Positions 1 to 64,000 of a stretch of DNA of 64,000 nucleotides are shown here, piece by piece. Origin of the DNA: Akkermansiaceae bacterium (GTDB lineage: Bacteria > Verrucomicrobiota > Verrucomicrobiia > Verrucomicrobiales > Akkermansiaceae); NCBI GenBank assembly GCA_903878115.1, contig CAIRGO010000263.1, positions 28,991-92,990 on the forward strand, in the 5' to 3' direction. Every line of letters begins with the position of its first letter. Position 1 is the stretch's first letter. The position numbers and the translations under genes are program-made. The notes beneath the pieces were generated by a model, which ran no database searches, was not told where the DNA came from, and saw only the letters and a program-made list of their open reading frames with translations.

Positions 1-748
1 ATACGATCATCGCATCAAGCGTGAGATAGCTATCACGTGATGACTTGGATTTCCCTACTGGCGTATGCGGCAGATCAGCAATCAGTCCAGGACGTGTTTT
101 GTCCGATTCATCATTCACGCGAATGACGCCGAAATAAATTTTCCCTCCTAACGGATCGACATATCGAATGGAAAATTGTGGCGTCGGTTTTTCTAACAAA
201 TCAGCAACCGCAATGATGGTTACGAAATGGGAGTCGATGGGGTTTCCTTGATCATAGCGGCGTAATCCTACGGTGGGGGGGAAGCCACGTTGCAGAGAAT
301 GGGATAATTTTGCATAACTGCTCGTTAATAAATTAACTGATGAGCGCGACTGGCGGGGTATGTGCAGTTGCAAGCGCGGTTGTGAAAATGGTTGGGCGAT
401 CTCGTTAGCGAGATCGGTGAGATCGGAAGCGTTGATCCCACGTCGCGACCAGCGGTAGCGGCTTGGAATGGAGGAAGACCATGTGCCGCCGTGTTTTACG
501 ATGATGTGGCGAAGGATGGCTTGATCGTTTTTTCCATCGATACTAGCAGCTACCTTTTGCCATGAGTCAGAGCCGAAGCGGAAAGAATTCACGATGGCCG
601 TGGGACCGCAGGCATTGCCCGCGATGCAAAGTTGATTCGCCGCCCGCGCTGAAGGATTCGGCGCGCTTGCCGCTGTTGGTGGTGCGCATTGCGAGCATAA
701 CAATGCCGACGCGATCAATAAAATGTCACGCAGAAGTCTATCCACCAT
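1..748 (-). CDS. Secreted hypothetical protein, possibly a papain-like (C39-like) cysteine peptidase; the 3' end runs off the window
   Basis: Hand translation of the minus strand from the ATG at 748..746 is open all the way to position 1. The product starts MVDRLLRDILLIASALLCSQC..., which looks like a signal peptide. NACGPTAIVNSF and a later SHFVTII resemble the Cys and His motifs of C39-like peptidases. The start lies 1 nt after the rseP stop (TAATATG). It is absent from the ORF track because it has no stop in the window. Confidence 0.5.
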   Translation of the reverse strand, partial: MVDRLLRDILLIASALLCSQCAPPTAASAPNPSARAANQLCIAGNACGPTAIVNSFRFGSDSWQKVAASIDGKNDQAILRHIIVKHGGTWSSSIPSRYRWSRRGINASDLTDLANEIAQPFSQPRLQLHIPRQSRSSVNLLTSSYAKLSHSLQRGFPPTVGLRRYDQGNPIDSHFVTIIAVADLLEKPTPQFSIRYVDPLGGKIYFGVIRVNDESDKTRPGLIADLPHTPVGKSKSSRDSYLTLDAMIV

Positions 749-749
749 A

Positions 750-2183
750 TTAAGGTGCGAAAATGATTTTTGAGTCCTTTTCTTTAGGTCCGAAAAATCC
801 GCCCACATCCTTAGAGGTGATGTAGAGGAAAAGACTGATTAGCAATAATGCGCAAGCTGATTGCACATATTCTAATAGGCGCGTTTTAACGGGTTTGCCC
901 GCTGCCATTTCCATCAGTGCTAATGTCGTATGACCACCATCGAGAACAGGGAAGGGGAGCATGTTGAAAATCGCGAGATTGACATTGATTAGCACCAAAA
1001 ATGCTAGCAGACGGCGCCAGCCATCGGCATCGGTTTTTAACAAGTTGAACTTTGCCTGTGCAATGCTGATCGGACCGCTGAGCTGATCCACGCCTATATT
1101 GGATTTTGGCGAGACTAATGCGCTAATCGTCGCCACCATCATTTTTACGCTGTCGGTGCACTGCTTGATTGGATTTGGGTTAACAATGTGTTTATCAAAA
1201 ACCCCATCCATATTCCAAGAAATGCCAAGCATGGGCGTTTTATCATTTGGCGGAAGTGGTTTGGTAGGTGTTACTTTGACATCGAGAGTAGCAGCGCCGC
1301 GTTTGATGCCCAGTGTGACTTCAGCGTAATTTTTGTTTTCAATATGTTGCGAAATTTGTCGAGTGCTCCATACAGGCACGCCATCGATGGTAGTGATTTG
1401 ATCACCCTTCAATAACTGCGCTTTGGCGGCGGGACTATTATCGATGAATTCATCAATGATCGCTGGATTAACGAATGTAAGACCTACTTGGCGCAGTCCG
1501 CGACGCTGATACCACGCAGTGTCTTTGATTTCAAATACCGAAGTGATGGTGCGCGGTTGCGTTTCGCCTTCACGTTGAACGGTAAAGTTGATGGTGTCAC
1601 CCTTGCTAAGCACGATGTTTTCGGTGATGCAATCCAATCCACCCATGAAACCGATCATTTTTTTGCCATTCACTTCTAGGATGTTGTCGCCTAACTGAAA
1701 TCCAGCTTTTTCCGCAGGGCTGCCTTTTTCAATGTAGCCGATTTGCGTAGCGTGGACGATGTCGATCGGTTTGCCTAATCCCCAAACGGCGAGACCAAGT
1801 GCCAGCGCTAGAAGCAGGGAGAAAATCGGTCCGGCAACGGCAACGATGATTTTATCCATCGGCGAAATCGGTGGCAATGGCTCGTCAGATTCACGCTCAC
1901 CTTCGATCGCATCCATCGGCGCTAATTGTGGCAATGCAACAAATCCACCCGCAGGGATCCAACCCAGGCCATACTGCACACCGTTTACGGTCTTCGACCA
2001 AATCGGCTTTCCAAACCACACTTGAAATTTATCGATCTTCAATCCACGCCAACGCGCTGCAAGAAAATGCCCGAGTTCGTGTACAAAAATCATCATGTTA
2101 AAACTTAAAATAACAACGATGATGAGAAGAATATTTAGCAAAGTTTCCATGCGGTGTGGGTAAAAGATAGACGGAAAAACCAT
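750..2183 (-). CDS. rseP: RIP metalloprotease RseP (site-2 protease, M50 family)
   Basis: HELGHF (HExxH) sits in the first TM segment. There is a central PDZ-like region (GSPAEKAGFQLGD, NSPAAKAQLLKGD). The C-terminal NMLPFPVLDGGH motif is typical of M50 proteases. Confidence 0.9.
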   Translation of the reverse strand: MVFPSIFYPHRMETLLNILLIIVVILSFNMMIFVHELGHFLAARWRGLKIDKFQVWFGKPIWSKTVNGVQYGLGWIPAGGFVALPQLAPMDAIEGERESDEPLPPISPMDKIIVAVAGPIFSLLLALALGLAVWGLGKPIDIVHATQIGYIEKGSPAEKAGFQLGDNILEVNGKKMIGFMGGLDCITENIVLSKGDTINFTVQREGETQPRTITSVFEIKDTAWYQRRGLRQVGLTFVNPAIIDEFIDNSPAAKAQLLKGDQITTIDGVPVWSTRQISQHIENKNYAEVTLGIKRGAATLDVKVTPTKPLPPNDKTPMLGISWNMDGVFDKHIVNPNPIKQCTDSVKMMVATISALVSPKSNIGVDQLSGPISIAQAKFNLLKTDADGWRRLLAFLVLINVNLAIFNMLPFPVLDGGHTTLALMEMAAGKPVKTRLLEYVQSACALLLISLFLYITSKDVGGFFGPKEKDSKIIFAP

Positions 2184-2216
2184 TTACGCAAGGCAGAACA
2201 TAAGTGCGAAAATAAC

Positions 2217-3044
2217 TCAGGTTTTTCTAGAAAGAATTCCGTGTTTCGGTGCGAAAAATAATGAGATGATGAAAAAAGCAGCCTGCGTTAGCACGATGCA
2301 CGCTCCGGTTGAGCCATCGATGTGATAGCTGATCAATATTCCAAGAATCGTAGAAATAACCGCTGATAGTACAGCGATCAGCAGCATGCTATCAAATCGA
2401 TCCGTCCATAGATGGGCGATGCTGCCCGGCGTTACTAACATCGCGATCACCAGAATAATACCTACGGCTTTGAGTGCTACAACGATTGATAACGATAATA
2501 AAACGAGCAATAAATAATTCAAAAACACCGCGCGGATGCCTAATACTTTAGCCTGATTCATATCAAAACAAACCAGCATAAGATCGCGTCGTAGCAATAA
2601 GATGACACCTGTCACAATGCCGCTGATCACAAATGTCTCCATGCGCTGCGCTGCTGTGATTCCTAAAATGTTCCCTAACAAAATATGATCAAGGTGCAAT
2701 TCAGAAGTGATACGACTAAACATCACCAAGCCAATGGCAAACAGTCCTGTAAACACCACGCCCATCACCGTGTCCTCTTTGATGCGACTGTGTTGCTTGA
2801 TAAACCCAGTGCTCACGGCGCAAAAAAGACCCGAGAGAAAGGCTCCAATCGCTAAGGGAATTCCCATAAAATAGGCGATCACGATGCCAGGCAAAACGGC
2901 ATGTGAAATGGCGTCTCCCATCAGCGACCATCCTTTGAGAATGAGAAAACATGAAAGAATGGCACACATCACTGCAATCACACTGCCAACCAACAATGCG
3001 TCTTGCATAAAAGGGTATTGCAGTGGTTCAAGTAAATGATTCAT
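2217..3044 (-). CDS. Metal (Mn/Zn/Fe) ABC transporter permease, ABC-3 family
   Basis: Polytopic membrane protein. It is paralogous to the upstream permease (KGWSLMGDAxSHAVxPG motif) and is the last gene of a sitABCD-like operon. Confidence 0.85.
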   Translation of the reverse strand: MNHLLEPLQYPFMQDALLVGSVIAVMCAILSCFLILKGWSLMGDAISHAVLPGIVIAYFMGIPLAIGAFLSGLFCAVSTGFIKQHSRIKEDTVMGVVFTGLFAIGLVMFSRITSELHLDHILLGNILGITAAQRMETFVISGIVTGVILLLRRDLMLVCFDMNQAKVLGIRAVFLNYLLLVLLSLSIVVALKAVGIILVIAMLVTPGSIAHLWTDRFDSMLLIAVLSAVISTILGILISYHIDGSTGACIVLTQAAFFIISLFFAPKHGILSRKT

Positions 3045-3882
3045 GATTTTTGATCCGCCGTTTTGCCGCTAGAATTCCATGTTTTGGCGCAAAGATAAAT
3101 GCTGCGAGAAAAAGCATTGTCTGCAATGTCACGATGCATCCTCCTGTGGCGCCATTGAAAAAATAACTCGCATAGGCACCGATCAATGATGTCGCCACAC
3201 CCATTAACGATGATAGCCATAGCATGTTACTAAATCGATCGGTGAGCAAATAGGCGGTTGCTCCGGGAGTCACTAACATCGCCACCACCAAACAAGCCCC
3301 CACTGTTTGCAGTGCGGCCACGGCGGTGGCAGAGAGCAAGGTAAGTAGCATCAAGTGCAGGCCACGAGTAGGCATTCCCAGTGTCCGCGCTTGATTGGGG
3401 TCAAAGCAGTAAAGCATCAAATCTTTCCACTTGAAGCCCAGGATCACCAATGTGGCGATACTCATGATCACCACTTGTATGATGTCGCTTGTAGAAATCC
3501 CCAGAATGTTGCCAAAGATGATGGTCTTCAAATCGACTCTCGCTGGGTAGAGTGAAATCAACAATAAGCCCAAGGCGAAAAATGAAGTGAAAATAATGCC
3601 AATGGTTGCATCTTCGCGAATGCGTGAATTAGCTTTCACAAATGCCATCGCCCCTGCGGCTAATAGCCCTGAAATAAAGGCGCCAAGCGCAAATGGCAAT
3701 CCTAACATGTAGGCAATCGCTACGCCAGGAACGACGGCGTGCGATAGCGCATCGCCCATCAGTGACCATCCTTTGAGAGTGATGAACGATGATAAAAATC
3801 CACAAACACCTCCGATCAATGCACTCACCCATATGGCGCGGAGCATGTAATCATAGTGAAAGGGCATGAGCAGATTTTCCAT
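3028..3882 (-). CDS. Metal (Mn/Zn/Fe) ABC transporter permease, ABC-3 family
   Basis: Carries KGWSLMGDALSHAVVPG and DPNQARTLG motifs typical of ABC-3 permeases. It overlaps the next permease by 17 nt. Confidence 0.85.
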   Translation of the reverse strand: MENLLMPFHYDYMLRAIWVSALIGGVCGFLSSFITLKGWSLMGDALSHAVVPGVAIAYMLGLPFALGAFISGLLAAGAMAFVKANSRIREDATIGIIFTSFFALGLLLISLYPARVDLKTIIFGNILGISTSDIIQVVIMSIATLVILGFKWKDLMLYCFDPNQARTLGMPTRGLHLMLLTLLSATAVAALQTVGACLVVAMLVTPGATAYLLTDRFSNMLWLSSLMGVATSLIGAYASYFFNGATGGCIVTLQTMLFLAAFIFAPKHGILAAKRRIKNHESFT

Positions 3883-3894
3883 ATCGCGTTGATG

Positions 3895-4782
3895 TTAGAG
3901 TTCTTCACGCTGCTTGACGATGTCTTCTCGACCCGTGCGATTTTTGTATTCCAAATGACCATCTTTTCCAAAAACCAATGGTCGTTCATCGTCGGTCAGA
4001 ACACGCACTGCCTTGCCATCATGGTCTTGAATGGTCGATTCTTCAAAATGAAATTGTCGCAGCACTCCACCAAAAGCGAGGCTAAGATTTTGCTCGGTGA
4101 ACACCTCATCCAGCGCACCATAGGCGAGAACGGTTTTGTTAATCAGTACCACTTGATCACAAAATTCCGGCACACTTCCTAGATTATGAGTGGATACTAA
4201 AATGATGCACCCCGCATCACGAAGTTCGCGCAGTAGTTCGATGATTGCCTCTTCGGTCTTTACATCGACGCCAGTGAATGGCTCGTCTAACAAAATAATC
4301 TGCCCAGCCTGTGCTAATGCTCGCGCGAGAAAGACTCGTTTTTTTTGTCCACCACTCAACTCCCCGATTTGGCGATCTTTGTACTCCCACATTGAGACGC
4401 GACGCAGGCTTTCCTCAACGATAGCGCGATGCTGAGCATTGGGGATTCGCATGAAATTCATTTCTCCATAAAGCCCCATCATCGTGACATCCCAAACACT
4501 AACAGGAAATTGCCAATCCACTTCTTCGCTCTGCGGCACGTAGGCGACTAATTGTTTTTTCAGGGCTTGATGAACTGGTAACTCATTGATGCGCACCGTG
4601 CCTTTTGTGGGATGCACAAAGCCCATGATGCTTTTAAATAGAGTCGATTTTCCACTGCCATTGATGCCAACAAGTGCGCAAATCGTGCCGCCCTTTAAAT
4701 GGAACGTGGCATCCTGAAGTGCCCGTTGTCCCGTAGCATAGGCCACTGAAACATCGACCACATCTAATCGTAATTCGCTCAT
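3895..4782 (-). CDS. Metal ABC transporter ATP-binding protein (Mn-type)
   Basis: Walker [13 protein letters not shown] signature LSGGQKKR, Walker B IILLDEP. It has a 4-nt overlap with the upstream binding-protein gene. Confidence 0.9.
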
Positions 4783-5714
4783 GGTGTTGTAGAAAATCCT
4801 TTTACGATGGTTTCGGCATTTGCCTCTAATAATTTCAAATATGTGGGCGCTGGTCCGTTTGTACCAGTGAGTGAATCCACATAGAGAACGCCGCCGTAGT
4901 GCGCACCCGTTTCTTCACATACTTGGCGAATTGGTTTATCACTCACAGTGCTTTCGGAAAAAACGACGGGTATTTTGTTAGCGCGCACGAGGTCGATGAC
5001 ATGCTTCACCTGCTGCGGCGTGCCCATTCCATCCGCATTGATCGGCCACAGGTAGAGTGGCTTGAGATCATAATTGGCGCAGAGATAGGAAAATGCTCCT
5101 TCGCTGCTGACGAGCCAACGTTGCTCGGCAGGAATCGAAGATAATTTCTTGCGCACTGGCTCGTCCAATGCGGTTATTTTTGCGATATAGTTTTTTGCAT
5201 TCTCAGTGTAGATCGCTTCGTTTTCAGGATCCACTTTCACCAATGCTTTGCGAATGTTTTCCACGTAAATTTGCGCATTGGCTGGCGACATCCACGCATG
5301 GGGATTCGGCTTGCCGGTATAGGGTCCCTCGCTGATTCCCATCGGCGTGATGCCTTCTGTAAGAACAGCACTAGGCACATCATTTACATTGGCAAAAAAT
5401 TTCTCAAACCATAATTCCAGATTCATGCCATTCCATAAAACCAAGTCGGCTTTCTGCGCTTTGACGATATCTTTTGGTGTCGGTTCGTAGCCATGAATTT
5501 CAGCACCTGGCTTGGTGATGGATTCTACCTCTGCTTCATCTCCCGCAACTTCTCGGGTCATATCAGCAATGATGGTAAAGCTAGTGACAACGCGGATTTT
5601 TCCACTGCGCTCGGCTTGGGGAGCTTGGCGGCATGACACTAGTGTCAATGATAATGCCATCAACACGAAGGTGTTGATGCGGAGAATCAGTGAGCGAGCG
5701 CGAGCGACATTCAT
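4779..5714 (-). CDS. Metal ABC transporter substrate-binding protein (cluster A-I, PsaA/SitA/MntC-like)
   Basis: Signal or lipoprotein N-terminus (LTLVSC). HGYEPTP and NPHAWMSP metal-ligand motifs. It is the first gene of the operon. Confidence 0.85.
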
Positions 5715-5757
5715 GTGAGTATGATATGACTTATATTTTCATATGCAACAAATTATT

Positions 5758-5771
5758 TTAGTCTCGACTAA
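5758..5771. promoter_or_regulatory. Candidate MntR/DtxR-family operator (palindrome TTAGTC-TC-GACTAA) in the divergent mntR / ABC-importer intergenic region
   Basis: Perfect 6-nt inverted arms separated by 2 nt. It sits in an AT-rich 89-nt divergent promoter region between the importer operon and mntR. Confidence 0.3.
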
Positions 5772-5803
5772 GAATTTAATTTGCTTTTTCCCTTTCTGTC
5801 ATT

Positions 5804-6250
5804 ATGATGCATTTCGTGACCACGCCAACAACTGTCACCAGTGCCTGTGAAGATTACCTTGAGAAGATTCATCATCTCATTGAAAGTAAGGGCTACGCTC
5901 GCGCCGTGGACATTGCAAGTGCACTCGGAGTTTCACAAGCAAGCGTATCGGCGATGATTCAACGTCTCGATGCCGAAGGTTATGTGGTGTATGAAAAATA
6001 TCGCGGTCTCACGCTGACGGAACACGGTAGGAATGTAGCAAAGAAAATTACCCATCGTCATGAGATTCTTACTCGATTACTCCGTCATTTTGGCATTGAT
6101 GAAGAGACGATTTACCAAGATGTGGAAGGTATGGAGCATCATATATCTGGCAAAACGTTGCATGCGTTCACTTTGCTTACCGAAGAGTTGGATCGTAATG
6201 CTCCATTGGTTGCCAATCTGCGGAAACGTCTCAAAAATGGGAAAAAGTAA
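5804..6250 (+). CDS. mntR: Manganese transport regulator MntR (DtxR family)
   Basis: EDYLEKIHHLIESKGYARAVDIASALGVSQASVSAMIQRLDAEGYVVYEKYRGLTLTEHG and DVEGMEHHIS closely parallel B. subtilis MntR as I recall it. It is divergent from the Mn importer. Confidence 0.85.
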   Translation: MMHFVTTPTTVTSACEDYLEKIHHLIESKGYARAVDIASALGVSQASVSAMIQRLDAEGYVVYEKYRGLTLTEHGRNVAKKITHRHEILTRLLRHFGIDEETIYQDVEGMEHHISGKTLHAFTLLTEELDRNAPLVANLRKRLKNGKK

Positions 6251-6364
6251 CACGTTTCTTCATGCTCGTCGCGGCACCGTCTGTTGGTGGATGACTCAAT
6301 CACCTGGATAATGACGACAATCTGTTATTGACATCATGAAGATCGTTTTTTAGCAACTTTCCCG

Positions 6365-7036
6365 ATGGATGAATGGTATTTTTCTAACAACGGCAACCAA
6401 GAAGGTCCCGTTACGGCTCCTCAATTGCAGGGGTTGCTGCGTGCTGGCGTGCTTAATGCCGAGCAAATTCTCGTCTGGAAAGAGGGTATGACCGAGTGGA
6501 GCAGCTTGCAGGATGCCGGACTTTTGGTGGCAACTACTCCTGTTGTCGCTGCTGGGCCATCTTATCAACTTACCACGAATCCTTATCTTCTTTCTGAGCG
6601 TAGTCAGCAAGCGCTGGCGTTTGATAATGATTCGTATGCTCCTAGCTATGAAGGCTATGGGCGATTAAAATATTTTCTGGTGTCGATGGGGGTTAGTGCG
6701 GTGTGTTACGGTGTTCTTTTCGCTGTGATGTTTGCTATTGTTAAAACTACTGAATCCTACGGCGCGGCTATTGGAGTGTTCGTTATTTTGAGTATTCTCT
6801 TCATGATTGCTACCCTGTATGTGGGCGCCCAACGCACCAAAAATCTGGGCATGTCTGGCGCTGCTATTTTGTGGACCTTTGTGCCTATTATGAATCTCTG
6901 GATCGGTTGGCGTATGATCGCGTGTCCGGAAGGCTATGAAGACCATCGCACTCTCGATGTTCCTGGTAAAGTGATCAGTGGTTTGTGGATTGGGATGATT
7001 GTTTTGGCGATTGGTTCATCGTTTATTAATGCTTAG
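6365..7036 (+). CDS. GYF_2 (DUF4339) domain protein with a C-terminal DUF805-like membrane domain
   Basis: N-terminus WYFSNNGNQEGPVTAPQLQGLLRAGVLNAEQILVWKEGMTEWSSL is the GYF_2 signature. The C-terminal half has 3-4 TM helices with an RTKNLGMSG motif like DUF805. Confidence 0.7.
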   Translation: MDEWYFSNNGNQEGPVTAPQLQGLLRAGVLNAEQILVWKEGMTEWSSLQDAGLLVATTPVVAAGPSYQLTTNPYLLSERSQQALAFDNDSYAPSYEGYGRLKYFLVSMGVSAVCYGVLFAVMFAIVKTTESYGAAIGVFVILSILFMIATLYVGAQRTKNLGMSGAAILWTFVPIMNLWIGWRMIACPEGYEDHRTLDVPGKVISGLWIGMIVLAIGSSFINA

Positions 7037-7383
7037 GTAATTGATGTCTGATGCCGATGCCAGTGATCTGGGCGAGCGTGACGATCCGATGGGAGAATCA
7101 TCCAGCACAGCATTATCACCGTATCTGGACCTTCCTATCAGGAATGCTTCTTCTGGTAGGTCTCTGCAGCTTAATCGTGCATTGCTCATTGTTGGTCTTT
7201 TTTGTCTAACAATAGTGTTTCTAAAATATACCGATTTCATGATAAAGTTTCGTTCATGAAGTTTGTGTGGATAAGTAAAATAGACACATCTCCGCAAATC
7301 CTCTTATTTTATTCGGCAGAATCTGCTTAGTATTTGATAAACGATGATGAGTGCAGAGTCGCTGGGTGACCTAGCTTGTCGCT

Positions 7384-8796
7384 ATGCAATCGTCTGGACC
7401 GAAGCGGCCAAATCTTGATAGCGTCACTACCATCAATAGTGACGGCTCTCACTACGTATTGCATCCGGCAGATGTGAAGGGACGATTTACTTCGATGCGA
7501 AGAGTTTTCGGGATCGTTTTGTTAGCCGTCTATGTGCTGTTGCCGTGGATTCCGATCAATGGTGCGCCGGCGGTTTTTCTCGATGTGGAAAATCGACGCT
7601 TTCATATCATGGGTCTCACTCTGATCCCCCAAGATTTGTGGGTGATGTTTTTTGCAATTACGGGAGTTGGCTTTGCTCTCTTTTGTGTAACTTCTTTGTT
7701 AGGTCGGCTGTGGTGTGGATGGGCCTGTCCTTATACCGTTTTCCTTGAGCATGTTTTTCGTAGGATCGAACGTCTCGTCGAAGGCGATGCACCTGCTCGT
7801 AAAAAATTAGACGTGTCTCCGTGGACAGGACGTAAAATCACGCTGCGCATCATCAAGCAAACTCTTTACGTGATCTGTGCCGGCGCGATTGCGCATGTGT
7901 TCATGTCATATTTTGTGTCGTTGCCGCGCTTGTATTCCTATGTGCAAGAAGGTCCGATGGCGCATGCCACTGTGTTTACTTTTGTCGTCACGCTGACGGC
8001 GATTTTGTGGTTTTGCTTTAGCATGTTTCGTGAGCAATTTTGCATTCTGATGTGTCCCTATGGTCGTTTGCAAAGTGCGCTGACTGATGATGATACGATC
8101 GTGATTGGCTACGATGAAAAACGTGGTGAGCCGCGAGGTGCCGTAGGCAAAACCGAGGGTGCCTGCATCGATTGTCGACGCTGCATCAATGTCTGTCCTA
8201 CGGGCATTGATATCAGAAATGGTCTGCAACTAGAGTGCATTGGTTGCGCGGCGTGCATTGATGCCTGCGATGAAATCATGATCAAAGTGGATCGCCCGAA
8301 GGGATTGATTCGCTATGATTCTCATAATGGATTGAATCGACAAAAACGTCGTATTTTACGCCCGCGCATCTACGCCTACATGCTGCTGGCATTGCTCGGG
8401 CTAGGTGTATTGGCGACGATCGCAAGTTCGCGGATTCGCCCCTATACCATCGAGTTCAATCGCATGCGTGGAGCTCCGTATTACATGGATGGCAGCATGG
8501 TGCGTAATCACTTTCAATTTCGTATTCTCAACAAACGCAATCAGCCAGCGACTGTGACGATGAGCATCAAGAATGGCGATGAAGGATTTTGCTTATCGGG
8601 AGCCGATGGCGTGATTACCTTGCCTGCTATGGGTGAGATGCAACGGACCGCCGTGGTGATCATCGCTAATGAAGCCTACACTGGTTCGAAAGATGTTGTT
8701 TTCACAATTCACGCCGAACCAGGAAATGTCACCTTTGAGCAAACAGTTCGTTTCTTAGGGCCTGATCCACGTTCACTTCATTTACCACCAAAATAA
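7384..8796 (+). CDS. ccoG: Cytochrome c oxidase accessory protein CcoG (FixG; 4Fe-4S protein)
   Basis: Carries CGWACPY, CPYGRLQ, CIDCRRCINVCPTGIDIR and CIGCAACIDACD motifs. TM helices and the C-terminal Ig-like region are typical of CcoG/FixG. Confidence 0.85.
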   Translation: MQSSGPKRPNLDSVTTINSDGSHYVLHPADVKGRFTSMRRVFGIVLLAVYVLLPWIPINGAPAVFLDVENRRFHIMGLTLIPQDLWVMFFAITGVGFALFCVTSLLGRLWCGWACPYTVFLEHVFRRIERLVEGDAPARKKLDVSPWTGRKITLRIIKQTLYVICAGAIAHVFMSYFVSLPRLYSYVQEGPMAHATVFTFVVTLTAILWFCFSMFREQFCILMCPYGRLQSALTDDDTIVIGYDEKRGEPRGAVGKTEGACIDCRRCINVCPTGIDIRNGLQLECIGCAACIDACDEIMIKVDRPKGLIRYDSHNGLNRQKRRILRPRIYAYMLLALLGLGVLATIASSRIRPYTIEFNRMRGAPYYMDGSMVRNHFQFRILNKRNQPATVTMSIKNGDEGFCLSGADGVITLPAMGEMQRTAVVIIANEAYTGSKDVVFTIHAEPGNVTFEQTVRFLGPDPRSLHLPPK

Positions 8797-8811
8797 TCAT
8801 TACTAACAAAT

Positions 8812-8979
8812 ATGCAAACTACCAATGTTACAACTCAGTCGTTCCTTAATCGCCATCCATGGATTTATGTGGTGTTGGCTTTTTTACTACTCATCAGTGC
8901 TTGGTCAGCGTTGATCACACTGGCAGTGAAAAATTCGCCTGCGCAGATTGAAGTTATCAAAGATCGATCTTCCAAATAA
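8812..8979 (+). CDS. Small single-TM protein (55 aa), hypothetical
   Basis: Hand translation gives MQTTNVTTQSFLNRHPWIYVVLAFLLLISAWSALITLAVKNSPAQIEVIKDRSSK. Its stop overlaps the next ATG (TAATG). It occupies the FixH-like slot after ccoG. It is below the ORF-track length cutoff. Confidence 0.35.
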   Translation: MQTTNVTTQSFLNRHPWIYVVLAFLLLISAWSALITLAVKNSPAQIEVIKDRSSK

Positions 8980-9686
8980 TGGAAATTACCACCACTGCAG
9001 GTGCCTTGTTGGCAGGTTTAGTGACCAGTGTTCATTGCGCTGGCATGTGTGGTCCTATAGCCTGTGGCATCGGCACTTTGGCGCGTAGCGAAAAAGAACG
9101 TCTCATCGCGGCGACCGTCTATCATGGTGCGCGACTATTTTCCTACAGCCTGATTGGCGCGGTGTGTGGCATGATTGGTAAGCAGCCACTCCAATGGTTT
9201 TTTGATTCTCCTGCTGTATTGTTGCCGTGGGCTTTGGTGGTCGGGTTGATTTTTTTGGCATTTGGTCTGGATAAAAAAATCCCTCGTCCCGCGATTCTGA
9301 ATCGCTTCACGGCGCGCAATCGTTTCAAAGCCAGCGCGCATGGCCCGACGACGGCTTCGGCGTTGATGGGATTTTTCACGCCCTTGCTTCCTTGCGGTCC
9401 GTTGTATGTGATGTTTGGCATCGCGTTATTATCGAGCAATGCGGCTCGTGGGGCAGAATTTGGCCTCGCTTTTGGTCTCGGCACCGTGCCATTGCTGTGG
9501 CTCGCGCAACATCAGTTTCATCGCTTGCGTTTGAAGCTCAGCCCACTAACCATGAGCCGTTTGCAGCGTGGATTGGCATTTGTCACTGCCTTGATCATGG
9601 CCTGGCGCCTTCATGATACCATTCCCTTGATGAATCAAACCGCCAGCGAGAAAAAAGAGCTGCCTAGTTGTTGCCACGAGGAGTGA
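8979..9686 (+). CDS. DsbD_2 / TauE-SafE-like membrane protein with Cys motifs
   Basis: Six predicted TM helices. HCAGMCGPIACG lies in TM1 and the C-terminal tail is PSCCHEE. This family commonly follows ccoG in cbb3 accessory clusters. Confidence 0.7.
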   Translation: MEITTTAGALLAGLVTSVHCAGMCGPIACGIGTLARSEKERLIAATVYHGARLFSYSLIGAVCGMIGKQPLQWFFDSPAVLLPWALVVGLIFLAFGLDKKIPRPAILNRFTARNRFKASAHGPTTASALMGFFTPLLPCGPLYVMFGIALLSSNAARGAEFGLAFGLGTVPLLWLAQHQFHRLRLKLSPLTMSRLQRGLAFVTALIMAWRLHDTIPLMNQTASEKKELPSCCHEE

Positions 9687-9845
9687 ACGCAGTACTGAGC
9701 TAGTAGGCGAGCGATGGGTGATATCAAAATCACGAAAGAATGCTGTTGTCCTGCTGGAGATTTGTCATGGGGCGGGTTAACGCTATCATCCGACATCTGC
9801 TTTCACAGCTACTTTTTCTTGCCAACTCCCTGTTCGTTTTGCTTA

Positions 9846-10682
9846 ATGAAGGTCATGAGTGATGCCGCGATGATACTTTGCAAGCCGACGAAATGGTTTC
9901 TCTACCGGGCCGTGGGGATGTTGGCGATGTTTGCCTTTCTCGGCGGTTGGTTTTATAAGGATGCTACTAAGGGGTATCGTTTGAAAAATGAGATTTTCGT
10001 GATGGATCAGAACTTTGCCAAAGCATCTCATGATTTTCAAGAGTTCAGCAAAACTAGTGGATTCAGCAGTGCAGACTGGACCGAATATGCTTCGAAACAA
10101 CAAGTGAACTTCGGCGATGACCTTAGCTTGCTGCCAACAGACTTGGTTCTTCCCCGCGCTTGGCCAGATGAATTGAAAAATGCCGAGCTATTGAGCAAAG
10201 GGCAAAGTGCGGCGTGGGATGCCTACACCGAGCGCATGAAGTGGGACCGCGAAGCACCAGATAAATTTCATGACCGCCGTTCGATCAATGAACAGTGGTA
10301 TTTTTGCTATGCATTATCGGCATTGGCGCTGGTGGCGTTGTTTTTACTCATTCGCACATCACGACGCTCGATGTCCTGTGATCAGGAGAAAATCACCACA
10401 CAAGAAGGAAATGTCGTATATTTTCACGAGTTAAAGAAATTGGATTTACGCAAATGGCCGACTAAGGGATTGGCGTTTGGATATTTCGAAAAAGCTAATG
10501 GAAACAAAGGAAAAGTGCGTTTTGATGGCATGAGTTATGGTGGATTTCAGAAAGAAGATGGCGAGCCAGCCGAGGCGTTGATGCGCCGAGTGCGTGAGAA
10601 TTTTCATGGAGAATTGATTGAATACGTGAGCACAGAGACCGCTGAAAGAGAGTCAGAAGAAGAAACGGCAAAAGAATCGTAA
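9846..10682 (+). CDS. Hypothetical membrane protein (2 TM, acidic C-terminus)
   Basis: The ORF track gives 9714..10682. The Cys-rich first 44 codons look non-coding, so I chose the internal ATG at 9846 (MKVMSD...). No family recognised. Confidence 0.5.
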
Positions 10683-10761
10683 AAAACCTGAACTTTCGCT
10701 ATTGCCAAGTGCGGATTACCCCGCTATGGCTAGCTGCGGTAACAACCAACTATATAGAATC

Positions 10762-11001
10762 ATGTCAGACAAGACTACCGAAGAACGAGTAAAAGATATC
10801 ATTGTTGATCAACTTGGCGTTAGCGCTGAACAAGTAACCATCGATGCAAAATTCATTGAAGACCTGGGAGCAGATTCGCTCGACACCGTGGAGTTGGTGA
10901 TGGCTTTTGAGGAAGAATTTGGCATTGAAGTTCCTGATGAAGCAGCAGAAAAACTTCTCTCCGTGGGTGATGTAGTTAAATACATCGATTCAGTCGCCTA
11001 A
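10762..11001 (+). CDS. acpP: Acyl carrier protein
   Basis: [20 protein letters not shown]...[27 protein letters not shown] carries the canonical DSLD phosphopantetheine site. The start was trimmed from the ORF-track 10702 to the ATG at 10762. Confidence 0.95.
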
Positions 11002-11064
11002 TCATTTTTGATGGCAGTGATATTCTGCTAGGCGTGTCGGGAGTGATCTCGGCACATCAATTTC

Positions 11065-11099
11065 GGCGGTTTTCCTAAACGAAAACCGCCTTTTGTTTT
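11065..11099 (+). terminator. Rho-independent terminator after acpP
   Basis: GGCGGTTTTC - ctaaac - GAAAACCGCC, followed by TTTTGTTTT. Confidence 0.7.
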
Positions 11100-11146
11100 C
11101 CTCTTAAAGTTGCTTTTTCTGATTTTACTGCCAAGATGCCACTACG

Positions 11147-11680
11147 ATGAACGTAACGCGCGATGACTTTCAATATGCGATGGAGACGACACGGGTAATT
11201 CATGAACCCGATCGCCGCATCGCCACTTTTGGTGAGACGCGTTTTGAATTTCAATTGGTCAGTGAGTTCATGGATCGTACTGGTGAAGTGCGCGTGCGCA
11301 GTGGTGAAATGGAAGCCTGTAAGCCATTGTTGATCCGACCTGATCCAGAAATGGAAATGGATGGCTTCGGTGATGAGGCACGCGAAAAACTTGGAAAGTT
11401 ACTCGAGGGATTGCGCGCCAATGGCACTGACCTCGCCTTTCTCCAGTATGGTTTTCGCTTTCGTCGTTCTCACGTGCAAGAGGAAATTCTCAAAGAATCC
11501 ATGGAACAAGTGACGGAGCGACTGCTCGGTGATGTGAGGAAGTCGGGCAACCCGATGCTAGCGATCATCGAGGGAGTGGATGATACGTGGGAAGTTTCGT
11601 TGATGAAATTTGCCATGGATATGATCGTGAATTCTCACCAAATCAATACATTCGATTTGAAGCGAAAAAAATTGCTTTAG
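11147..11680 (+). CDS. Hypothetical cytoplasmic protein
   Basis: Clean 177-aa ORF, 3 nt upstream of the next gene. No family recognised. Confidence 0.55.
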   Translation: MNVTRDDFQYAMETTRVIHEPDRRIATFGETRFEFQLVSEFMDRTGEVRVRSGEMEACKPLLIRPDPEMEMDGFGDEAREKLGKLLEGLRANGTDLAFLQYGFRFRRSHVQEEILKESMEQVTERLLGDVRKSGNPMLAIIEGVDDTWEVSLMKFAMDMIVNSHQINTFDLKRKKLL

Positions 11681-11683
11681 AAA

Positions 11684-12586
11684 TTGCCGCATATGCGATT
11701 CTGGACTTTCATTAAAATCATTTGCGCGCTGATCGTGATCGCGATCGTTGCGATTTCTGCGTATTTTACGATGCATGTGATGGGCAAAGATGTGCCAGAG
11801 CCGATTGGAAAAATATTTACTCAATACATACCAGAGCCTGGGAATATGATTTCTGAGCCAGCCATCGATCCTGATAAAGTGGCCGATAGCGAGGTGATGA
11901 TCGACATCGAACCAGGTGATAAAGCCTTCCAAAAAGCAGCAGAGTTGTTAGCCACAGGCAAAACTACCGAAGCGCGTGAAAAATTGCTTTTTCTCATCAA
12001 TTACTACCCTTCATCAGGTGCGGCACCGCGGGCCAAACAAATTCTTAGTGAAATGAACATGGATGATTTTCTTTCACTTCATAATAATCCAAATGTCGTT
12101 GTCCACAAAGTAGTGCGCGGCGATTCTTACTTGGGCATCACGGCAAAACATCAGACGACGATGGATTGCTTGATGCATCTTAATGGCTACTTGGAACTGC
12201 GTGCTCTGCAACCTGGCGATGAAATTTCGGTGATGCCACTGCTATTGCGCGTTACCATTGAGCCAAAACGCGAGGCTTTGACACTATGGAATGGAGGCAC
12301 TTTTCTGAAAGAATATCGAATCGTAAAAAGTGTCAGTGTGCCGACTTCACTGGTTACTACAAAAATAACTAGCAAAACAGGGGTCATAAACGATAAGAAA
12401 GTGCTGCCCACATCAAAGGACTACCGCAGTTCTGAAAAAAACATCATACTTGCCAATGGTCTCAATATCATTCCCATCAACGACGACGCTGAAAACAGTG
12501 TTCGGGGGTTCCACCTCGATCGCGCAGATACCGAGGAATTGGCTCTTTTGCTAAGGGTCGGAAATGATGTAGAAATCCGCCCGTAA
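11684..12586 (+). CDS. LysM domain protein with N-terminal TM anchor, TPR-like segment and a YkuD-like C-terminal region lacking the catalytic Cys
   Basis: TM helix IICALIVIAIVAISAYF. LysM segment HKVVRGDSYLGITAKHQTTMDCLMHLNG. The C-terminus resembles the L,D-transpeptidase fold but has RGFHLD where the HxxxxSxGCxR motif is expected. Confidence 0.65.
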   Translation: MPHMRFWTFIKIICALIVIAIVAISAYFTMHVMGKDVPEPIGKIFTQYIPEPGNMISEPAIDPDKVADSEVMIDIEPGDKAFQKAAELLATGKTTEAREKLLFLINYYPSSGAAPRAKQILSEMNMDDFLSLHNNPNVVVHKVVRGDSYLGITAKHQTTMDCLMHLNGYLELRALQPGDEISVMPLLLRVTIEPKREALTLWNGGTFLKEYRIVKSVSVPTSLVTTKITSKTGVINDKKVLPTSKDYRSSEKNIILANGLNIIPINDDAENSVRGFHLDRADTEELALLLRVGNDVEIRP

Positions 12587-12613
12587 ATTTTGTAATATCT
12601 CGCCAGACACCAA

Positions 12614-13570
12614 ATGATCCAATTATTAGAATTTGAAAAACCCATCGCTGAGATGGAACGTGAAATCGAAAAACTGCTGGCGAAATCGTCATCGCAGAAC
12701 ATTGATCTATCGCGCGAAATTAGTGAGATGGAAAAAACGCTATCGGACACTCGATTAGCCATTTATCAAAACCTAACCCCTTGGCAACGTGTGCAGATTG
12801 CTCGCCACGTCCAACGTCCATATATGCTCGACTACGTATCACTTGCTTTCACGGATTTCTTTGAACTCCACGGCGATCGCCATATTGGTGATGACAAGTC
12901 GATGCCCGGCGGCTTTGCCATGCTTGGTGATCAACGTGTGATGGTAATCGGCCATCAAAAAGGCCGCGATACGAAAGAAAATTTGATGCGGAATTTCGGC
13001 AGCGCACATCCGGAAGGGTACCGCAAGGCGATTCGCTTGATGCGTTTGGCTGAAAAATGCAATATTCCGATCATTTGTCTCATTGACACCCCCGGTGCAT
13101 TTCCTGGGATCGGTGCAGAGGAGCGCAACATCGCCGAGGCGATTGCCTACAATCTCCGTGAAATGATGCTGCTTCGCGTGCCGGTCATTGCCGTAGTGTT
13201 AGGCGAAGGCGGCTCTGGCGGTGCGCTCGGCATTGGCGTTGCAGATCGAGTATTGATGATGGAAAACGCCTATTATTCGGTTATCAGCCCTGAAGGTTGC
13301 GCTGCCATTTTATGGAAACATCGCAAGCATGCACCAGAGGCAGCCGAGGCGATGAAAATCGCCGCGCCAGATTTGAAGAAGCTCAATTTGATCGATGGCG
13401 TCATCCCTGAACCTGTCGGTGGAGCCCACCACGATCACGCCGCCGCCGCGCTGGCATTTCGAGCATCCGTCGCTGCGCAAATCCAAGAACTCTCGCAGTT
13501 CTCCACGACAGATTTGTTGCGCAAACGCTACGAGAAATTCCGCCAATACGGCGACTGGCAAGGGAAGTGA
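12614..13570 (+). CDS. accA: Acetyl-CoA carboxylase carboxyltransferase subunit alpha
   Basis: LDFEKPI-type N-terminus (LEFEKPIAEME). IICLIDTPGAFPGIGAEERNIAEAIA and VLGEGGSGGALGIGVADR motifs. Confidence 0.92.
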   Translation: MIQLLEFEKPIAEMEREIEKLLAKSSSQNIDLSREISEMEKTLSDTRLAIYQNLTPWQRVQIARHVQRPYMLDYVSLAFTDFFELHGDRHIGDDKSMPGGFAMLGDQRVMVIGHQKGRDTKENLMRNFGSAHPEGYRKAIRLMRLAEKCNIPIICLIDTPGAFPGIGAEERNIAEAIAYNLREMMLLRVPVIAVVLGEGGSGGALGIGVADRVLMMENAYYSVISPEGCAAILWKHRKHAPEAAEAMKIAAPDLKKLNLIDGVIPEPVGGAHHDHAAAALAFRASVAAQIQELSQFSTTDLLRKRYEKFRQYGDWQGK

Positions 13571-13590
13571 TTCCTGTGTTGTGATGAATT

Positions 13591-13938
13591 ATGTACAATT
13601 ATGAAGCTGCATTGATTTTTTGGTTAGTAGTCTTCTTGGTGTTTTTTATTCTGGTAATCTATAAAGTTTTTTGTGGAAAGCACATGATTACTAAAATTCT
13701 CTCCAGTGTCTTTATCGTCATTGAAGTCATGGTGATTGCTCTTCCTCTGGCTCTTTTGTATGATTTTAATGAAGAGTCACATTCTGAGTTGTTTAAAAAA
13801 GTTCCTTACTTAGGCCTCCTCACAGCAATCATTTGCTTCTGCATTATTTATCTTCGTCGCAAAAAGCAGTATTCTACCGATCATTTTCCTGATGAAAAGC
13901 CACCAGCACCTCACAATAGATCAGCAGAATTATTCTAG
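13591..13938 (+). CDS. Hypothetical small membrane protein (3 TM)
   Basis: Hydrophobic 115-aa ORF, AT-rich. No family recognised. Confidence 0.45.
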   Translation: MYNYEAALIFWLVVFLVFFILVIYKVFCGKHMITKILSSVFIVIEVMVIALPLALLYDFNEESHSELFKKVPYLGLLTAIICFCIIYLRRKKQYSTDHFPDEKPPAPHNRSAELF

Positions 13939-13939
13939 C

Positions 13940-16384
13940 TTATTTCTCGACCAGAGTGCCCTCGGTCACACCTAGTTTCTCAAAGACTTGTAGATCGTCA
14001 TGCAAATCAGCAGCGCTGATTTTATCTGCGAGGAGGTCTTGATAGAGGTCGATGCTACGCTGTGCTTGCACTTTATTTTCGTCTAACAATTCGATGCGGT
14101 AATGGCGCAGTCCTGCGTTGAGTAGTTCGGGTAAAAAGCGGGCGCCAGTTTGCGCGCGGCCATTGAATAAAGTATTGCGGCAACCGACATCAGCACTCAA
14201 GCGGTGCATTTGCCCGACGCGATCGCGCAGATGAACAACATGTTTTTCACAAGGGCGACCGCAGGTTTTGTAATCAGTCCCCGGCGACATGAAGGCGCAG
14301 AAAACACAGTGCTCCATGTGGAAAAGTGGCATGTGTTGATGCAGTGTTAGCTCAAACCACTGCGGTGGCGCATCGCGGAGGAGATCTAACACTTGGGAAA
14401 TATTCAAATCGTAGGAAATGGTGAGTCGATCAAGGTTAGCTGATTCTAACAGTAATTTTGCGGTGAGCGCGTTGGCGACATTGAGAGAGAAATCGCCAAT
14501 TTTGATGAGTGAACTACTATTTTTGTAGTATTTTAATGCGGCGAGATTGCGTAAAAGTAAGCCTCGTGGTTCGGCACGTTGGATCATTTTTAAATAACCA
14601 TCTTCGCCTGGTTTGATGATGCGCGGTGTGGCAAGGATGACTTCAGGGCAGAGGGCTACGGCTTCTTTGTATCGACGCGGATCTTCAAAATCGCAATAGA
14701 TCATCGGCAAGCCAGCTTCGAGCGCGGCTTCGAGTTGATCCATGGTGCGACACAGGCAGGACAAGGAAGAGTTTTCGGCGATCGCTTCATCGCTTGCAGT
14801 TGGCTTCAGTGAGGAAAATTCCACGACTGCTGGCATCACCGGGGCTGCGGTATTTTTTTGTGAGTCGATCTGTTCAATCAAGCTGCGGCGCAGGCGATTG
14901 AGTTCACTCACGGCGAGGTGGCAATCGCCCGTCAATTGATTGTCTAACGAATCTAGTTGATAATCGGTGTCACCCAATCGCCCTAACTGTGCGGTAAGAG
15001 TTTCGCTGTTCAGCGCGTGCTTTTCCGCGACCATCAATGGTGTGGCAGACGCGATGAATACATCACCACAGCTAAGAAGCAGTGGCTCATTCGGCTTGCC
15101 GCTGACCACGAGATGCAGACCTTTCTTGATCGGTGTAAGGCGTGCATTTTGCCATGATTTACGAAGTTCGGTATCGAGTTTTGGATCGGAGGTTTTCCAC
15201 ACCTGATGGCCGACTTGAATGCGATCCCAGTCGAGCGGAGAAAATGTTTGATGAAAATAAATCCGTTGATTTTCAATTTTCCATACACGCCCACCTTGCT
15301 CGCGATTGCGATCTTCTCCTGCGTCAAAGACTACGCCATCGCCTCCCTGAATGGGCAGCGGGTGAATCATCTGAAGTTCTATCCAGCCCTGCCCGCATTT
15401 GGTGATTTCGCCTAACAAGGCGCCACGTTTTTTGCCAAATTTTCCATGTGTCAGATAGGGGTGATTGCTGCCTTGCAGCCAGCCTGTGGAAAGCCCGCGC
15501 GAGAAGGTCATTTCTAACGCATAACGATCTTGTTCATTCACGTGTGATGGCGTTTCCGCGATCGCTGCATCAAGTGCTTTGCGATACACTCGGGTCACTG
15601 CGGAAACGTATTCGGGTGATTTTAAACGACCTTCGATTTTGAATGATTTGATTCCTGCTTTGACCAATTCTGGAATCAAATCGACCGCCGCGAGATCTTG
15701 CGGCGATAGCAAATATCGTACTGGCCCTAACGGTTTTTGCACGCCGTCGATGATCAAATCATAGGGCATACGACAGGCCTGAGCGCACTCGCCCCGATTC
15801 GCGGATCGTTGACCCAGACTCTCACTGGTGAGGCACTGTCCCGAATAAGCAACGCACAAAGCGCCATGGACAAATACTTCCAATGGCGCATGAACTTCTT
15901 GTGTAGCATTGTTGAAGCGGTTGAGTTCTTTCAACGACAGTTCGCGCGCGAGAACAGCCCGCTCTAACGGAAAAAGTGACTCCACGAACGCCAATCCTTC
16001 AGGTGAAGTAATCGTCATTTGCGTGGACGCATGTATGGCAAGCTTCGGGGCGATCTGCGAGGCGAGTTTTGCCAGGCCTAAATCTTGCACGATGATCGCA
16101 TCAACACCGCAGGCCTCTAGCCATTGCAATTGCCGAGCGGCATCATCGATTTCGCTGGGAAAAATCAAGGTGTTCATCGTGACAAAACCTTTCACCCCAT
16201 GGCGGTGCAAAAATTTCAACAATTCAGGCAAATCTTCATCAGTGAAATTATCGGCGCGCAGACGAGCATTGAAGCGTGATAGCCCGAAAAAAATCGCATC
16301 TGCTCCATGCGTCACTGCCGCACGTGCGCAATCCCAGTTGCCAGCAGGCGATAAAAGTTCGGGTGTGTTGTCGTTGTTGATCAT
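13940..16384 (-). CDS. U32 family peptidase-like protein (long form with DUF3656-type C-terminal extension)
   Basis: PELLSPAGNWDCARAAVTHGADAIFFGLSRFNAR N-terminus. ESLGQRSANRGECAQACRMPY carries the Cys-rich U32 signature. A second U32-like repeat is near the C-terminus. Confidence 0.88.
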   Translation of the reverse strand: MINNDNTPELLSPAGNWDCARAAVTHGADAIFFGLSRFNARLRADNFTDEDLPELLKFLHRHGVKGFVTMNTLIFPSEIDDAARQLQWLEACGVDAIIVQDLGLAKLASQIAPKLAIHASTQMTITSPEGLAFVESLFPLERAVLARELSLKELNRFNNATQEVHAPLEVFVHGALCVAYSGQCLTSESLGQRSANRGECAQACRMPYDLIIDGVQKPLGPVRYLLSPQDLAAVDLIPELVKAGIKSFKIEGRLKSPEYVSAVTRVYRKALDAAIAETPSHVNEQDRYALEMTFSRGLSTGWLQGSNHPYLTHGKFGKKRGALLGEITKCGQGWIELQMIHPLPIQGGDGVVFDAGEDRNREQGGRVWKIENQRIYFHQTFSPLDWDRIQVGHQVWKTSDPKLDTELRKSWQNARLTPIKKGLHLVVSGKPNEPLLLSCGDVFIASATPLMVAEKHALNSETLTAQLGRLGDTDYQLDSLDNQLTGDCHLAVSELNRLRRSLIEQIDSQKNTAAPVMPAVVEFSSLKPTASDEAIAENSSLSCLCRTMDQLEAALEAGLPMIYCDFEDPRRYKEAVALCPEVILATPRIIKPGEDGYLKMIQRAEPRGLLLRNLAALKYYKNSSSLIKIGDFSLNVANALTAKLLLESANLDRLTISYDLNISQVLDLLRDAPPQWFELTLHQHMPLFHMEHCVFCAFMSPGTDYKTCGRPCEKHVVHLRDRVGQMHRLSADVGCRNTLFNGRAQTGARFLPELLNAGLRHYRIELLDENKVQAQRSIDLYQDLLADKISAADLHDDLQVFEKLGVTEGTLVEK

Positions 16385-16443
16385 GTTGATATGACCATCG
16401 TATCACTAATTCGCTGCATTTTCACGGATAATTTTCCCCATAA

Positions 16444-19400
16444 ATGCGAAAGATTTCCCCAGTTTTTGCGTATCTATGCTACAGTTTCATTATGCAGTTT
16501 TTCGAATCAAAATATTTCACTTTCTTTGGCAAAAATACTGCAATCTTGCTGCTGGCGTTGCTTACTGCACAATGCAAAAAAAGTGAAGCTGCTAAAAATT
16601 CCGAGCCCGCAACGCAAGCCGCAATGCTGGTGAATGCGGATCGAAAAATCGACTTCAATCGCGATGTGAGGCCAATTTTATCCGATCGTTGTTTCGGTTG
16701 CCACGGTCCTGATGGAAACAAGGGCAGAGAAGCTGGTCTTCGCCTTGATACTGTCGAAGGTGCCACCGCGGAGTTGAAAAGCGGCAATCGAGCGATTATT
16801 CCGGGCAACATCGAAGAGAGCGAAATGGTAACACGCATTCATTCCCATGATCCAGAGGAAATCATGCCTTCGCCGAAATTGAACCGACCACTCAACGACC
16901 AAGAGCGCGCGATTTTAACAGTTTGGATCAAACAAGGTGCCGAGTATCAACCGCATTGGGCTTTTGTCACTCCGAAAAAATATCCTGTGCCGTCTGTCAT
17001 TGATGGCGCTTGGTGCAAAGATGACATTGACCGTTTCACCTTGGCAAAAATGGAGGAACAAAAGATCAAACCGAATGCGCTAGCTGATCGCGCTACTTTG
17101 CTCCGACGGGTATCATTTACTCTAACAGGATTGCCGCCATCACCGGAACAGGTCGAAGCATTCGTCAACGATCCTGCTCCGAATGCTTATGAAAAAGTAG
17201 TAGATGCTTTGCTAGCTTCACCCCACTACGGCGAGCGTCTCGCACAAGATTGGTTAGATGTGTCGCGCTTTGCCGATACCTATGGTTATCAATCAGATAA
17301 AAACTGTTTCGTATACCCATGGCGTGATTGGGTCATAAAGTCATTCAATGAAAATTTATCTTTCGATAAATTCGCGACATGGCAAGTTGCAGGGGATTTA
17401 TTGCCGAACGCCACTCAAGATCAAAAGCTGGCGACTGCTTTCAATCGACTGCACCGCCAAACAGAGGAAGGCGGATCAATCGAAGCAGAGTTTCGCCAAG
17501 AGTATGTCTCTGATCGTGTGCACACCTTTGGCACCGCTTTTCTCGGTTTGACGATGGAGTGTTGCAAATGTCACGATCACAAATACGATCCGATTTCGCA
17601 AAAAGATTATTACAGCATGGCATCAATGTTTGGGCAGATTGATGAGTGTGGTCTCTATCCATACTCGCTAAGCACCACGGCACCCGCGCCATCCATGCAT
17701 CTGATGGAACCTCATCATCCTGCAGAAGTCGCCAAGCGTGCTGCGGCGTTAGAGTCTGCGGAAAAAAATTACCAAACCGTGCGCGGGTCGCGCGATGCCG
17801 CATTCGATGCCTGGCTTGCGGCGACTGCAACTATCGCGATGTCTCCCGCCGCAGGACAATATCCTTTTGATTCTGCGGAAGGCAATAAACTGGCCAATCT
17901 AGCTCCCAATGGTGCCCCTGCGTCCATTGGTGGTGGACAACTCACCCCAGTACCTGGAGTCGTGGGCAATGCGATGACCTTCGATGGCGATACACTAGTT
18001 AAGCTCGATGGCATTTCTGGCATTACGCGTAATGATGCACTGAGCATCTCGCTGCGAATTCTCTCACCAGATGTGAAACCCCGCGCCGTGATTCTCCATA
18101 GTGGCCCAGGGATGTATTCGCAGTCTGCTGATGCATCGGGTTTTGAACTATTGTTAGAAAATGGGAAACTACGTTGGAGCTGTATTCATCTATGGCCCGG
18201 CTGTGCAGCGTCTATTGAAACGAAAGCGCCATTTCCGATAGGAAAATTTGTGCAAGTCACCGTTACCTACGATGGATCATCTTCGGCAGCGGGATTAAAA
18301 ATGTACTTCGATGGTAAACCAGCTACTACGGTTGTAGTACGTGATCGACTTGATAAATCAATTGTCGCAGATGTCATCAAAGTCGGCGCGCGTCCACGTG
18401 ATGATCGAGGTTTTGCCCAGGGGCAGATCGATGATCTATCGGTTTTTCGTCACGTTCTTACCCCAATGGAAGTGGCAGAGTTGGCTGGCGTAGCCATGGA
18501 TCCCATTTTCCAATTAGCCAAAACGGGAAATGCTGAGGCAAAGTCTCAAGTGAAAGAGTATTACCTAGCTCACGTGGACGCTGATGTGACTGCTGCTTGG
18601 CAAGCCGCGTTAGCTGCTAGTAGGCTACTTCACGAAGATTATCTTGATCATATTCCGTTAATGATGTGCATGGAGGAAACGCCATATAAAAAACAATTTC
18701 ATGTGCTCACCCGTGGCGACTATGCATCGCCCGATCTAACAAAACCTGTGGAGCCAACTCCTCCTGCTGCGGTAATGGCATTTGCTGCAGACGCACCGCG
18801 CAATCGGCTCGGTTTAGCGCAGTGGATGATCGATCCAAAAAATCCGCTGGTCTCGCGCGTGGCGGTTAATCGATTTTGGATGATGTGCTTTGGCAATGGC
18901 CTCGTTGCCTCGCAAGAAAACTTTGGCTTGCAGGGTGATGCGCCTACTCATCAAGAATTGCTAGACACCCTATCTAACGATTTCATTACTAGCGGATGGG
19001 ACATGAAAAAATTACTCAAACGCATTGTCATGAGTTCTACCTTCCAGCAGTCATCGACAAATACTAAAGAAAAACTAGAACGTGATCCTAAAAATCAATT
19101 GCTCTCGCGTGGGCCAAATTATCGTCTGTCGGGCGAGGCGATTCGCGATCAAGCACTGGTAGCAGCAGGTTTATTGGTGGAGAAAATTGGCGGGCCGAGC
19201 GTGAAACCATGGCAACCGCCTGGTCTGTGGTCTGAGGCAGGTGCTTCGGGAGGTGAATATAAGCCAGACAGTGGAGAAGGTTTGTATCGTCGCAGTCTTT
19301 ATACTTATCGCAAGCGCACGGCGCCACCACCGAGCATGGTGACTCTCGATGCAGGTAGCAGAGAAATTTGTCAACCGCGGCGATTGACCACGAACACTCC

Positions 19401-19716
19401 CTTGCAACCGTTGATTTTTCTCAACGATTTGAGTTTCTTCGAATGCGCTCGTAAGATCGCCAAACGTGTGATGACGGAGAAGCCTGGAACTTCTGAGGAG
19501 CAGGTTCAGAGAGCGTTTCAAATTCTAACAAATCGCCCGCCACGCGATGCTGAATTGAAGGCGCTTGCGGAACTTTTCGCATCTCAAAAAGCCACTTATG
19601 AAAAAGATCCAGTCGCCGCGAAAGCAGTGTCGGGTGATGGCAATCCGACATTTGCGGCTCTAACAATTGTTTGCTCCACTTTGCTAACCTCTGATGCTGT
19701 GCTAACCGTACGCTAA
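16444..19716 (+). CDS. PSCyt1 / PSCyt2 (DUF1549) / LamG / PSD1 (DUF1553) domain protein
   Basis: CFGCHGPDG heme-binding CxxCH motif (planctomycete cytochrome c). DRFTLAKMEEQKIKPN...LTGLPPSPEQVEAF (DUF1549). Central LamG-like segment (IDDLSVFRHVLTPMEV). VNRFWMMCFGNGLV (DUF1553). Lipoprotein-like LLTAQC. An alternative start is at 16492. Confidence 0.85.
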   Translation: MRKISPVFAYLCYSFIMQFFESKYFTFFGKNTAILLLALLTAQCKKSEAAKNSEPATQAAMLVNADRKIDFNRDVRPILSDRCFGCHGPDGNKGREAGLRLDTVEGATAELKSGNRAIIPGNIEESEMVTRIHSHDPEEIMPSPKLNRPLNDQERAILTVWIKQGAEYQPHWAFVTPKKYPVPSVIDGAWCKDDIDRFTLAKMEEQKIKPNALADRATLLRRVSFTLTGLPPSPEQVEAFVNDPAPNAYEKVVDALLASPHYGERLAQDWLDVSRFADTYGYQSDKNCFVYPWRDWVIKSFNENLSFDKFATWQVAGDLLPNATQDQKLATAFNRLHRQTEEGGSIEAEFRQEYVSDRVHTFGTAFLGLTMECCKCHDHKYDPISQKDYYSMASMFGQIDECGLYPYSLSTTAPAPSMHLMEPHHPAEVAKRAAALESAEKNYQTVRGSRDAAFDAWLAATATIAMSPAAGQYPFDSAEGNKLANLAPNGAPASIGGGQLTPVPGVVGNAMTFDGDTLVKLDGISGITRNDALSISLRILSPDVKPRAVILHSGPGMYSQSADASGFELLLENGKLRWSCIHLWPGCAASIETKAPFPIGKFVQVTVTYDGSSSAAGLKMYFDGKPATTVVVRDRLDKSIVADVIKVGARPRDDRGFAQGQIDDLSVFRHVLTPMEVAELAGVAMDPIFQLAKTGNAEAKSQVKEYYLAHVDADVTAAWQAALAASRLLHEDYLDHIPLMMCMEETPYKKQFHVLTRGDYASPDLTKPVEPTPPAAVMAFAADAPRNRLGLAQWMIDPKNPLVSRVAVNRFWMMCFGNGLVASQENFGLQGDAPTHQELLDTLSNDFITSGWDMKKLLKRIVMSSTFQQSSTNTKEKLERDPKNQLLSRGPNYRLSGEAIRDQALVAAGLLVEKIGGPSVKPWQPPGLWSEAGASGGEYKPDSGEGLYRRSLYTYRKRTAPPPSMVTLDAGSREICQPRRLTTNTPLQPLIFLNDLSFFECARKIAKRVMTEKPGTSEEQVQRAFQILTNRPPRDAELKALAELFASQKATYEKDPVAAKAVSGDGNPTFAALTIVCSTLLTSDAVLTVR

Positions 19717-19727
19717 CCATTATTCCT

Positions 19728-21176
19728 ATGAAAACACCTCCGCCAAGCTACGATCAATTGATGGGCTTTACTCGTCGTCATTTCCTCGGTTCATCAGGCC
19801 TAGGGCTGGGTGCTATGGCGCTCTCGCACTTGATGGGCAGTGGGAATGCCAGTGCTTCTACTACTGGTGTGCTCGGTGCGCCGCATCATTTTGCGAAAGT
19901 CAAACGTGTGATCTATCTGTTTCAAGCAGGTGGCCCTTCCCATTTGGAAACGTTCGATTTCAAGCCATTGCTCCGCGCGGGACACGGTAAAGCACTGCCA
20001 AAAGAAGTGATCGGTAATCAACGATTATCGACGATGAGTGGCAATCAAAGTTTGCTGCCAATGGCGGGATCATTTGCCAATTTCACCAAAAATGGAAAAT
20101 CAGGAATGGAGATTTCTGACACCTTACCCTACACCAAACAAATCGCTGATGAGATTTGTTTGATCAACACGATGCATACCGAAGCGATCAATCATGATCC
20201 TGCGATTACCTTTTTTTGTTCCGGGAACCAAGTGCCAGGTCGTCCGTCGATGGGGTCTTGGGCATCGTACGGACTTGGTAGTCTTAATCAAAATTTACCT
20301 TCTTTCATTGTATTGGTATCAAAAAATTCTTCACGCGATCAACCTCTCTACACGAGACTCTGGGGGTCTGGTTTTTTGCCGAGCGAACATCAAGGTGTTC
20401 AGTTTCGTGCGGGAAAAGAGCCCGTGCTATATCTAACAAATCCCGAAGGCGTTTCTCCGCATGTCCGTCGTGATATGTTAGATGCACTTGGGAAATTAAA
20501 TCTATCCGAAGCAGAAAAAGAGCTCGATCCTGAAATCAATGCGCGCATAGCTCAAGCGGAGATGGCATTTCGCATGCAGACCAGTGTACCTGATGCTACT
20601 GATCTATCGGATGAAACGGAGGAAACGTTTAACCTCTATGGCCCTGATTCTAAAACGCCTGGTACTTATGCGGCGAATTGTTTGTTAGCCCGGCGCTTGA
20701 TCGAGCGTGATGTGCGCTTTGTGCAATTGTTCCATCAAGGATGGGATCAACATGGTGATGTGGTGGGAGGCATTACGCGTCAATGTAAGCAGACCGACCA
20801 AGCATCGGCCGCGCTGGTCATCGATCTAAAACGTCGCGGTTTGTTAGAAGATACTCTCGTTGTTTGGGGTGGTGAATTTGGCCGCACTGCCTATTCACAA
20901 GGGAAAATGAGTGCCAATAATTATGGTCGTGATCATCATCCACGCTGCTTCAGCATTTGGCTAGCGGGTGGGGGAGTGAAAGGCGGGCTCACCCATGGCA
21001 AGACCGATGACTACGGTTACAACATTCTCGATGGCGGCGTTCATGTGCACGATTTGCACGCGACGATGCTGCATTTGATGGGGGTGGAGCACGAGAAACT
21101 CGTTTACAAATTCCAAGGCCGTTATTTCCGCCTCACCGACATTGCGGGTAATGTGGTGAAGCCGATCCTAGCGTGA
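19728..21176 (+). CDS. DUF1501 domain protein (sulfatase/phosphatase-like fold) with twin-arginine signal
   Basis: TRRHFLGSSGLGLGAMA TAT signal. WGGEFGRT and GRDHHP motifs typical of DUF1501. It starts 11 nt after the PSCyt/DUF1553 gene. Confidence 0.85.
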   Translation: MKTPPPSYDQLMGFTRRHFLGSSGLGLGAMALSHLMGSGNASASTTGVLGAPHHFAKVKRVIYLFQAGGPSHLETFDFKPLLRAGHGKALPKEVIGNQRLSTMSGNQSLLPMAGSFANFTKNGKSGMEISDTLPYTKQIADEICLINTMHTEAINHDPAITFFCSGNQVPGRPSMGSWASYGLGSLNQNLPSFIVLVSKNSSRDQPLYTRLWGSGFLPSEHQGVQFRAGKEPVLYLTNPEGVSPHVRRDMLDALGKLNLSEAEKELDPEINARIAQAEMAFRMQTSVPDATDLSDETEETFNLYGPDSKTPGTYAANCLLARRLIERDVRFVQLFHQGWDQHGDVVGGITRQCKQTDQASAALVIDLKRRGLLEDTLVVWGGEFGRTAYSQGKMSANNYGRDHHPRCFSIWLAGGGVKGGLTHGKTDDYGYNILDGGVHVHDLHATMLHLMGVEHEKLVYKFQGRYFRLTDIAGNVVKPILA

Positions 21177-21178
21177 TG

Positions 21179-22477
21179 TTAGAGTGCGCTGAATTTTTGA
21201 TCGAGAAATTGTAGGATCAGTGTCTCCGTTGCTTCGTGGTCGATGCGAGAAAATACCTCGATGCAGAAACCACGGGCAATCAATTGTCGGGCGGTATCTG
21301 CATGGATACCACGCGCGCGCAGGTAAAATATTTCCTCCTCGCTGATTTGTGAGCTAGTGCTGCCGTGACTGCATTTCACATCATCGGCATTGATTTCCAA
21401 TCCTGGCATGGAGTTGGCTTCGCAGGTGTTCGACATCAACAAATTCCGACACGTTTGATAGGCATCAGTGCGGTGGGCACCTTCGTCAACCGAAATGAGA
21501 CCAGAGAATATCGTGCGCGATTCATCGTATAAGGCATTTTTATACAATAAGTCCGAGTAGGCACCAGGAGAAACGTGGTGTTGGAAAGTGCGTTGATCAT
21601 ATTCTTGATCGCCTGATGGCACAGATACGGCGAGCATGTAGGATCGCGCTGCTTCACCTTCTAAACGAGAAAGTGATTCTGCGCGGGCCCATGATGCACC
21701 AGTGCTGAGGAGGAAGTTGCAGCTTGTTGCTTCTGCTGCGACGGTATTTTCGTTGATGGTGATGATTTTGCTAACGGCATTCATCGCTTGAATGGCCACG
21801 TAGTTGAGCGATGAATGTTTCCCGGTAATCAAATCATTCACAGCAATCGCGAGAGTATTATCCTTGGAGCTGACCGATTGAAATGTTTCGATTACCCGAA
21901 CCTTGGCGTTGGTGCCTGTTACGATTAATGTGTGTGGGAAAGTCGTGGTATTTTCTCCATGGAACCAATGATGGATTTCGATTGGCTCAGCAACCTCAGT
22001 GTGATCAGGCACATGGATGAAAACGCCGTTGCGCAATTGTGATGCGTGAAGAGCAGAAAATTTTGCAGAGCCTAGTTGTGATTCGCGTCGCATGAAATAT
22101 GCTTCGACCAGATCAGAATGCTTTATCAGCGCTTCTTCTAACGAAAGAAAAATTACGTTCTCTGGCAAATTACTTTGTTGATGAATGACCTCACCGTTAG
22201 CGAAAATGATTTTCGCAGAGGGAGTCGTGTTGCTGGCAGACGCTTGGATCAATGCTTCAGCATCACAGTTCACATCCGTTGCGGGCAACGTATAATCGGC
22301 AAAATTTAATTCGCTGATGGTGGAAAAACGCCAAGTTTCATCCCCGCGTTTCGGTGAAGGTATGGCAAGGAATTTTTCCCACGCTGCTTGCTGGCGCCGA
22401 GCAAACCATTCGGGGTAAATCGCTGGCGTTCGTTGCTGAGTGGTGAGGATTGATGGTAAAGAAATCGCTGTAGGCAT
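21179..22477 (-). CDS. sufD: Fe-S cluster assembly protein SufD
   Basis: 432-aa SufB/SufD-family beta-helix protein, with WRFSTISEL near the N-terminus and a C-terminal EEEIFYLRARGI...ARQLIARGF motif. Same strand as sufC/sufB. Confidence 0.85.
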   Translation of the reverse strand: MPTAISLPSILTTQQRTPAIYPEWFARRQQAAWEKFLAIPSPKRGDETWRFSTISELNFADYTLPATDVNCDAEALIQASASNTTPSAKIIFANGEVIHQQSNLPENVIFLSLEEALIKHSDLVEAYFMRRESQLGSAKFSALHASQLRNGVFIHVPDHTEVAEPIEIHHWFHGENTTTFPHTLIVTGTNAKVRVIETFQSVSSKDNTLAIAVNDLITGKHSSLNYVAIQAMNAVSKIITINENTVAAEATSCNFLLSTGASWARAESLSRLEGEAARSYMLAVSVPSGDQEYDQRTFQHHVSPGAYSDLLYKNALYDESRTIFSGLISVDEGAHRTDAYQTCRNLLMSNTCEANSMPGLEINADDVKCSHGSTSSQISEEEIFYLRARGIHADTARQLIARGFCIEVFSRIDHEATETLILQFLDQKFSAL

Positions 22478-22504
22478 GGTAAAAAATGATAATAAATGGA
22501 AATT

Positions 22505-22957
22505 TTATGGGAGGTGGTTGGCTAGATCAGCCAAGTCTTTGGGCCGTCCCGAGGCGAGTTTGTTTTTCTTTAGGTCAGGCAATGATATCAGAGGGATATG
22601 AATTTCGTTAGAGATAATCCAGTAAGATTTTTCAGCATAACACTCCGCAAAATTCACGCCGGGAATGGATACGAAAATTTCGATTTTCCATGGTGGATTA
22701 CCCATGCGGACAATACCATCGGCGCGCATGAAAAGTTCTTTTGTTAGCGTTGGAGTATCAAAGCCAAACTGGTGTAGAGCAGCGACAATTTTATCAGCAT
22801 TTTCGGCTGAATTTTCTACCCAAAAATCAATATACTCGGTGTTACGTGGTCTTCCATAGTAAGAGACCGCGTAACCGCCAATCAGTAGATATTTTACGTC
22901 GCTTTGATTAAACAACTGACAAAATTCTCTGAAGTCCCTGTGGAGAGGATTGTTCAT
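22505..22957 (-). CDS. Nucleotidyltransferase-fold protein (uncharacterised family), inserted within the suf operon
   Basis: VKYLLIGGYAVSYYGRPRNTEYIDFWV matches the hGG...DxD-type minimal NTase pattern. The C-terminus reads LPDLKKNKLASGRPKDLADL. It is paralogous in pattern to the 244-aa protein at 38199..38933. Confidence 0.6.
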   Translation of the reverse strand: MNNPLHRDFREFCQLFNQSDVKYLLIGGYAVSYYGRPRNTEYIDFWVENSAENADKIVAALHQFGFDTPTLTKELFMRADGIVRMGNPPWKIEIFVSIPGVNFAECYAEKSYWIISNEIHIPLISLPDLKKNKLASGRPKDLADLANHLP

Positions 22958-23099
22958 CGGGGTAGGATTGTTGGCGCAGGGTTTCTAACAAAATCATGCG
23001 TTCTTCTGGAGTCATGCTCATCCATTGTTGACGTTCATTTGTCTCGGCTTCCTCAAAGGAATCAAAGACTTCAAACGTGAACTTTTTGGGGTCGGGCAT
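22908..23099 (-). CDS. Small hypothetical protein (63 aa), upstream partner of the NTase-fold protein
   Basis: WMSMTPEERMILLETL motif is shared with the 105-aa protein at 37885..38202 (WYCMSPEARFAASQKL). It overlaps the next gene by 50 nt in another frame. Confidence 0.45.
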   Translation of the reverse strand: MPDPKKFTFEVFDSFEEAETNERQQWMSMTPEERMILLETLRQQSYPDEQSSPQGLQRILSVV

Positions 23100-23131
23100 A
23101 GGAATAAAAATAAAGATTTACGATTACTAGC

Positions 23132-24571
23132 TTAGCCAACACTGCCTTCCATTTCTAGGTCGATGAGGCGTTTGAGTTCTACGCTATATTCCATGGGGAA
23201 TTCTCTCACCAAATCATTGATGAAACCGTTCACTGCTAGCGACATCGCTGCTCCTTCGCTGATGCCGCGTTGCATCATATAAAACAACATCTCTTGCGAG
23301 ACTTGACTAACACTGGCTTCGTGTTGTGTGGCGTGTTGGTTTCCTTTCACGGTGATCGCAGGATACGTATCCGTCCGTGATTTGGTGTTGATCAGCAAGG
23401 CGTCACACTCGGTATTATTTTTGCATCCTTTCAAATGCTTGGGAATGTGAACTTGTCCGCGATAGGTAGAACGACCCGTTCCCACAGAAATCGATTTTGA
23501 TACTACGTTGCTAGTAGTTTCGTCGGCGGCATGAATCATTTTAGCGCCGGTATCTTGGTGCTGCCCGGTGTTTGCCAGAGCGATCGAGATCACTTCACCG
23601 CGTGCTTTACGGCCTTTCATGATCACACCTGGATACTTCATCGTGAGACGCGAACCAATGTTGCAATCGATCCAGCGGACCTCTGCGTTTTCCATGGCGA
23701 TGCCGCGCTTGGTGACGAGATTAAACACGTTGGACGACCAGTTTTGCACGGTGACGTATTGAATTTTAGCGCCTTTGAGAGCGACCAGTTCTACCACAGC
23801 TGAGTGCAGTGTGGCGGTCTCGAACTTCGGTGCGGTGCAACCCTCCATGTACATCAACTCGGATCCTTCATCGGCGATGATCAAGGTGCGCTCGAACTGG
23901 CCAAAATTTTCCGAATTGATGCGGAAATACGCTTGTAGAGGTTGTTTGAGTTTCAGCCCCTTAGGAATGTAAATGAATGATCCTCCCGAAAATACGGCAG
24001 AGTTCAATGCGGAAAATTTATTGTCACCAGTAGGGATGACTTTGCCGAACCATGGGCGAAAAATTTCTTCATGCTCTTTCAGTCCTTCTGCTGAGTTGAC
24101 GAAAATTACGCCTTGTTTGCTGAGTTCTTCTTTGACATTGGAGTAAGCAGCTTCTGAGTCGAACTGCGCTTCCACACCTGCGAGAAAGGCGCGTTCTTGC
24201 TGTGGAATTCCTAGTCTTTCAAACGTTTCTAAAATGTCAGCAGGCACATCATCCCATGAACGCTTTGGTTTTTCTCCATCGGAGAGGTAATAGCGGATTT
24301 CATCAAAGTTGATGTTGTTGAGATCTTCTGTCGCCCAGTTGGTGGGCATTGGTTTATCGCGAAAAACTTTTAGCGCGCGGTGACGAAATTCGCGAACCCA
24401 ATCAGGATCGTTTTTGACGTCGCTAATGTAGTCGACGGTTTTTTCTGATAGGCCGCGACCGGCGTCAAATTTATTGCGCTCTGGGAAAGTGAAGTCGCCA
24501 ATGGAGCGGTCGATATTGACAGCCTCTGCGGTGTCAGTATCAAGTGTTTCTGGTAAGTAATCGAGAGACAT
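23132..24571 (-). CDS. sufB: Fe-S cluster assembly protein SufB
   Basis: 479 aa. Typical SufB sequence throughout, for example [16 protein letters not shown] and [22 protein letters not shown]. Confidence 0.95.
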
Positions 24572-24598
24572 GGGGATAGAGAGTTATGGATTTGCTAC

Positions 24599-25351
24599 TT
24601 AAACAGTAGCCAGTTCTTTTAAGAAATCGTAACCGTTTTCTTCCAGTTCTAGTGCAAGTTCAGGGCCGCCAGAACGAACGATTTGGCCAGCAGCCATGAC
24701 GTGCACGTAATCGGGTGCAATGTAGTCGAGCAAGCGCTGATAGTGGGTGATCATCAGAATGCCGCGCTCGTGCGAACGCATCGCATTGACGCCTTTGGCG
24801 ACGATTTTCAAGGCATCGATATCAAGGCCTGAATCAGTTTCATCTAAGATCGCATACTTAGGTTCTAACATCATCATTTGCAAAATTTCGTTGCGCTTCT
24901 TTTCTCCACCAGAAAAACCTTCATTCACGGCACGCGCTGTGAATTTGCGATCCATCTCTAACAAATCCATTTTGCTGTAGAGATTCTTGTAGTAAGCCAC
25001 GGCATCGATCTCCACGCCTTTGGGCAAACGAGCTTGTAGTGCGGCGCGGATAAAATTGGCATTCGAAACACCTGGCACTTCAGCAGGATACTGGAATGCG
25101 AGGAAAACTCCTGCACGTGAGCGCTGATCGATGTCCATTTCTAGAATGTCAAGGCCATCTAGAGTTACCGAACCTTCAGTAACAAGGTAGCCTTCGTGAC
25201 CAGCAACGACTTTCGAGAGTGTTGATTTCCCCGATCCGTTCGGGCCCATGATGGCGTGTACTTCGCCAGCAGGGATTTCCAGATTGACGCCTTTGAGGAT
25301 CGGCGTGCCGTCTTCGAGAGTTGCGTGTAGATTTTCGATAAGTAGTGACAT
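24599..25351 (-). CDS. sufC: Fe-S cluster assembly ATPase SufC
   Basis: Walker [10 protein letters not shown], signature [13 protein letters not shown], Walker [13 protein letters not shown]-loop ITHY. Confidence 0.95.
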
Positions 25352-25378
25352 AATATTGGAAGAATAGAAGATTGTAAA

Positions 25379-25801
25379 TTAGGCGAGTGATCCGCGTAGA
25401 GTTAGCTCGATGTTGGTGATTTGAGTGCCGGCAGGAAGTTCGAGAAAATCTTCCAGTTTCACACCAGGTTTGAAGGTGATGTCATGGATTTTTCCTGTAC
25501 TATGATCGTGAAAATGCCCATGTTCGTGAAGGTTAGGGCAATAACGACACGACTCGCGGTCAAAGTGCACTTGGCGAATGATGCCGTGCTGAACCAGCGC
25601 TTCGAGACAGTTATAGACCGTTGCCAGAGAGATTTGAGGCAATTTGTCTTTCACTTCCATGAATACATCTTGTGCCGTCGGGTGCACACGATTTTCCATC
25701 AGTGATTTATAGACTTCACGGCGCTGACGCGTCATGCGCAATCCGTTGATTTCCGCAGGGAAATTCTCGGCATCGGGGATATTTTCAGAGTTGCTAACCA
25801 T
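25379..25801 (-). CDS. Fur family transcriptional regulator (Fur/PerR-like), first gene of the suf operon
   Basis: RMTRQRREVYKSL winged-helix N-terminus. Metal-site residues HFDRESCRYCPNLHEHGHFHDH. It lies 27 nt upstream of sufC on the same strand. Confidence 0.85.
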   Translation of the reverse strand: MVSNSENIPDAENFPAEINGLRMTRQRREVYKSLMENRVHPTAQDVFMEVKDKLPQISLATVYNCLEALVQHGIIRQVHFDRESCRYCPNLHEHGHFHDHSTGKIHDITFKPGVKLEDFLELPAGTQITNIELTLRGSLA

Positions 25802-25838
25802 GTTGGGTGGCGAAACCTAGCCCAACTTTTCAAAAGAT

Positions 25839-25853
25839 CAAGAATGATTCTTA
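25839..25853 (-). promoter_or_regulatory. Candidate Fur-family 7-1-7 box upstream of the fur-like/suf operon
   Basis: On the coding strand it reads TAAGAATcATTCTTG. That is 6 of 7 inverted-repeat matches with an AATnATT core, as in the Bacillus Fur/PerR/Zur 7-1-7 boxes. It lies 38-52 nt upstream of the ATG at 25801. Confidence 0.45.
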
Positions 25854-25869
25854 TTTTTATTACTATTTT

Positions 25870-26478
25870 TTAATAGCCCTTCCAAAACAGGATCGCACAG
25901 GTGAGAACGGCCACGCCATAGGCTAGACCACCAACACAGAGAGCCTTCCAGCGGCTCTGGCTTGCGGTGGCCCAAGTGACAGCATCACGGAACATGTAGG
26001 GCATACCAACCCAGAACAGTGAGCAAATCACCAGTCCGTATGTCCAGATCGGAACGAGAAGCCTAGTTTCCGGGTCTTTTAAATCGGAGGCGCGGAACAG
26101 TAATTCCGCTATGAGCAACCCCAACAAACCTAAGGCGCGTACGGATAAAAATTCTTTGATCGAATAGGCCACAAGAACAAATAACACGGGCATCAGCAAC
26201 CTCAGCCATGGCTTTACCGCATTGAATTCCGTCATATCCATCGCTAGCGAGCTTACCCATCCTTTTCCTTCAGGTGCGATCAATAGCCAAAACCAAAGAA
26301 ATCCGATGCCGAGAATGATTTGCCCGATTTTTTGATTGCGCGGAAAGCTGACGAGAAATTTCTGCGCACATTCTGCGCGAAAGAGCAACAGCGCATGGCC
26401 AACGATCAGCAGTATGCCAAAAACGATACCTGTTTGATGGAGAGAAAGGCGTTCATAGGCGTGCATCGCAGAATTCAT
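25870..26478 (-). CDS. Hypothetical integral membrane protein (about 6 TM)
   Basis: Hydrophobic 202-aa ORF. No family recognised. Confidence 0.55.
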   Translation of the reverse strand: MNSAMHAYERLSLHQTGIVFGILLIVGHALLLFRAECAQKFLVSFPRNQKIGQIILGIGFLWFWLLIAPEGKGWVSSLAMDMTEFNAVKPWLRLLMPVLFVLVAYSIKEFLSVRALGLLGLLIAELLFRASDLKDPETRLLVPIWTYGLVICSLFWVGMPYMFRDAVTWATASQSRWKALCVGGLAYGVAVLTCAILFWKGY

Positions 26479-26544
26479 GGCGAGGTGGTAATACGTTAGC
26501 AGGTTACGTGGTGCAAGACTAATCGACTCGGTAAAATCATCTGA

Positions 26545-27138
26545 TTACAATACGTCACGCACCCAAAAATGCAGGGTATTTTGTTGTTCTTCCTTATGGC
26601 CAATTTCCTGCCATGCGAGATTTGCTGATAATTCACGGTGTTCTTGATAACCGCGTTTTTGCCAGAGATGTTCATTGCTGCGATAGTTCGTTGGACGCAG
26701 AGCGTGGGTTTCTGGGCGGTCAACCGCGCAAAAAGCGGTCGTCGTATAACCTAGCTTTTTTGCATGGCCTTCGCGATGGTCAAAAAAAGCATGCCCGATA
26801 CCGCGTCCACGATACTCGCTGAGAAGCACGGATTCACCCAAATAAAAAATCGTTTCTAGCGGCCAAGCATGATTGCTGAATGCTCGTTGAAATGCTGCGT
26901 CTGCTGATGACAATGGCAGCCCAGTCGAGACGCCAATGATTTCGTCGTCTGCATACGCCAGCACAAAGATGCTTTGCTCGCACTGACTGTAGCAACGCAG
27001 ATAATCATTCTCGTAGGCAAGATCCCCATCGTAAAGGTAGGGGTATTCACGAAAAACCTCGATGCGCAGACGTGCTGCAGCATCGAGGTAGGGTAAAATG
27101 TCCTTTCCGCTCTTGGTGACGATCGAGATCTTCTTCAC
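26545..27138 (-). CDS. GNAT family N-acetyltransferase
   Basis: LLSEYRGRGIGHAFF matches the acetyl-CoA binding motif (Q/RxxGxG/A). Size and secondary-structure pattern are typical of GNAT proteins. Confidence 0.75.
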   Translation of the reverse strand: MKKISIVTKSGKDILPYLDAAARLRIEVFREYPYLYDGDLAYENDYLRCYSQCEQSIFVLAYADDEIIGVSTGLPLSSADAAFQRAFSNHAWPLETIFYLGESVLLSEYRGRGIGHAFFDHREGHAKKLGYTTTAFCAVDRPETHALRPTNYRSNEHLWQKRGYQEHRELSANLAWQEIGHKEEQQNTLHFWVRDVL

Positions 27139-27165
27139 AAGAACGGATGGATGGGCGTGTCGTTC

Positions 27166-29529
27166 TTAGAACTTGTAGTCCAGATAGAAGTTGAACTGTC
27201 CGCCTTTATCCGCTTCTGCATCAGGAGCTTCTACTGGCAAAGCATAGTCAAATGCCAGTGGACCAAACGGTAAGTTCAGACGAAGTCCTACGCCGTAGTC
27301 GGAGTAGTAATCACCGGGGCTGAAATCGAAGGAGTCTTCATTGACAAAACCTGCATCATAAAACACCGCGCCGCGCACTTGCTCGAACAAGGGCACCGTG
27401 TATTCCACGGAAAGCCAGCCCATCGAGTTGCCACCGATCACCTCTTTCGAGGTTGCATCACGAGGTCCGACATCACGGAACTCAAATCCACGCAGTGTGC
27501 GAGGTCCACCGAGATATTGGCGATCGAAGATCGGCACATCATCATCATCGGTGCTATCCACCATGCCTACTTCACCGGTTACGGAGAGAATGCTATCCCA
27601 TGCGAGGTTCCAGTATTTCTGTCCGGCTGCGGAGAAGGTTACGGTATTAACGTCACCGCCGAGACCTGCATAGTTGATTCCGAGATCAACCTTGTGGCCC
27701 TCGCGAGGGATTTGGTTACTATCACGACTGTCATAAACGTAGTTCAGCGCGAATGAGCTGCGGAGGTAGCTATCATCCAAGGCTTGGAAATAGGTGGCAT
27801 TTGGACCATCCTCAATATCAAGTTCGATATTTTCAAAGCGATATTCACCTTTCAAATAGGCCTTTTCACCCAGTGGTTGGCGTAAAAAGATCGCCGCGCC
27901 AATGTTCGTTTGATTGTAGAAATCACTGAAGAAAAGTGCATTGCGATAGAATACTTCGCCGCCCAGTGAAAGTTTGCGATCAAGGAACCATGGCTCTACG
28001 AGAGACATGGAAAAATCACGCCGCTGTTGTCCAGCGCGCAGACTGGCGGAGAAACGTTGGCCGCCACCAGTGAAATTCCATGGATTGAGAAGATCAAAGT
28101 TGGTCTGCTCCACATTGACATAACCAACGATGCTATCAATGTTGCTGAATCCTACACCGAAGCTGAGCGAGCCAGTTTTCTTTTCATCAACCAAAATGTT
28201 GAGGTCGCGATAGCCGCCACTGCCTGGAACGGCACTGACTTGAGCGTCATTGAAATAGTTCAAGTTTTTGAGACGAGTGCGCGTGGTGTCGACGTCCACA
28301 GAGTTGAACCAGTCGCCTGGCTTGAGCGGAACTTCACGGCGGATCACTTTGTCTTTTGATTTTGTGTTGCCTGTAATGTTGACACGTCCCACACGATTGC
28401 GGCTGCCTTCAGTGATGCGGTAGGTGATTTGAACAGTGTTGTTAGAAGCATTACGAATGTCTGGCACAACCGTTGCATCTGCGTAACCACGAGATCCATA
28501 GTAACTGCGGATTTGCTCAATGTCCGCGCGCATTTTTTTCGAGGAATAAGCATCACCGCTGACGAGCGTGAGCGCTGGATAAAGTTCCTCTGGTTTGAAA
28601 ACTGTCATAGTGCCAAAGCCAGCGCCTTGCACGGTGTAACGTGCGCCTTCGTTGATCGGGATCACTAAATCCATCTTGCCATCGCCTGTAGGAACGCGCT
28701 GGATGCCAGAGCTGGAGACGCGGAGATAACCTTTGTTGCGGTAATAATCGAGAATTTCTTCAAGGTCTTCGTCTAACTGATTGCCTTCGACGCGGCCAGA
28801 CTTCGTGATGATGGAGAAGATGCTCTTCTGCTTGGTTTTCATCACTTTTTTCAAATCAGGGGCAGAAATATTGTTGTTGCCCTCGAAGCGGATTTTACGC
28901 ACTTCGTTTTTCATGCCTTCATCGATGAGGAAAATCAGCGAGGCGCCACCACCTTCGCCAGGTTGCATGCGGTGAGTTACAGACACATCAGGATAACCGT
29001 AGCCTTGGTAGTAGGCTTCGATATTGCGGCGTGCAGTTAAAATTTGTTCGTCACTCAGCGGGCCGCCAGCCTTGAGCTTGGATTCTTTGGCGAGTTTGCC
29101 ATCGCTGAAAATACTATTGCCGACAAAGCCCACGGAGTCGAGCGGGGGACGAGTGGTAACTTCAGCAATCAATTTCACCCCATTACCAACTGGTTCTGCA
29201 AGCCAACGCACGTCGTCGACTTTGCCCGATTCATAGAGTTTCTTAATATCGGAATCGAGTTTTTCGGTGTTGTATGCTTGCCCTGCGCGAGTGCTCAAGT
29301 AGCCGCGAATCGCCGCTTCATCTACTGTTTTCTTTCCAAGATAACGGATTTCTACGTTGGTGATATTTTTGCCTTCGAAATCGACTTGCCCCATGGAAAC
29401 AAGAGGAGCGCAGCAAAGGAGTGCGGTGAGGAACATCGCAGGCTTGCGTGAGCCACGCAGCGAATCAGTGATTGGAGAAAATGGCAGTGATTTCATAAAT
29501 GCTTCGTAATTCTTAATGAACAAGCTCAT
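27166..29529 (-). CDS. bamA: Outer membrane protein assembly factor BamA (Omp85 family)
   Basis: Repeated POTRA-like segments (VRKIRFEGNNNIS, VGRVNITGNTKSKDKVIRREV). C-terminal beta-barrel with RTLRGF, ending in the aromatic signature YLDYKF. Confidence 0.88.
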   Translation of the reverse strand: MSLFIKNYEAFMKSLPFSPITDSLRGSRKPAMFLTALLCCAPLVSMGQVDFEGKNITNVEIRYLGKKTVDEAAIRGYLSTRAGQAYNTEKLDSDIKKLYESGKVDDVRWLAEPVGNGVKLIAEVTTRPPLDSVGFVGNSIFSDGKLAKESKLKAGGPLSDEQILTARRNIEAYYQGYGYPDVSVTHRMQPGEGGGASLIFLIDEGMKNEVRKIRFEGNNNISAPDLKKVMKTKQKSIFSIITKSGRVEGNQLDEDLEEILDYYRNKGYLRVSSSGIQRVPTGDGKMDLVIPINEGARYTVQGAGFGTMTVFKPEELYPALTLVSGDAYSSKKMRADIEQIRSYYGSRGYADATVVPDIRNASNNTVQITYRITEGSRNRVGRVNITGNTKSKDKVIRREVPLKPGDWFNSVDVDTTRTRLKNLNYFNDAQVSAVPGSGGYRDLNILVDEKKTGSLSFGVGFSNIDSIVGYVNVEQTNFDLLNPWNFTGGGQRFSASLRAGQQRRDFSMSLVEPWFLDRKLSLGGEVFYRNALFFSDFYNQTNIGAAIFLRQPLGEKAYLKGEYRFENIELDIEDGPNATYFQALDDSYLRSSFALNYVYDSRDSNQIPREGHKVDLGINYAGLGGDVNTVTFSAAGQKYWNLAWDSILSVTGEVGMVDSTDDDDVPIFDRQYLGGPRTLRGFEFRDVGPRDATSKEVIGGNSMGWLSVEYTVPLFEQVRGAVFYDAGFVNEDSFDFSPGDYYSDYGVGLRLNLPFGPLAFDYALPVEAPDAEADKGGQFNFYLDYKF

Positions 29530-29695
29530 CAGACTGTCTCAAGACGCATCCGTCAAGGCGGAATATTGGATTTCTTTCATAATTTTGACGCTCGGTGCTC
29601 AGATACTGTGAGACCCGGAGGCAAGCCGTCCGCAATCCCAAGTATTCTTTAGAATTTGCGCTCGCTTATGAAAAGCGATTTGTTATCTTTTTCTC

Positions 29696-30547
29696 ATGCA
29701 ACGGTGGCGCAAATTATCCTCTTGGCTGATCATGTTCAGCGTGTGTGCTGGAGCGATGCATGCGGAAGAGAAAAAAAATCCGTTAGAAGTTACGATGCTT
29801 GCGGAGCAATCCACTGTCGCCCCGGGTTCCGTTGTTCAGGTGGGTTTTTTGCTGCATCATCCTGTCGGCAATCATACCTATTGGAAGCATCCAGGAATTG
29901 TTGGTCTTGCGACAAAGATCGAGTGGGATTTGCCTGACGGCTTCACTGCGGGTGAAGTGCTTTGGCCTGCGCCAGAAAGAGTGAAGATGGCGATATACGC
30001 TGCGCAAGGATATGAGCGCGATGTGTTGTTGATGGTGCCGGTCACGGTGCCAAAGCAGTTCACAGATCAGGTCTGCCATTTGCGCGCTCGACTTTCGTGG
30101 ATGTGCTGTAGCGACCACTGTTACCCTGCGCAGAATGTGTCATTTTCGTTAGATATTCCGGTGGGTGGAATAACGAAGATTGACGAAAAAAATCATACGC
30201 TGTTCGAGCAGCAACGTGCCCAAGTGCCGCAAGTGGATCCTGCCTGGACGACATCAGTTACGGTTGATCAGGATATCATCCGCTTGACGGTCCAAGCTGC
30301 CGCTGGCAACACACGCAGCGTGGCGGAACTCGGCGAGTTGTGGTTTTTTACGAACGATGGCGCAGTGGATTCTTCCAAGCCACAGCGGGTAATTGATCGT
30401 CAACGAGATCGGCTCACGATTGAACTAACAAAATCAGAGTTCGCACCGAAAGTCATGACATCACTTCCAGGAGTGCTGAGTGCGGCAAAAGACGGGCAGG
30501 GGACAAAATTCATCGAAATTAATTCAGTGATCTCATCCGATAAATAG
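29696..30547 (+). CDS. Secreted DsbD-alpha / DsbC-N-like (thiol:disulfide interchange N-terminal domain) protein
   Basis: Signal peptide. HTYWKHPG and LSWMCCSDHCYP resemble the DsbD N-terminal domain motif (W..C...C.P). Confidence 0.55.
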   Translation: MQRWRKLSSWLIMFSVCAGAMHAEEKKNPLEVTMLAEQSTVAPGSVVQVGFLLHHPVGNHTYWKHPGIVGLATKIEWDLPDGFTAGEVLWPAPERVKMAIYAAQGYERDVLLMVPVTVPKQFTDQVCHLRARLSWMCCSDHCYPAQNVSFSLDIPVGGITKIDEKNHTLFEQQRAQVPQVDPAWTTSVTVDQDIIRLTVQAAAGNTRSVAELGELWFFTNDGAVDSSKPQRVIDRQRDRLTIELTKSEFAPKVMTSLPGVLSAAKDGQGTKFIEINSVISSDK

Positions 30548-30609
30548 CCGTTCCAAAAATCGATATGGTTTGGAATCGACGCGGTGTGAATTGTTGCTAC
30601 CATCGCGCC

Positions 30610-31236
30610 ATGCAATTACTTGATCAATTAGGTGTCGCACTCGGCTTGGCCACGCTGGCTGGGCTTAATCTATATCTTACTGTGCTCATCGCCGGTGCTG
30701 CGGTGCGCTTTCATTGGATCGAACTTTCTGGAGCATATGAAAACCTTGCGGTGCTGGCCAATCCTTGGGTGATGGGGGTGGCGGGTGCGCTTTTTCTGAT
30801 CGAGTTTTTTGCGGATAAAGTTCCTTGGGTCGATAGCACTTGGGATGCCGTGCATACGGTTGTTCGTCCCGCTGGTGGAATTTTCCTGGCGCTAGCTGCA
30901 CTGGGCCACATGGATTCTACTATGACTGTAGTAGCTGCGCTCCTTGCTGGTGGCGCGGCGCTGGCTACTCATGGCACGAAGGCTAGTACGCGTTTGCTGT
31001 TGAATGCCTCACCAGAGCCCGTGACAAACAGCGTGGCGAGCTTGGCCGAAGATGGATTGGTGGTCGGTGGCATGGGGCTTATTGGCGCTGCGCCGATGGT
31101 GGCATTTGTGGTGTTTACCATCGTTGTGATTGTTTGTCTGATGCTCATGACATGGTTGTGGAAAAAAGTTTTCCGCCGTCGTAGGAAGAAAGCGTTAGAA
31201 GTGAATCAATTGTTAGCAACGCAACAAAAAATTTAA
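30610..31236 (+). CDS. DUF4126-like integral membrane protein
   Basis: Multi-TM protein with LATLAGLNLYLTVLIAG and FFADKVPWVDSTWD motifs, as I recall for DUF4126. The start was trimmed from 30565 to the ATG at 30610. Confidence 0.55.
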   Translation: MQLLDQLGVALGLATLAGLNLYLTVLIAGAAVRFHWIELSGAYENLAVLANPWVMGVAGALFLIEFFADKVPWVDSTWDAVHTVVRPAGGIFLALAALGHMDSTMTVVAALLAGGAALATHGTKASTRLLLNASPEPVTNSVASLAEDGLVVGGMGLIGAAPMVAFVVFTIVVIVCLMLMTWLWKKVFRRRRKKALEVNQLLATQQKI

Positions 31237-31240
31237 CGAG

Positions 31241-32104
31241 ATGTCGCGTGCATTGATAGCCGGGCTCGAACTCGGCGGCACAAAAACAGTGGTCGCGATT
31301 GGTGATCGTGACGGCACCGTGGCTGAGGAATTTCGTTATCCTACGACAACCCCAGAAGAAACGCTCGCCATTGCCATTGATTGGTGGCGTGAACGCGGCG
31401 AGGTGGTGGCGTTGGGCATTGCTTCTTTTGGACCCTTGCGTTTACGGCGTGATGCTGTCGATTACGGTGTCTATCTAACGACTCCTAAACTCGCATGGCA
31501 GGGTTTTTCACTGGTTGATTTTTTTGCCAAATATTTACCAAGTGCCAAGCTGACGATTGAGACCGATGTGAATGCAGCACTGCTTGCTGAGTTGAAAATA
31601 GGTGCGGCTCAAGGTCTGAAAAATGCCCTCTATCTGACTGTCGGTACGGGCATCGGTGCGGGAGTTTGCTGCGAGGGGCGATTGGTTCACGGCATGCTGC
31701 ATCCAGAGATGGGGCATTTGCGTGTGCCTCGTTTTGTTGGCGATGACTTTGCGGGAGTTTGTCCGTTTCATGGCGATTGTTGGGAGGGGGTGGCGAGTGG
31801 TCCAGCGATCGAAAAACGCTGGGGATTGCCCGCGCATCTTTTGCCAGAAGATCACCCGGCATGGGAGATGGAGGCATATTATTTAGCGCAGGGATTATTT
31901 TCTGCGAACACGATTCTCTCTCCTGAACGCATGATTCTAGGCGGTGGAGTTTCGCAAGCCCCGCTGTTGCATGAGCGGATCTCGGAGCACATGCGTCATC
32001 TGAGCAACGGTTATTTTCCTGATCTCGGTGTTCTACTCAGTCCGCCATTATTAGGCCAACAGGCTGGTATTATTGGCGCGCTTTTACTGAACGATACACT
32101 GTAA
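31241..32104 (+). CDS. ROK family sugar kinase (fructokinase/Mak-like)
   Basis: LELGGTKT N-terminal ATP motif, TVGTGIGAG, and the Zn motif HPEMGH...CPFHGDCWEG. Confidence 0.8.
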   Translation: MSRALIAGLELGGTKTVVAIGDRDGTVAEEFRYPTTTPEETLAIAIDWWRERGEVVALGIASFGPLRLRRDAVDYGVYLTTPKLAWQGFSLVDFFAKYLPSAKLTIETDVNAALLAELKIGAAQGLKNALYLTVGTGIGAGVCCEGRLVHGMLHPEMGHLRVPRFVGDDFAGVCPFHGDCWEGVASGPAIEKRWGLPAHLLPEDHPAWEMEAYYLAQGLFSANTILSPERMILGGGVSQAPLLHERISEHMRHLSNGYFPDLGVLLSPPLLGQQAGIIGALLLNDTL

Positions 32105-32149
32105 AAAGTAGATAGGTTTCTGGTATGATAATTTCACAGTAGATATTTG

Positions 32150-32512
32150 TTAGGCTGGGTTCTTTCGTCGCGCTACTTTCACACCTTTGGTCATCATCGC
32201 TTCAATCAATTTTCCGACCAAGGGGTTGGGAAAATGTCGACTAGCAGTAACGGCGAAGAATGTTTCGCGAAGTTCTGCGATCCGATGGGTCACCACCAGT
32301 GCGCCTGATGCAATTTCATCCTGCACGACCACGGGGGGGACTAGCGCGAGCACATCGCCCTCTCTCGCCAGAAGACGTAGCATCGCCATATCATCGACCT
32401 CAGCCATCATCATTGGGCGCACTCCGGCGCTGGTTAGCAAGCGATCAAATCCCTCACGTGTGTTGCTTTCGAAGCTAGGCAGAACGAGTGGCACTCCGTG
32501 AAAGTCTTTCAT
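32150..32512 (-). pseudogene. Truncated LysR-family regulator (C-terminal effector-binding half only; HTH missing)
   Basis: The 120-aa ORF matches only the second substrate-binding subdomain of LysR regulators (MLRLLAREGDVLALVPPVVVQDEIASGALV). No HTH-coding sequence is upstream. It shares the GC-rich composition of the adjacent SulP gene. Confidence 0.6.
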
Positions 32513-32734
32513 AAAAAAACACTAGTAATTCAACCGGACGACGGCCAAAATCTGACAATCGAATTCACCTGACCCTGCCTGGCAATCAAAAAAAAGCCGC
32601 ACACAAAATAATAATTTGACAAAGCGGTTTGGAAATCTACTTTCACCGCTGATTAATTTGATACTCAAAACTAGCAAATTCTACCATGTTAGTCTTGTAG
32701 CGTCGAGTTTTACTTCTATTCTCACAACTCACTC

Positions 32735-35029
32735 ATGAACTCACCCAACGCCTCTGCCAGTACCCCGTCATCCAGTAATTTGTCCAAAGATTTGGTGGCC
32801 GGACTGGTGGTTTTCCTCGTTGCTCTTCCTCTCTGTCTGGGAGTCGCCCTCGCTTCCAATGCTCCACCGATCTCGGGTCTGATTGCGGGAATCCTCGGTG
32901 GCATTGTGGTCGGCATTCTTAGCGGTTCTCATACCAGCGTCAGCGGGCCTGCCGCAGGCCTGACCGCCGTGGTAGCCGTTCAGATTGCCAATCTAGGCAG
33001 TTTCGAGGCCTTTCTTGTTGCGGTGATTCTCGCTGGTGCGCTTCAGGTGATCCTAGGTATCGCCCGCGCTGGATTCATCGCCTCATTCATTCCGGTCAGC
33101 GTCATCAAGGGCCTCCTTGCTGCCATCGGCGTCATCCTGATCCTCAAGCAGATTCCCCACCTTGTTGGGTTCGATGCCGATCCGATGGGAGACAAGGCGT
33201 TCCTACAGCCAGATGGTGAGAACACGTTCACCGAACTTCTGCGATCACTTTCATTCGTCCATCCTGGGGCAATGCTGATCGGCTTGCTTTCGATCGCAAC
33301 CATCGTTGCTTGGGACAAGATCAAGTTTCTCAAAAAACTGCCCGTGCCAGCCCCGTTGGTGGTGGTAATCCTAGGAGTCGCCGTGAGCCAGTTTTTCAAG
33401 TCAATAGGCGGCATGTGGTTGGTCGAACCGAGTCACCTAGTGGCCGTCCCGGTGACCGGTGGCCCAGTAGAGTTCATGCAGACGGCCTTGATTTTTCCGA
33501 AGTGGGAAACCCTCGGCAATTCGGCCGTCTACTTCTCCGCCTTCACCATAGCTATCGTCGCGTCGATTGAAACCCTTCTCAACATCGAGGCGGTCGACAA
33601 GATCGATCCGAAACAGCGCCTCACGCCACCAAACCGCGAGCTGGTCTCTCAGGGCCTGGGCAACATGCTGGCCGGCCTCATTGGTGGACTGCCCATGACC
33701 AGCGTGATCGTACGCAGCAGCGTCAACATTGGAGCCAAGGCAGAGACCAAGATCAGCGCTATCTTCCACGGCGTTCTTCTCCTCGGTTGCGTGGTGTTCA
33801 TGCCGGGAATCCTCAACATGATTCCCCTTTCTGCGCTCGCTGCCATTTTGCTGATGACCGGCCTCAAGCTGGCCAGCCCGAAGCTGATCAAGCAAATGTG
33901 GGGTGAGGGTAAAAAGCAATTCCTACCCTTTATCATCACGGTCCTTGCCATCGTCTTCACCGACCTACTGATCGGCGTCTTGATCGGACTCGCCGTGGCG
34001 ATCGGCTTCGTGCTTCACAACAACGCCCGCCGTCCACTTCGTCGGATCATGGAGAAGCATGCCACGGGTGACGTGATGCACATCATCCTCGCCAACCAGG
34101 TGAGCTTCCTAAGCCGCGCGTCACTCGAAGATGCGCTGCGCGACACACCACGGGGTGGTCACGTTCTCCTCGATGCAGAGAACACCGACTACATCGATCC
34201 TGACGTGCTCGACCTCATTACTGACTTCCGCGACACCGCGTCAAAGGCTCTCGATATCACCCTCAGCTTGAAGGGATTCCGCGACAAATACGTCCAGATC
34301 GAGGACAACATCCAGTTCGTCGACTTCAGCAGTCGAGAACTTCAGCTGGAGCTCACACCCGAGCGAGTGTTGAAGATTTTCCGGGATGGCAATGAGCGCT
34401 TCGTCTTCGGTCAACGCCTAACCCGGGACCTGGGCCGTCAGGTGCTGGCCACTTCCTCAGGCCAGTTTCCGATGGCTGTGGTGTTGAGCTGCATCGATTC
34501 CCGCGCCCCCGCCGAAATTGTATTCGACTTGGGTCTCGGAGACATATTCAGCGCCCGTGTCGCAGGAAACATCGCCCGCAACAAGGTCCTCGGCAGCATG
34601 GAGTATGCCTGCGCTGTCGCCGGGGCTAAAATGATCTTGGTGATGGGCCACACCTCCTGCGGTGCAGTGAACGCCGCAGTGGATCTCTTGGCCGCCAACA
34701 AGCTAGCCTCTGAAGCCACCGGATGCGTCAATCTGGATGGCCTGATCGAAGAGATCCAGTTGTCGATTGACCCGACCACCCTTAAAACTCCTGAAGCATG
34801 GAAGGATGGAGAAAAAGCTGCTTATGCAAATGAAGTCTCACGCGCCAACGTGCTCCGCACCATGAAGGTGATTCGTGAACGCAGCAGCACCCTCGATAAA
34901 CTCGTGCTTGAAGGAAAAATTGTAATCGTCGGTTGTCTTTACGACATCAGCACTGGCAAGGTGGACTTCTTCCAGTCCTCCGTCAGCAGTGTGGCTCCTT
35001 TGTCATCCGATTTGGCCAAGCTGGTCTGA
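32735..35029 (+). CDS. SulP family anion (bicarbonate/sulfate) transporter fused to STAS and beta-carbonic anhydrase domains
   Basis: SulP motifs (LVAGLVVFLVALPLCLGVALAS, NRELVSQGLGNMLAGLIGGLPMTSVIVRSSVN). STAS segment (VMHIILANQVSFLS...). Beta-CA zinc ligands CIDSR (Cys586, Asp588, Arg590) and HTSCG (His639, Cys642). Confidence 0.88.
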   Translation: MNSPNASASTPSSSNLSKDLVAGLVVFLVALPLCLGVALASNAPPISGLIAGILGGIVVGILSGSHTSVSGPAAGLTAVVAVQIANLGSFEAFLVAVILAGALQVILGIARAGFIASFIPVSVIKGLLAAIGVILILKQIPHLVGFDADPMGDKAFLQPDGENTFTELLRSLSFVHPGAMLIGLLSIATIVAWDKIKFLKKLPVPAPLVVVILGVAVSQFFKSIGGMWLVEPSHLVAVPVTGGPVEFMQTALIFPKWETLGNSAVYFSAFTIAIVASIETLLNIEAVDKIDPKQRLTPPNRELVSQGLGNMLAGLIGGLPMTSVIVRSSVNIGAKAETKISAIFHGVLLLGCVVFMPGILNMIPLSALAAILLMTGLKLASPKLIKQMWGEGKKQFLPFIITVLAIVFTDLLIGVLIGLAVAIGFVLHNNARRPLRRIMEKHATGDVMHIILANQVSFLSRASLEDALRDTPRGGHVLLDAENTDYIDPDVLDLITDFRDTASKALDITLSLKGFRDKYVQIEDNIQFVDFSSRELQLELTPERVLKIFRDGNERFVFGQRLTRDLGRQVLATSSGQFPMAVVLSCIDSRAPAEIVFDLGLGDIFSARVAGNIARNKVLGSMEYACAVAGAKMILVMGHTSCGAVNAAVDLLAANKLASEATGCVNLDGLIEEIQLSIDPTTLKTPEAWKDGEKAAYANEVSRANVLRTMKVIRERSSTLDKLVLEGKIVIVGCLYDISTGKVDFFQSSVSSVAPLSSDLAKLV

Positions 35030-35294
35030 GACGTCAGGACTTCGACTTTCCATCCCAAGGTTCCGGCCACATAACCGACCTTGGGATTCTTGTTTCTGAT
35101 TCTCGACCAGTAGGACTCCGCCTTCGGTCACCGTCTCTTTCAACGGCCTCCACCCCGAGAGGAAATTCCTAGCATGCAACCGCTTGCCTTAGCCGTATCC
35201 ATCATCACGCCGCCCAACGACTTGATTCATCCCAATAAGAATGGACGACTGGTGAATCATGATCGCATCTCTTGCCTACTATTTCTCTAGTAGT

Positions 35295-37736
35295 TTACCA
35301 AGCAGCGTGATCGCGTTCGTCGTAAGGCAGCCAGAGTAGGGCTACGAGATTGACTTTTACGTCGGTGCGGGTTGGTTTCAGTGTCTCGGTGCTGAGCATG
35401 ACCGATGCCGGATCAAATGAGGCTGACATGCGGCTGATCTCTTCCTCTGCTTGTTGTTGCATGGTGGCGACTTCTTGTTGAATCGATTCAATTTTATCCT
35501 CGGCGGCATCAACATCGCGGCCTTGTTTGTAAGCGCCTGTCGCCGACGTGATCGCTGATTTCCCTCTGGTGAGAGTGCCGAGATTGATGCCTTTTTTGCC
35601 ACCGAAGAGCGAGCCAAGCACCCCCGTTAGAATGGAAACTCCCGCTTGCATTTTTGCACCGCTGGATTCGGCTTTTTGCTTGGCGAGTTGGCCTTCGGCG
35701 GTGGTCAGGCGTGATTGCGCGGCCTGGAGTTTTTTGGCAATGCTATCGCGGATTTTTGCAACTGCGGCATCACGAGCCTCACGGGCTTTCACCGTCAAAC
35801 GTGCGCGGAACTCGGGCTCCAGTTCACCGAGCTCGGAATAGGTATCGAGCGCTTCACAATAAAAAATATCGGCGCGTTCATTGCGATACAACCATTCCTC
35901 GAAATCTTTGCCCACTTGCTTGTAACCATCTTGATTCATCGCAAAGCCAGGCAATTCGGTGTAGCTAATTGCTTCACTAGGCTTGTTATCTAACGATTCT
36001 GCCTTGAGTGGCGGTGGCACATTGGTTTCCCAGTCGATCGATACTGGTAATATCGGATTAACGAAACGAACGGTGCGAGCGCCTTCCACACCAGCTTTTC
36101 TGGATTGGAAATGCACCTGTCCCACGCGTAGCAAATGCGGGCGATAGGTAAGCCCCTCAGTATCACCCGCATGCGGCACGAATTTTTCCTCTACCCCTGG
36201 TCCTACTAATGGTCGATTGTTGACGGCGGCTTTGGGCGCACTCATGCCGGGCATCGCCATCGGGTTGGCACCAGCTACTACGGAGGTAGTATTATTTTTT
36301 TCAAATGCGGCACGTTTAGGGTCCATCACTGCTTTGATTTGGGTACGGGTGAGCGGGCCACGCAGGTAGCTCATGCACCAACGAACGTGAAAGATCGCGG
36401 GGCCATCGTCGTGCACATTGTTCATCAGGAAAACGCGATTGCCTAACCCTGACAGCAACATTTCCATTTGCTTGCGGTCAAATTTTGCATTTTGTGAACC
36501 TGCGGCTCCCTCGAGTCCATCGAGCACGCGCATTTTATCGCGTTCCGTTTGAAGACGCCCCAAAAACCACGAACCGATGTTGGATAGTGCTTTGTAGTCA
36601 AGATCTACAGGATTTTGCGTGGCGAGCAAACAGCCGAGTCCAAAAGCGCGCGATTGTTTTAGCAAAGTCATCATCGGACGCTTCGATGGTGGATTCGCCG
36701 TCGGTGGCAAGTAGCCGTAAATTTCGTCCATGTAGAGGATCGCGCGCAGCGAGGTTGTTCCGCTTTGGGCGCGCATCCAGCCGAGCATTTGATTGAGCAG
36801 TAGTGAGACGAAGAACATCCGCTCTTGATCACCGAGGTGGGCGATTGAAAAAATGGAAATGCGTGGCTTGCCATCGGGCGCGGTGAGCATTTTTGCGATG
36901 TCTAGCGGCACACCTTCTAACCAAGAAGCAAATCCTGGTGAGGCTAACAGATTATTGAATTTGAGTGCTAAAGTTTGACGATCTTTTTGCCCGTAAAACG
37001 ATTCAATATCGACCACGCCTACTTTGTCGAAGGAAGGTTTTTGAATATGGCGGATCAACGACTCTAAGGTGATGTCTTGCCCGGCCACCCAAGCATTTTG
37101 GAAAATCGCTGAGAGCAAAACAGCTTCATTGCTCTGTGAACTTTCGCCGGTGATGCCGATGAGTGAAAGCAACGAAGCAACAGTGCTTTCGATCCGTTCG
37201 CCTAACAATTCTCCATCATCCATGATCTCAAACGGCGGCACAGCCAGCGAGCTGAGTATCGAAACCGGTATCCCCGCTTTGCTGCCAGGCGTGAAAATAT
37301 TGATGTCCACTTTATCGCGGAACTGTTGCACCCGCTCGGCAGGCTGCCCCCAATCGGCGAGACCTTTTTTCCACATGGCGGCAGTGCTCTCGGCATATTC
37401 GGGCACACTAATACCTTTTTTGGCGGCGTCTTCTTCGTTGATCCATGGCTCGAACTCTTTGCCTGTTAGGCCAGGAAAGGTGAGCAGCAAGTTAGCAATA
37501 TCGCCCTTGGGATCGATGATGATCGCAGGGATATTATCCATCGCAGCTTCTTCTAACATGGCGAGACATAGCCCCGTTTTTCCTGATCCGGTCATGCCGA
37601 GAACCACACCATGGGTGACTAAATCTTTTGAATCATAGAGCACCAAATCATCACCGAGCGTTTTGGTATCGAGATCATAATCGCGCCCCAAATAAAAGCT
37701 GCCCAGTTTTTCGTAGTCGGATACGTTGATGTCCAT
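35295..37736 (-). CDS. HerA/DUF87 (FtsK-HerA superfamily) P-loop ATPase with long coiled-coil C-terminal extension
   Basis: Walker A GMTGSGKTG (37575..37598). DPKGD motif and Walker B-like ILYMDEIYGY. The N-terminal region resembles YjgR/DUF853-type ATPases. The C-terminal ~250 aa is coiled-coil rich. Confidence 0.75.
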   Translation of the reverse strand: MDINVSDYEKLGSFYLGRDYDLDTKTLGDDLVLYDSKDLVTHGVVLGMTGSGKTGLCLAMLEEAAMDNIPAIIIDPKGDIANLLLTFPGLTGKEFEPWINEEDAAKKGISVPEYAESTAAMWKKGLADWGQPAERVQQFRDKVDINIFTPGSKAGIPVSILSSLAVPPFEIMDDGELLGERIESTVASLLSLIGITGESSQSNEAVLLSAIFQNAWVAGQDITLESLIRHIQKPSFDKVGVVDIESFYGQKDRQTLALKFNNLLASPGFASWLEGVPLDIAKMLTAPDGKPRISIFSIAHLGDQERMFFVSLLLNQMLGWMRAQSGTTSLRAILYMDEIYGYLPPTANPPSKRPMMTLLKQSRAFGLGCLLATQNPVDLDYKALSNIGSWFLGRLQTERDKMRVLDGLEGAAGSQNAKFDRKQMEMLLSGLGNRVFLMNNVHDDGPAIFHVRWCMSYLRGPLTRTQIKAVMDPKRAAFEKNNTTSVVAGANPMAMPGMSAPKAAVNNRPLVGPGVEEKFVPHAGDTEGLTYRPHLLRVGQVHFQSRKAGVEGARTVRFVNPILPVSIDWETNVPPPLKAESLDNKPSEAISYTELPGFAMNQDGYKQVGKDFEEWLYRNERADIFYCEALDTYSELGELEPEFRARLTVKAREARDAAVAKIRDSIAKKLQAAQSRLTTAEGQLAKQKAESSGAKMQAGVSILTGVLGSLFGGKKGINLGTLTRGKSAITSATGAYKQGRDVDAAEDKIESIQQEVATMQQQAEEEISRMSASFDPASVMLSTETLKPTRTDVKVNLVALLWLPYDERDHAAW

Positions 37737-37884
37737 GTGCCTAATTTACGGAAATGACTCAGTGACCGCGAGAAAAAAAGTTAAGCAATGGCGCGAAACG
37801 AATTTCAGAAGATCAATGCGATTGCCGCGACAATCAAGATTCTCGCTTGATAATATGTTACAATTGCCCTAGGGTATTTCCACG

Positions 37885-38202
37885 ATGAATGCGCAACCTT
37901 TGAAAAATGGTCAGATGGTCCATTCCAGTTCTGAGCGCGATCAGGATCTCATGCAACTCCGCAGCGTAACTAACCAAAGCGTCGACCGGCGGGCCTTCGC
38001 TGAAAAGTTAGTCGGTGCTGAATGGGCTGAATGGTATTGTATGAGTCCAGAGGCCCGCTTTGCGGCTTCTCAAAAACTTTGGTCTGAATACCTAACTCTC
38101 GGCGGCAGTCTTGACCCCGAAGTTGATTTTCAGAGTCCTTTTTACACCGCTGATGAATACCGGGACTTCGCGAAAATTAGCCAATCAAAGGATAGTCAAT
38201 GA
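37885..38202 (+). CDS. Small hypothetical protein (105 aa), upstream partner of an NTase-fold protein
   Basis: WYCMSPEARFAASQKLWSEY motif parallels the 63-aa ORF at 22908..23099. It has a 4-nt ATGA overlap with the next gene. Confidence 0.5.
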   Translation: MNAQPLKNGQMVHSSSERDQDLMQLRSVTNQSVDRRAFAEKLVGAEWAEWYCMSPEARFAASQKLWSEYLTLGGSLDPEVDFQSPFYTADEYRDFAKISQSKDSQ

Positions 38203-38933
38203 ATCTACCACCCTCCATTGTAAAAGTCCTAGAAACATTTGCCCATCACCGCCTCCAAGTGTTGCTCATGGGTGGGCAAGCCTGCATTGTTTACGGCGGT
38301 GCAGAATTCAGTCGGGATATCGATTTCGCAATTCTTGCTTCAAGTGCAAATTTGGTATCCCTCAACTCGGCGTTAAAGGATCTACAAGCCGTTGTTATCG
38401 CCGTTCCACCGCTCAGCCTAGAAGTTTTACAAGACGGACTGGCGGTTCACTTTCGTTGCCTTGCCCCTGAAGTCGATGGACTACGGATTGATGTGATGAG
38501 TCACATGCGCGGTGTAGCCCCCTTTGCTGAACTTTGGTCCCGCCGCGTTGAGTTAGAAGGAGGGGTCAACGTGCTCGCCCTCTCAGATCTTGTTCAAGCA
38601 AAGAAGACTCAACGCGACAAAGACTGGCCGATGATTCGTCGATTGTTGGAGGCTGATTATATTCGCTATCCGCATCCTGACAGTAATCAGTTAGACTTCT
38701 GGTTCCGCGAATGTCGTACGCCAGATATCCTGTTTGCTCTCGCCTCTGAATATCCTGCCGCCGCCGCCAAGCACTCACGTCCCGCTGTGCAAGCCGCCAT
38801 TGCCCATGCGGATTCAGAACATCTCACCAACCTTCTCTATCAGGAAGAAATGGCGGAACGCAATGCCGACATCGCTTGGTGGACTCCGCGTAAGAAACAA
38901 CTAGAAAACCTCCGCCACAATCATTCTCGATGA
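38199..38933 (+). CDS. Nucleotidyltransferase-fold protein (uncharacterised family, longer paralogue-like copy)
   Basis: LQVLLMGGQACIVYGGAEFSRDIDFAI shows the hGG...DxD NTase pattern. LSDLVQAKKTQRDKDWPMIRRL parallels the 150-aa protein at 22505..22957. Confidence 0.6.
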   Translation: MNLPPSIVKVLETFAHHRLQVLLMGGQACIVYGGAEFSRDIDFAILASSANLVSLNSALKDLQAVVIAVPPLSLEVLQDGLAVHFRCLAPEVDGLRIDVMSHMRGVAPFAELWSRRVELEGGVNVLALSDLVQAKKTQRDKDWPMIRRLLEADYIRYPHPDSNQLDFWFRECRTPDILFALASEYPAAAAKHSRPAVQAAIAHADSEHLTNLLYQEEMAERNADIAWWTPRKKQLENLRHNHSR

Positions 38934-39033
38934 GGAGATTGGGTGGCGGTCCCAAGGAGTATGGGTTCGGATTATCCCTTGCTGTCACACCGTTTCCATT
39001 GACAACATCTTTCTTTGATTCATCATTTCTCTC

Positions 39034-39876
39034 GTGAAGACCTTGATGCTACTAGTGGGATTATTATTGGTGAACGCGCATGCCGCTGAAGCACTGCGCG
39101 TGCTAACATTCAATCTGCGCTACATCAATCCCGGTGATCAAGGCGAAAAAACCTGGGTTGCGCGTCGTGATCATGTAGGGGAGGTGATCAAAAAGGACGC
39201 TGCGGATTTCATCGGAGTGCAAGAGGCATTTCGCTCAATGCTCGATGATGTCAAAACTCGTGTCCCTGGTTATGCAGAAATCGGCGTGGGGCGAGAAGAT
39301 GGCAAAGAAAAAGGCGAGTATTCGGCGATTTTATACAAATCGGACGCATGGGAATCGTTAGAGTCGGGAACATTTTGGTTGTCTGATACGCCAGATGTGG
39401 TCGCGTCGATTAGTTGGGGCAACAAGGTGATGCGCATTTGTACGTGGGGAAAATTTCGATCAAAAAAATCGGCTCGCGAACTGTTTGTGTTCAATACCCA
39501 TTTCGATCATGAGTCACAGCAGTGCAGGGAAAAAGGAGCAGCACTCATCATGAAAAAAATACAGGAAAAAGCTGGTGACTTACCCCTCGTATTGACGGGT
39601 GATTTTAATGCCGTTCCCGACAATCCTGCGGTGCGACTCATCATTGGTAGTCAACCGAAACTTTTCGATGTTTGGCTATCGATGAATGCCACTACGCCAC
39701 TCGATCAGAGTGGAACGATTAACGGTTTTAAAAGCACGATAAATGGTGCACGCATCGATTATATTTTCACCTCTGCCGCATTGATCGCCGATGAATCGGT
39801 GATTCTGCATGATCAGCGCGAAGGCAATTATCCATCAGATCATTTCCCTGTTAGGGCGACTTTGCATTTTCGCTAG
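39034..39876 (+). CDS. Secreted endonuclease/exonuclease/phosphatase (EEP) family protein
   Basis: Signal peptide. LRVLTFNLRY, GVQE, NTHFDH, GDFN and SDHFPV motifs are characteristic of the EEP fold. Confidence 0.8.
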   Translation: MKTLMLLVGLLLVNAHAAEALRVLTFNLRYINPGDQGEKTWVARRDHVGEVIKKDAADFIGVQEAFRSMLDDVKTRVPGYAEIGVGREDGKEKGEYSAILYKSDAWESLESGTFWLSDTPDVVASISWGNKVMRICTWGKFRSKKSARELFVFNTHFDHESQQCREKGAALIMKKIQEKAGDLPLVLTGDFNAVPDNPAVRLIIGSQPKLFDVWLSMNATTPLDQSGTINGFKSTINGARIDYIFTSAALIADESVILHDQREGNYPSDHFPVRATLHFR

Positions 39877-39952
39877 GGATTTTTTATGACACGATCTGCA
39901 TGGTGCGTATGATAAATCTAGTGTCTTGCAAACGTAGTACTTAACTCTTTCT

Positions 39953-42352
39953 ATGTTGCGTTATGTATTTATATTCGGTATCTTCATCACTTGTGCTTCT
40001 GCTCAAGTAAAAATTTCTGGCATCTATCCGCATTTGGCGATGTCCAATCGTGAAGGAGAATGTGGCACCGGCGCCGTGGTGCCGTGGTCTGATCGTTTAT
40101 GGGTGGTTACGTATGCTCCCCACATGCCAAAAGGTTCTACCGATAAACTATACGAAATCACACCAGATCTCAAACAAATCATTCGTCCTGAAAGTATCGG
40201 GGGTACGCCTGCCAATCGGATGATTCACGAAGAGTCGCAGCAATTATTCATCGGACCTTATGCGATCGACGCCAAGGGTGCGGTGCGGACGATTCCTTTC
40301 ACTACAATGTATGGCAGGCCTACCGGAAATGCGCGCAGTTTAACAGATCCAGCGGGGAAAATTCTTTACGCGACGATGGAAGAGGGGATTTATGAAGTAG
40401 ATGTGAAAAGCCTAGCGGTAAAAGAACTCTGGCAAGATGAGCAACTCAAAGGGGGCCGCAAAGCGGATCTCCCTGGCTATCATGGTAAAGGATTTTATTC
40501 ATCACAGGGCCGATACGTTTATGCAAATAATGGCGATCACGCCGCAGAAGCGCGGAGCAATCCAACGGTGCCGAGCGGTGTGCTTGCCGAATGGGATGGT
40601 AAAGCGGATCAATGGACAGTGGTGCGTCGCAATCAATTCACCGAAGTGACGGGCCCGGGCGGAATTCTCGGAAAATCTGATGCCCCTGATGCGCCGTTGT
40701 GGGCCATTGGCTGGGATCATCGCTCGCTGATTTGTATGTGTCTCCACAAAAATCAATGGACTGCCTATCGTTTGCCTAAAGGATCTCATTCGTATGACGG
40801 TGCTCACGGATGGAATACCGAGTGGCCGCGCATTCGCGACATTGGCGAAAAGGATTTTCTAATGACGATGCATGGAACATTTTGGCATTTCCCTAAAGAT
40901 TTCACACCTAACAATTCGGCGGGTATTTCTCCACGGTCGAATTATTTGAAAGTTGTGGGTGATTTTTGTGAATGGAATAAGCAAGTTGTATTGGGTTGTG
41001 ATGATACCGCAAAATCGGAATTTTTAAGTAAGCGAAAATTGAAAGGTAATGTTGCCGCGCCACGCTCGCAATCGAATCTGTGGTTCATCGATCACGCACA
41101 GCTTGATCAATTTGGCTCGCCCATCGGTCGTGGTGCGGTGTGGTTGAACGATGCCGTGAAAAAAAATCAACTGTCCGATCCGTATTTGTTTTCAGGATAT
41201 GACCACCGTGGGATGTTCGTATCGCATGATCAAAAAAGCACAGTGGAATTTTTGTTAGAGGTTGATCGCAAGGGTGATGGCACATGGACGACGTTGGAGA
41301 AAATTTCCGCAGAATCGGAAAAAGTCACTTTTCATGCATTCACCGCAGAACAGCAAGGTGCTTGGATTCGCGTGACCCCACAAGCGGATTGTGGAAAGCT
41401 AACGGTGACGTTTACTTATCGCAATCAACCGCGCCATCTGCAAGTTGCTAGCTCCTTGATCGCAGGAATTTCCACGGGCAAAGATCCTCTAGCAACTGGT
41501 GGATTGATTCGCGGGCTTGATGACGATGCGCTGACGCTCGGCATGGCTGCGATGACTGCGGATGGCAAAGACAGTGGTTATTACACCATGAGCGAAAACA
41601 TGAAACTGGTGCCAAACGCTGATGCGAAAATCTACGAAACGATCAAAAAAACTACTGCGATGCCAGAGCAGTCCTACCAGGTGGACGAGGCATCCGCATT
41701 GATTGTAGATGATAAAGGCAAACGCTGGCGTTTTCCAGTCAGCACAACAAGCGCGGCAAATGCTGCGTACGCCGGCAAAAGTCGCGTGGTGCGTGAGGTT
41801 GCCACCGAGCGTGATTTGTTAAATCTTGGTGGCACATTTTATGAGCTTCCTGCCGACAATGCCGGAGGCTTTGCAATGTGTCGCCCGATCGCCACGCACG
41901 ATTTGATGATCCACGATTTCTGCTCATGGCATGGATTGTTTCTGTGTTCTGGAATTGATGCAAAATCTGCTAGCAATGAGCACATTATTCGCTCCGATGA
42001 TGGCAAAGCGGCGCTCTGGGTGGGTGCTATTGATGATCTTTGGAAGTTTGGCAAACCGCGCGGTAAAGGTGGACCCTGGATGAAGACAACTGTGAAGGCC
42101 GGCGTGCCTTCCGATCCATATATTATGACAGCCTTTGATAAAAAAACGATCACGCTCGATGCTGATAAAGATACTATGATCCTAGTAGAAGTAGATATCA
42201 CTGGCTACGGCGATTGGGTCAATTACACCACGCTGGAGCTCAAGGCTGGCAAAACGCTCAGTCATACATTTTCGTCAGATTTTGCCGCTTATTGGGTTCG
42301 TGTTTCCAGCAAAAATGATTGCCAAGCAAGCGCGCAGTTGACGTATGAGTGA
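39953..42352 (+). CDS. Large secreted hypothetical protein (799 aa)
   Basis: Signal peptide and a long clean ORF. No domain recognised with confidence. Confidence 0.6.
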   Translation: MLRYVFIFGIFITCASAQVKISGIYPHLAMSNREGECGTGAVVPWSDRLWVVTYAPHMPKGSTDKLYEITPDLKQIIRPESIGGTPANRMIHEESQQLFIGPYAIDAKGAVRTIPFTTMYGRPTGNARSLTDPAGKILYATMEEGIYEVDVKSLAVKELWQDEQLKGGRKADLPGYHGKGFYSSQGRYVYANNGDHAAEARSNPTVPSGVLAEWDGKADQWTVVRRNQFTEVTGPGGILGKSDAPDAPLWAIGWDHRSLICMCLHKNQWTAYRLPKGSHSYDGAHGWNTEWPRIRDIGEKDFLMTMHGTFWHFPKDFTPNNSAGISPRSNYLKVVGDFCEWNKQVVLGCDDTAKSEFLSKRKLKGNVAAPRSQSNLWFIDHAQLDQFGSPIGRGAVWLNDAVKKNQLSDPYLFSGYDHRGMFVSHDQKSTVEFLLEVDRKGDGTWTTLEKISAESEKVTFHAFTAEQQGAWIRVTPQADCGKLTVTFTYRNQPRHLQVASSLIAGISTGKDPLATGGLIRGLDDDALTLGMAAMTADGKDSGYYTMSENMKLVPNADAKIYETIKKTTAMPEQSYQVDEASALIVDDKGKRWRFPVSTTSAANAAYAGKSRVVREVATERDLLNLGGTFYELPADNAGGFAMCRPIATHDLMIHDFCSWHGLFLCSGIDAKSASNEHIIRSDDGKAALWVGAIDDLWKFGKPRGKGGPWMKTTVKAGVPSDPYIMTAFDKKTITLDADKDTMILVEVDITGYGDWVNYTTLELKAGKTLSHTFSSDFAAYWVRVSSKNDCQASAQLTYE

Positions 42353-42465
42353 GCATTTAGCCGTTCTTTATTTCAAATCGACTTGGTCGGCCGAAGCCTA
42401 GACACCAATGGTTAGACTAGCTCAAAAATCCACTAATACTCACATATCCCCAGCTCACCACCCTC

Positions 42466-43110
42466 ATGAAAGATTCCACCAAAGTATGGCTTAGTTGCAG
42501 CCCGTTCTTGTTGGTAGGATTGGCGGTCCTTCTTTCGCCGCTGTTTCATGAGTTCATGGCCCGTAAGGAAGAAGCTGCGTTGCGAAGCGACCCTCTGACC
42601 ATGCAAATTGATGTACGGGCATCAACCGAGGCGGCTTCTCAGTATCGCGAGAAAGTAGGCGTCGATAGGTTGGTTTTTGAAATAGCGCTATTGCGGCTTG
42701 TGATGTCTGCCAAGGGGTTGAGTGAGGGGGGATCCGGCGGCTCTGCTCAGATTGCCACTAGATATGAGGGAGGGGGCAGTGGTTCCAGCAGTGCGAACGG
42801 GTACCATAGACGCTCTAACGAAGATTTCTCTTATGGAAGCCGACACGAGTTTAGTGGTCCCGGGTATAAGTATCGTTTCGATATTCAGCAGGGCTGCCTC
42901 TGCATGGGAGAGCGACGGATCTGCATCGTGGATACACCTAAGTTGGTGATCCTAGGCGCAGACGGAAGCATCGCATCGGTCACAGATCTAAACGTCGCTC
43001 ACCCACCACTCAATGGTTCTGCGTCAGATGTGGCCCCCGTAATCGCAATCGCTAAAAACTATGCCAAGGTGCCATCGGCGGAAATTTTGAAGGAACCGAT
43101 GGATAAATGA
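42466..43110 (+). CDS. Hypothetical N-terminally anchored protein with Gly/Ser-rich linker
   Basis: TM helix LSCSPFLLVGLAVLLSPLF and a GGSGGS / GGGSGSSS low-complexity stretch. Locally GC-richer than its neighbours. No family recognised. Confidence 0.45.
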   Translation: MKDSTKVWLSCSPFLLVGLAVLLSPLFHEFMARKEEAALRSDPLTMQIDVRASTEAASQYREKVGVDRLVFEIALLRLVMSAKGLSEGGSGGSAQIATRYEGGGSGSSSANGYHRRSNEDFSYGSRHEFSGPGYKYRFDIQQGCLCMGERRICIVDTPKLVILGADGSIASVTDLNVAHPPLNGSASDVAPVIAIAKNYAKVPSAEILKEPMDK

Positions 43111-43239
43111 CGGAAAACAACTCATCTGTGATTGGCAAGCACAAGAAAATTCCGGATGCAGTCCTCGAATAAATATAAATTATCGCAACTTTTCTCAATG
43201 GTGGTTGTTTCATCAAAGTCACAAGACAAACAAACGACT

Positions 43240-43530
43240 ATGAAACTAATTATTACACTATTGTCATCGATGCTATTCCTCGGATTTGCTCAAGCAGAAG
43301 AAGGAAAAAAAGGTAAAGCAAAACCTGAGAAGGCTGATGAAGCAAAGGCTGAAAAGAAAATTTCCAAAGAGGATTTTCTAAAGAAGGCCAAAGATGCTGA
43401 AAAAGGTGCGAAGCAATTTGCCAAAATGGACAAAAATTCCGATGGTTTTCTCACTGGTGACGAGCTCAAAAAGCCAGAGCACAAAAAAGATAAGCCAGCT
43501 AAGCCAGAAAAAGAAGCTCCTAAGCAATGA
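43240..43530 (+). CDS. Secreted Lys/Glu-rich protein with a single EF-hand
   Basis: Signal peptide MKLIITLLSSMLFLGFAQA. Canonical 12-residue EF loop DKNSDGFLTGDE. The start was trimmed from 43132 to the ATG at 43240. Confidence 0.6.
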   Translation: MKLIITLLSSMLFLGFAQAEEGKKGKAKPEKADEAKAEKKISKEDFLKKAKDAEKGAKQFAKMDKNSDGFLTGDELKKPEHKKDKPAKPEKEAPKQ

Positions 43531-43602
43531 TATTTCTGTCATAAAGCATTAACCGTGCATTTTTTTGTATAAAAAAGCACACTAGTAGCGTAAAATTCGG
43601 CG

Positions 43603-45420
43603 ATGAACCGTATCTTTACGCTACTTTTTTTTGTATCATTCGCCCATGCAGATGCTCCCTCTACGATTTTAGTGGAAGCTGAGCAATTTGCCAAAAAAGG
43701 GGGGTGGCTGGTGGATACTCAGTTTATTGAAACAGTGGGTTCGCCGTATCTCAATGCGCATGGTCTGGGCAAACCAGTCGCCGATGCCGAGACTACTGTG
43801 AAAATTCCTACTGCCGGCAATTATACCGTTTGGGTGCGCACCATTGATTGGTCTGAGCGCCTTAAACTCGCCGAAGGAGCAGGGCGTTTTTCTCTTTCCG
43901 TTAACGGCAAAGCGCTTGTTCAGGAATTGGGCAAAGGCGCGCCAACCTGGGGTTGGGAGAAAGTGGGAGCGACGACACTCCCTGCGGGCGATACTAAAGT
44001 CAGCCTGAAAGACATCACCGGATTCAATGCGCGGATCGATGCCATTTTATTTACCAGTGACCCGGCGATGACTCCACCCGCAGCTTGCGGTCTAGAGCAG
44101 CGCATTGCCTGGAAAATTCCGGGTGCTCCCAGTCCCATCGCTGCGGCAGGGGATTACGATCTTGTCGTCGTTGGTGGAGGCTATGGCGGCATGGGCTCCG
44201 CTCTTGCGGCAGCCCGGCTCGGCGTAAAAGTTGCCTTGATCCAAGATCGCATGGTTCTCGGCGGTAATGGCTCTTCTGAAGTTCGCGTGTGGGCCAAGGG
44301 AGATACTCCGCCGAGCGAATATGCACTGGCTGATATTGTGTTAGAGTTTGCTGATAAAGCCAAAACATCACCTGGTCCAGCCGAAGAATTTGGCGACGAC
44401 AAAAAAGAAAAATTGGTGCGCGCCGAAAAAAATATCACGTTGTTTTTTGGCCACCGTGCTTATGGCTTGGATATGGCAAAGGGTGAGATCGCGGCAATCA
44501 ATGTGTTAGAAATCGAAACGGGAGCATTGAAAAAAATTAGCGGCAAACTTTTCGTGGATTGCACGGGTCATGGCTTCATCGGTCAATGGGCAAAAGCTGA
44601 TCTGACGATGGTCGATAAAGGTCGTATGGGGATGAGCAATATGTGGGATTGGAAAAATCAACCCACGGCGACTTCCTTCCCTGCGCAACCGTGGATGCTG
44701 AATCTCACGGAAAAAGATTTCCCATATCCGCGTCGTGGTCTTGCCGAATGGTTCTGGGAGAGTGGCTTTGACCGTCATCCGATTGAAGAATTGGAGGTCA
44801 CTCGCGATTGGAATTTGGTGGCATCCTACAGTGCTTTCAGTGCCATGAAAAATCACGGTGCATTCGCAGATCGTGATCCACAAAAACATGCTAATGCAGA
44901 AATGACTTGGCTCGCCTACATCGGCGGCACTCGTGAAACACAACAATTGTTAGGTGATGTGATTCTCAGCGGAGAAGACATCGAAGGCAAAAAAGTCTTT
45001 GATGATGGTTGCGTATTGACGACGTGGTCGATTGACCTTCATGTGCCAGAGGAAAAATACGTTCAGGGAAATCCGCAGCATCCTTACATTTCGCGGGCCA
45101 TCCACCGTCATGCTGTGGACAAACGGGTGGGCTACCCGATTCCGTATCGCTGTTTCTATTCACGTAACGTGCCGAACCTTTTCATGGCTGGACGAAATAT
45201 CAGTGTGAATCGCGATGCTCTTGGCACCATTCGCGTGATGAAAACCATCGGCATGATGGGTGTCTGTGTTGGCCGCAGTGCGGCGCTTTGTCTGGTGCAT
45301 GATTGCACCCCGCGTGACATTTATGCGAAGCACCTTAATGAGGCTAAGCAACTTTGGAAACTCCCTGGTGCTCAACGTTACGGCACGCTGGATGACTTCG
45401 AAAAAACGCTCGCTAAGTGA
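43603..45420 (+). CDS. Secreted FAD-dependent oxidoreductase (FAD_oxidored-type) with N-terminal CBM-like beta-sandwich domain
   Basis: Signal peptide. The N-terminal ~150 aa resembles a carbohydrate-binding module (ILVEAEQF...GNYTVWVR...ARIDAILF). Rossmann motif DLVVVGGGYGGMGSALAAARLG, followed by LGGNGSSE. Confidence 0.8.
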   Translation: MNRIFTLLFFVSFAHADAPSTILVEAEQFAKKGGWLVDTQFIETVGSPYLNAHGLGKPVADAETTVKIPTAGNYTVWVRTIDWSERLKLAEGAGRFSLSVNGKALVQELGKGAPTWGWEKVGATTLPAGDTKVSLKDITGFNARIDAILFTSDPAMTPPAACGLEQRIAWKIPGAPSPIAAAGDYDLVVVGGGYGGMGSALAAARLGVKVALIQDRMVLGGNGSSEVRVWAKGDTPPSEYALADIVLEFADKAKTSPGPAEEFGDDKKEKLVRAEKNITLFFGHRAYGLDMAKGEIAAINVLEIETGALKKISGKLFVDCTGHGFIGQWAKADLTMVDKGRMGMSNMWDWKNQPTATSFPAQPWMLNLTEKDFPYPRRGLAEWFWESGFDRHPIEELEVTRDWNLVASYSAFSAMKNHGAFADRDPQKHANAEMTWLAYIGGTRETQQLLGDVILSGEDIEGKKVFDDGCVLTTWSIDLHVPEEKYVQGNPQHPYISRAIHRHAVDKRVGYPIPYRCFYSRNVPNLFMAGRNISVNRDALGTIRVMKTIGMMGVCVGRSAALCLVHDCTPRDIYAKHLNEAKQLWKLPGAQRYGTLDDFEKTLAK

Positions 45421-45426
45421 TTCATC

Positions 45427-47088
45427 ATGCGGGACCAGTCATCAAGTTCCGCGACTCCTTCTTGGGCGCGGCGATTTCGTCGTTGGGCGATGGGGCTGTT
45501 TCGTTTGTCGCTCATTGCGGCTGCCATGGGTTGTCTGTTCTTGATGCCGCTACGCGAGGAACTTGACACCGCTGGTTTTTTGCGCGAGGCGAAAAAGGAC
45601 TTTCCACAATCGGCCTCTTTGGGCGAGGCTGAGCAAGGGTTTTTTCCGGTGCTTGATGCTTCTGGCGAATTACTAGCTTGGGTCACCAGCACGAATCCGC
45701 AGGCGCAAAGCATTCAGGGCTATGCTGGGCCATCTGAATTGTTAGTTATCTTGGATGCGCAGCGGCGGGTAAAACGCGTGGACTATTGGCGCAGTGCCGA
45801 TACCGCTGGGCATGTGGAAAAAGTACGCCGTGATGAGGCATTCTGGATGCAGTGGAATGGACGTGAAGAATCATCGCTTAGTGCTCTGGGATCACCACAA
45901 CTAGTCAGTGGAGCGTCGCTCACTAGCGAAGCGATGGCGCGTGGATTGGCCGCTAGATTCGGTGCGCAAGGAATGGAAGAATTTTTCACCCATGAGCTCA
46001 CCCGTGAAGATGTGAAGCCTTGGTTCGCTGAAGCAACGAAAATTTTTCCAATGAAAAAAATCGGCTACTATGAAGTTAGTAGTAATGATAAAGTTCTCGG
46101 TATAATACTGCGAAGTTCGCGCATGAAAGTGGCAGCCCGTGGATTTAATGGTGCCTCAGATGTGCTGGTCGCGATTGATGCGAACGATCAGCAGGTTCTT
46201 GGTGTGGGGATGATCGGCAGTAGGGATAACGAGCCATACATCATTGATGTGAAAGAGGAATTAAAATACGCTGATGGCTTTGCAGGGAAAAAGATCGATG
46301 AAATTATTGTTCACGAAGACGGAGGTGATTTTTTGTTAGTGAGTGGCGCTAGTACCACGGCACATGCGGTGATTGGCACCGTGAAGGAAATGCTGCGACG
46401 TCATCGCGCGGCGGAGCGAATCAAATCATTTCCTTGGCAACTTCCGGTTAGTTTCGCATGGATGGCAGCGGGTTTGTATTTGGGATTCCGCGGCACGAAA
46501 AAATCACGAACGATTTTTGCGCTGGTTTCTGTGGCAGCTGGTTTGCTGTTTGGCTTGATGGTTGGTCAGGATCAATTGATCGGTTGGGCGCGCCACGGCG
46601 TCGATTGGCGACCCGCATTGCCTTTGCTTGCCTTAACGGCGGTGGCGCTGCTGGTGCCAGCGCTAACGGGTAAAAATATCTATTGCAGTCGTATTTGTCC
46701 ACATGGCTCCGCACAAACGCTCGCGGGTATGGTGATCAAAAAACGCTTCGTCTTACCTGCGAAAATCCATCGCGTGCTGGTTGCGATCCCATGGTTGACG
46801 CTGCTGAGTATCTGGGTGCTAGCACTCGCTGGTAGCGCTTTGCCTTTTGCCAATGCGGAGCCGTTTGAAGTCTGGAGCACAGGATTTATTTCGTTAGTTC
46901 CAGCGATTTTATTTACGATAAGTATAGTAATTGCCTTTTTTCTCCCGCAAGGCTATTGTCATTACGGTTGTGCCACAGGGGCGTTGTTGAAGTTTCTCAC
47001 TCATGCTCCTGGCCGTTGGACGTGGCGTGATACAGTCGCTACAGTGTTCGTTAGTGCGGCGGGAATTTTTTGCTTCATCATGCGATGA
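45427..47088 (+). CDS. NapH/NosR-like membrane redox protein with two periplasmic FMN-binding-type motifs and CX3CP motifs
   Basis: N-terminal TM helix. Two SGAS(L/T)T motifs (aa 161-166 and 306-311) resemble the ApbE flavinylation site. The C-terminal polytopic domain carries CSRICPHG and CHYGCATG. Confidence 0.75.
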   Translation: MRDQSSSSATPSWARRFRRWAMGLFRLSLIAAAMGCLFLMPLREELDTAGFLREAKKDFPQSASLGEAEQGFFPVLDASGELLAWVTSTNPQAQSIQGYAGPSELLVILDAQRRVKRVDYWRSADTAGHVEKVRRDEAFWMQWNGREESSLSALGSPQLVSGASLTSEAMARGLAARFGAQGMEEFFTHELTREDVKPWFAEATKIFPMKKIGYYEVSSNDKVLGIILRSSRMKVAARGFNGASDVLVAIDANDQQVLGVGMIGSRDNEPYIIDVKEELKYADGFAGKKIDEIIVHEDGGDFLLVSGASTTAHAVIGTVKEMLRRHRAAERIKSFPWQLPVSFAWMAAGLYLGFRGTKKSRTIFALVSVAAGLLFGLMVGQDQLIGWARHGVDWRPALPLLALTAVALLVPALTGKNIYCSRICPHGSAQTLAGMVIKKRFVLPAKIHRVLVAIPWLTLLSIWVLALAGSALPFANAEPFEVWSTGFISLVPAILFTISIVIAFFLPQGYCHYGCATGALLKFLTHAPGRWTWRDTVATVFVSAAGIFCFIMR

Positions 47089-47882
47089 TCAAGCGCGTTG
47101 CAATCATTGGGATTTTTGTTGTCGTTTTCGTGCTGCTACTTTGGCGGGCAATGCCGACGCAGGAGCGCTCACTGCATGGTCATGCGATGGGTTGCGAGTG
47201 GAGCCTTAAATGGCGTGGAACTGCTCCGAAGTCAACTGCTCTAGAACACGAAGTATCGCAAGTGCTGGAGCAGTGGGAACAAGTCATGAGCACGTGGCGG
47301 GCGGATTCTGATCTGAGCCGATTCAATCAAGGCGCACCGGCATCGCCTGAGTTGAAGCGGGTGATTGAGCTAGCAGAAAATATGAGCCAACAAAGTGCGG
47401 GTGCCTTTGATCCGTATTTGTTAGAAAAAGTTCACCAAGCAGGATTTGCTCCAGCAGGTAAGGGCTTAGACCTTTCTGGCATCGGTAAAGGCTTCGCCGT
47501 GGACCGTGTCGCAGAGCGTTTGCGTTCACTAGGAGTGAATGATTTTCTCTTCCAGCTGGCTGGAGAAACAATTGCCGGTGATGGTGCGTGGGATGTCGCT
47601 ATCGAGGCTCCTGATCCTGCAGTGCGTACCATCACCAAACGTGTGAAGTTACAAAATCAAGCGTTAGCGACCAGTGGAAATTACCGCCAATACCAGCGCA
47701 GCGATCAAGGCATTGTAAGTCATATCATTGATCCTAGAACGGGCAAATCAGTGATTCGTCCATTCAGCAGTGTCACCGTGATCGCTTCTGATTGCGCCCA
47801 CGCCGATGCCTGGTCCACAGCACTTTTTGTCTTAGGAAAAGAGCATCAAGAGCCAACGCTGCAAGTGATTTGGCAAGAGTGA
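47070..47882 (+). CDS. apbE: FAD:protein FMN transferase ApbE
   Basis: AMGCEWSL (MGT-type N-terminal motif), FDPY, LSGIGKGFAVD, ATSGNYRQY and HIIDPRTG motifs. It has a 19-nt overlap with the upstream gene. Confidence 0.85.
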   Translation: MLHHAMIKRVAIIGIFVVVFVLLLWRAMPTQERSLHGHAMGCEWSLKWRGTAPKSTALEHEVSQVLEQWEQVMSTWRADSDLSRFNQGAPASPELKRVIELAENMSQQSAGAFDPYLLEKVHQAGFAPAGKGLDLSGIGKGFAVDRVAERLRSLGVNDFLFQLAGETIAGDGAWDVAIEAPDPAVRTITKRVKLQNQALATSGNYRQYQRSDQGIVSHIIDPRTGKSVIRPFSSVTVIASDCAHADAWSTALFVLGKEHQEPTLQVIWQE

Positions 47883-47902
47883 TGCGCTGTGAGTATTGCG
47901 CG

Positions 47903-47980
47903 ATGGAGCGCGGGATTTATCCCGCATTTTCATTTGCTCTTTTCTAAGGCCGCTGATGCGGAATAAATTCCGCGCTCCAT
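47903..47980. repeat. Long imperfect inverted repeat (25-nt arms, 28-nt loop) between convergent genes; bidirectional terminator or REP-like element
   Basis: ATGGAGCGCGGGATTTATCCCGCAT (47903..47927) pairs with ATGCGGAATAAATTCCGCGCTCCAT (47956..47980). Only 2 positions are non-Watson-Crick, and both can pair as G:U in RNA. Confidence 0.7.
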
Positions 47981-48007
47981 GTTGCAACCAAGATCGCAGA
48001 AATTCTC

Positions 48008-49435
48008 TCAAGCAATCGTATGCTTCCAGCCTTTGCGATATTCTTTGTTGAGGAATTGATTCGCTTGTTCGTTGTTGGTGAAGCGCATTTTGGCTCCATC
48101 GTAGATGAGTTTTTCATTCATCTTGCCCACGCGCAGGGCGATGTTGCCGAGCAGGATCGATTCAGTAAAAGGTGCGGCGTAGGTGAAATTCGAACCTGGG
48201 GTGTTCCATGCTTTTTCGCCTTTCGCAGCGCGTTGCCAGTCCATGTATTGGCCGAAGTCGCCTTCGCCATCAGGATTGCGCTCTAACAATTGCGGTGGTT
48301 TGCTGAGAGGATTATTTTTCATTTCCTCTGGAGTTTGAATGATGCGCGCTTGGTTGCCGTAATCGCCCTCGACGAGAAGATCGTTTTTGGTGCCGAAGTA
48401 AATATTTCCACTTGCAGCGAGTTTGTGATCGGCAGCGAGTTTTTCTGGACGGCGCATGCGCTCGGCTGCGGGCACTTCTTTGCCGTCCTTGAGCAGTTTG
48501 CCTTCATACCAATAAATCACCAACTCGGGGCGCGGTTTTCCGTTAGGCAATTTTCCTGCGGGATATGTCCAACGGAAAATCGCACCTTTGGGAAATGTCT
48601 CTTTGGTGTGTCCGTAGATTTCTACGACTTCGATGCTGGATGGTAAGCCGGGATTCATGGACCAAAAAATACTATCCATGGTGTGGCAGGCCATGTCGGC
48701 CAGTGCGCCGCCGCCGAAGTCATACCAACCACGCCAAGCGAAGTCGTGATAAGTGCGATTTCCTTTATAAGGGCGCTCCGGTGCGCCGCCGAGCCAGACG
48801 TCCCAATCGAGATTTTCAGGAACTAGATCGGTGCCATCGGGACGTTCGATTCCTTGTGGCCAGATCGGGCGATTGGTGCAGCAATGAATCTCGGTGACGT
48901 CACCAAGCATGCCACTATTGACGTATTCATAAATTTCGCGATTGCCACCGTTAGAGTGCCCTTGATTGCCCATTTGCGTGGCCACTTTGAATTTGTTGAC
49001 ACCGGCCAAAAGTTGTCGCGCTTCCCATACAGTATGGACTAACGGTTTTTGCGTATAGCAATGTTTCCCAGCCTCCATGGCGAGCGCAGTGGGCAGATAA
49101 TGGTGATGGTCTGGGGTGGACACCATGATGGCATCAATGTTTTTCATCTCTTTCTCAAATAGAATCCGATAGTCTTGATAAAATCGGGAATCGGGCCAGA
49201 GTTTGGGTGCTCTGCCTTGTCGTTTGCTATCCACATCACAATGCGCAATCACGATGTCTCCCGCTTTATTTACGGCATCAATGTGAGCACCTCCCTTGCC
49301 GCCAGTGGCAATTAGCGCGATGCGCAGTTTGTCGCCTTTGTTCTGTGCGTGGAGAATGCTCGGAAATCCCAGTGCGCTAGCAGAAGCAGCGCTGGCGATT
49401 TTAAGAAAGGAACGACGGCTAGTATAAGGTGTCAT
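48008..49435 (-). CDS. Gfo/Idh/MocA family oxidoreductase with twin-arginine signal
   Basis: SRRSFLKIASAASASALG TAT signal. LRIALIATGGKGGAH Rossmann segment. EKPL-like motif YTQKPL. Confidence 0.85.
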   Translation of the reverse strand: MTPYTSRRSFLKIASAASASALGFPSILHAQNKGDKLRIALIATGGKGGAHIDAVNKAGDIVIAHCDVDSKRQGRAPKLWPDSRFYQDYRILFEKEMKNIDAIMVSTPDHHHYLPTALAMEAGKHCYTQKPLVHTVWEARQLLAGVNKFKVATQMGNQGHSNGGNREIYEYVNSGMLGDVTEIHCCTNRPIWPQGIERPDGTDLVPENLDWDVWLGGAPERPYKGNRTYHDFAWRGWYDFGGGALADMACHTMDSIFWSMNPGLPSSIEVVEIYGHTKETFPKGAIFRWTYPAGKLPNGKPRPELVIYWYEGKLLKDGKEVPAAERMRRPEKLAADHKLAASGNIYFGTKNDLLVEGDYGNQARIIQTPEEMKNNPLSKPPQLLERNPDGEGDFGQYMDWQRAAKGEKAWNTPGSNFTYAAPFTESILLGNIALRVGKMNEKLIYDGAKMRFTNNEQANQFLNKEYRKGWKHTIA

Positions 49436-49527
49436 AATGGTTTAATTGATTGCGCGTTTTACGAAGCAACAGACTGATACGCGATCAATGATGACGACAT
49501 TTCGAAAAAAGCGACATATTTTTCATC

Positions 49528-50958
49528 TCAGCGTTTGTAGAGTTTTTGCGCCTGATCCAAATAACGTGTGATATGATCAGTATTTTGCAACATGCCTTGA
49601 TCGAGGCGTTCTTTGAGTTTGATGTAATCGTCAAATACTCCACTTGTCTCGCGAGCACGGGTGATTTCAAACCAATCAAGGTAATCGCGGGCTCGTTCTG
49701 ATCGATGGGTCATCAATACGCGGCGCTCATCGAGCTCGTTGAGTTTTGTTGCGATATCGAATTTCTTTGCTGGTCTAACGATGGCCCGTAGCACCGCTTG
49801 ATAGTCTAACAATAAAGTGCGATACGAAGGGAAGCACCGATAACTGAGACGCACCAACGATTCCTCTGCATGGCGGATGCCGTAAATGCGGTCGCCCTCG
49901 GGAAGCGCGGCGAGTTCTTGCCATGAATTGATCTCGCGATCTAAGGCAATGCCTTCTTCGTTGCGAAAGCGTAGTTTCAATGCATCCGTTAGTGCGGCTT
50001 CGGTCTCCGCAATGGTCATGACTTCGCTGAGTGAATTGCGTGACTGGATGGCCATTTGCAGAGACCACCATTTTTCTAGGCTTTTGTTAGATAGATTCAG
50101 TCCAGGAAAATGCTTGCGCAGTAACAAGGGCATGTCGCCTCCGAATTTCGCGGATTCAGCGATGAATGAACGAAATGCTTCATGTCCTGATGGTTGCTCG
50201 AGTAACGCCATCATCAGCCCGCCAGCGGATACACGAAATGCGGCCCGCAAGGCGCTATCCGAATCATCGTATTCTTTTTGTGAAATATTGAGTAAATCTT
50301 CCAGATCAAAAAGTCCGCCCGCCTGAAACAACGCCTGATAGAGGCGTCGATCACTATTTCCACGTTTGAAAGCGAGAACTTCTGTTAGGCCTTCTACTAG
50401 CCACGGACGAACGAGCAATCGGTCTTCTAGTGGACCTGGCGGCATAGTGCGCAACGAGCGTTCATAGATCAATGCGGTAAGCACAGCGGAATGAAAGCGA
50501 TCATTTTCAATGCCGCGGGCGAGGTGGACATCGATGCGAAGTTTGAAGCCGTCTTCTCCGTATTGTAAATCCATTGCTAAGGTGCGCTTGGGCAGTGCAT
50601 CACCTTGTTTGCCGTGCATCACAATGATGATCGGAATTTTCCATTGATCTTGCTCTTTCGTGAGTTCCAGAAAATCGCTCTTTGCTTGCTCAGCAAGAAA
50701 GGAAATCGTGCTGCGAATCGAAGCTTCTGCGCCACTGATGTGGAATTGCATGGATCTGCTTTTGGTCACCTCTTGCCCTTTTTCAGAGCGCCATTCATTC
50801 GGTGCTACCGTTGTTGTCGTCGTAGGAGGAGGTGGTGTGGCGGGCACAGGTTTCACCTGCGCTGACAAAAGCGGGCTTAGGAAAATGATCGTTGTGATCA
50901 AATGTTTCACGTCCTGTATCATCGTTGATTTTCGCAGTATGACAAGCGTGCATTTCAC
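49528..50958 (-). CDS. Hypothetical secreted protein (476 aa)
   Basis: Its ATGA start overlaps the aroD stop, suggesting translational coupling. Hydrophobic N-terminus and a PPPPTTTTT linker. No family recognised. Confidence 0.6.
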   Translation of the reverse strand: MKCTLVILRKSTMIQDVKHLITTIIFLSPLLSAQVKPVPATPPPPTTTTTVAPNEWRSEKGQEVTKSRSMQFHISGAEASIRSTISFLAEQAKSDFLELTKEQDQWKIPIIIVMHGKQGDALPKRTLAMDLQYGEDGFKLRIDVHLARGIENDRFHSAVLTALIYERSLRTMPPGPLEDRLLVRPWLVEGLTEVLAFKRGNSDRRLYQALFQAGGLFDLEDLLNISQKEYDDSDSALRAAFRVSAGGLMMALLEQPSGHEAFRSFIAESAKFGGDMPLLLRKHFPGLNLSNKSLEKWWSLQMAIQSRNSLSEVMTIAETEAALTDALKLRFRNEEGIALDREINSWQELAALPEGDRIYGIRHAEESLVRLSYRCFPSYRTLLLDYQAVLRAIVRPAKKFDIATKLNELDERRVLMTHRSERARDYLDWFEITRARETSGVFDDYIKLKERLDQGMLQNTDHITRYLDQAQKLYKR

Positions 50959-51665
50959 GGCTGTGGACTTCGGTGGATCGCCTCACGCAATGCCGCCGCA
51001 GTCCATTGGCCAGGGGCGGTGGGTGCTTGGCCGATGTAACCGTAGTTCAATACGGAACCGGCATGGGCGCAGCGCACGCGCGATTCTGGCGCTAGTGCCC
51101 CCATGCCCATGGAGCTAATAAAATAATCGGTGCTCTGTTGTTGGAAGTGCTCAATCTTTGTGATGTCTGAGTGATCATGCAACATGACAGCGACTTTGAA
51201 AGCCGCAGCTCCCGCGTTGCGTGAGGATTCACGATGGGCGATGAGTTCATTTTCTGCAGGAACTTGGCTAAAATCATGAAATGAACAAATCCATGGAATC
51301 TGCAGTGATCGGCATCGAGCAATCGTGGCAGACATCTCGTCTAGCGAGCGTAGTTCAATATCGATTATCGAGGCGTCATCAATGATTGTGGCGATCAGTT
51401 GATCGCGATCCGTAGCAGAGAGGTCCAATTTTCCACCTTCGTCCTTCCGACGCGCTGTGAATAAAATTGGCATCTTGCGCAGGTGTGACCAAGGTTTTTC
51501 GGCAATGTTCGCGCCATGCGCGAGAAGAATATCAAGCCGAATCTCGATCAAGTCACAGGACTGGGCCACTTCGGAGTCATGAGCGTTTGTTAGATCCGTT
51601 AGGCTGCCAAAGCTGCCAACCACGAGTGGTGTTTGTGGTGAAAAGGTGACAATTGGTGGCTGCAT
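50955..51665 (-). CDS. aroD: Type I 3-dehydroquinate dehydratase
   Basis: CDLIEIRLD motif, SFHDF, and an AAAFKVAVM segment carrying the Schiff-base Lys. The size is typical. Confidence 0.8.
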   Translation of the reverse strand: MQPPIVTFSPQTPLVVGSFGSLTDLTNAHDSEVAQSCDLIEIRLDILLAHGANIAEKPWSHLRKMPILFTARRKDEGGKLDLSATDRDQLIATIIDDASIIDIELRSLDEMSATIARCRSLQIPWICSFHDFSQVPAENELIAHRESSRNAGAAAFKVAVMLHDHSDITKIEHFQQQSTDYFISSMGMGALAPESRVRCAHAGSVLNYGYIGQAPTAPGQWTAAALREAIHRSPQP

Positions 51666-51818
51666 TCGCGGTTAGATTGCTTCGTCCATTACACTTGTCA
51701 ACTCTGCAAATGCGGCGGCTTGTATTTACGTTGCAGAAATATTTTTCGCAAACTGAATTTTTGACTGGTCATCGGTAGGGCGATTTCTTAGTTGTTTAAA
51801 ACTCGCTGACACAATAAT

Positions 51819-52433
51819 ATGAAAAACTACAACTTTTTAAAATCCATTGCCTTCTGCGCATCCCTTGTCTGCGCAGGGCCATCATATTCCGCAGAATCAA
51901 AAGTAGATGCGGAAAAGCCAGTATTTGATGATCTTCTCTCTCCTGAATTTGGAGGATCTGAGCGGAAGCCGTTCAAGCCAAAAGAGTGGTTGGATATTGA
52001 AGCAAAAATCAAAGTGCAACTCTCTCCCGAGCCCAAGTCAAAAACAGCGGATGAGGTCGTGGTGAAGTGGTATGTTGCGGTGAAGAATCCTGAAAAAAGC
52101 GGTTATTTTTTACTGCTGACGAAAACCATCACGCACATCAACGTGCCATTGAATGAGGATATTTATACTTCTATTTACATGAGCCCTGCTTCCATCGTTC
52201 GTCTCACAGGTAACGCAAAAGGTGGCAAAAATGCCGTTGAATATGTCGGTTACGAAGTGCTCGTAGATGGGCAAGTGAAAATTTCTAAAACGGATAAAGG
52301 ACCAGATAACTGGTGGACAAAAAGTTCTGAGAAAATCAGCACTAGCGTTTCGGTGCCATTGCTTTCCAAAAACGAAACTCCTTTTGCAAACATGTGGTGG
52401 GATCGTTACGCGGAAGTGAAGCCTGAAAAATAA
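51819..52433 (+). CDS. Secreted hypothetical protein, first gene of the pilus-like cluster (positional equivalent of Amuc_1102)
   Basis: Signal peptide MKNYNFLKSIAFCASLVCAGPSYSA. It lies 70 nt upstream of the pilM-like gene on the same strand. The equivalence to Amuc_1102 is by gene order only. Confidence 0.55.
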   Translation: MKNYNFLKSIAFCASLVCAGPSYSAESKVDAEKPVFDDLLSPEFGGSERKPFKPKEWLDIEAKIKVQLSPEPKSKTADEVVVKWYVAVKNPEKSGYFLLLTKTITHINVPLNEDIYTSIYMSPASIVRLTGNAKGGKNAVEYVGYEVLVDGQVKISKTDKGPDNWWTKSSEKISTSVSVPLLSKNETPFANMWWDRYAEVKPEK

Positions 52434-52503
52434 TCTCACGCTCAGCTTGCCTCACCATTAAACAACCCTATTTTTTTACACTCGATTTTCCTACAAAACC
52501 ATT

Positions 52504-54375
52504 ATGGCTGAAAACCAGACAACTGTTACTCTCAACATCGGCTCACAGCGCGTATCCATGGCTGTGTTTGAAACTTCTAAGTCTGGAGGACTCGTTCTCA
52601 AGGCATACGAATCCACCGCCCTGCTTGCAGATCCCGCTACTGAATCGGTGCGTTTGCCGCAAACTCGCCTCGCGATCATGGAGCTTGTGCAAAAGCTAAA
52701 AGTCGGCAAAGCGAAAGTTCGCTACGCCGTTTCGGGCCAATCGGTCTTTACTCGTTTTGTTAAATTGCCACCTTTGGACAATGATAACATCGAGCAGTTG
52801 ATCACTTTTGAAGCTCAGCAGCAATTGCCATTCCCGATCGACACCGTTGTCTGGGATTATGAATTGTTAGAAGGTGGATCCGGAGAAAAAGAAGTGGCCC
52901 TAGTCGCCATCAAAGCGGATGCACTTGATGAAATCAATAGCTGCGTCACTAGCTCTGGCATGACCACAGCGGAGATCGATGTCGCGCCGATGGCATTATA
53001 CAATGCGTTTCGTAATGCCTACGCGGACGTAACGGAACCAGTGTTATTGATCGATGTTGGTGCTAAGACGAGCAATTTGCTTTACATGGAAGGCAAGCGT
53101 TTTTTCACACGCAGTATTCCTGTGGGTGGTGCTTCTTTGACCACCGCGATTGCGAAGGAGTATGGCATCAATTTTGCCGAAGCCGAAGGGCAAAAAGTCA
53201 CCAATGGTATCGTCACTCTCGGTGGCGGTCACACTGAGCACCTCGATGAAGCGGTCGCTGCCTTAGGCACTGTCATTCGTAATGCTCTGACCAGACTTCC
53301 TACGGAAATTGCGCGCACTACAAACTTCTATCGTAGTAACCACGGTGGCAATGCGCCTCGCCGCATCGTCCTTGCAGGTGGTGGTGCGAACTTGCCCTAT
53401 GCAAAAGAATTTTTTGAAGAGAAACTCGGCTTGCCAGTTGAGTATTTCAATCCGATGCGCAATGTGATGGTGGGCAAAAATGTTTCGCCAGAAGTGATTC
53501 AAAAAGAAGCGCACATGATGGGCGAACTCATCGGCCTCGGACTGCGAGGTGTCGGGAAATCTTCGATCAATATCGATCTCGTGCCTGCCAGTGTGGAATC
53601 AGATCGTGCTTCTGAAAAACGTCGCCCGATCTTGATTGCTTCCGCCGCGTTGCTGATTGCTGGTTTCGGTGTTTTTGCTTACTTTAAAAATTCTGCCGCA
53701 TCGGCAGCCGAAGAAAAATTAGCAGAAGTCACCGCCAAAAAAGACGAACTCTCTGTTACCGCAAAACCGATTCAGAAATTGCTAAAAACGGAAGAAGCGA
53801 TTCAAAAAATTGCAAAATCTTACGTCGCCTGCAAGGAAGATCAGGCGTTCTGGATCGGCATGTTGGCTGATTTAAAAACGAACTTCGCCAGCGATAACGA
53901 GTGGATTACTGATTTGGAGCCACTGGCGAATTATGACCCGTCCAAGCCCGCCGACGCAAAAGGAAATGGCGAGAGCATCGTGAAAGAAGAGATCGGAGCT
54001 ACCTATGGAACTTCTTCACTGAATACTGCGAAAGAGGCCAAACCTGAAGAGGGCGCCGCACCAAGAGTTCCCGTTCGACCAAGCCAACCAGTCGTTGCTG
54101 CTGCTCCTAGCGGCGCTGCCAATGCTGTGCGTATTAGAGGATTATGGCGCGATAACGTCGACAAGCAAAACGTCGTCAACAAGCTCATCAAAGCATTGCG
54201 TGATAGCGATTCACCCTACTTTAATTTCATGACCAAAGATGCTGAGGGTAAAGAATTGCCACTTAAAGACGAACAAATTATCAAAAAGTTACAAGCCACA
54301 GCAGAAGAAGATGCTGAATATGCTTGGCCGTATGAAATCGTTATCCCCTTGTCTCGTCCAGTGTTATCCCGCTAA
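52504..54375 (+). CDS. pilM: PilM-like actin-fold ATPase fused to a TM/PilN-like segment and a long C-terminal extension
   Basis: The N-terminal ~350 aa matches PilM (LNIGSQRVSMAVFE, FEAQQQLPFPIDTVVWDYELL, IDVAPMALYNAF, LLIDVGAKTSNL, LAGGGANLPY). It is followed by the TM helix ILIASAALLIAGFGVFAYF, a coiled-coil, and a Pro/Ala-rich tail. Confidence 0.8.
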   Translation: MAENQTTVTLNIGSQRVSMAVFETSKSGGLVLKAYESTALLADPATESVRLPQTRLAIMELVQKLKVGKAKVRYAVSGQSVFTRFVKLPPLDNDNIEQLITFEAQQQLPFPIDTVVWDYELLEGGSGEKEVALVAIKADALDEINSCVTSSGMTTAEIDVAPMALYNAFRNAYADVTEPVLLIDVGAKTSNLLYMEGKRFFTRSIPVGGASLTTAIAKEYGINFAEAEGQKVTNGIVTLGGGHTEHLDEAVAALGTVIRNALTRLPTEIARTTNFYRSNHGGNAPRRIVLAGGGANLPYAKEFFEEKLGLPVEYFNPMRNVMVGKNVSPEVIQKEAHMMGELIGLGLRGVGKSSINIDLVPASVESDRASEKRRPILIASAALLIAGFGVFAYFKNSAASAAEEKLAEVTAKKDELSVTAKPIQKLLKTEEAIQKIAKSYVACKEDQAFWIGMLADLKTNFASDNEWITDLEPLANYDPSKPADAKGNGESIVKEEIGATYGTSSLNTAKEAKPEEGAAPRVPVRPSQPVVAAAPSGAANAVRIRGLWRDNVDKQNVVNKLIKALRDSDSPYFNFMTKDAEGKELPLKDEQIIKKLQATAEEDAEYAWPYEIVIPLSRPVLSR

Positions 54376-54414
54376 ATCCCCCCTAACAAAAATCAATTAT
54401 TTTTTCTATTTATT

Positions 54415-55404
54415 ATGACAGCTAAGGACAAAAGTTTTATCGGCATTCTGGCAGGAGTCACCGTGGTCTGCGTGGGCGGCTTGTATTATTGGGCCAGTCA
54501 GAGTGACTCCCGTTACGATGCAGCTAAAGAAGGTTACACCAATGTGACGAGCGAAATAGCAGAGATGGAAGTTATTCCACTATTTCCTACGGAAAAAAAC
54601 AAAGTTGAGAAGCAAAAAGCGCTCGATGACTACAAGGCTGATGCCACGCAACTGGCAGAGAAATTAAAAGCATTTCGCCCAAAAGAGATCAAGAATACTG
54701 ATCCGCAAACATTCACCGATGCCTTGGTGAAAATGGCTGCTGACACGAAAGCTGCCTACACTGCACAAGGCTTACTTGTTGATGCCATCCCTAAAGGCTT
54801 TTATCTTGGATTCGAGTCCTACACCAATACCCCTGCTCAACAAGGAGCCACGGGAGTTCTTGCTTATGAGTTAGCCGCTATCGCAGAAATGCATGGCGTT
54901 CTGGCATCCGCCAAGCCTGCAAAGTTGTTGAATTTTTATCGTCAATCATTAGGTGAGGAAACAGGCAAGGCTTATACCGCTGATAAAGGTGCTGCCTATC
55001 GCGCGCTGCCAGTGGAGATTGCGTTCAGCGGGTCAGAGAAATCACTGCGCGGATTTATCAATGGACTGAACTCATCAAAAAAATATTTTTATCTCATTCG
55101 CAGTCTGCGCATTATGAATGAAAAACAAACTGGTCCGAAAGCATCAGATGTGCAGTTCGATACTGCTAAGGCCGCCGCTCCAGGTGGTGCCGTTGGTGGC
55201 GGGGTGTTTGGCGAAGGTTCTGCATTCGTGCTTCCTTCCGAGGAGCCTGCCGCACCTGCTGGTGATAAACCAGCGGAAGTTAAACCAGAAGAAAAATCAA
55301 AAAGCACGGAGCAAATTCTTAAACAAGTGCTCGGTAGTGAAAACATTGAAGTGTTTTTACGCATCGATATCTTGCTCTTTGAGGGAGATGTAGTCATTCC
55401 TTAA
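54415..55404 (+). CDS. Amuc_1100-like (PilO-like) membrane-anchored protein
   Basis: N-terminal TM helix, coiled-coil, and the segments LGFESYTNTPAQQGATGVLAYELAAI, LPVEIAFSGSEKSLRGFINGLN and YFYLIRSLRIMNEK. There is a Pro/Ala-rich linker and a C-terminal VFLRIDILLF. These parallel the Akkermansia Amuc_1100 sequence as I remember it. Confidence 0.7.
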   Translation: MTAKDKSFIGILAGVTVVCVGGLYYWASQSDSRYDAAKEGYTNVTSEIAEMEVIPLFPTEKNKVEKQKALDDYKADATQLAEKLKAFRPKEIKNTDPQTFTDALVKMAADTKAAYTAQGLLVDAIPKGFYLGFESYTNTPAQQGATGVLAYELAAIAEMHGVLASAKPAKLLNFYRQSLGEETGKAYTADKGAAYRALPVEIAFSGSEKSLRGFINGLNSSKKYFYLIRSLRIMNEKQTGPKASDVQFDTAKAAAPGGAVGGGVFGEGSAFVLPSEEPAAPAGDKPAEVKPEEKSKSTEQILKQVLGSENIEVFLRIDILLFEGDVVIP

Positions 55405-55439
55405 TTTACCTAACAAATTTCTAACACAATATTTCATTT

Positions 55440-56534
55440 ATGAAAAAAAATCACGATAAAGCACTTCTCGCCGGCGCCCTAGTGGTGGCTGCTGGCATCG
55501 CTTACCTCGGCTATGCAAAAACGACTTCGGTTGAGGAAGAATTTGTATTTTCTAGCTCAGGTTCTGGCAAAAATGACACCTCTGTTGCTGGTGCGGTTGT
55601 TCTCAAAGAGACTCTCGCCACAGTGACAACGCCACTTCAGTTGGAACAGGCTGAGGTTGGTGACAGCAAACGTCCCGTGGACCTTTTTGTCGGTGTAGCA
55701 CTTTTTGCGAAAAAGCCTGCTGGTGGCGGCACGGCGGTGCCAGTTGATTTGATCAAGGGCGAAATGGTTCACCCACCAATTCCTAATAGCTGGTGGTTGG
55801 ATAACGGCATTGATCCCGGGTTTGCAGATTCTCCAGCGCGTGATGCTGACAATGATGGCTTTTCTAACCAAGAAGAGTTTGAAGCCAAAACCAATCCTGC
55901 GGATGCGAAGTCTTTTCCTGGCCTGATAACGAAATTAGCCTTCGTTAAAGATGAATCCATCGGTTTCTTCTTGTGGTTTTCAAGTGCCCTTGGTCCAGAA
56001 AAATACCAATTCAAAATCACAGCTTTGCCACCTGTTTTTGAAAGCGCTAATCCTGCACAGCAAGAGGCGTTTCTCAGCCGATCGGATCTTGTCTATGTTC
56101 GCACTAAGGATTACATCGGCTCTAGTTCGAATATTTTTACCGAAGGCTTCGCCAAGGATCGTTTTCTCTTAAAATCGGTGGTTTCCAAAGAAGTGACGAA
56201 TGCGAGAACCAATCTAACAACCACCAATGAATTCGCAACAATCGAAGATTTGAGTGAAAACAAAAAAGGGACCACTTTTGAAATTCCGAAAACACCAAAC
56301 TCCGCCGCGCGCCCTGGCACTGTTCGTTATGATCGCACTGCGGTGTTGAACTTGAATGCTGTTGGTGAGTCAGGCAAAGATTTCAAAGTGAAGGAAAATA
56401 CCTCTTTCTCTCTGCCTGATGGCAAGCCAGAAAAAAATTATCTTCTCAAATCAATCACCCGCGACAGCATCACTGTAGAATACAAAGATGCCTCGGGAGC
56501 AACTCAAACCATCGAAATTAAGAAAAAATCATAA
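55440..56534 (+). CDS. N-terminally anchored hypothetical protein with DxDxDG calcium-binding-like motif (positional equivalent of Amuc_1099)
   Basis: TM helix ALLAGALVVAAGIAYLGY. DADNDGFSNQEE (55842..55877) resembles a thrombospondin type 3 / EF-like Ca loop. The gene sits between the Amuc_1100-like gene and the secretin. Confidence 0.55.
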   Translation: MKKNHDKALLAGALVVAAGIAYLGYAKTTSVEEEFVFSSSGSGKNDTSVAGAVVLKETLATVTTPLQLEQAEVGDSKRPVDLFVGVALFAKKPAGGGTAVPVDLIKGEMVHPPIPNSWWLDNGIDPGFADSPARDADNDGFSNQEEFEAKTNPADAKSFPGLITKLAFVKDESIGFFLWFSSALGPEKYQFKITALPPVFESANPAQQEAFLSRSDLVYVRTKDYIGSSSNIFTEGFAKDRFLLKSVVSKEVTNARTNLTTTNEFATIEDLSENKKGTTFEIPKTPNSAARPGTVRYDRTAVLNLNAVGESGKDFKVKENTSFSLPDGKPEKNYLLKSITRDSITVEYKDASGATQTIEIKKKS

Positions 56535-56542
56535 TAATTTCC

Positions 56543-59236
56543 ATGAATCGAAAATTTCTCTTTTCAAATTACAAGAATAAGCCAATAACAACTCCGACAC
56601 ACATGCAAAAAATACCAGCACTTACTCCAAGTCGCACTGCCGCCGCTCTGATGGCCGTAGCCGCCTTCATGCCCGTGACTATCACTCACGCAGGCGAAAG
56701 CTCTACCGGAATGTCAGGACTCGCTCAGCGCGAAGCCATTCGTCGCCAACAAGCAGTTGCCGAGGCCGATCAACTTCTTATCGATGGTCGCACAGCCTAT
56801 GCTGCTGCTGACTACGAAAAAGCAGTAACCAAATACAAACAAGCACTTGCAGTTTTGCCTGTTGCTCCCGTATTGGAAGATCGTCGCGCATCGATCAAAC
56901 AGCATCTTGTTGATGGCTCTGTCGCTCTCGCTGCAAAGTATCGTAAAGTCGGCAAATACACCGAAGCTCGTGGTTTGTTAGAGAATGTTCTTTCTCCAGA
57001 AGTTGATGCCAACAATCCAATGGCAAAACGTGAACTCGCTTATCTCGACGACCCGATCCGCACGAACCCTGCGTTGACTTATGAGCACACACAAAACGTG
57101 GACGTTGTTCGTCGCGGACTGTACATGGGTGAAGGTCATTACAACTTGGGCAAATATGACGATGCGAAAAAAGAATTCGAAAAAGTTCTTCGTGTTGACC
57201 CTTATAACAAAGCTGCTCGCCGCTGGATGGAGCGTATTGCTGGTGCTAAATCTGATTACTATCGTTCCGCCTACGATCAAATGCGCGCTGAATTGCTCAT
57301 GGAAGTGGATAAAGCATGGGAACTAGCCGTGCCGATGGATGCTCCTGACGCAACGAACAACAATGTTTTTGACCCTACGATCAATTCTGGCTCTGCGCTG
57401 ATCCAAGAAAAACTTCGCAGCATCATCATTCCTGTGATCGATTTTGAAGATACCTCAGTGGAAGAAGCTGTTGATTTCCTTCGTCAGCGTTCACGTGAGT
57501 TGGATAACACCACCACTGATCCTGCCATGAAGGGCATTAACTTCACGATCCGCAAGCCTCGCTCTGCTGGTGCTCCTGCTGCTGGCGCTGCCGCAGATGC
57601 TCTGGATGCCGCAGCCGCAGCATTGCCTGTTGCTGATCCCGGTGCATTGCGCGTTAGGGAATTGAAACTCACCAACGTGCCGATCGCTACTGCATTGAAA
57701 TACATTTGCGATAACACACGTCTCAAATATAAGATTGATGACTTTGCCGTAACACTCGTTCCCGCTTCGGAAGATGGTGAGGACATCGTGACACGCACTT
57801 TCCAAGTGCCACCTGACTTTATTTCTGCACTCAGCGATGGTGGAGCCGGTGATGCTCCCGCCACAACCGATCCTTTCGGTGCCGCTCCGGCAGCTGGTGG
57901 AGTTACTGGCCTGAAGCCACGTGCTGGTGTGCAAGAATTGTTGAAAAACAAAGGTGTGCCGTTTCCGGATAACGCCTCTGCTAACTACATTCCTGCTAAC
58001 AGTTCTTTGGTCGTGCGTAACACACCAAGCAACATGGACTTGATCGAGCAGATCATCATGGCCATGCAAGCTGGCGCTCCTAAGCAAATCAAAATCATGA
58101 CCAAGTTTGTGGAAATCAGCCAAGAGAACAGCGAGGAGCTGGGCTTTGACTGGATCATCACTCCTTTTGGTCTTGGCAGTGATTTGTTTGCTGGTGGCGG
58201 CACGATTGGTAGCGGCACAGCTCGCGGCAATACTGATTTCATTAACCCAGTCAATGGTGTTACGATTCCAGGGATTCCTGCTGCACCTGGCGCAAATGTT
58301 TCTAACATCGTTACCGGCGGCACGCGCTCTGGTTCGAATGCGATCACTCGTGATAGCATCAATTCGATTCTGAACAATCCTAACCGCACTGCTCAGAACA
58401 GCTCGGTGGCTCCTGGTATTCTTAGCCTCACTGGTCTCTTCACCGATGGCCAAGTGCAAATGATCATGCGCGGACTCTCGCAGAAAAAAGGTGCTGACAT
58501 CATGACTGCTCCTAGCATCATGGCTCGCTCCGGTCAAAAAGCTACGATCGAGATCATTCGGGAATTTATCTATCCTACCGAATACGAACCCCCCGAAATT
58601 CCACAACAATTCGGCGGTAACAACAACCAAGGTGGCGGCATCGGCGGCGGTGGCGGCGGCGGCGGCGGAGCATTCCCCGTTACTCCTGCGACTCCTACCG
58701 CGTTCGAGCCTCGTAACACAGGTGTCACTCTTGAAATCGAACCAACTCTTGGTGCGAACGATTCTGTGATCGACCTGCGTTTTGCTCCTGAAATCGTAGA
58801 GTTTGAAGGATTTATCAACTACGGAAGTCCGATTCAGTCGTCTTCTTCCGATGCATTGGGCAATCCTACCACGATCACGATTACCGAGAACCGCATTGAA
58901 ATGCCTGTATTCTCCGTGCGTCGGGTTTCGACTGCACTTTCCATCTATGACGGTCACACTGTGGCAGTTGGTGGTTTGATGCGTGAGGACGTGCAAAACG
59001 TAGAAGACAAAGTGCCAATTTTGGGAGATATTCCTTTGATTGGTCGTCTGTTCCAAACCAAAGCAGAAAACCGCATCAAGAGCAATTTGATCATCTTCGT
59101 TACCGCGCAGATCATTGATGCCACTGGTCGTGTTATGAAAGATAGCACGGCACCTGCAGGCACTCCTGCTTCGTTGGTTCCTGGCGGAGTTGGTGGTTTG
59201 GATGGCGGACCTAGTCTGCTGCCTCCTCCACAATAA
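56543..59236 (+). CDS. Secretin (GspD/PilQ family) with N-terminal TPR-like region
   Basis: C-terminal secretin signature VPILGDIPLIGRLFQ...NLIIFVTAQII, plus ADIMTAPSIMARSGQKATIEI. The N-terminal ~250 aa has TPR-like repeats (YEKAVTKYKQAL, YDDAKKEFEKVLRVDPYN). An alternative start is at 56603. Confidence 0.88.
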   Translation: MNRKFLFSNYKNKPITTPTHMQKIPALTPSRTAAALMAVAAFMPVTITHAGESSTGMSGLAQREAIRRQQAVAEADQLLIDGRTAYAAADYEKAVTKYKQALAVLPVAPVLEDRRASIKQHLVDGSVALAAKYRKVGKYTEARGLLENVLSPEVDANNPMAKRELAYLDDPIRTNPALTYEHTQNVDVVRRGLYMGEGHYNLGKYDDAKKEFEKVLRVDPYNKAARRWMERIAGAKSDYYRSAYDQMRAELLMEVDKAWELAVPMDAPDATNNNVFDPTINSGSALIQEKLRSIIIPVIDFEDTSVEEAVDFLRQRSRELDNTTTDPAMKGINFTIRKPRSAGAPAAGAAADALDAAAAALPVADPGALRVRELKLTNVPIATALKYICDNTRLKYKIDDFAVTLVPASEDGEDIVTRTFQVPPDFISALSDGGAGDAPATTDPFGAAPAAGGVTGLKPRAGVQELLKNKGVPFPDNASANYIPANSSLVVRNTPSNMDLIEQIIMAMQAGAPKQIKIMTKFVEISQENSEELGFDWIITPFGLGSDLFAGGGTIGSGTARGNTDFINPVNGVTIPGIPAAPGANVSNIVTGGTRSGSNAITRDSINSILNNPNRTAQNSSVAPGILSLTGLFTDGQVQMIMRGLSQKKGADIMTAPSIMARSGQKATIEIIREFIYPTEYEPPEIPQQFGGNNNQGGGIGGGGGGGGGAFPVTPATPTAFEPRNTGVTLEIEPTLGANDSVIDLRFAPEIVEFEGFINYGSPIQSSSSDALGNPTTITITENRIEMPVFSVRRVSTALSIYDGHTVAVGGLMREDVQNVEDKVPILGDIPLIGRLFQTKAENRIKSNLIIFVTAQIIDATGRVMKDSTAPAGTPASLVPGGVGGLDGGPSLLPPPQ
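58631..58669 (+). repeat. GGY triplet repeat encoding GGGIGGGGGGGGG inside the secretin
   Basis: ggt ggc ggc atc ggc ggc ggt ggc ggc ggc ggc ggc gga. This includes five perfect consecutive GGC units (58652..58666). Confidence 0.9.
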
Positions 59237-59260
59237 GCATTAGCTAACAATATTTTTTCA

Positions 59261-59291
59261 ACGGGCGGATGAAAATCCGCCCGTTTTTTTG
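59261..59291 (+). terminator. Rho-independent terminator after the secretin gene
   Basis: ACGGGCGGA - tgaaaa - TCCGCCCGT, followed by TTTTTTT. Confidence 0.8.
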
Positions 59292-59343
59292 TCACTCGTG
59301 TTGGCAGATGGAATCCGCCGCCACCATCATACGCTGCTCAAAA

Positions 59344-59814
59344 CTACGATGCTCTGCTATGGCGAATCACTGTAAAATCTGGATTTTCTAGGAGAATCTC
59401 TTGCTCGGGAAAGTCGTGCTCAAACAAGGGAAAATGGGTGTCTCCCGGATATTCTTGTTTGATATGTGTCACAATTAATGCGGTCATTTGTTCCATAAAT
59501 GCCCGATAGATTTCCGCACCGCCGATGATGTAGATCAATGGTTCAGCAGCTGCAATAGTATTCAGTTCTTGAGTTTGATGAATCACTTCGACGCCTGGAT
59601 GACTCCAGTTTTCATCGCGGGTGAGGATGATGTTGCGACGTTTCGGTAGGGGGCGACCGATCGAATCAAAGGTCTTACGCCCCATCACGATCGGATGACC
59701 AGAGGTAGTGGTTTTAAAAAAGGCGAGGTCGGCTGGTAAGTGCCAGGGAAGAGTGCCGCCAGCGCCGATAATACGTGCTGGGGTCATCGCCACGATGCCA
59801 ATGAGCTGGTTCAT
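59344..59814 (-). CDS. folA: Dihydrofolate reductase
   Basis: IVAMTPARIIGAGGTLPWHLPADLAFFKTTTSGHPIVMGRKTFDSIGRPLPKRRNIILTR is a canonical DHFR N-terminus. It lies downstream of thyA. Confidence 0.9.
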   Translation of the reverse strand: MNQLIGIVAMTPARIIGAGGTLPWHLPADLAFFKTTTSGHPIVMGRKTFDSIGRPLPKRRNIILTRDENWSHPGVEVIHQTQELNTIAAAEPLIYIIGGAEIYRAFMEQMTALIVTHIKQEYPGDTHFPLFEHDFPEQEILLENPDFTVIRHSRAS

Positions 59815-59844
59815 TTTGTTAGATAAAAATAGCAGGGAAAAATG

Positions 59845-60657
59845 TTAGACGGAAATCGGAGCCTTGATCGCGGGGTGGGGATCATAGCCATCAAGCCGGA
59901 AATGCTCGAAGCGGAAACCGTCAATTTCTTTCACTGTCGGATCGATCCACATGGCGGGCAGTGGTCGTGGTTCGCGGCTGAGTTGTTCTTTCGCCTGTGC
60001 TAGGTGATTTTGGTAAAGGTGTAGATCGCCGAAGCTGTGGACGAAATCTCTCGCCTCGTAATCGCAGACCTGAGCAATCATCAATGTTAGCAACGCATAA
60101 GACGCTACATTAAAAGGCACGCCAAGAAATAGATCTGCACTGCGCTGATAGAGTTGGCAGGAAAGGCCAGCCTTGCCGCCATCACGCGGTTCATGCACAA
60201 AAAACTGGAACAAACAGTGGCACGGTGGCAGCGCCATTTGATTCACATCTGCTACATTCCATGCGGAGACGATGTGCCGACGCGAGGCGGGTCGATGTTT
60301 CAAGTCATCAATCAGTCGAGCGAGTTGATCGATCACTCGTCCGTCGGGGCATTGCCATGCGCGCCATTGTCGGCCATAGACAGGTCCGAGGTTACCTTTT
60401 TCGTCCGCCCACTCGTCCCAGATACTAACGCCATTTTCTTTGAGATACGCGATGTTGGTATTGCCTTGAATGAACCACAGCAATTCATGAATGATCGAGC
60501 GCAGATGAAGTTTTTTGGTCGTGAGACAAGGAAACCCCTCACGGAGATCATAGCGAGCTTGGCGACCAAACACCGCGATGGTGCCAGTGCCCGTGCGGTC
60601 CGAGCGGGTTTCTCCATTCTCAAGAACATCGCGCAACAAATTCAAGTATGTCTGCAT
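59845..60657 (-). CDS. thyA: Thymidylate synthase (ThyA)
   Basis: [40 protein letters not shown] (catalytic Cys) and [16 protein letters not shown]. The start was trimmed to the ATG at 60657 (270 aa). The ORF-track frame stays open up to 61104, but that part is not ThyA-like. Confidence 0.92.
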
Positions 60658-60935
60658 GCGCCGCACCATGGCGCGTTTTGGCAGCTGATGCAATGTTTCT
60701 TGTGAGCAGGCCACCACGTTTTTTGAAAAGATTTCGCGACCGATAATTTCCGTCCTAAGATTTTGTGAATTTGAGTAATGACGTTGCGCTACATCACCGC
60801 AGTTCACCCAAGTCGATCGGCAAGGAATGAGAGCCAACATGAAAACCGAGAAAGGAAGATAAAGTAGAGGCAAGCGCGCATGAATCTCGCTTGGTCGGTG
60901 AAACGATTGCAAAGCGGTATTGTATAACGCTTTTT

Positions 60936-61331
60936 TTATTTGGGCATCAGATCGATGCCGAATTTGCGCAAGACGAAAACGGTGAGCCAGAATAGCGCCA
61001 CTGTCATCAGGCAGTTGGCGAGAAGTGCAGGCCAAAATCCCCAGCCATTGCGCAGCAAATAGGGTAGCACCAAAAACATGGGTAGGGTGGGGATCACAAA
61101 CCAAAACGTGCCTTCAGCGTGGTTGGCAATTCGTGTAGTCGATTGCTTTTCTGTATGCATCCAGATCATCGCTAGCAACGAGGTGAATGGCAACGCAATC
61201 AGCAATGCAGAGACACGGTCGTTGATTAATTGCACCTTGGTGACAATGACAATGATGACGGCCGTGAGCAGGATTTTCACGATGTCCATGCCAGAAAATG
61301 TAATGAGTTGATGCCAAGGAACTTTGTTCAT
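60936..61331 (-). CDS. Small integral membrane protein (4 TM; possibly DUF3147-like)
   Basis: Hydrophobic 131-aa ORF. The family call is weak. An alternative start is MDIVKI at 61289. Confidence 0.5.
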
Positions 61332-61404
61332 AGTGATGTGATGATAATTAAGTTTTGGTTTTTTTAACGTTTCACAGCAATATTTTTGCGTTTACAGCGG
61401 CGAA

Positions 61405-61893
61405 TTATTTCTTCGCTTTGTCGATCAAGGTCTGGAGGTATTTGGCATAGGCGTCGGGCCCGCCCTCGCGGTAACCGATGTCTTCGCTGATTTTTTTGCC
61501 CTCAGAATCGAGCAGAAAAATGGTCGGATAGCCCTCGATCTTAAATTCTTTGTCGAGCACTTTGTTCTGTGCCTTTAACTTGGCGTCTTGTTCTTTTTTC
61601 TTGGGGAAATCGACTTCCATGAGTATCAGATTTTTTGCTGCGTATTCCTGAAATTCTTTTTTCGAGAAAACTTCTTTTTCGATGCGAATGCACCATCCGC
61701 ACCAGTCGGTGCCTGTGAAGTTAATAAGGATCGGTTTGTTTTCGGCCTTAGCCTTTGCTTTGGCTGCCTCCCAATCGGTCATCCAGCCGTTGGCGATGGC
61801 GAAAGTGGAACTGAGAATAAGGGCGGTTATGGTGCGGAGTGCTGATTTCATTTTTTTTGGTTGTTGATAATTATTGTGCGTAATTGATTTCAC
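61405..61893 (-). CDS. Secreted thioredoxin-fold protein
   Basis: Signal peptide. WCGWC active-site motif within PILINFTGTDWCGWCIRIEKEVF. GYPTIFLLD resembles the cis-Pro loop. Confidence 0.8.
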   Translation of the reverse strand: MKSITHNNYQQPKKMKSALRTITALILSSTFAIANGWMTDWEAAKAKAKAENKPILINFTGTDWCGWCIRIEKEVFSKKEFQEYAAKNLILMEVDFPKKKEQDAKLKAQNKVLDKEFKIEGYPTIFLLDSEGKKISEDIGYREGGPDAYAKYLQTLIDKAKK

Positions 61894-61998
61894 TTAACCT
61901 AGCTCTCCCGCTTGCTTTGGCAAGTTATCTTTTCTTGGTGGTGGATTATTTTGCTGGTGGCTTGACGACAATTTAGATAATTCCAACGCGGTCATCAC

Positions 61999-63387
61999 TT
62001 AGAAAGACTTTTTTATGGCATCAAGTTTTTCTAACATTCGCGCGACAATCTCGGGGTGTTCAGAGGCACGATCAATGCGCTCGCCAAGATCTTCTTCCAC
62101 ATCGAAAAGTAGTGGTTTTTCGCGGGTGGCTGTGAATCCATAAGAGTCTCCTGTTTGGCTAATCAGGGCGATGTGTAGTTTCCATGGTCCTTCGCGATAG
62201 ACATTGGGTTGATTGTCTGAGCCAGAATATGCTAGAGAAAATGGCACGACTTTGTTAGTAAAATGATCGGGTGCTAGTAGCGCTCGGATGTCGCGTCCGT
62301 CTAACGGTTTTTCTGATTTTGCGCCACACAAAGCAAAGACCGTGGGTAGCACATCCAAGGTGCTTGCTGGTTCTAGTTGTCGGTGCGGTGCAATCACTCC
62401 CGGCCAGTAAAAAATCCCAGGCACGCGATGTCCGCCTTCCCAATTAGAACCTTTGCCATCGCGAAAAGGCAATGCATAGCCGACGTGCATCCTCGCCTCG
62501 CCGTATTTTCCGGACTTGGCATTTTGGAAGAGGATCCACGGTCCGTTGTCGGAGGAAAAAATCACTAGCGTATTTTTTGCAATGCCCGCATCCTCAAGTG
62601 CTTTGATGATCTGGCCTACGGAGTCATCGATTTCTGCCATTACATCGCCGAGCAAACCACGCCGTGATTTCCCTTTGAATGCATCACTCACAAAAAGCCC
62701 TAGATGAGGTTGATTGTGAGCTACGTAGGCTAAGAATGGCTGATCTTTATTGCTGTGGATGAATTCTACGGCTGCTTTGGTGTAGCGTGAGGTGAGTGAT
62801 TGGCATGTCGTTGGATTCGATGGCAAATTAGCTGCAATCTCCGAATATCCAGCAATCGGATTTTTTCCGTTAGGGTCAGATGTTAGCAATTTTGCCACTT
62901 CATAATCATGGGATACATCGGTGCCTAGCCATTGATCGAACCCATGCGCTAAGGGCAGAGTTTCAGGAGACATTTTGTTTTTGGCATTCGGGCTTCCTTC
63001 GTGCCATTTGCCAAACATGCCAGTGTGGTAGCCCTGTGCTTTGAGTCCTTCTGCGAGTGTGGTTTCTTCGGCCCGCAAGTGCGGTTGTGAGTCAGGGCTG
63101 TTGACCCATGAGCCAAAGCCTGAACGCCCTGGATAGCGTCCTGTGAGCAATGAATAGCGCGATGCACTACAAGCAGGAGAGGTGACATAGAATTGAGTAA
63201 AATTTACCCCTCCATTCGCGATCTTGCTGATGTTAGGTGTCTCGATCACAGGATTGCCGTTATGCGAGTAATCACCGTAGCCGCTGTCATCGAGATAAAT
63301 CACCACCACGTTGGGGCGATCGAGTGCTTCACGACCGCTGACGGGAACAGCTTTGCATAACAAAAGTGCAATCGTCAGGAACTTCAT
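61999..63387 (-). CDS. Sulfatase (arylsulfatase family, S1)
   Basis: Signal peptide. PNVVVIYLDDSGYGD metal site. CSASRYSLLTGRYP formylglycine motif with Ala in place of Pro. GKWH, and SDNGP. Confidence 0.88.
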   Translation of the reverse strand: MKFLTIALLLCKAVPVSGREALDRPNVVVIYLDDSGYGDYSHNGNPVIETPNISKIANGGVNFTQFYVTSPACSASRYSLLTGRYPGRSGFGSWVNSPDSQPHLRAEETTLAEGLKAQGYHTGMFGKWHEGSPNAKNKMSPETLPLAHGFDQWLGTDVSHDYEVAKLLTSDPNGKNPIAGYSEIAANLPSNPTTCQSLTSRYTKAAVEFIHSNKDQPFLAYVAHNQPHLGLFVSDAFKGKSRRGLLGDVMAEIDDSVGQIIKALEDAGIAKNTLVIFSSDNGPWILFQNAKSGKYGEARMHVGYALPFRDGKGSNWEGGHRVPGIFYWPGVIAPHRQLEPASTLDVLPTVFALCGAKSEKPLDGRDIRALLAPDHFTNKVVPFSLAYSGSDNQPNVYREGPWKLHIALISQTGDSYGFTATREKPLLFDVEEDLGERIDRASEHPEIVARMLEKLDAIKKSF

Positions 63388-63631
63388 GCGCTCACGCTAG
63401 CGAAGATTTCTTCTCGCGTCTAGACATTGGTAGCGTTCGTTATGGTCTGTTTCGGTAAATGTATTTTCGTTTTCTTTGATTTCTTCTTTCAAAAATTACA
63501 GCATCGAGAAGATATGCATTCCAGTCGTCTTGGATTGCAAGAGTTTGCAAAAACTACCAGTGAAAAAAATTGGCGAATTCTTACTTTTTTGCTTGCAATT
63601 GAGATTGAGTCTCAATAACGACTGTGTAGCC

Positions 63632-64000
63632 ATGCAAATCAACCGTAAAAAAAAACAAGTCCTGTCCCCGCTCTCAAAAGCACTGCTACTCGGCCTGGCA
63701 GCCTGGAATTCTGCATCACTCAGAGCGCAATCCAGCACCCCGACAGATCCTATTTCGGAAGCTCCTTCTGTCGCCGATGACCTAGATGCCATTGTCGTTG
63801 TTGCAGAAACGATAAGTGAGCACAAGGTGCAAGACCCATTTCTCCCTGATGTCGTTGGAACGAATATTTACGCGGGAAAAAAAACTTCCGTCATGGATTT
63901 TGATTCATTGCCCCAAATCAATACCGACAACTATCGCCAGGCCTTTGCGAAAACTCCGGGACTGCTGACTAGCGAAGTGAGCAATAATTCACTGTTGTCG
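63632..64000 (+). CDS. TonB-dependent receptor (N-terminal part only; runs off the window)
   Basis: Hand translation from the ATG at 63632 gives MQINRKKKQVLSPLSKALLLGLAAWNSASLRAQS (signal). It continues ...DLDAIVVVAE (TonB-box-like) and then the plug-domain start GTNIYAGKKTSV...YRQAFAKTPGLL. The frame is open to the window end. Confidence 0.7.
   Translation, partial: MQINRKKKQVLSPLSKALLLGLAAWNSASLRAQSSTPTDPISEAPSVADDLDAIVVVAETISEHKVQDPFLPDVVGTNIYAGKKTSVMDFDSLPQINTDNYRQAFAKTPGLLTSEVSNNSLLS

Follow-up and report, generated by a model that had tools for sequence, protein, structure and literature searches.

The window, the whole stretch of DNA analysed, comprises 64,000 nucleotides from an Akkermansiaceae bacterium and has a G+C content of about 48%. 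Five plus-strand genes lie at positions 51819-59236 (products P1 to P5, Table 1), and the ORF list places them exactly where an earlier description made from the letters alone (the sequence-only reading) had put them, with the short gaps and the strong terminator it reported. The intergenic gaps are 70, 39, 35, and 8 nt, the last one becoming 68 nt if the secretin gene starts at Met21 (position 56603), which is the probable true start according to the orthologs and the NCBIfam alignment. Upstream, the divergently transcribed aroD is a conserved neighbor that has no functional part in the machine. The 153 bp that separate it from the first gene are presumed from the gene layout to be the promoter region of the operon; on the plus strand they contain no convincing sigma-70 consensus site, and they have no Rfam match. 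At the other end, 24 nt past the stop codon of P5, the terminator hairpin (59260-59285) has an 11-bp stem with 7 G-C pairs and is followed by a T-run. Of 55 related loci, 38 have a comparable hairpin and T-run 3' of the secretin gene, and the orthologous hairpin in locus L005 carries a compensatory stem change from C-G to T-A. The five genes form a real operon, the boundaries of which are established by this conserved terminator and by housekeeping genes on the opposite strand; the downstream neighbors in the window are folA/thyA.

Table 1. Coordinates of the features at the locus (positions of the window).
Feature	Position	Strand	Evidence
aroD (type I 3-dehydroquinase)	50955..51665	-	Pfam DHquinase_I E 2e-34; divergent neighbor
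Divergent intergenic region, 153 bp	51666..51818	.	Presumed promoter region of the operon, from gene layout
P1, Amuc_1102-family (MUL2A) Sec-exported protein, 204 aa	51819..52433	+	NCBIfam Amuc_1102_rel, 247 bits (cut-off 55)
P2, Amuc_1101-family (MUL2B) PilM-PilN fusion, 623 aa	52504..54375	+	NCBIfam Amuc_1101_fam, 872 bits (cut-off 650)
PilN-type docking motif INIDLVP (P2 residues 355-361)	53566..53586	+	Directly after the PilM domain
Single TM helix of P2 (residues 376-394)	53629..53685	+	Kyte-Doolittle 19-aa window score 2.29
P3, Amuc_1100-family protein, 329 aa	54415..55404	+	NCBIfam Amuc_1100_fam, 288 bits (cut-off 180)
P4, Amuc_1099-family protein, 364 aa	55440..56534	+	NCBIfam Amuc_1099_fam, 324 bits (cut-off 50)
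TSP3-type calcium-binding motif of P4 (residues 135-156)	55842-55907	+	Pfam TSP3_bac 21.6 bits, below cut-off
P5, Amuc_1098-family TPR-secretin, 897 aa	56543..59236	+	NCBIfam Amuc_1098_fam, 1181 bits (cut-off 750)
Secretin domain of P5 (residues 645-859)	58475-59119	+	Pfam Secretin E 6e-31
Intrinsic terminator, closes the operon	59260..59292	+	AACGGGCGGATGAAAATCCGCCCGTT then TTTTTTT

The colinearity with Amuc_1102 to Amuc_1098 of Akkermansia muciniphila put forward by the sequence-only reading is borne out: the same five families follow one another on one strand in an identical order, and every product exceeds its NCBIfam equivalog cut-off; the similarity is strong and establishes the family identity of all five products. 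For P1, sequence comparison gives the Amuc_1102 crystal structure as a match (PDB 7DSZ, E 7e-34), and the protein carries the precomputed Pfam assignment PF28178. Its N-terminus is of the Sec type, in agreement with its previous description as a secreted protein of 204 aa. The class III prepilin motif was found in 0 of 78 P1 orthologs and, as far as the sequences indicate, no member of the Amuc_1102 family is a prepilin.

P2 exceeds the cut-off of the curated pilM model TIGR01175 (169 bits, cut-off 133), and Pfam PilM_2 spans residues 10-349 (E 5e-35). The best PDB match is PilM of Myxococcus xanthus (3JC8, E 8e-39), with 2YCH and 5EOX also matching. In the alignment to 5EOU, an engineered PilM-PilN chimera, the motif INIDLVP pairs with ARINLLP of the PilN peptide; 75 of 81 P2 orthologs have the identical motif, and its columns are invariant in alignment A1. 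The TM helix begins about 15 residues past this motif and leads into a periplasmic region of about 230 aa, in which Pfam at E up to 10 detected no PilN domain and no link to the PilO, PilP, GspL, GspM, or GspC families; the comparison of the P2 C-terminus with P3 by hhalign gave a probability of 1%. By its PilM domain, docking motif, and TM helix, P2 represents a natural fusion of PilM with PilN in which an INLLP-type docking motif is retained.

In P3, an N-terminal TM anchor (helix residues 7-25) is combined with long helices and an alpha/beta core resembling that of PilO. It matches the Amuc_1100 entries 6KNY/6LAD with E 6e-15 by sequence and 8e-33 with a profile. The AF2 model (pLDDT 75.8) was matched to Amuc_1100 by Foldseek at E ~1e-11 with TMt values of 0.8-0.9 (0.89-0.90 for 6KNY/6LAF), the residues in the fold alignment being about 18-21% identical. 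The third gene, previously called Amuc_1100-like, merits this name by sequence and by fold. The next matches are the PilO entries 2RJZ (probability 0.95, TMt 0.56), 5UVR (probability 0.93), and 3JC8_Oa; their probabilities range from 0.6 to 0.95 with non-significant E values (0.1-0.5), and besides Amuc_1100 they are the only matches with a probability >0.5. No sequence-level link of P3 to PilN, PilO, PilP, GspL, GspM, or GspC was found with Pfam at E up to 10 or with the profile against PDB. The modeled structure is suggestive of a topology and fold shared between Amuc_1100-family proteins and PilO, an inner-membrane alignment protein. A PilO-like topology would place P3 in the inner membrane, a prediction at odds with the literature on A. 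muciniphila, in which Amuc_1100 is located at the outer membrane or the cell surface.

P4 is anchored by an N-terminal TM helix (residues 8-26), and no lipobox was seen in its N-terminus. Residues D135, D137, D139, G140, and E146 of the TSP3 motif are invariant. The AF2 model has a pLDDT of 79.6, with values >90 in the C-terminal half, where a beta domain (residues ~166-364) is predicted with confidence. The full-length model gave no significant PDB fold match by Foldseek; neither did Pfam at E up to 10, the profile against PDB, or Foldseek with this model yield a PilP or GspC match, and no PDZ or HR domain was detected.

P5 combines an N-terminal TPR region (residues ~82-232, Pfam TPR_2) with weak N0/N1-like matches at 371-407 and 471-505 (STN, Secretin_N weak) and the C-terminal secretin domain. 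Pfam found no AMIN domain, the TPR repeats standing in its place. Besides its own family, the best curated model is TIGR02517 GspD with 118 bits (cut-off 351), followed by MshL with 99 bits and TIGR02515 PilQ with 91 bits (cut-off 284), all below their cut-offs; the HofQ models are far below theirs. PDB secretins of type IV pili (T4P) and T2SS match P5 over the C-terminal ~70 residues only. Pfam, TM prediction, and the 5EOU alignment support the earlier labels of a PilM-like protein with a TM/PilN-like segment, an anchored 364-aa protein, and a TPR-secretin, and the membrane topology of the products is established.

The five-gene order was found in 80 of the 80 species-level Akkermansiaceae/Luteolibacter genomes retrieved, wherever the contig was long enough, and again in a distant relative (L081), in which P3 is 29% identical; the synteny, which the sequence-only reading had proposed to check, is established. 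P1 and P2 are each present in 80 of the 80 loci, P3 in 79, P4 in 73, and P5 in 69, the losses coinciding with short or truncated contigs. The divergent aroD lies upstream in 76 of the 80 loci and likewise in L081, which has coaE/rho downstream. After the secretin, the PilM domain is the best conserved component, with a median identity of 58% across loci compared to 39-42% for P3 and P4. Public contigs 99.4-99.6% identical to the window exist, and independent public gene calls agree on the five genes. The nearest species-representative genomes (55-77% identity) come from environmental MAGs, many of them with sample names that refer to lakes or rivers, and the source organism is an uncultured Akkermansiaceae relative, probably from fresh water.

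Prepilin-type N-termini and GspE/PilB Walker A motifs are absent from all window ORFs of at least 40 aa, and Pfam scans of 40 other large ORFs identified housekeeping and transport genes only. No pilin, PilB/PilT, PilC, or PilD is encoded in the 64-kb window or in the ~6 kb past its 3' end, where the 99.4-99.6% identical contigs carry a TonB-dependent receptor, an S8 peptidase, and a large MBG_2/YDG-domain protein. The lack of pilin, ATPase, platform, and prepilin peptidase genes described from the window is upheld, with no pilA, pilB, or pilC in the operon or just outside it. The flanks of relatives encode a PilB/GspE-type ATPase (L005), a PilT/PilU-family ATPase above cut-off (L051), and a GspG-like prepilin (L017), the latter being the only annotatable prepilin in a flank. 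Such motor or pilin genes occur in only 2-4 of the 80 flanks, which is estimated to be about chance placement. Motor-type and pilin-type genes exist in the lineage, unlinked from the cluster.

Judged by family membership and gene order, the cluster is the ortholog of the A. muciniphila Amuc_1102-Amuc_1098 operon, that is, of the MUL2 genes and a PilQ-like secretin (MUL2A Amuc_1102, MUL2B Amuc_1101, Amuc_1100/PAS, Amuc_1099, and PilQ-like Amuc_1098), although it belongs to another organism and the match of P3 to Amuc_1100 is distant. The designation of the locus as a type IV pili gene cluster goes back to Ottman 2017 (PMC5332112), and part of it was named MUL2, with a genetic phenotype, by Davey 2023 as cited in PMC13174399. 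According to the same citing text, the mul genes of A. muciniphila are needed for mucin transport and processing, and PMC12928651, also citing Davey 2023, states that MUL is required for outer-membrane mucin transport. The 2026 ISME J paper PMC13174399 reported that the synteny, with the secretin and a 3-dehydroquinate dehydratase neighbor, is conserved in aquatic Akkermansiaceae and further Verrucomicrobiales, and it also reported conservation of MUL2 in aquatic lineages without MUL1, and accumulation of fluorescent fucoidan in aquatic Akkermansiaceae. The MUL2 loci drawn there share the divergent aroD with the window and include coaE/rho among their neighbors, where the window has folA/thyA downstream; within the window there is no sign of a MUL1-type locus. 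As the locus is already described and database-curated, with its name and aquatic conservation published, the present result is a correct identification and not a discovery, and the novelty claimed by the sequence-only reading was overstated.

In the type IVa pilus subcomplex, PilN binds PilM through an N-terminal INLLP motif and continues into a TM helix, a periplasmic coiled coil, and a ferredoxin-like domain; PilO, a paralog of PilN, is bitopic with a similar core, and PilP is a lipoprotein of the inner membrane whose beta-sandwich (HR) domain binds the N0 domain of the secretin. Similarities to PilMNOPQ of M. xanthus, Pseudomonas aeruginosa, and Thermus thermophilus comprise the PilM domain, an INLLP-type motif followed by a TM helix, the bitopic topology and suggested PilO-like fold of P3, the C-terminal secretin domain of P5, the gene order M-N-O-(P)-Q, and an operon unlinked from pilin and ATPase genes. 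The systems differ in that PilM and PilN are one chain here, no PilN, PilO, or PilP domain is recognizable at the sequence level, and the Amuc_1102-family first gene has no counterpart there. P4 differs from PilP in apparently not being a lipoprotein, in lacking a PilP-like match, and in its beta domain, which is of a separate kind and accompanied by a TSP3 motif, and P5 differs from PilQ in having TPR repeats instead of AMIN domains and in failing the PilQ cut-off. Competence (DNA-uptake) pili are T4P-like machines in which the PilQ/HofQ secretin passes a polymer inward. Their likeness to the present cluster is a functional analogy only, with the inward polymer passage proposed for MUL2 mucin and glycan uptake, and the proposed substrate here would be a glycan or glycoprotein, not DNA.

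On balance, the cluster probably encodes the envelope-spanning alignment and secretin half of a T4P-like machine for glycan capture or uptake, with the motor and the pilins encoded elsewhere, and between the remote T4P sub-assembly and the distinct machine left open by the sequence-only reading the evidence leans to the former. Against this reading stand the missing sequence-level link of the P2 periplasmic region, P3, and P4 to the PilN, PilO, PilP, and Gsp families, the non-significant E values of the PilO fold matches, the full-length P4 model without a PDB fold match, the scores of P5 below the PilQ and GspD cut-offs together with its TPR repeats in place of AMIN domains, the non-prepilin nature of the conserved first gene, and the reported location of Amuc_1100 at the outer membrane or cell surface. 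In such a machine the cytoplasmic actin-fold PilM domain of P2 is covalently joined to its own PilN-type motif, TM helix, and periplasmic domain. P3 would be its bitopic PilO-like partner, and P4 a third bitopic protein in the PilP/GspC position of the gene order, with a calcium-binding TSP3 motif and a distinctive beta domain. P5 is the secretin of the outer membrane, to which a TPR region is fused, and P1 is a Sec-exported, lineage-specific protein. Most likely, the PilM domain couples to a PilB/PilT-type ATPase and platform, and the genes for prepilin-type subunits lie at other genomic sites, a layout known from organisms with a pilMNOPQ operon unlinked from pilA/pilBCD. We infer this partnership with an unlinked motor and pilins, and likewise the PilO-like role of P3 and the PilP-like role of P4. 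The most likely function, by analogy with A. muciniphila mul2 mutants, would be the capture and uptake of complex glycans.

An unlikely alternative is a self-contained secretin machine that has no T4P ATPase, platform, or prepilin and works as a static or proton-motive-force-coupled conduit, either exposing or exporting the Amuc_1102-type protein as a non-canonical 'pilus' or passing polymers through the outer membrane. It would account for a tight, terminator-bounded unit with no conserved pilus neighbor in 80 genomes, for a Sec-type P1 that always comes first and has no prepilin among its orthologs, for the divergence of P3, P4, and P5 past recognition or below the PilO, PilP, and PilQ cut-offs, and for the retention of MUL2 in aquatic lineages that lack MUL1. 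However, the PilM domain is conserved second only to the secretin and the PilN docking motif is kept in P2, which is hard to explain without coupling at the cytoplasmic face, and genes for ATPases of the PilB/GspE and PilT types and for prepilins are present in relatives. Moreover, the pilMNOPQ operon is normally unlinked in type IVa pilus systems. A version of the autonomous machine, derived from T4P alignment components and lacking prepilins and ATPases, may combine the PilM-PilN fusion, the PilO-like protein, the lineage-specific calcium-binding protein, and the TPR-secretin so as to display or polymerise the Amuc_1102-type subunit and import complex glycans across the outer membrane; it is regarded as quite improbable. 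If P1 formed the fibre, neither an extension ATPase nor a prepilin peptidase would be required.

The outer half of a T2SS (GspL/GspM/GspC/GspD-like) exporting glycan-degrading enzymes is a doubtful candidate, by which the mucin-growth phenotype of A. muciniphila would reflect failed enzyme secretion and not failed uptake. P2 has the architecture of GspL (an actin-like domain in the cytoplasm joined by one TM helix to a periplasmic domain), P3 and P4 are bitopic like GspM and GspC, P5 scores higher against GspD than against PilQ, PulM (8AB1) occurs lower among the fold matches of P3 (TMt 0.54, low probability of 0.14), and the one annotatable flank prepilin is GspG-like. Yet the cytoplasmic domain of P2 is PilM by sequence and exceeds the curated pilM cut-off, with no GspL family detected; the Gsp models, GspD included, score far under their cut-offs, no gspE-K genes are adjacent, and P4 lacks a detectable PDZ or HR domain. 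In addition, what reviews report from Davey 2023 is a failure of mucin uptake or transport, not of secretion. Chance adjacency or gene-calling artefacts have a negligible probability and are refuted by five curated-model matches far above the cut-offs, by the order kept in the 80 species-level genomes and the distant relative, and by the agreement of the public gene calls.

The window adds one more ortholog of this locus family, from an environmental Akkermansiaceae population already present in public MAGs. For specialists, the value lies in the PilM-PilN fusion of Amuc_1101, the suggested PilO-like topology and fold of Amuc_1100, and the non-prepilin nature of Amuc_1102, which may already be published; these structural readings sharpen, without answering, the questions about the power source of the machine and the cargo of the secretin. 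The autonomous machine described above, if true, would represent a polymer-import role for a secretin that is conserved across Verrucomicrobiales. The locus family itself is of interest for the host-active and intensively studied Amuc_1100 and for the dependence of mucin foraging by A. muciniphila on the mul2 genes; in aquatic relatives the module may underlie particle attachment and glycan uptake.

The five open reading frames lie on the + strand at exactly the coordinates assigned to them by the sequence-only reading.

Genes of the cluster (proteins P1 to P5) and its flanks, with the scores of the matching NCBIfam models
Feature	Position	Strand	Length or role	NCBIfam model	Score (bits)	Cut-off
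P1	51819-52433	+	204 aa	Amuc_1102_rel	247	55
P2	52504-54375	+	623 aa	Amuc_1101_fam	872	650
P3	54415-55404	+	329 aa	Amuc_1100_fam	288	180
P4	55440-56534	+	364 aa	Amuc_1099_fam	324	50
P5	56543-59236	+	897 aa	Amuc_1098_fam	1181	750
aroD	50955-51665	opposite to operon	housekeeping flank			
folA, thyA	from 59344	opposite to operon	housekeeping flank			

The intergenic gaps from P1 to P5 are 70, 39, 35 and 8 nt. The secretin P5 probably starts at Met21 (56603) rather than at 56543, since its orthologs open with 'MQKIPAL…' and residue 36 is where the alignment to the NCBIfam model begins; a signal-peptide-like stretch follows Met21, and with this start the gap between P4 and P5 would be 68 nt. A terminator (59260-59292) is located 3' of the P5 stop codon and consists of a hairpin with an 11-bp stem (59260-59285) and a T-run. 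The hairpin is kept in a related locus of another genome (L005, 16798-16823) with a compensatory change in the stem, which reads GGGCGGA/TCCGCCC in the window and GGGTGGA/TCCACCC in L005. The terminator and the housekeeping genes on the opposite strand delimit the operon at both ends. No Rfam match was obtained in 51000-60000.

Family identity was judged with the NCBIfam equivalog models named for the A. muciniphila genes, at their curated cut-offs. All five models are exceeded, and the proposed colinearity with Amuc_1102 to Amuc_1098 is correct. P1 matches the crystal structure of Amuc_1102 by sequence (7DSZ, E 7e-34), and P3 matches the Amuc_1100 structures 6KNY/6LAD/6LAF with E 6e-15 alone and 8e-33 with a profile. 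The newer Pfam families PF28178 'Amuc_1102' and PF28028 'Amuc_1100' are found on public gene calls of near-identical contigs. The system is already known, named and curated in NCBIfam and Pfam, and has been surveyed across the family.

Residues 10-349 of P2 form a PilM domain (Pfam E 5e-35; TIGR01175 over its cut-off), which matches M. xanthus PilM in 3JC8 with E 8e-39. Immediately C-terminal to this domain is the segment 'SSINIDLVP', which aligns with 'MARINLLP' of 5EOU, an engineered P. aeruginosa chimera of PilM and the N-terminal peptide of PilN. INIDLVP is found unchanged in 75 of 81 orthologs. As is established for PilM-PilN complexes, PilN docks into PilM through its INLLP motif. A single transmembrane helix (residues 376-394) and approximately 230 periplasmic residues follow. 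With PilM domain, INLLP-type motif, transmembrane helix and periplasmic region in one chain, P2 is, as judged from its sequence, a natural PilM-PilN fusion, an architecture that it shares with GspL. Comparison of the periplasmic regions of P2 and P3 by hhalign for PilN/PilO-type paralogy gave no signal (probability ~1%). PilN, PilO, PilP and Gsp families were also absent at Pfam E up to 10 from the sub-domains of P1 to P4 used as queries, namely the P2 C-terminus, the P2 linker with its transmembrane helix, the P3 periplasmic region, the P4 beta domain and mature P1.

The N-terminus of P1 is of the Sec type in all 78 orthologs, with a prepilin motif in none of the 78. P3 has an N-terminal transmembrane helix (residues 7-25), and its AF2 model (pLDDT 75.8) consists of long helices and an alpha/beta core. 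In Foldseek, Amuc_1100 is recovered at TMt 0.8-0.9, followed at non-significant E (0.1-5) by PilO (2RJZ, probability 0.95; 5UVR, 0.93; PilO chain of 3JC8, 0.60) and, lower down, by PulM (8AB1, 0.14); a P3 profile of 32 orthologs matched only Amuc_1100 among PDB sequences. From its membrane anchor and PilO-like fold, P3 would be expected in the inner membrane, facing the periplasm. This predicted placement is in tension with the reported position of Amuc_1100 on the cell surface or at the outer membrane (Ottman 2017, PMC5332112).

P4 contains an N-terminal transmembrane helix, an invariant DxDxDG…E motif of the TSP3 type and a confident beta domain. It showed no similarity to PilP or GspC by Pfam, PDB profile or full-length fold search; its profile (35 orthologs) matched nothing meaningful among PDB sequences, and the full-length model gave nothing in Foldseek at E ≤ 0.001, with TM-scores all low. 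In an exhaustive profile search the family comprised ~130 representative clusters at E ≤ 1e-30, and many weaker matches came solely via TSP3 repeats in giant proteins. The beta domain is also C-terminal in longer proteins, including two vWF_A-VWA-YfbK_C proteins of ~950 aa (P0478, P0480) and several unannotated proteins of 450-575 aa. This occurrence marks the Amuc_1099-family beta domain as a mobile module; the VWA/YfbK-type examples give no functional clue. P5 combines TPR repeats with a secretin domain; its N0/N1-like matches are weak, and it scored below the curated cut-offs of the PilQ and GspD models. A glycine-rich run, GGNNNQGGGIGGGGGGGGG, is present inside the secretin domain (58613-58669, residues 691-709), and 23 of 56 orthologs have comparable stretches of 10-21 residues.

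A pattern scan across the species representatives in GTDB yielded 80 loci, in which the gene order is kept as far as the contigs extend (P1 in 80, P2 in 80, P3 in 79, P4 in 73 and P5 in 69). A divergent aroD is located upstream in 76 of the 80, and the downstream neighbours vary. Median identities to the window (P1 59%, P2 58%, P3 39%, P4 42%, P5 63%) indicate that the PilM-like P2 and the secretin P5 are constrained and that P3 and P4 evolve fast. A distant relative (L081), with a P3 only 29% identical, retains the arrangement helicase-aroD(-)-1102-PilM-1100-352aa-TPR-secretin-coaE-rho, and its neighbour genes are among those drawn for MUL2 loci in PMC13174399.

With 99.4-99.6% identity, the window (G+C ~48%) matches ENA metagenome scaffolds in the GROS21-1 series as well as one contig from the NCBI MAG GCA_947458685.1. 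Its sulfatase has no exact counterpart on record, since the window departs from these public contigs by about 0.5%. The nearest species-representative genomes are Akkermansiaceae/Luteolibacter-type MAGs with a P2 identity of 55-77%, none of them conspecific, and many bear lake or river sample names. The MAG CAZREM01 ('binchicken_co298_301') carries two full copies of the cluster, L002 (contig 46) and L014 (contig 45), which are 76% and 61% identical to the window and share their upstream neighbours; it looks like a bin of two mixed species rather than a case of paralogous loci. Seven records (L003, L004, L007, L009, L015, L021, L024) are titled 'Akkermansia muciniphila' with a PilM-like protein 59-77% identical to that of the window. 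They group with MAGs that carry Akkermansiaceae or Verrucomicrobiales labels, some of which are named after lake or river samples, and the species label of the seven looks wrong.

Several other genes of the window were noted. A 476-aa protein without Pfam family (49528-50958, -) overlaps the start of aroD by 4 nt, so co-transcription is probable; it was seen in just 11 of 80 related loci. The thyA frame (59845-61104, -; 419 aa, TTG start) is extended at its N-terminus to an implausible length and overlaps a 131-aa membrane-protein frame (60936-61331, -), a separate gene (PF28289) on one public contig; a start at 60669 would yield a 274-aa ThyA. An 813-aa P-loop-type protein (35295-37736, -), ~14 kb from the cluster, has a weak N-terminal HerA/DUF87 match as its sole Pfam match. 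At 16444-21176 (+), a 1090-aa PSCyt1/PSCyt2/PSD1 protein with a Laminin_G_3 domain is followed by a DUF1501 protein, an adjacent pair typical of Planctomycetes-Verrucomicrobia.

Neither a prepilin-type N-terminus nor a GspE/PilB Walker A motif was found among all window ORFs of at least 40 aa. Pfam assigned the 40 other large ORFs to zinc and Fe-S transport/assembly, BamA, accA, PVC-type cytochrome-domain proteins, sulfatase and similar functions. The sequence-only reading had held that canonical pilA/B/C just outside the window in the same operon would make this an ordinary pilMNOPQ locus; the window and the ~6 kb past its 3' end show none, the latter encoding a TonB-dependent receptor, an S8 peptidase and a large MBG_2/YDG-domain protein. 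Pilus-type genes were also rare within ±10 kb of the 80 loci. The flank of L005 contains a PilB/GspE-type ATPase and that of L051 a PilT/PilU-family ATPase over its cut-off; the only real prepilins in the motif scan were in the flanks of L015 and L017 (the latter GspG-like), most matches of that scan being false positives from a DinG-like helicase (AVAVAEAL). The ATPase of L005 is encoded 3.4 kb past the secretin gene, outside the operon: the conserved terminator and unrelated ORFs lie between, and no other locus shows this arrangement. Two ATPase genes per 80 windows of 20 kb is, by estimate, about what chance placement gives with 2-3 such genes per genome. These flank genes show that the lineage owns motors and prepilins, and do not thereby show linkage to the cluster.

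Functional evidence on the locus is from the literature only. The five A. muciniphila proteins were found abundant in an outer-membrane-enriched fraction and termed pili-like (Ottman 2017, PMC5332112), and later reviews describe a type IV pili gene cluster with Amuc_1098 as PilQ. Davey 2023, as cited in PMC13174399 and PMC12928651, named Amuc_1102 MUL2A and Amuc_1101 MUL2B and tied both to mucin transport and intracellular accumulation. Of 352 Akkermansiaceae genomes other than A. muciniphila, 266 were reported to carry MUL2A and MUL2B, with synteny conserved in aquatic members and other Verrucomicrobiales; aquatic Akkermansiaceae were also reported to take up fluorescent fucoidan (PMC13174399, ISME J 2026).

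Chance adjacency of the five genes, or an artefact, is excluded. A type II secretion system would agree with the GspL/M/C/D-like topologies and with GspD as a secondary match; it is quite improbable, since by sequence the cytoplasmic domain of P2 is PilM, and the phenotype reported is one of uptake rather than secretion. An autonomous machine working without ATPase or prepilins would fit a self-contained unit whose P1 is not a prepilin, and is considered unlikely. What passes the secretin and what powers it, the questions raised from the sequence alone, are genuine ones for the field, which this window leaves no easier to test than the published loci. The preferred reading is that the five genes encode one half of a machine resembling a type IV pilus, namely its alignment proteins and secretin, and that the first gene is particular to this lineage. 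That the PilM domain of P2 and its docking motif are under strong constraint suggests that this domain couples something at the cytoplasmic face. As in bacteria that have pilMNOPQ apart from pilA and pilBCD, this would most simply be an unlinked motor of the PilB/PilT type together with its platform.
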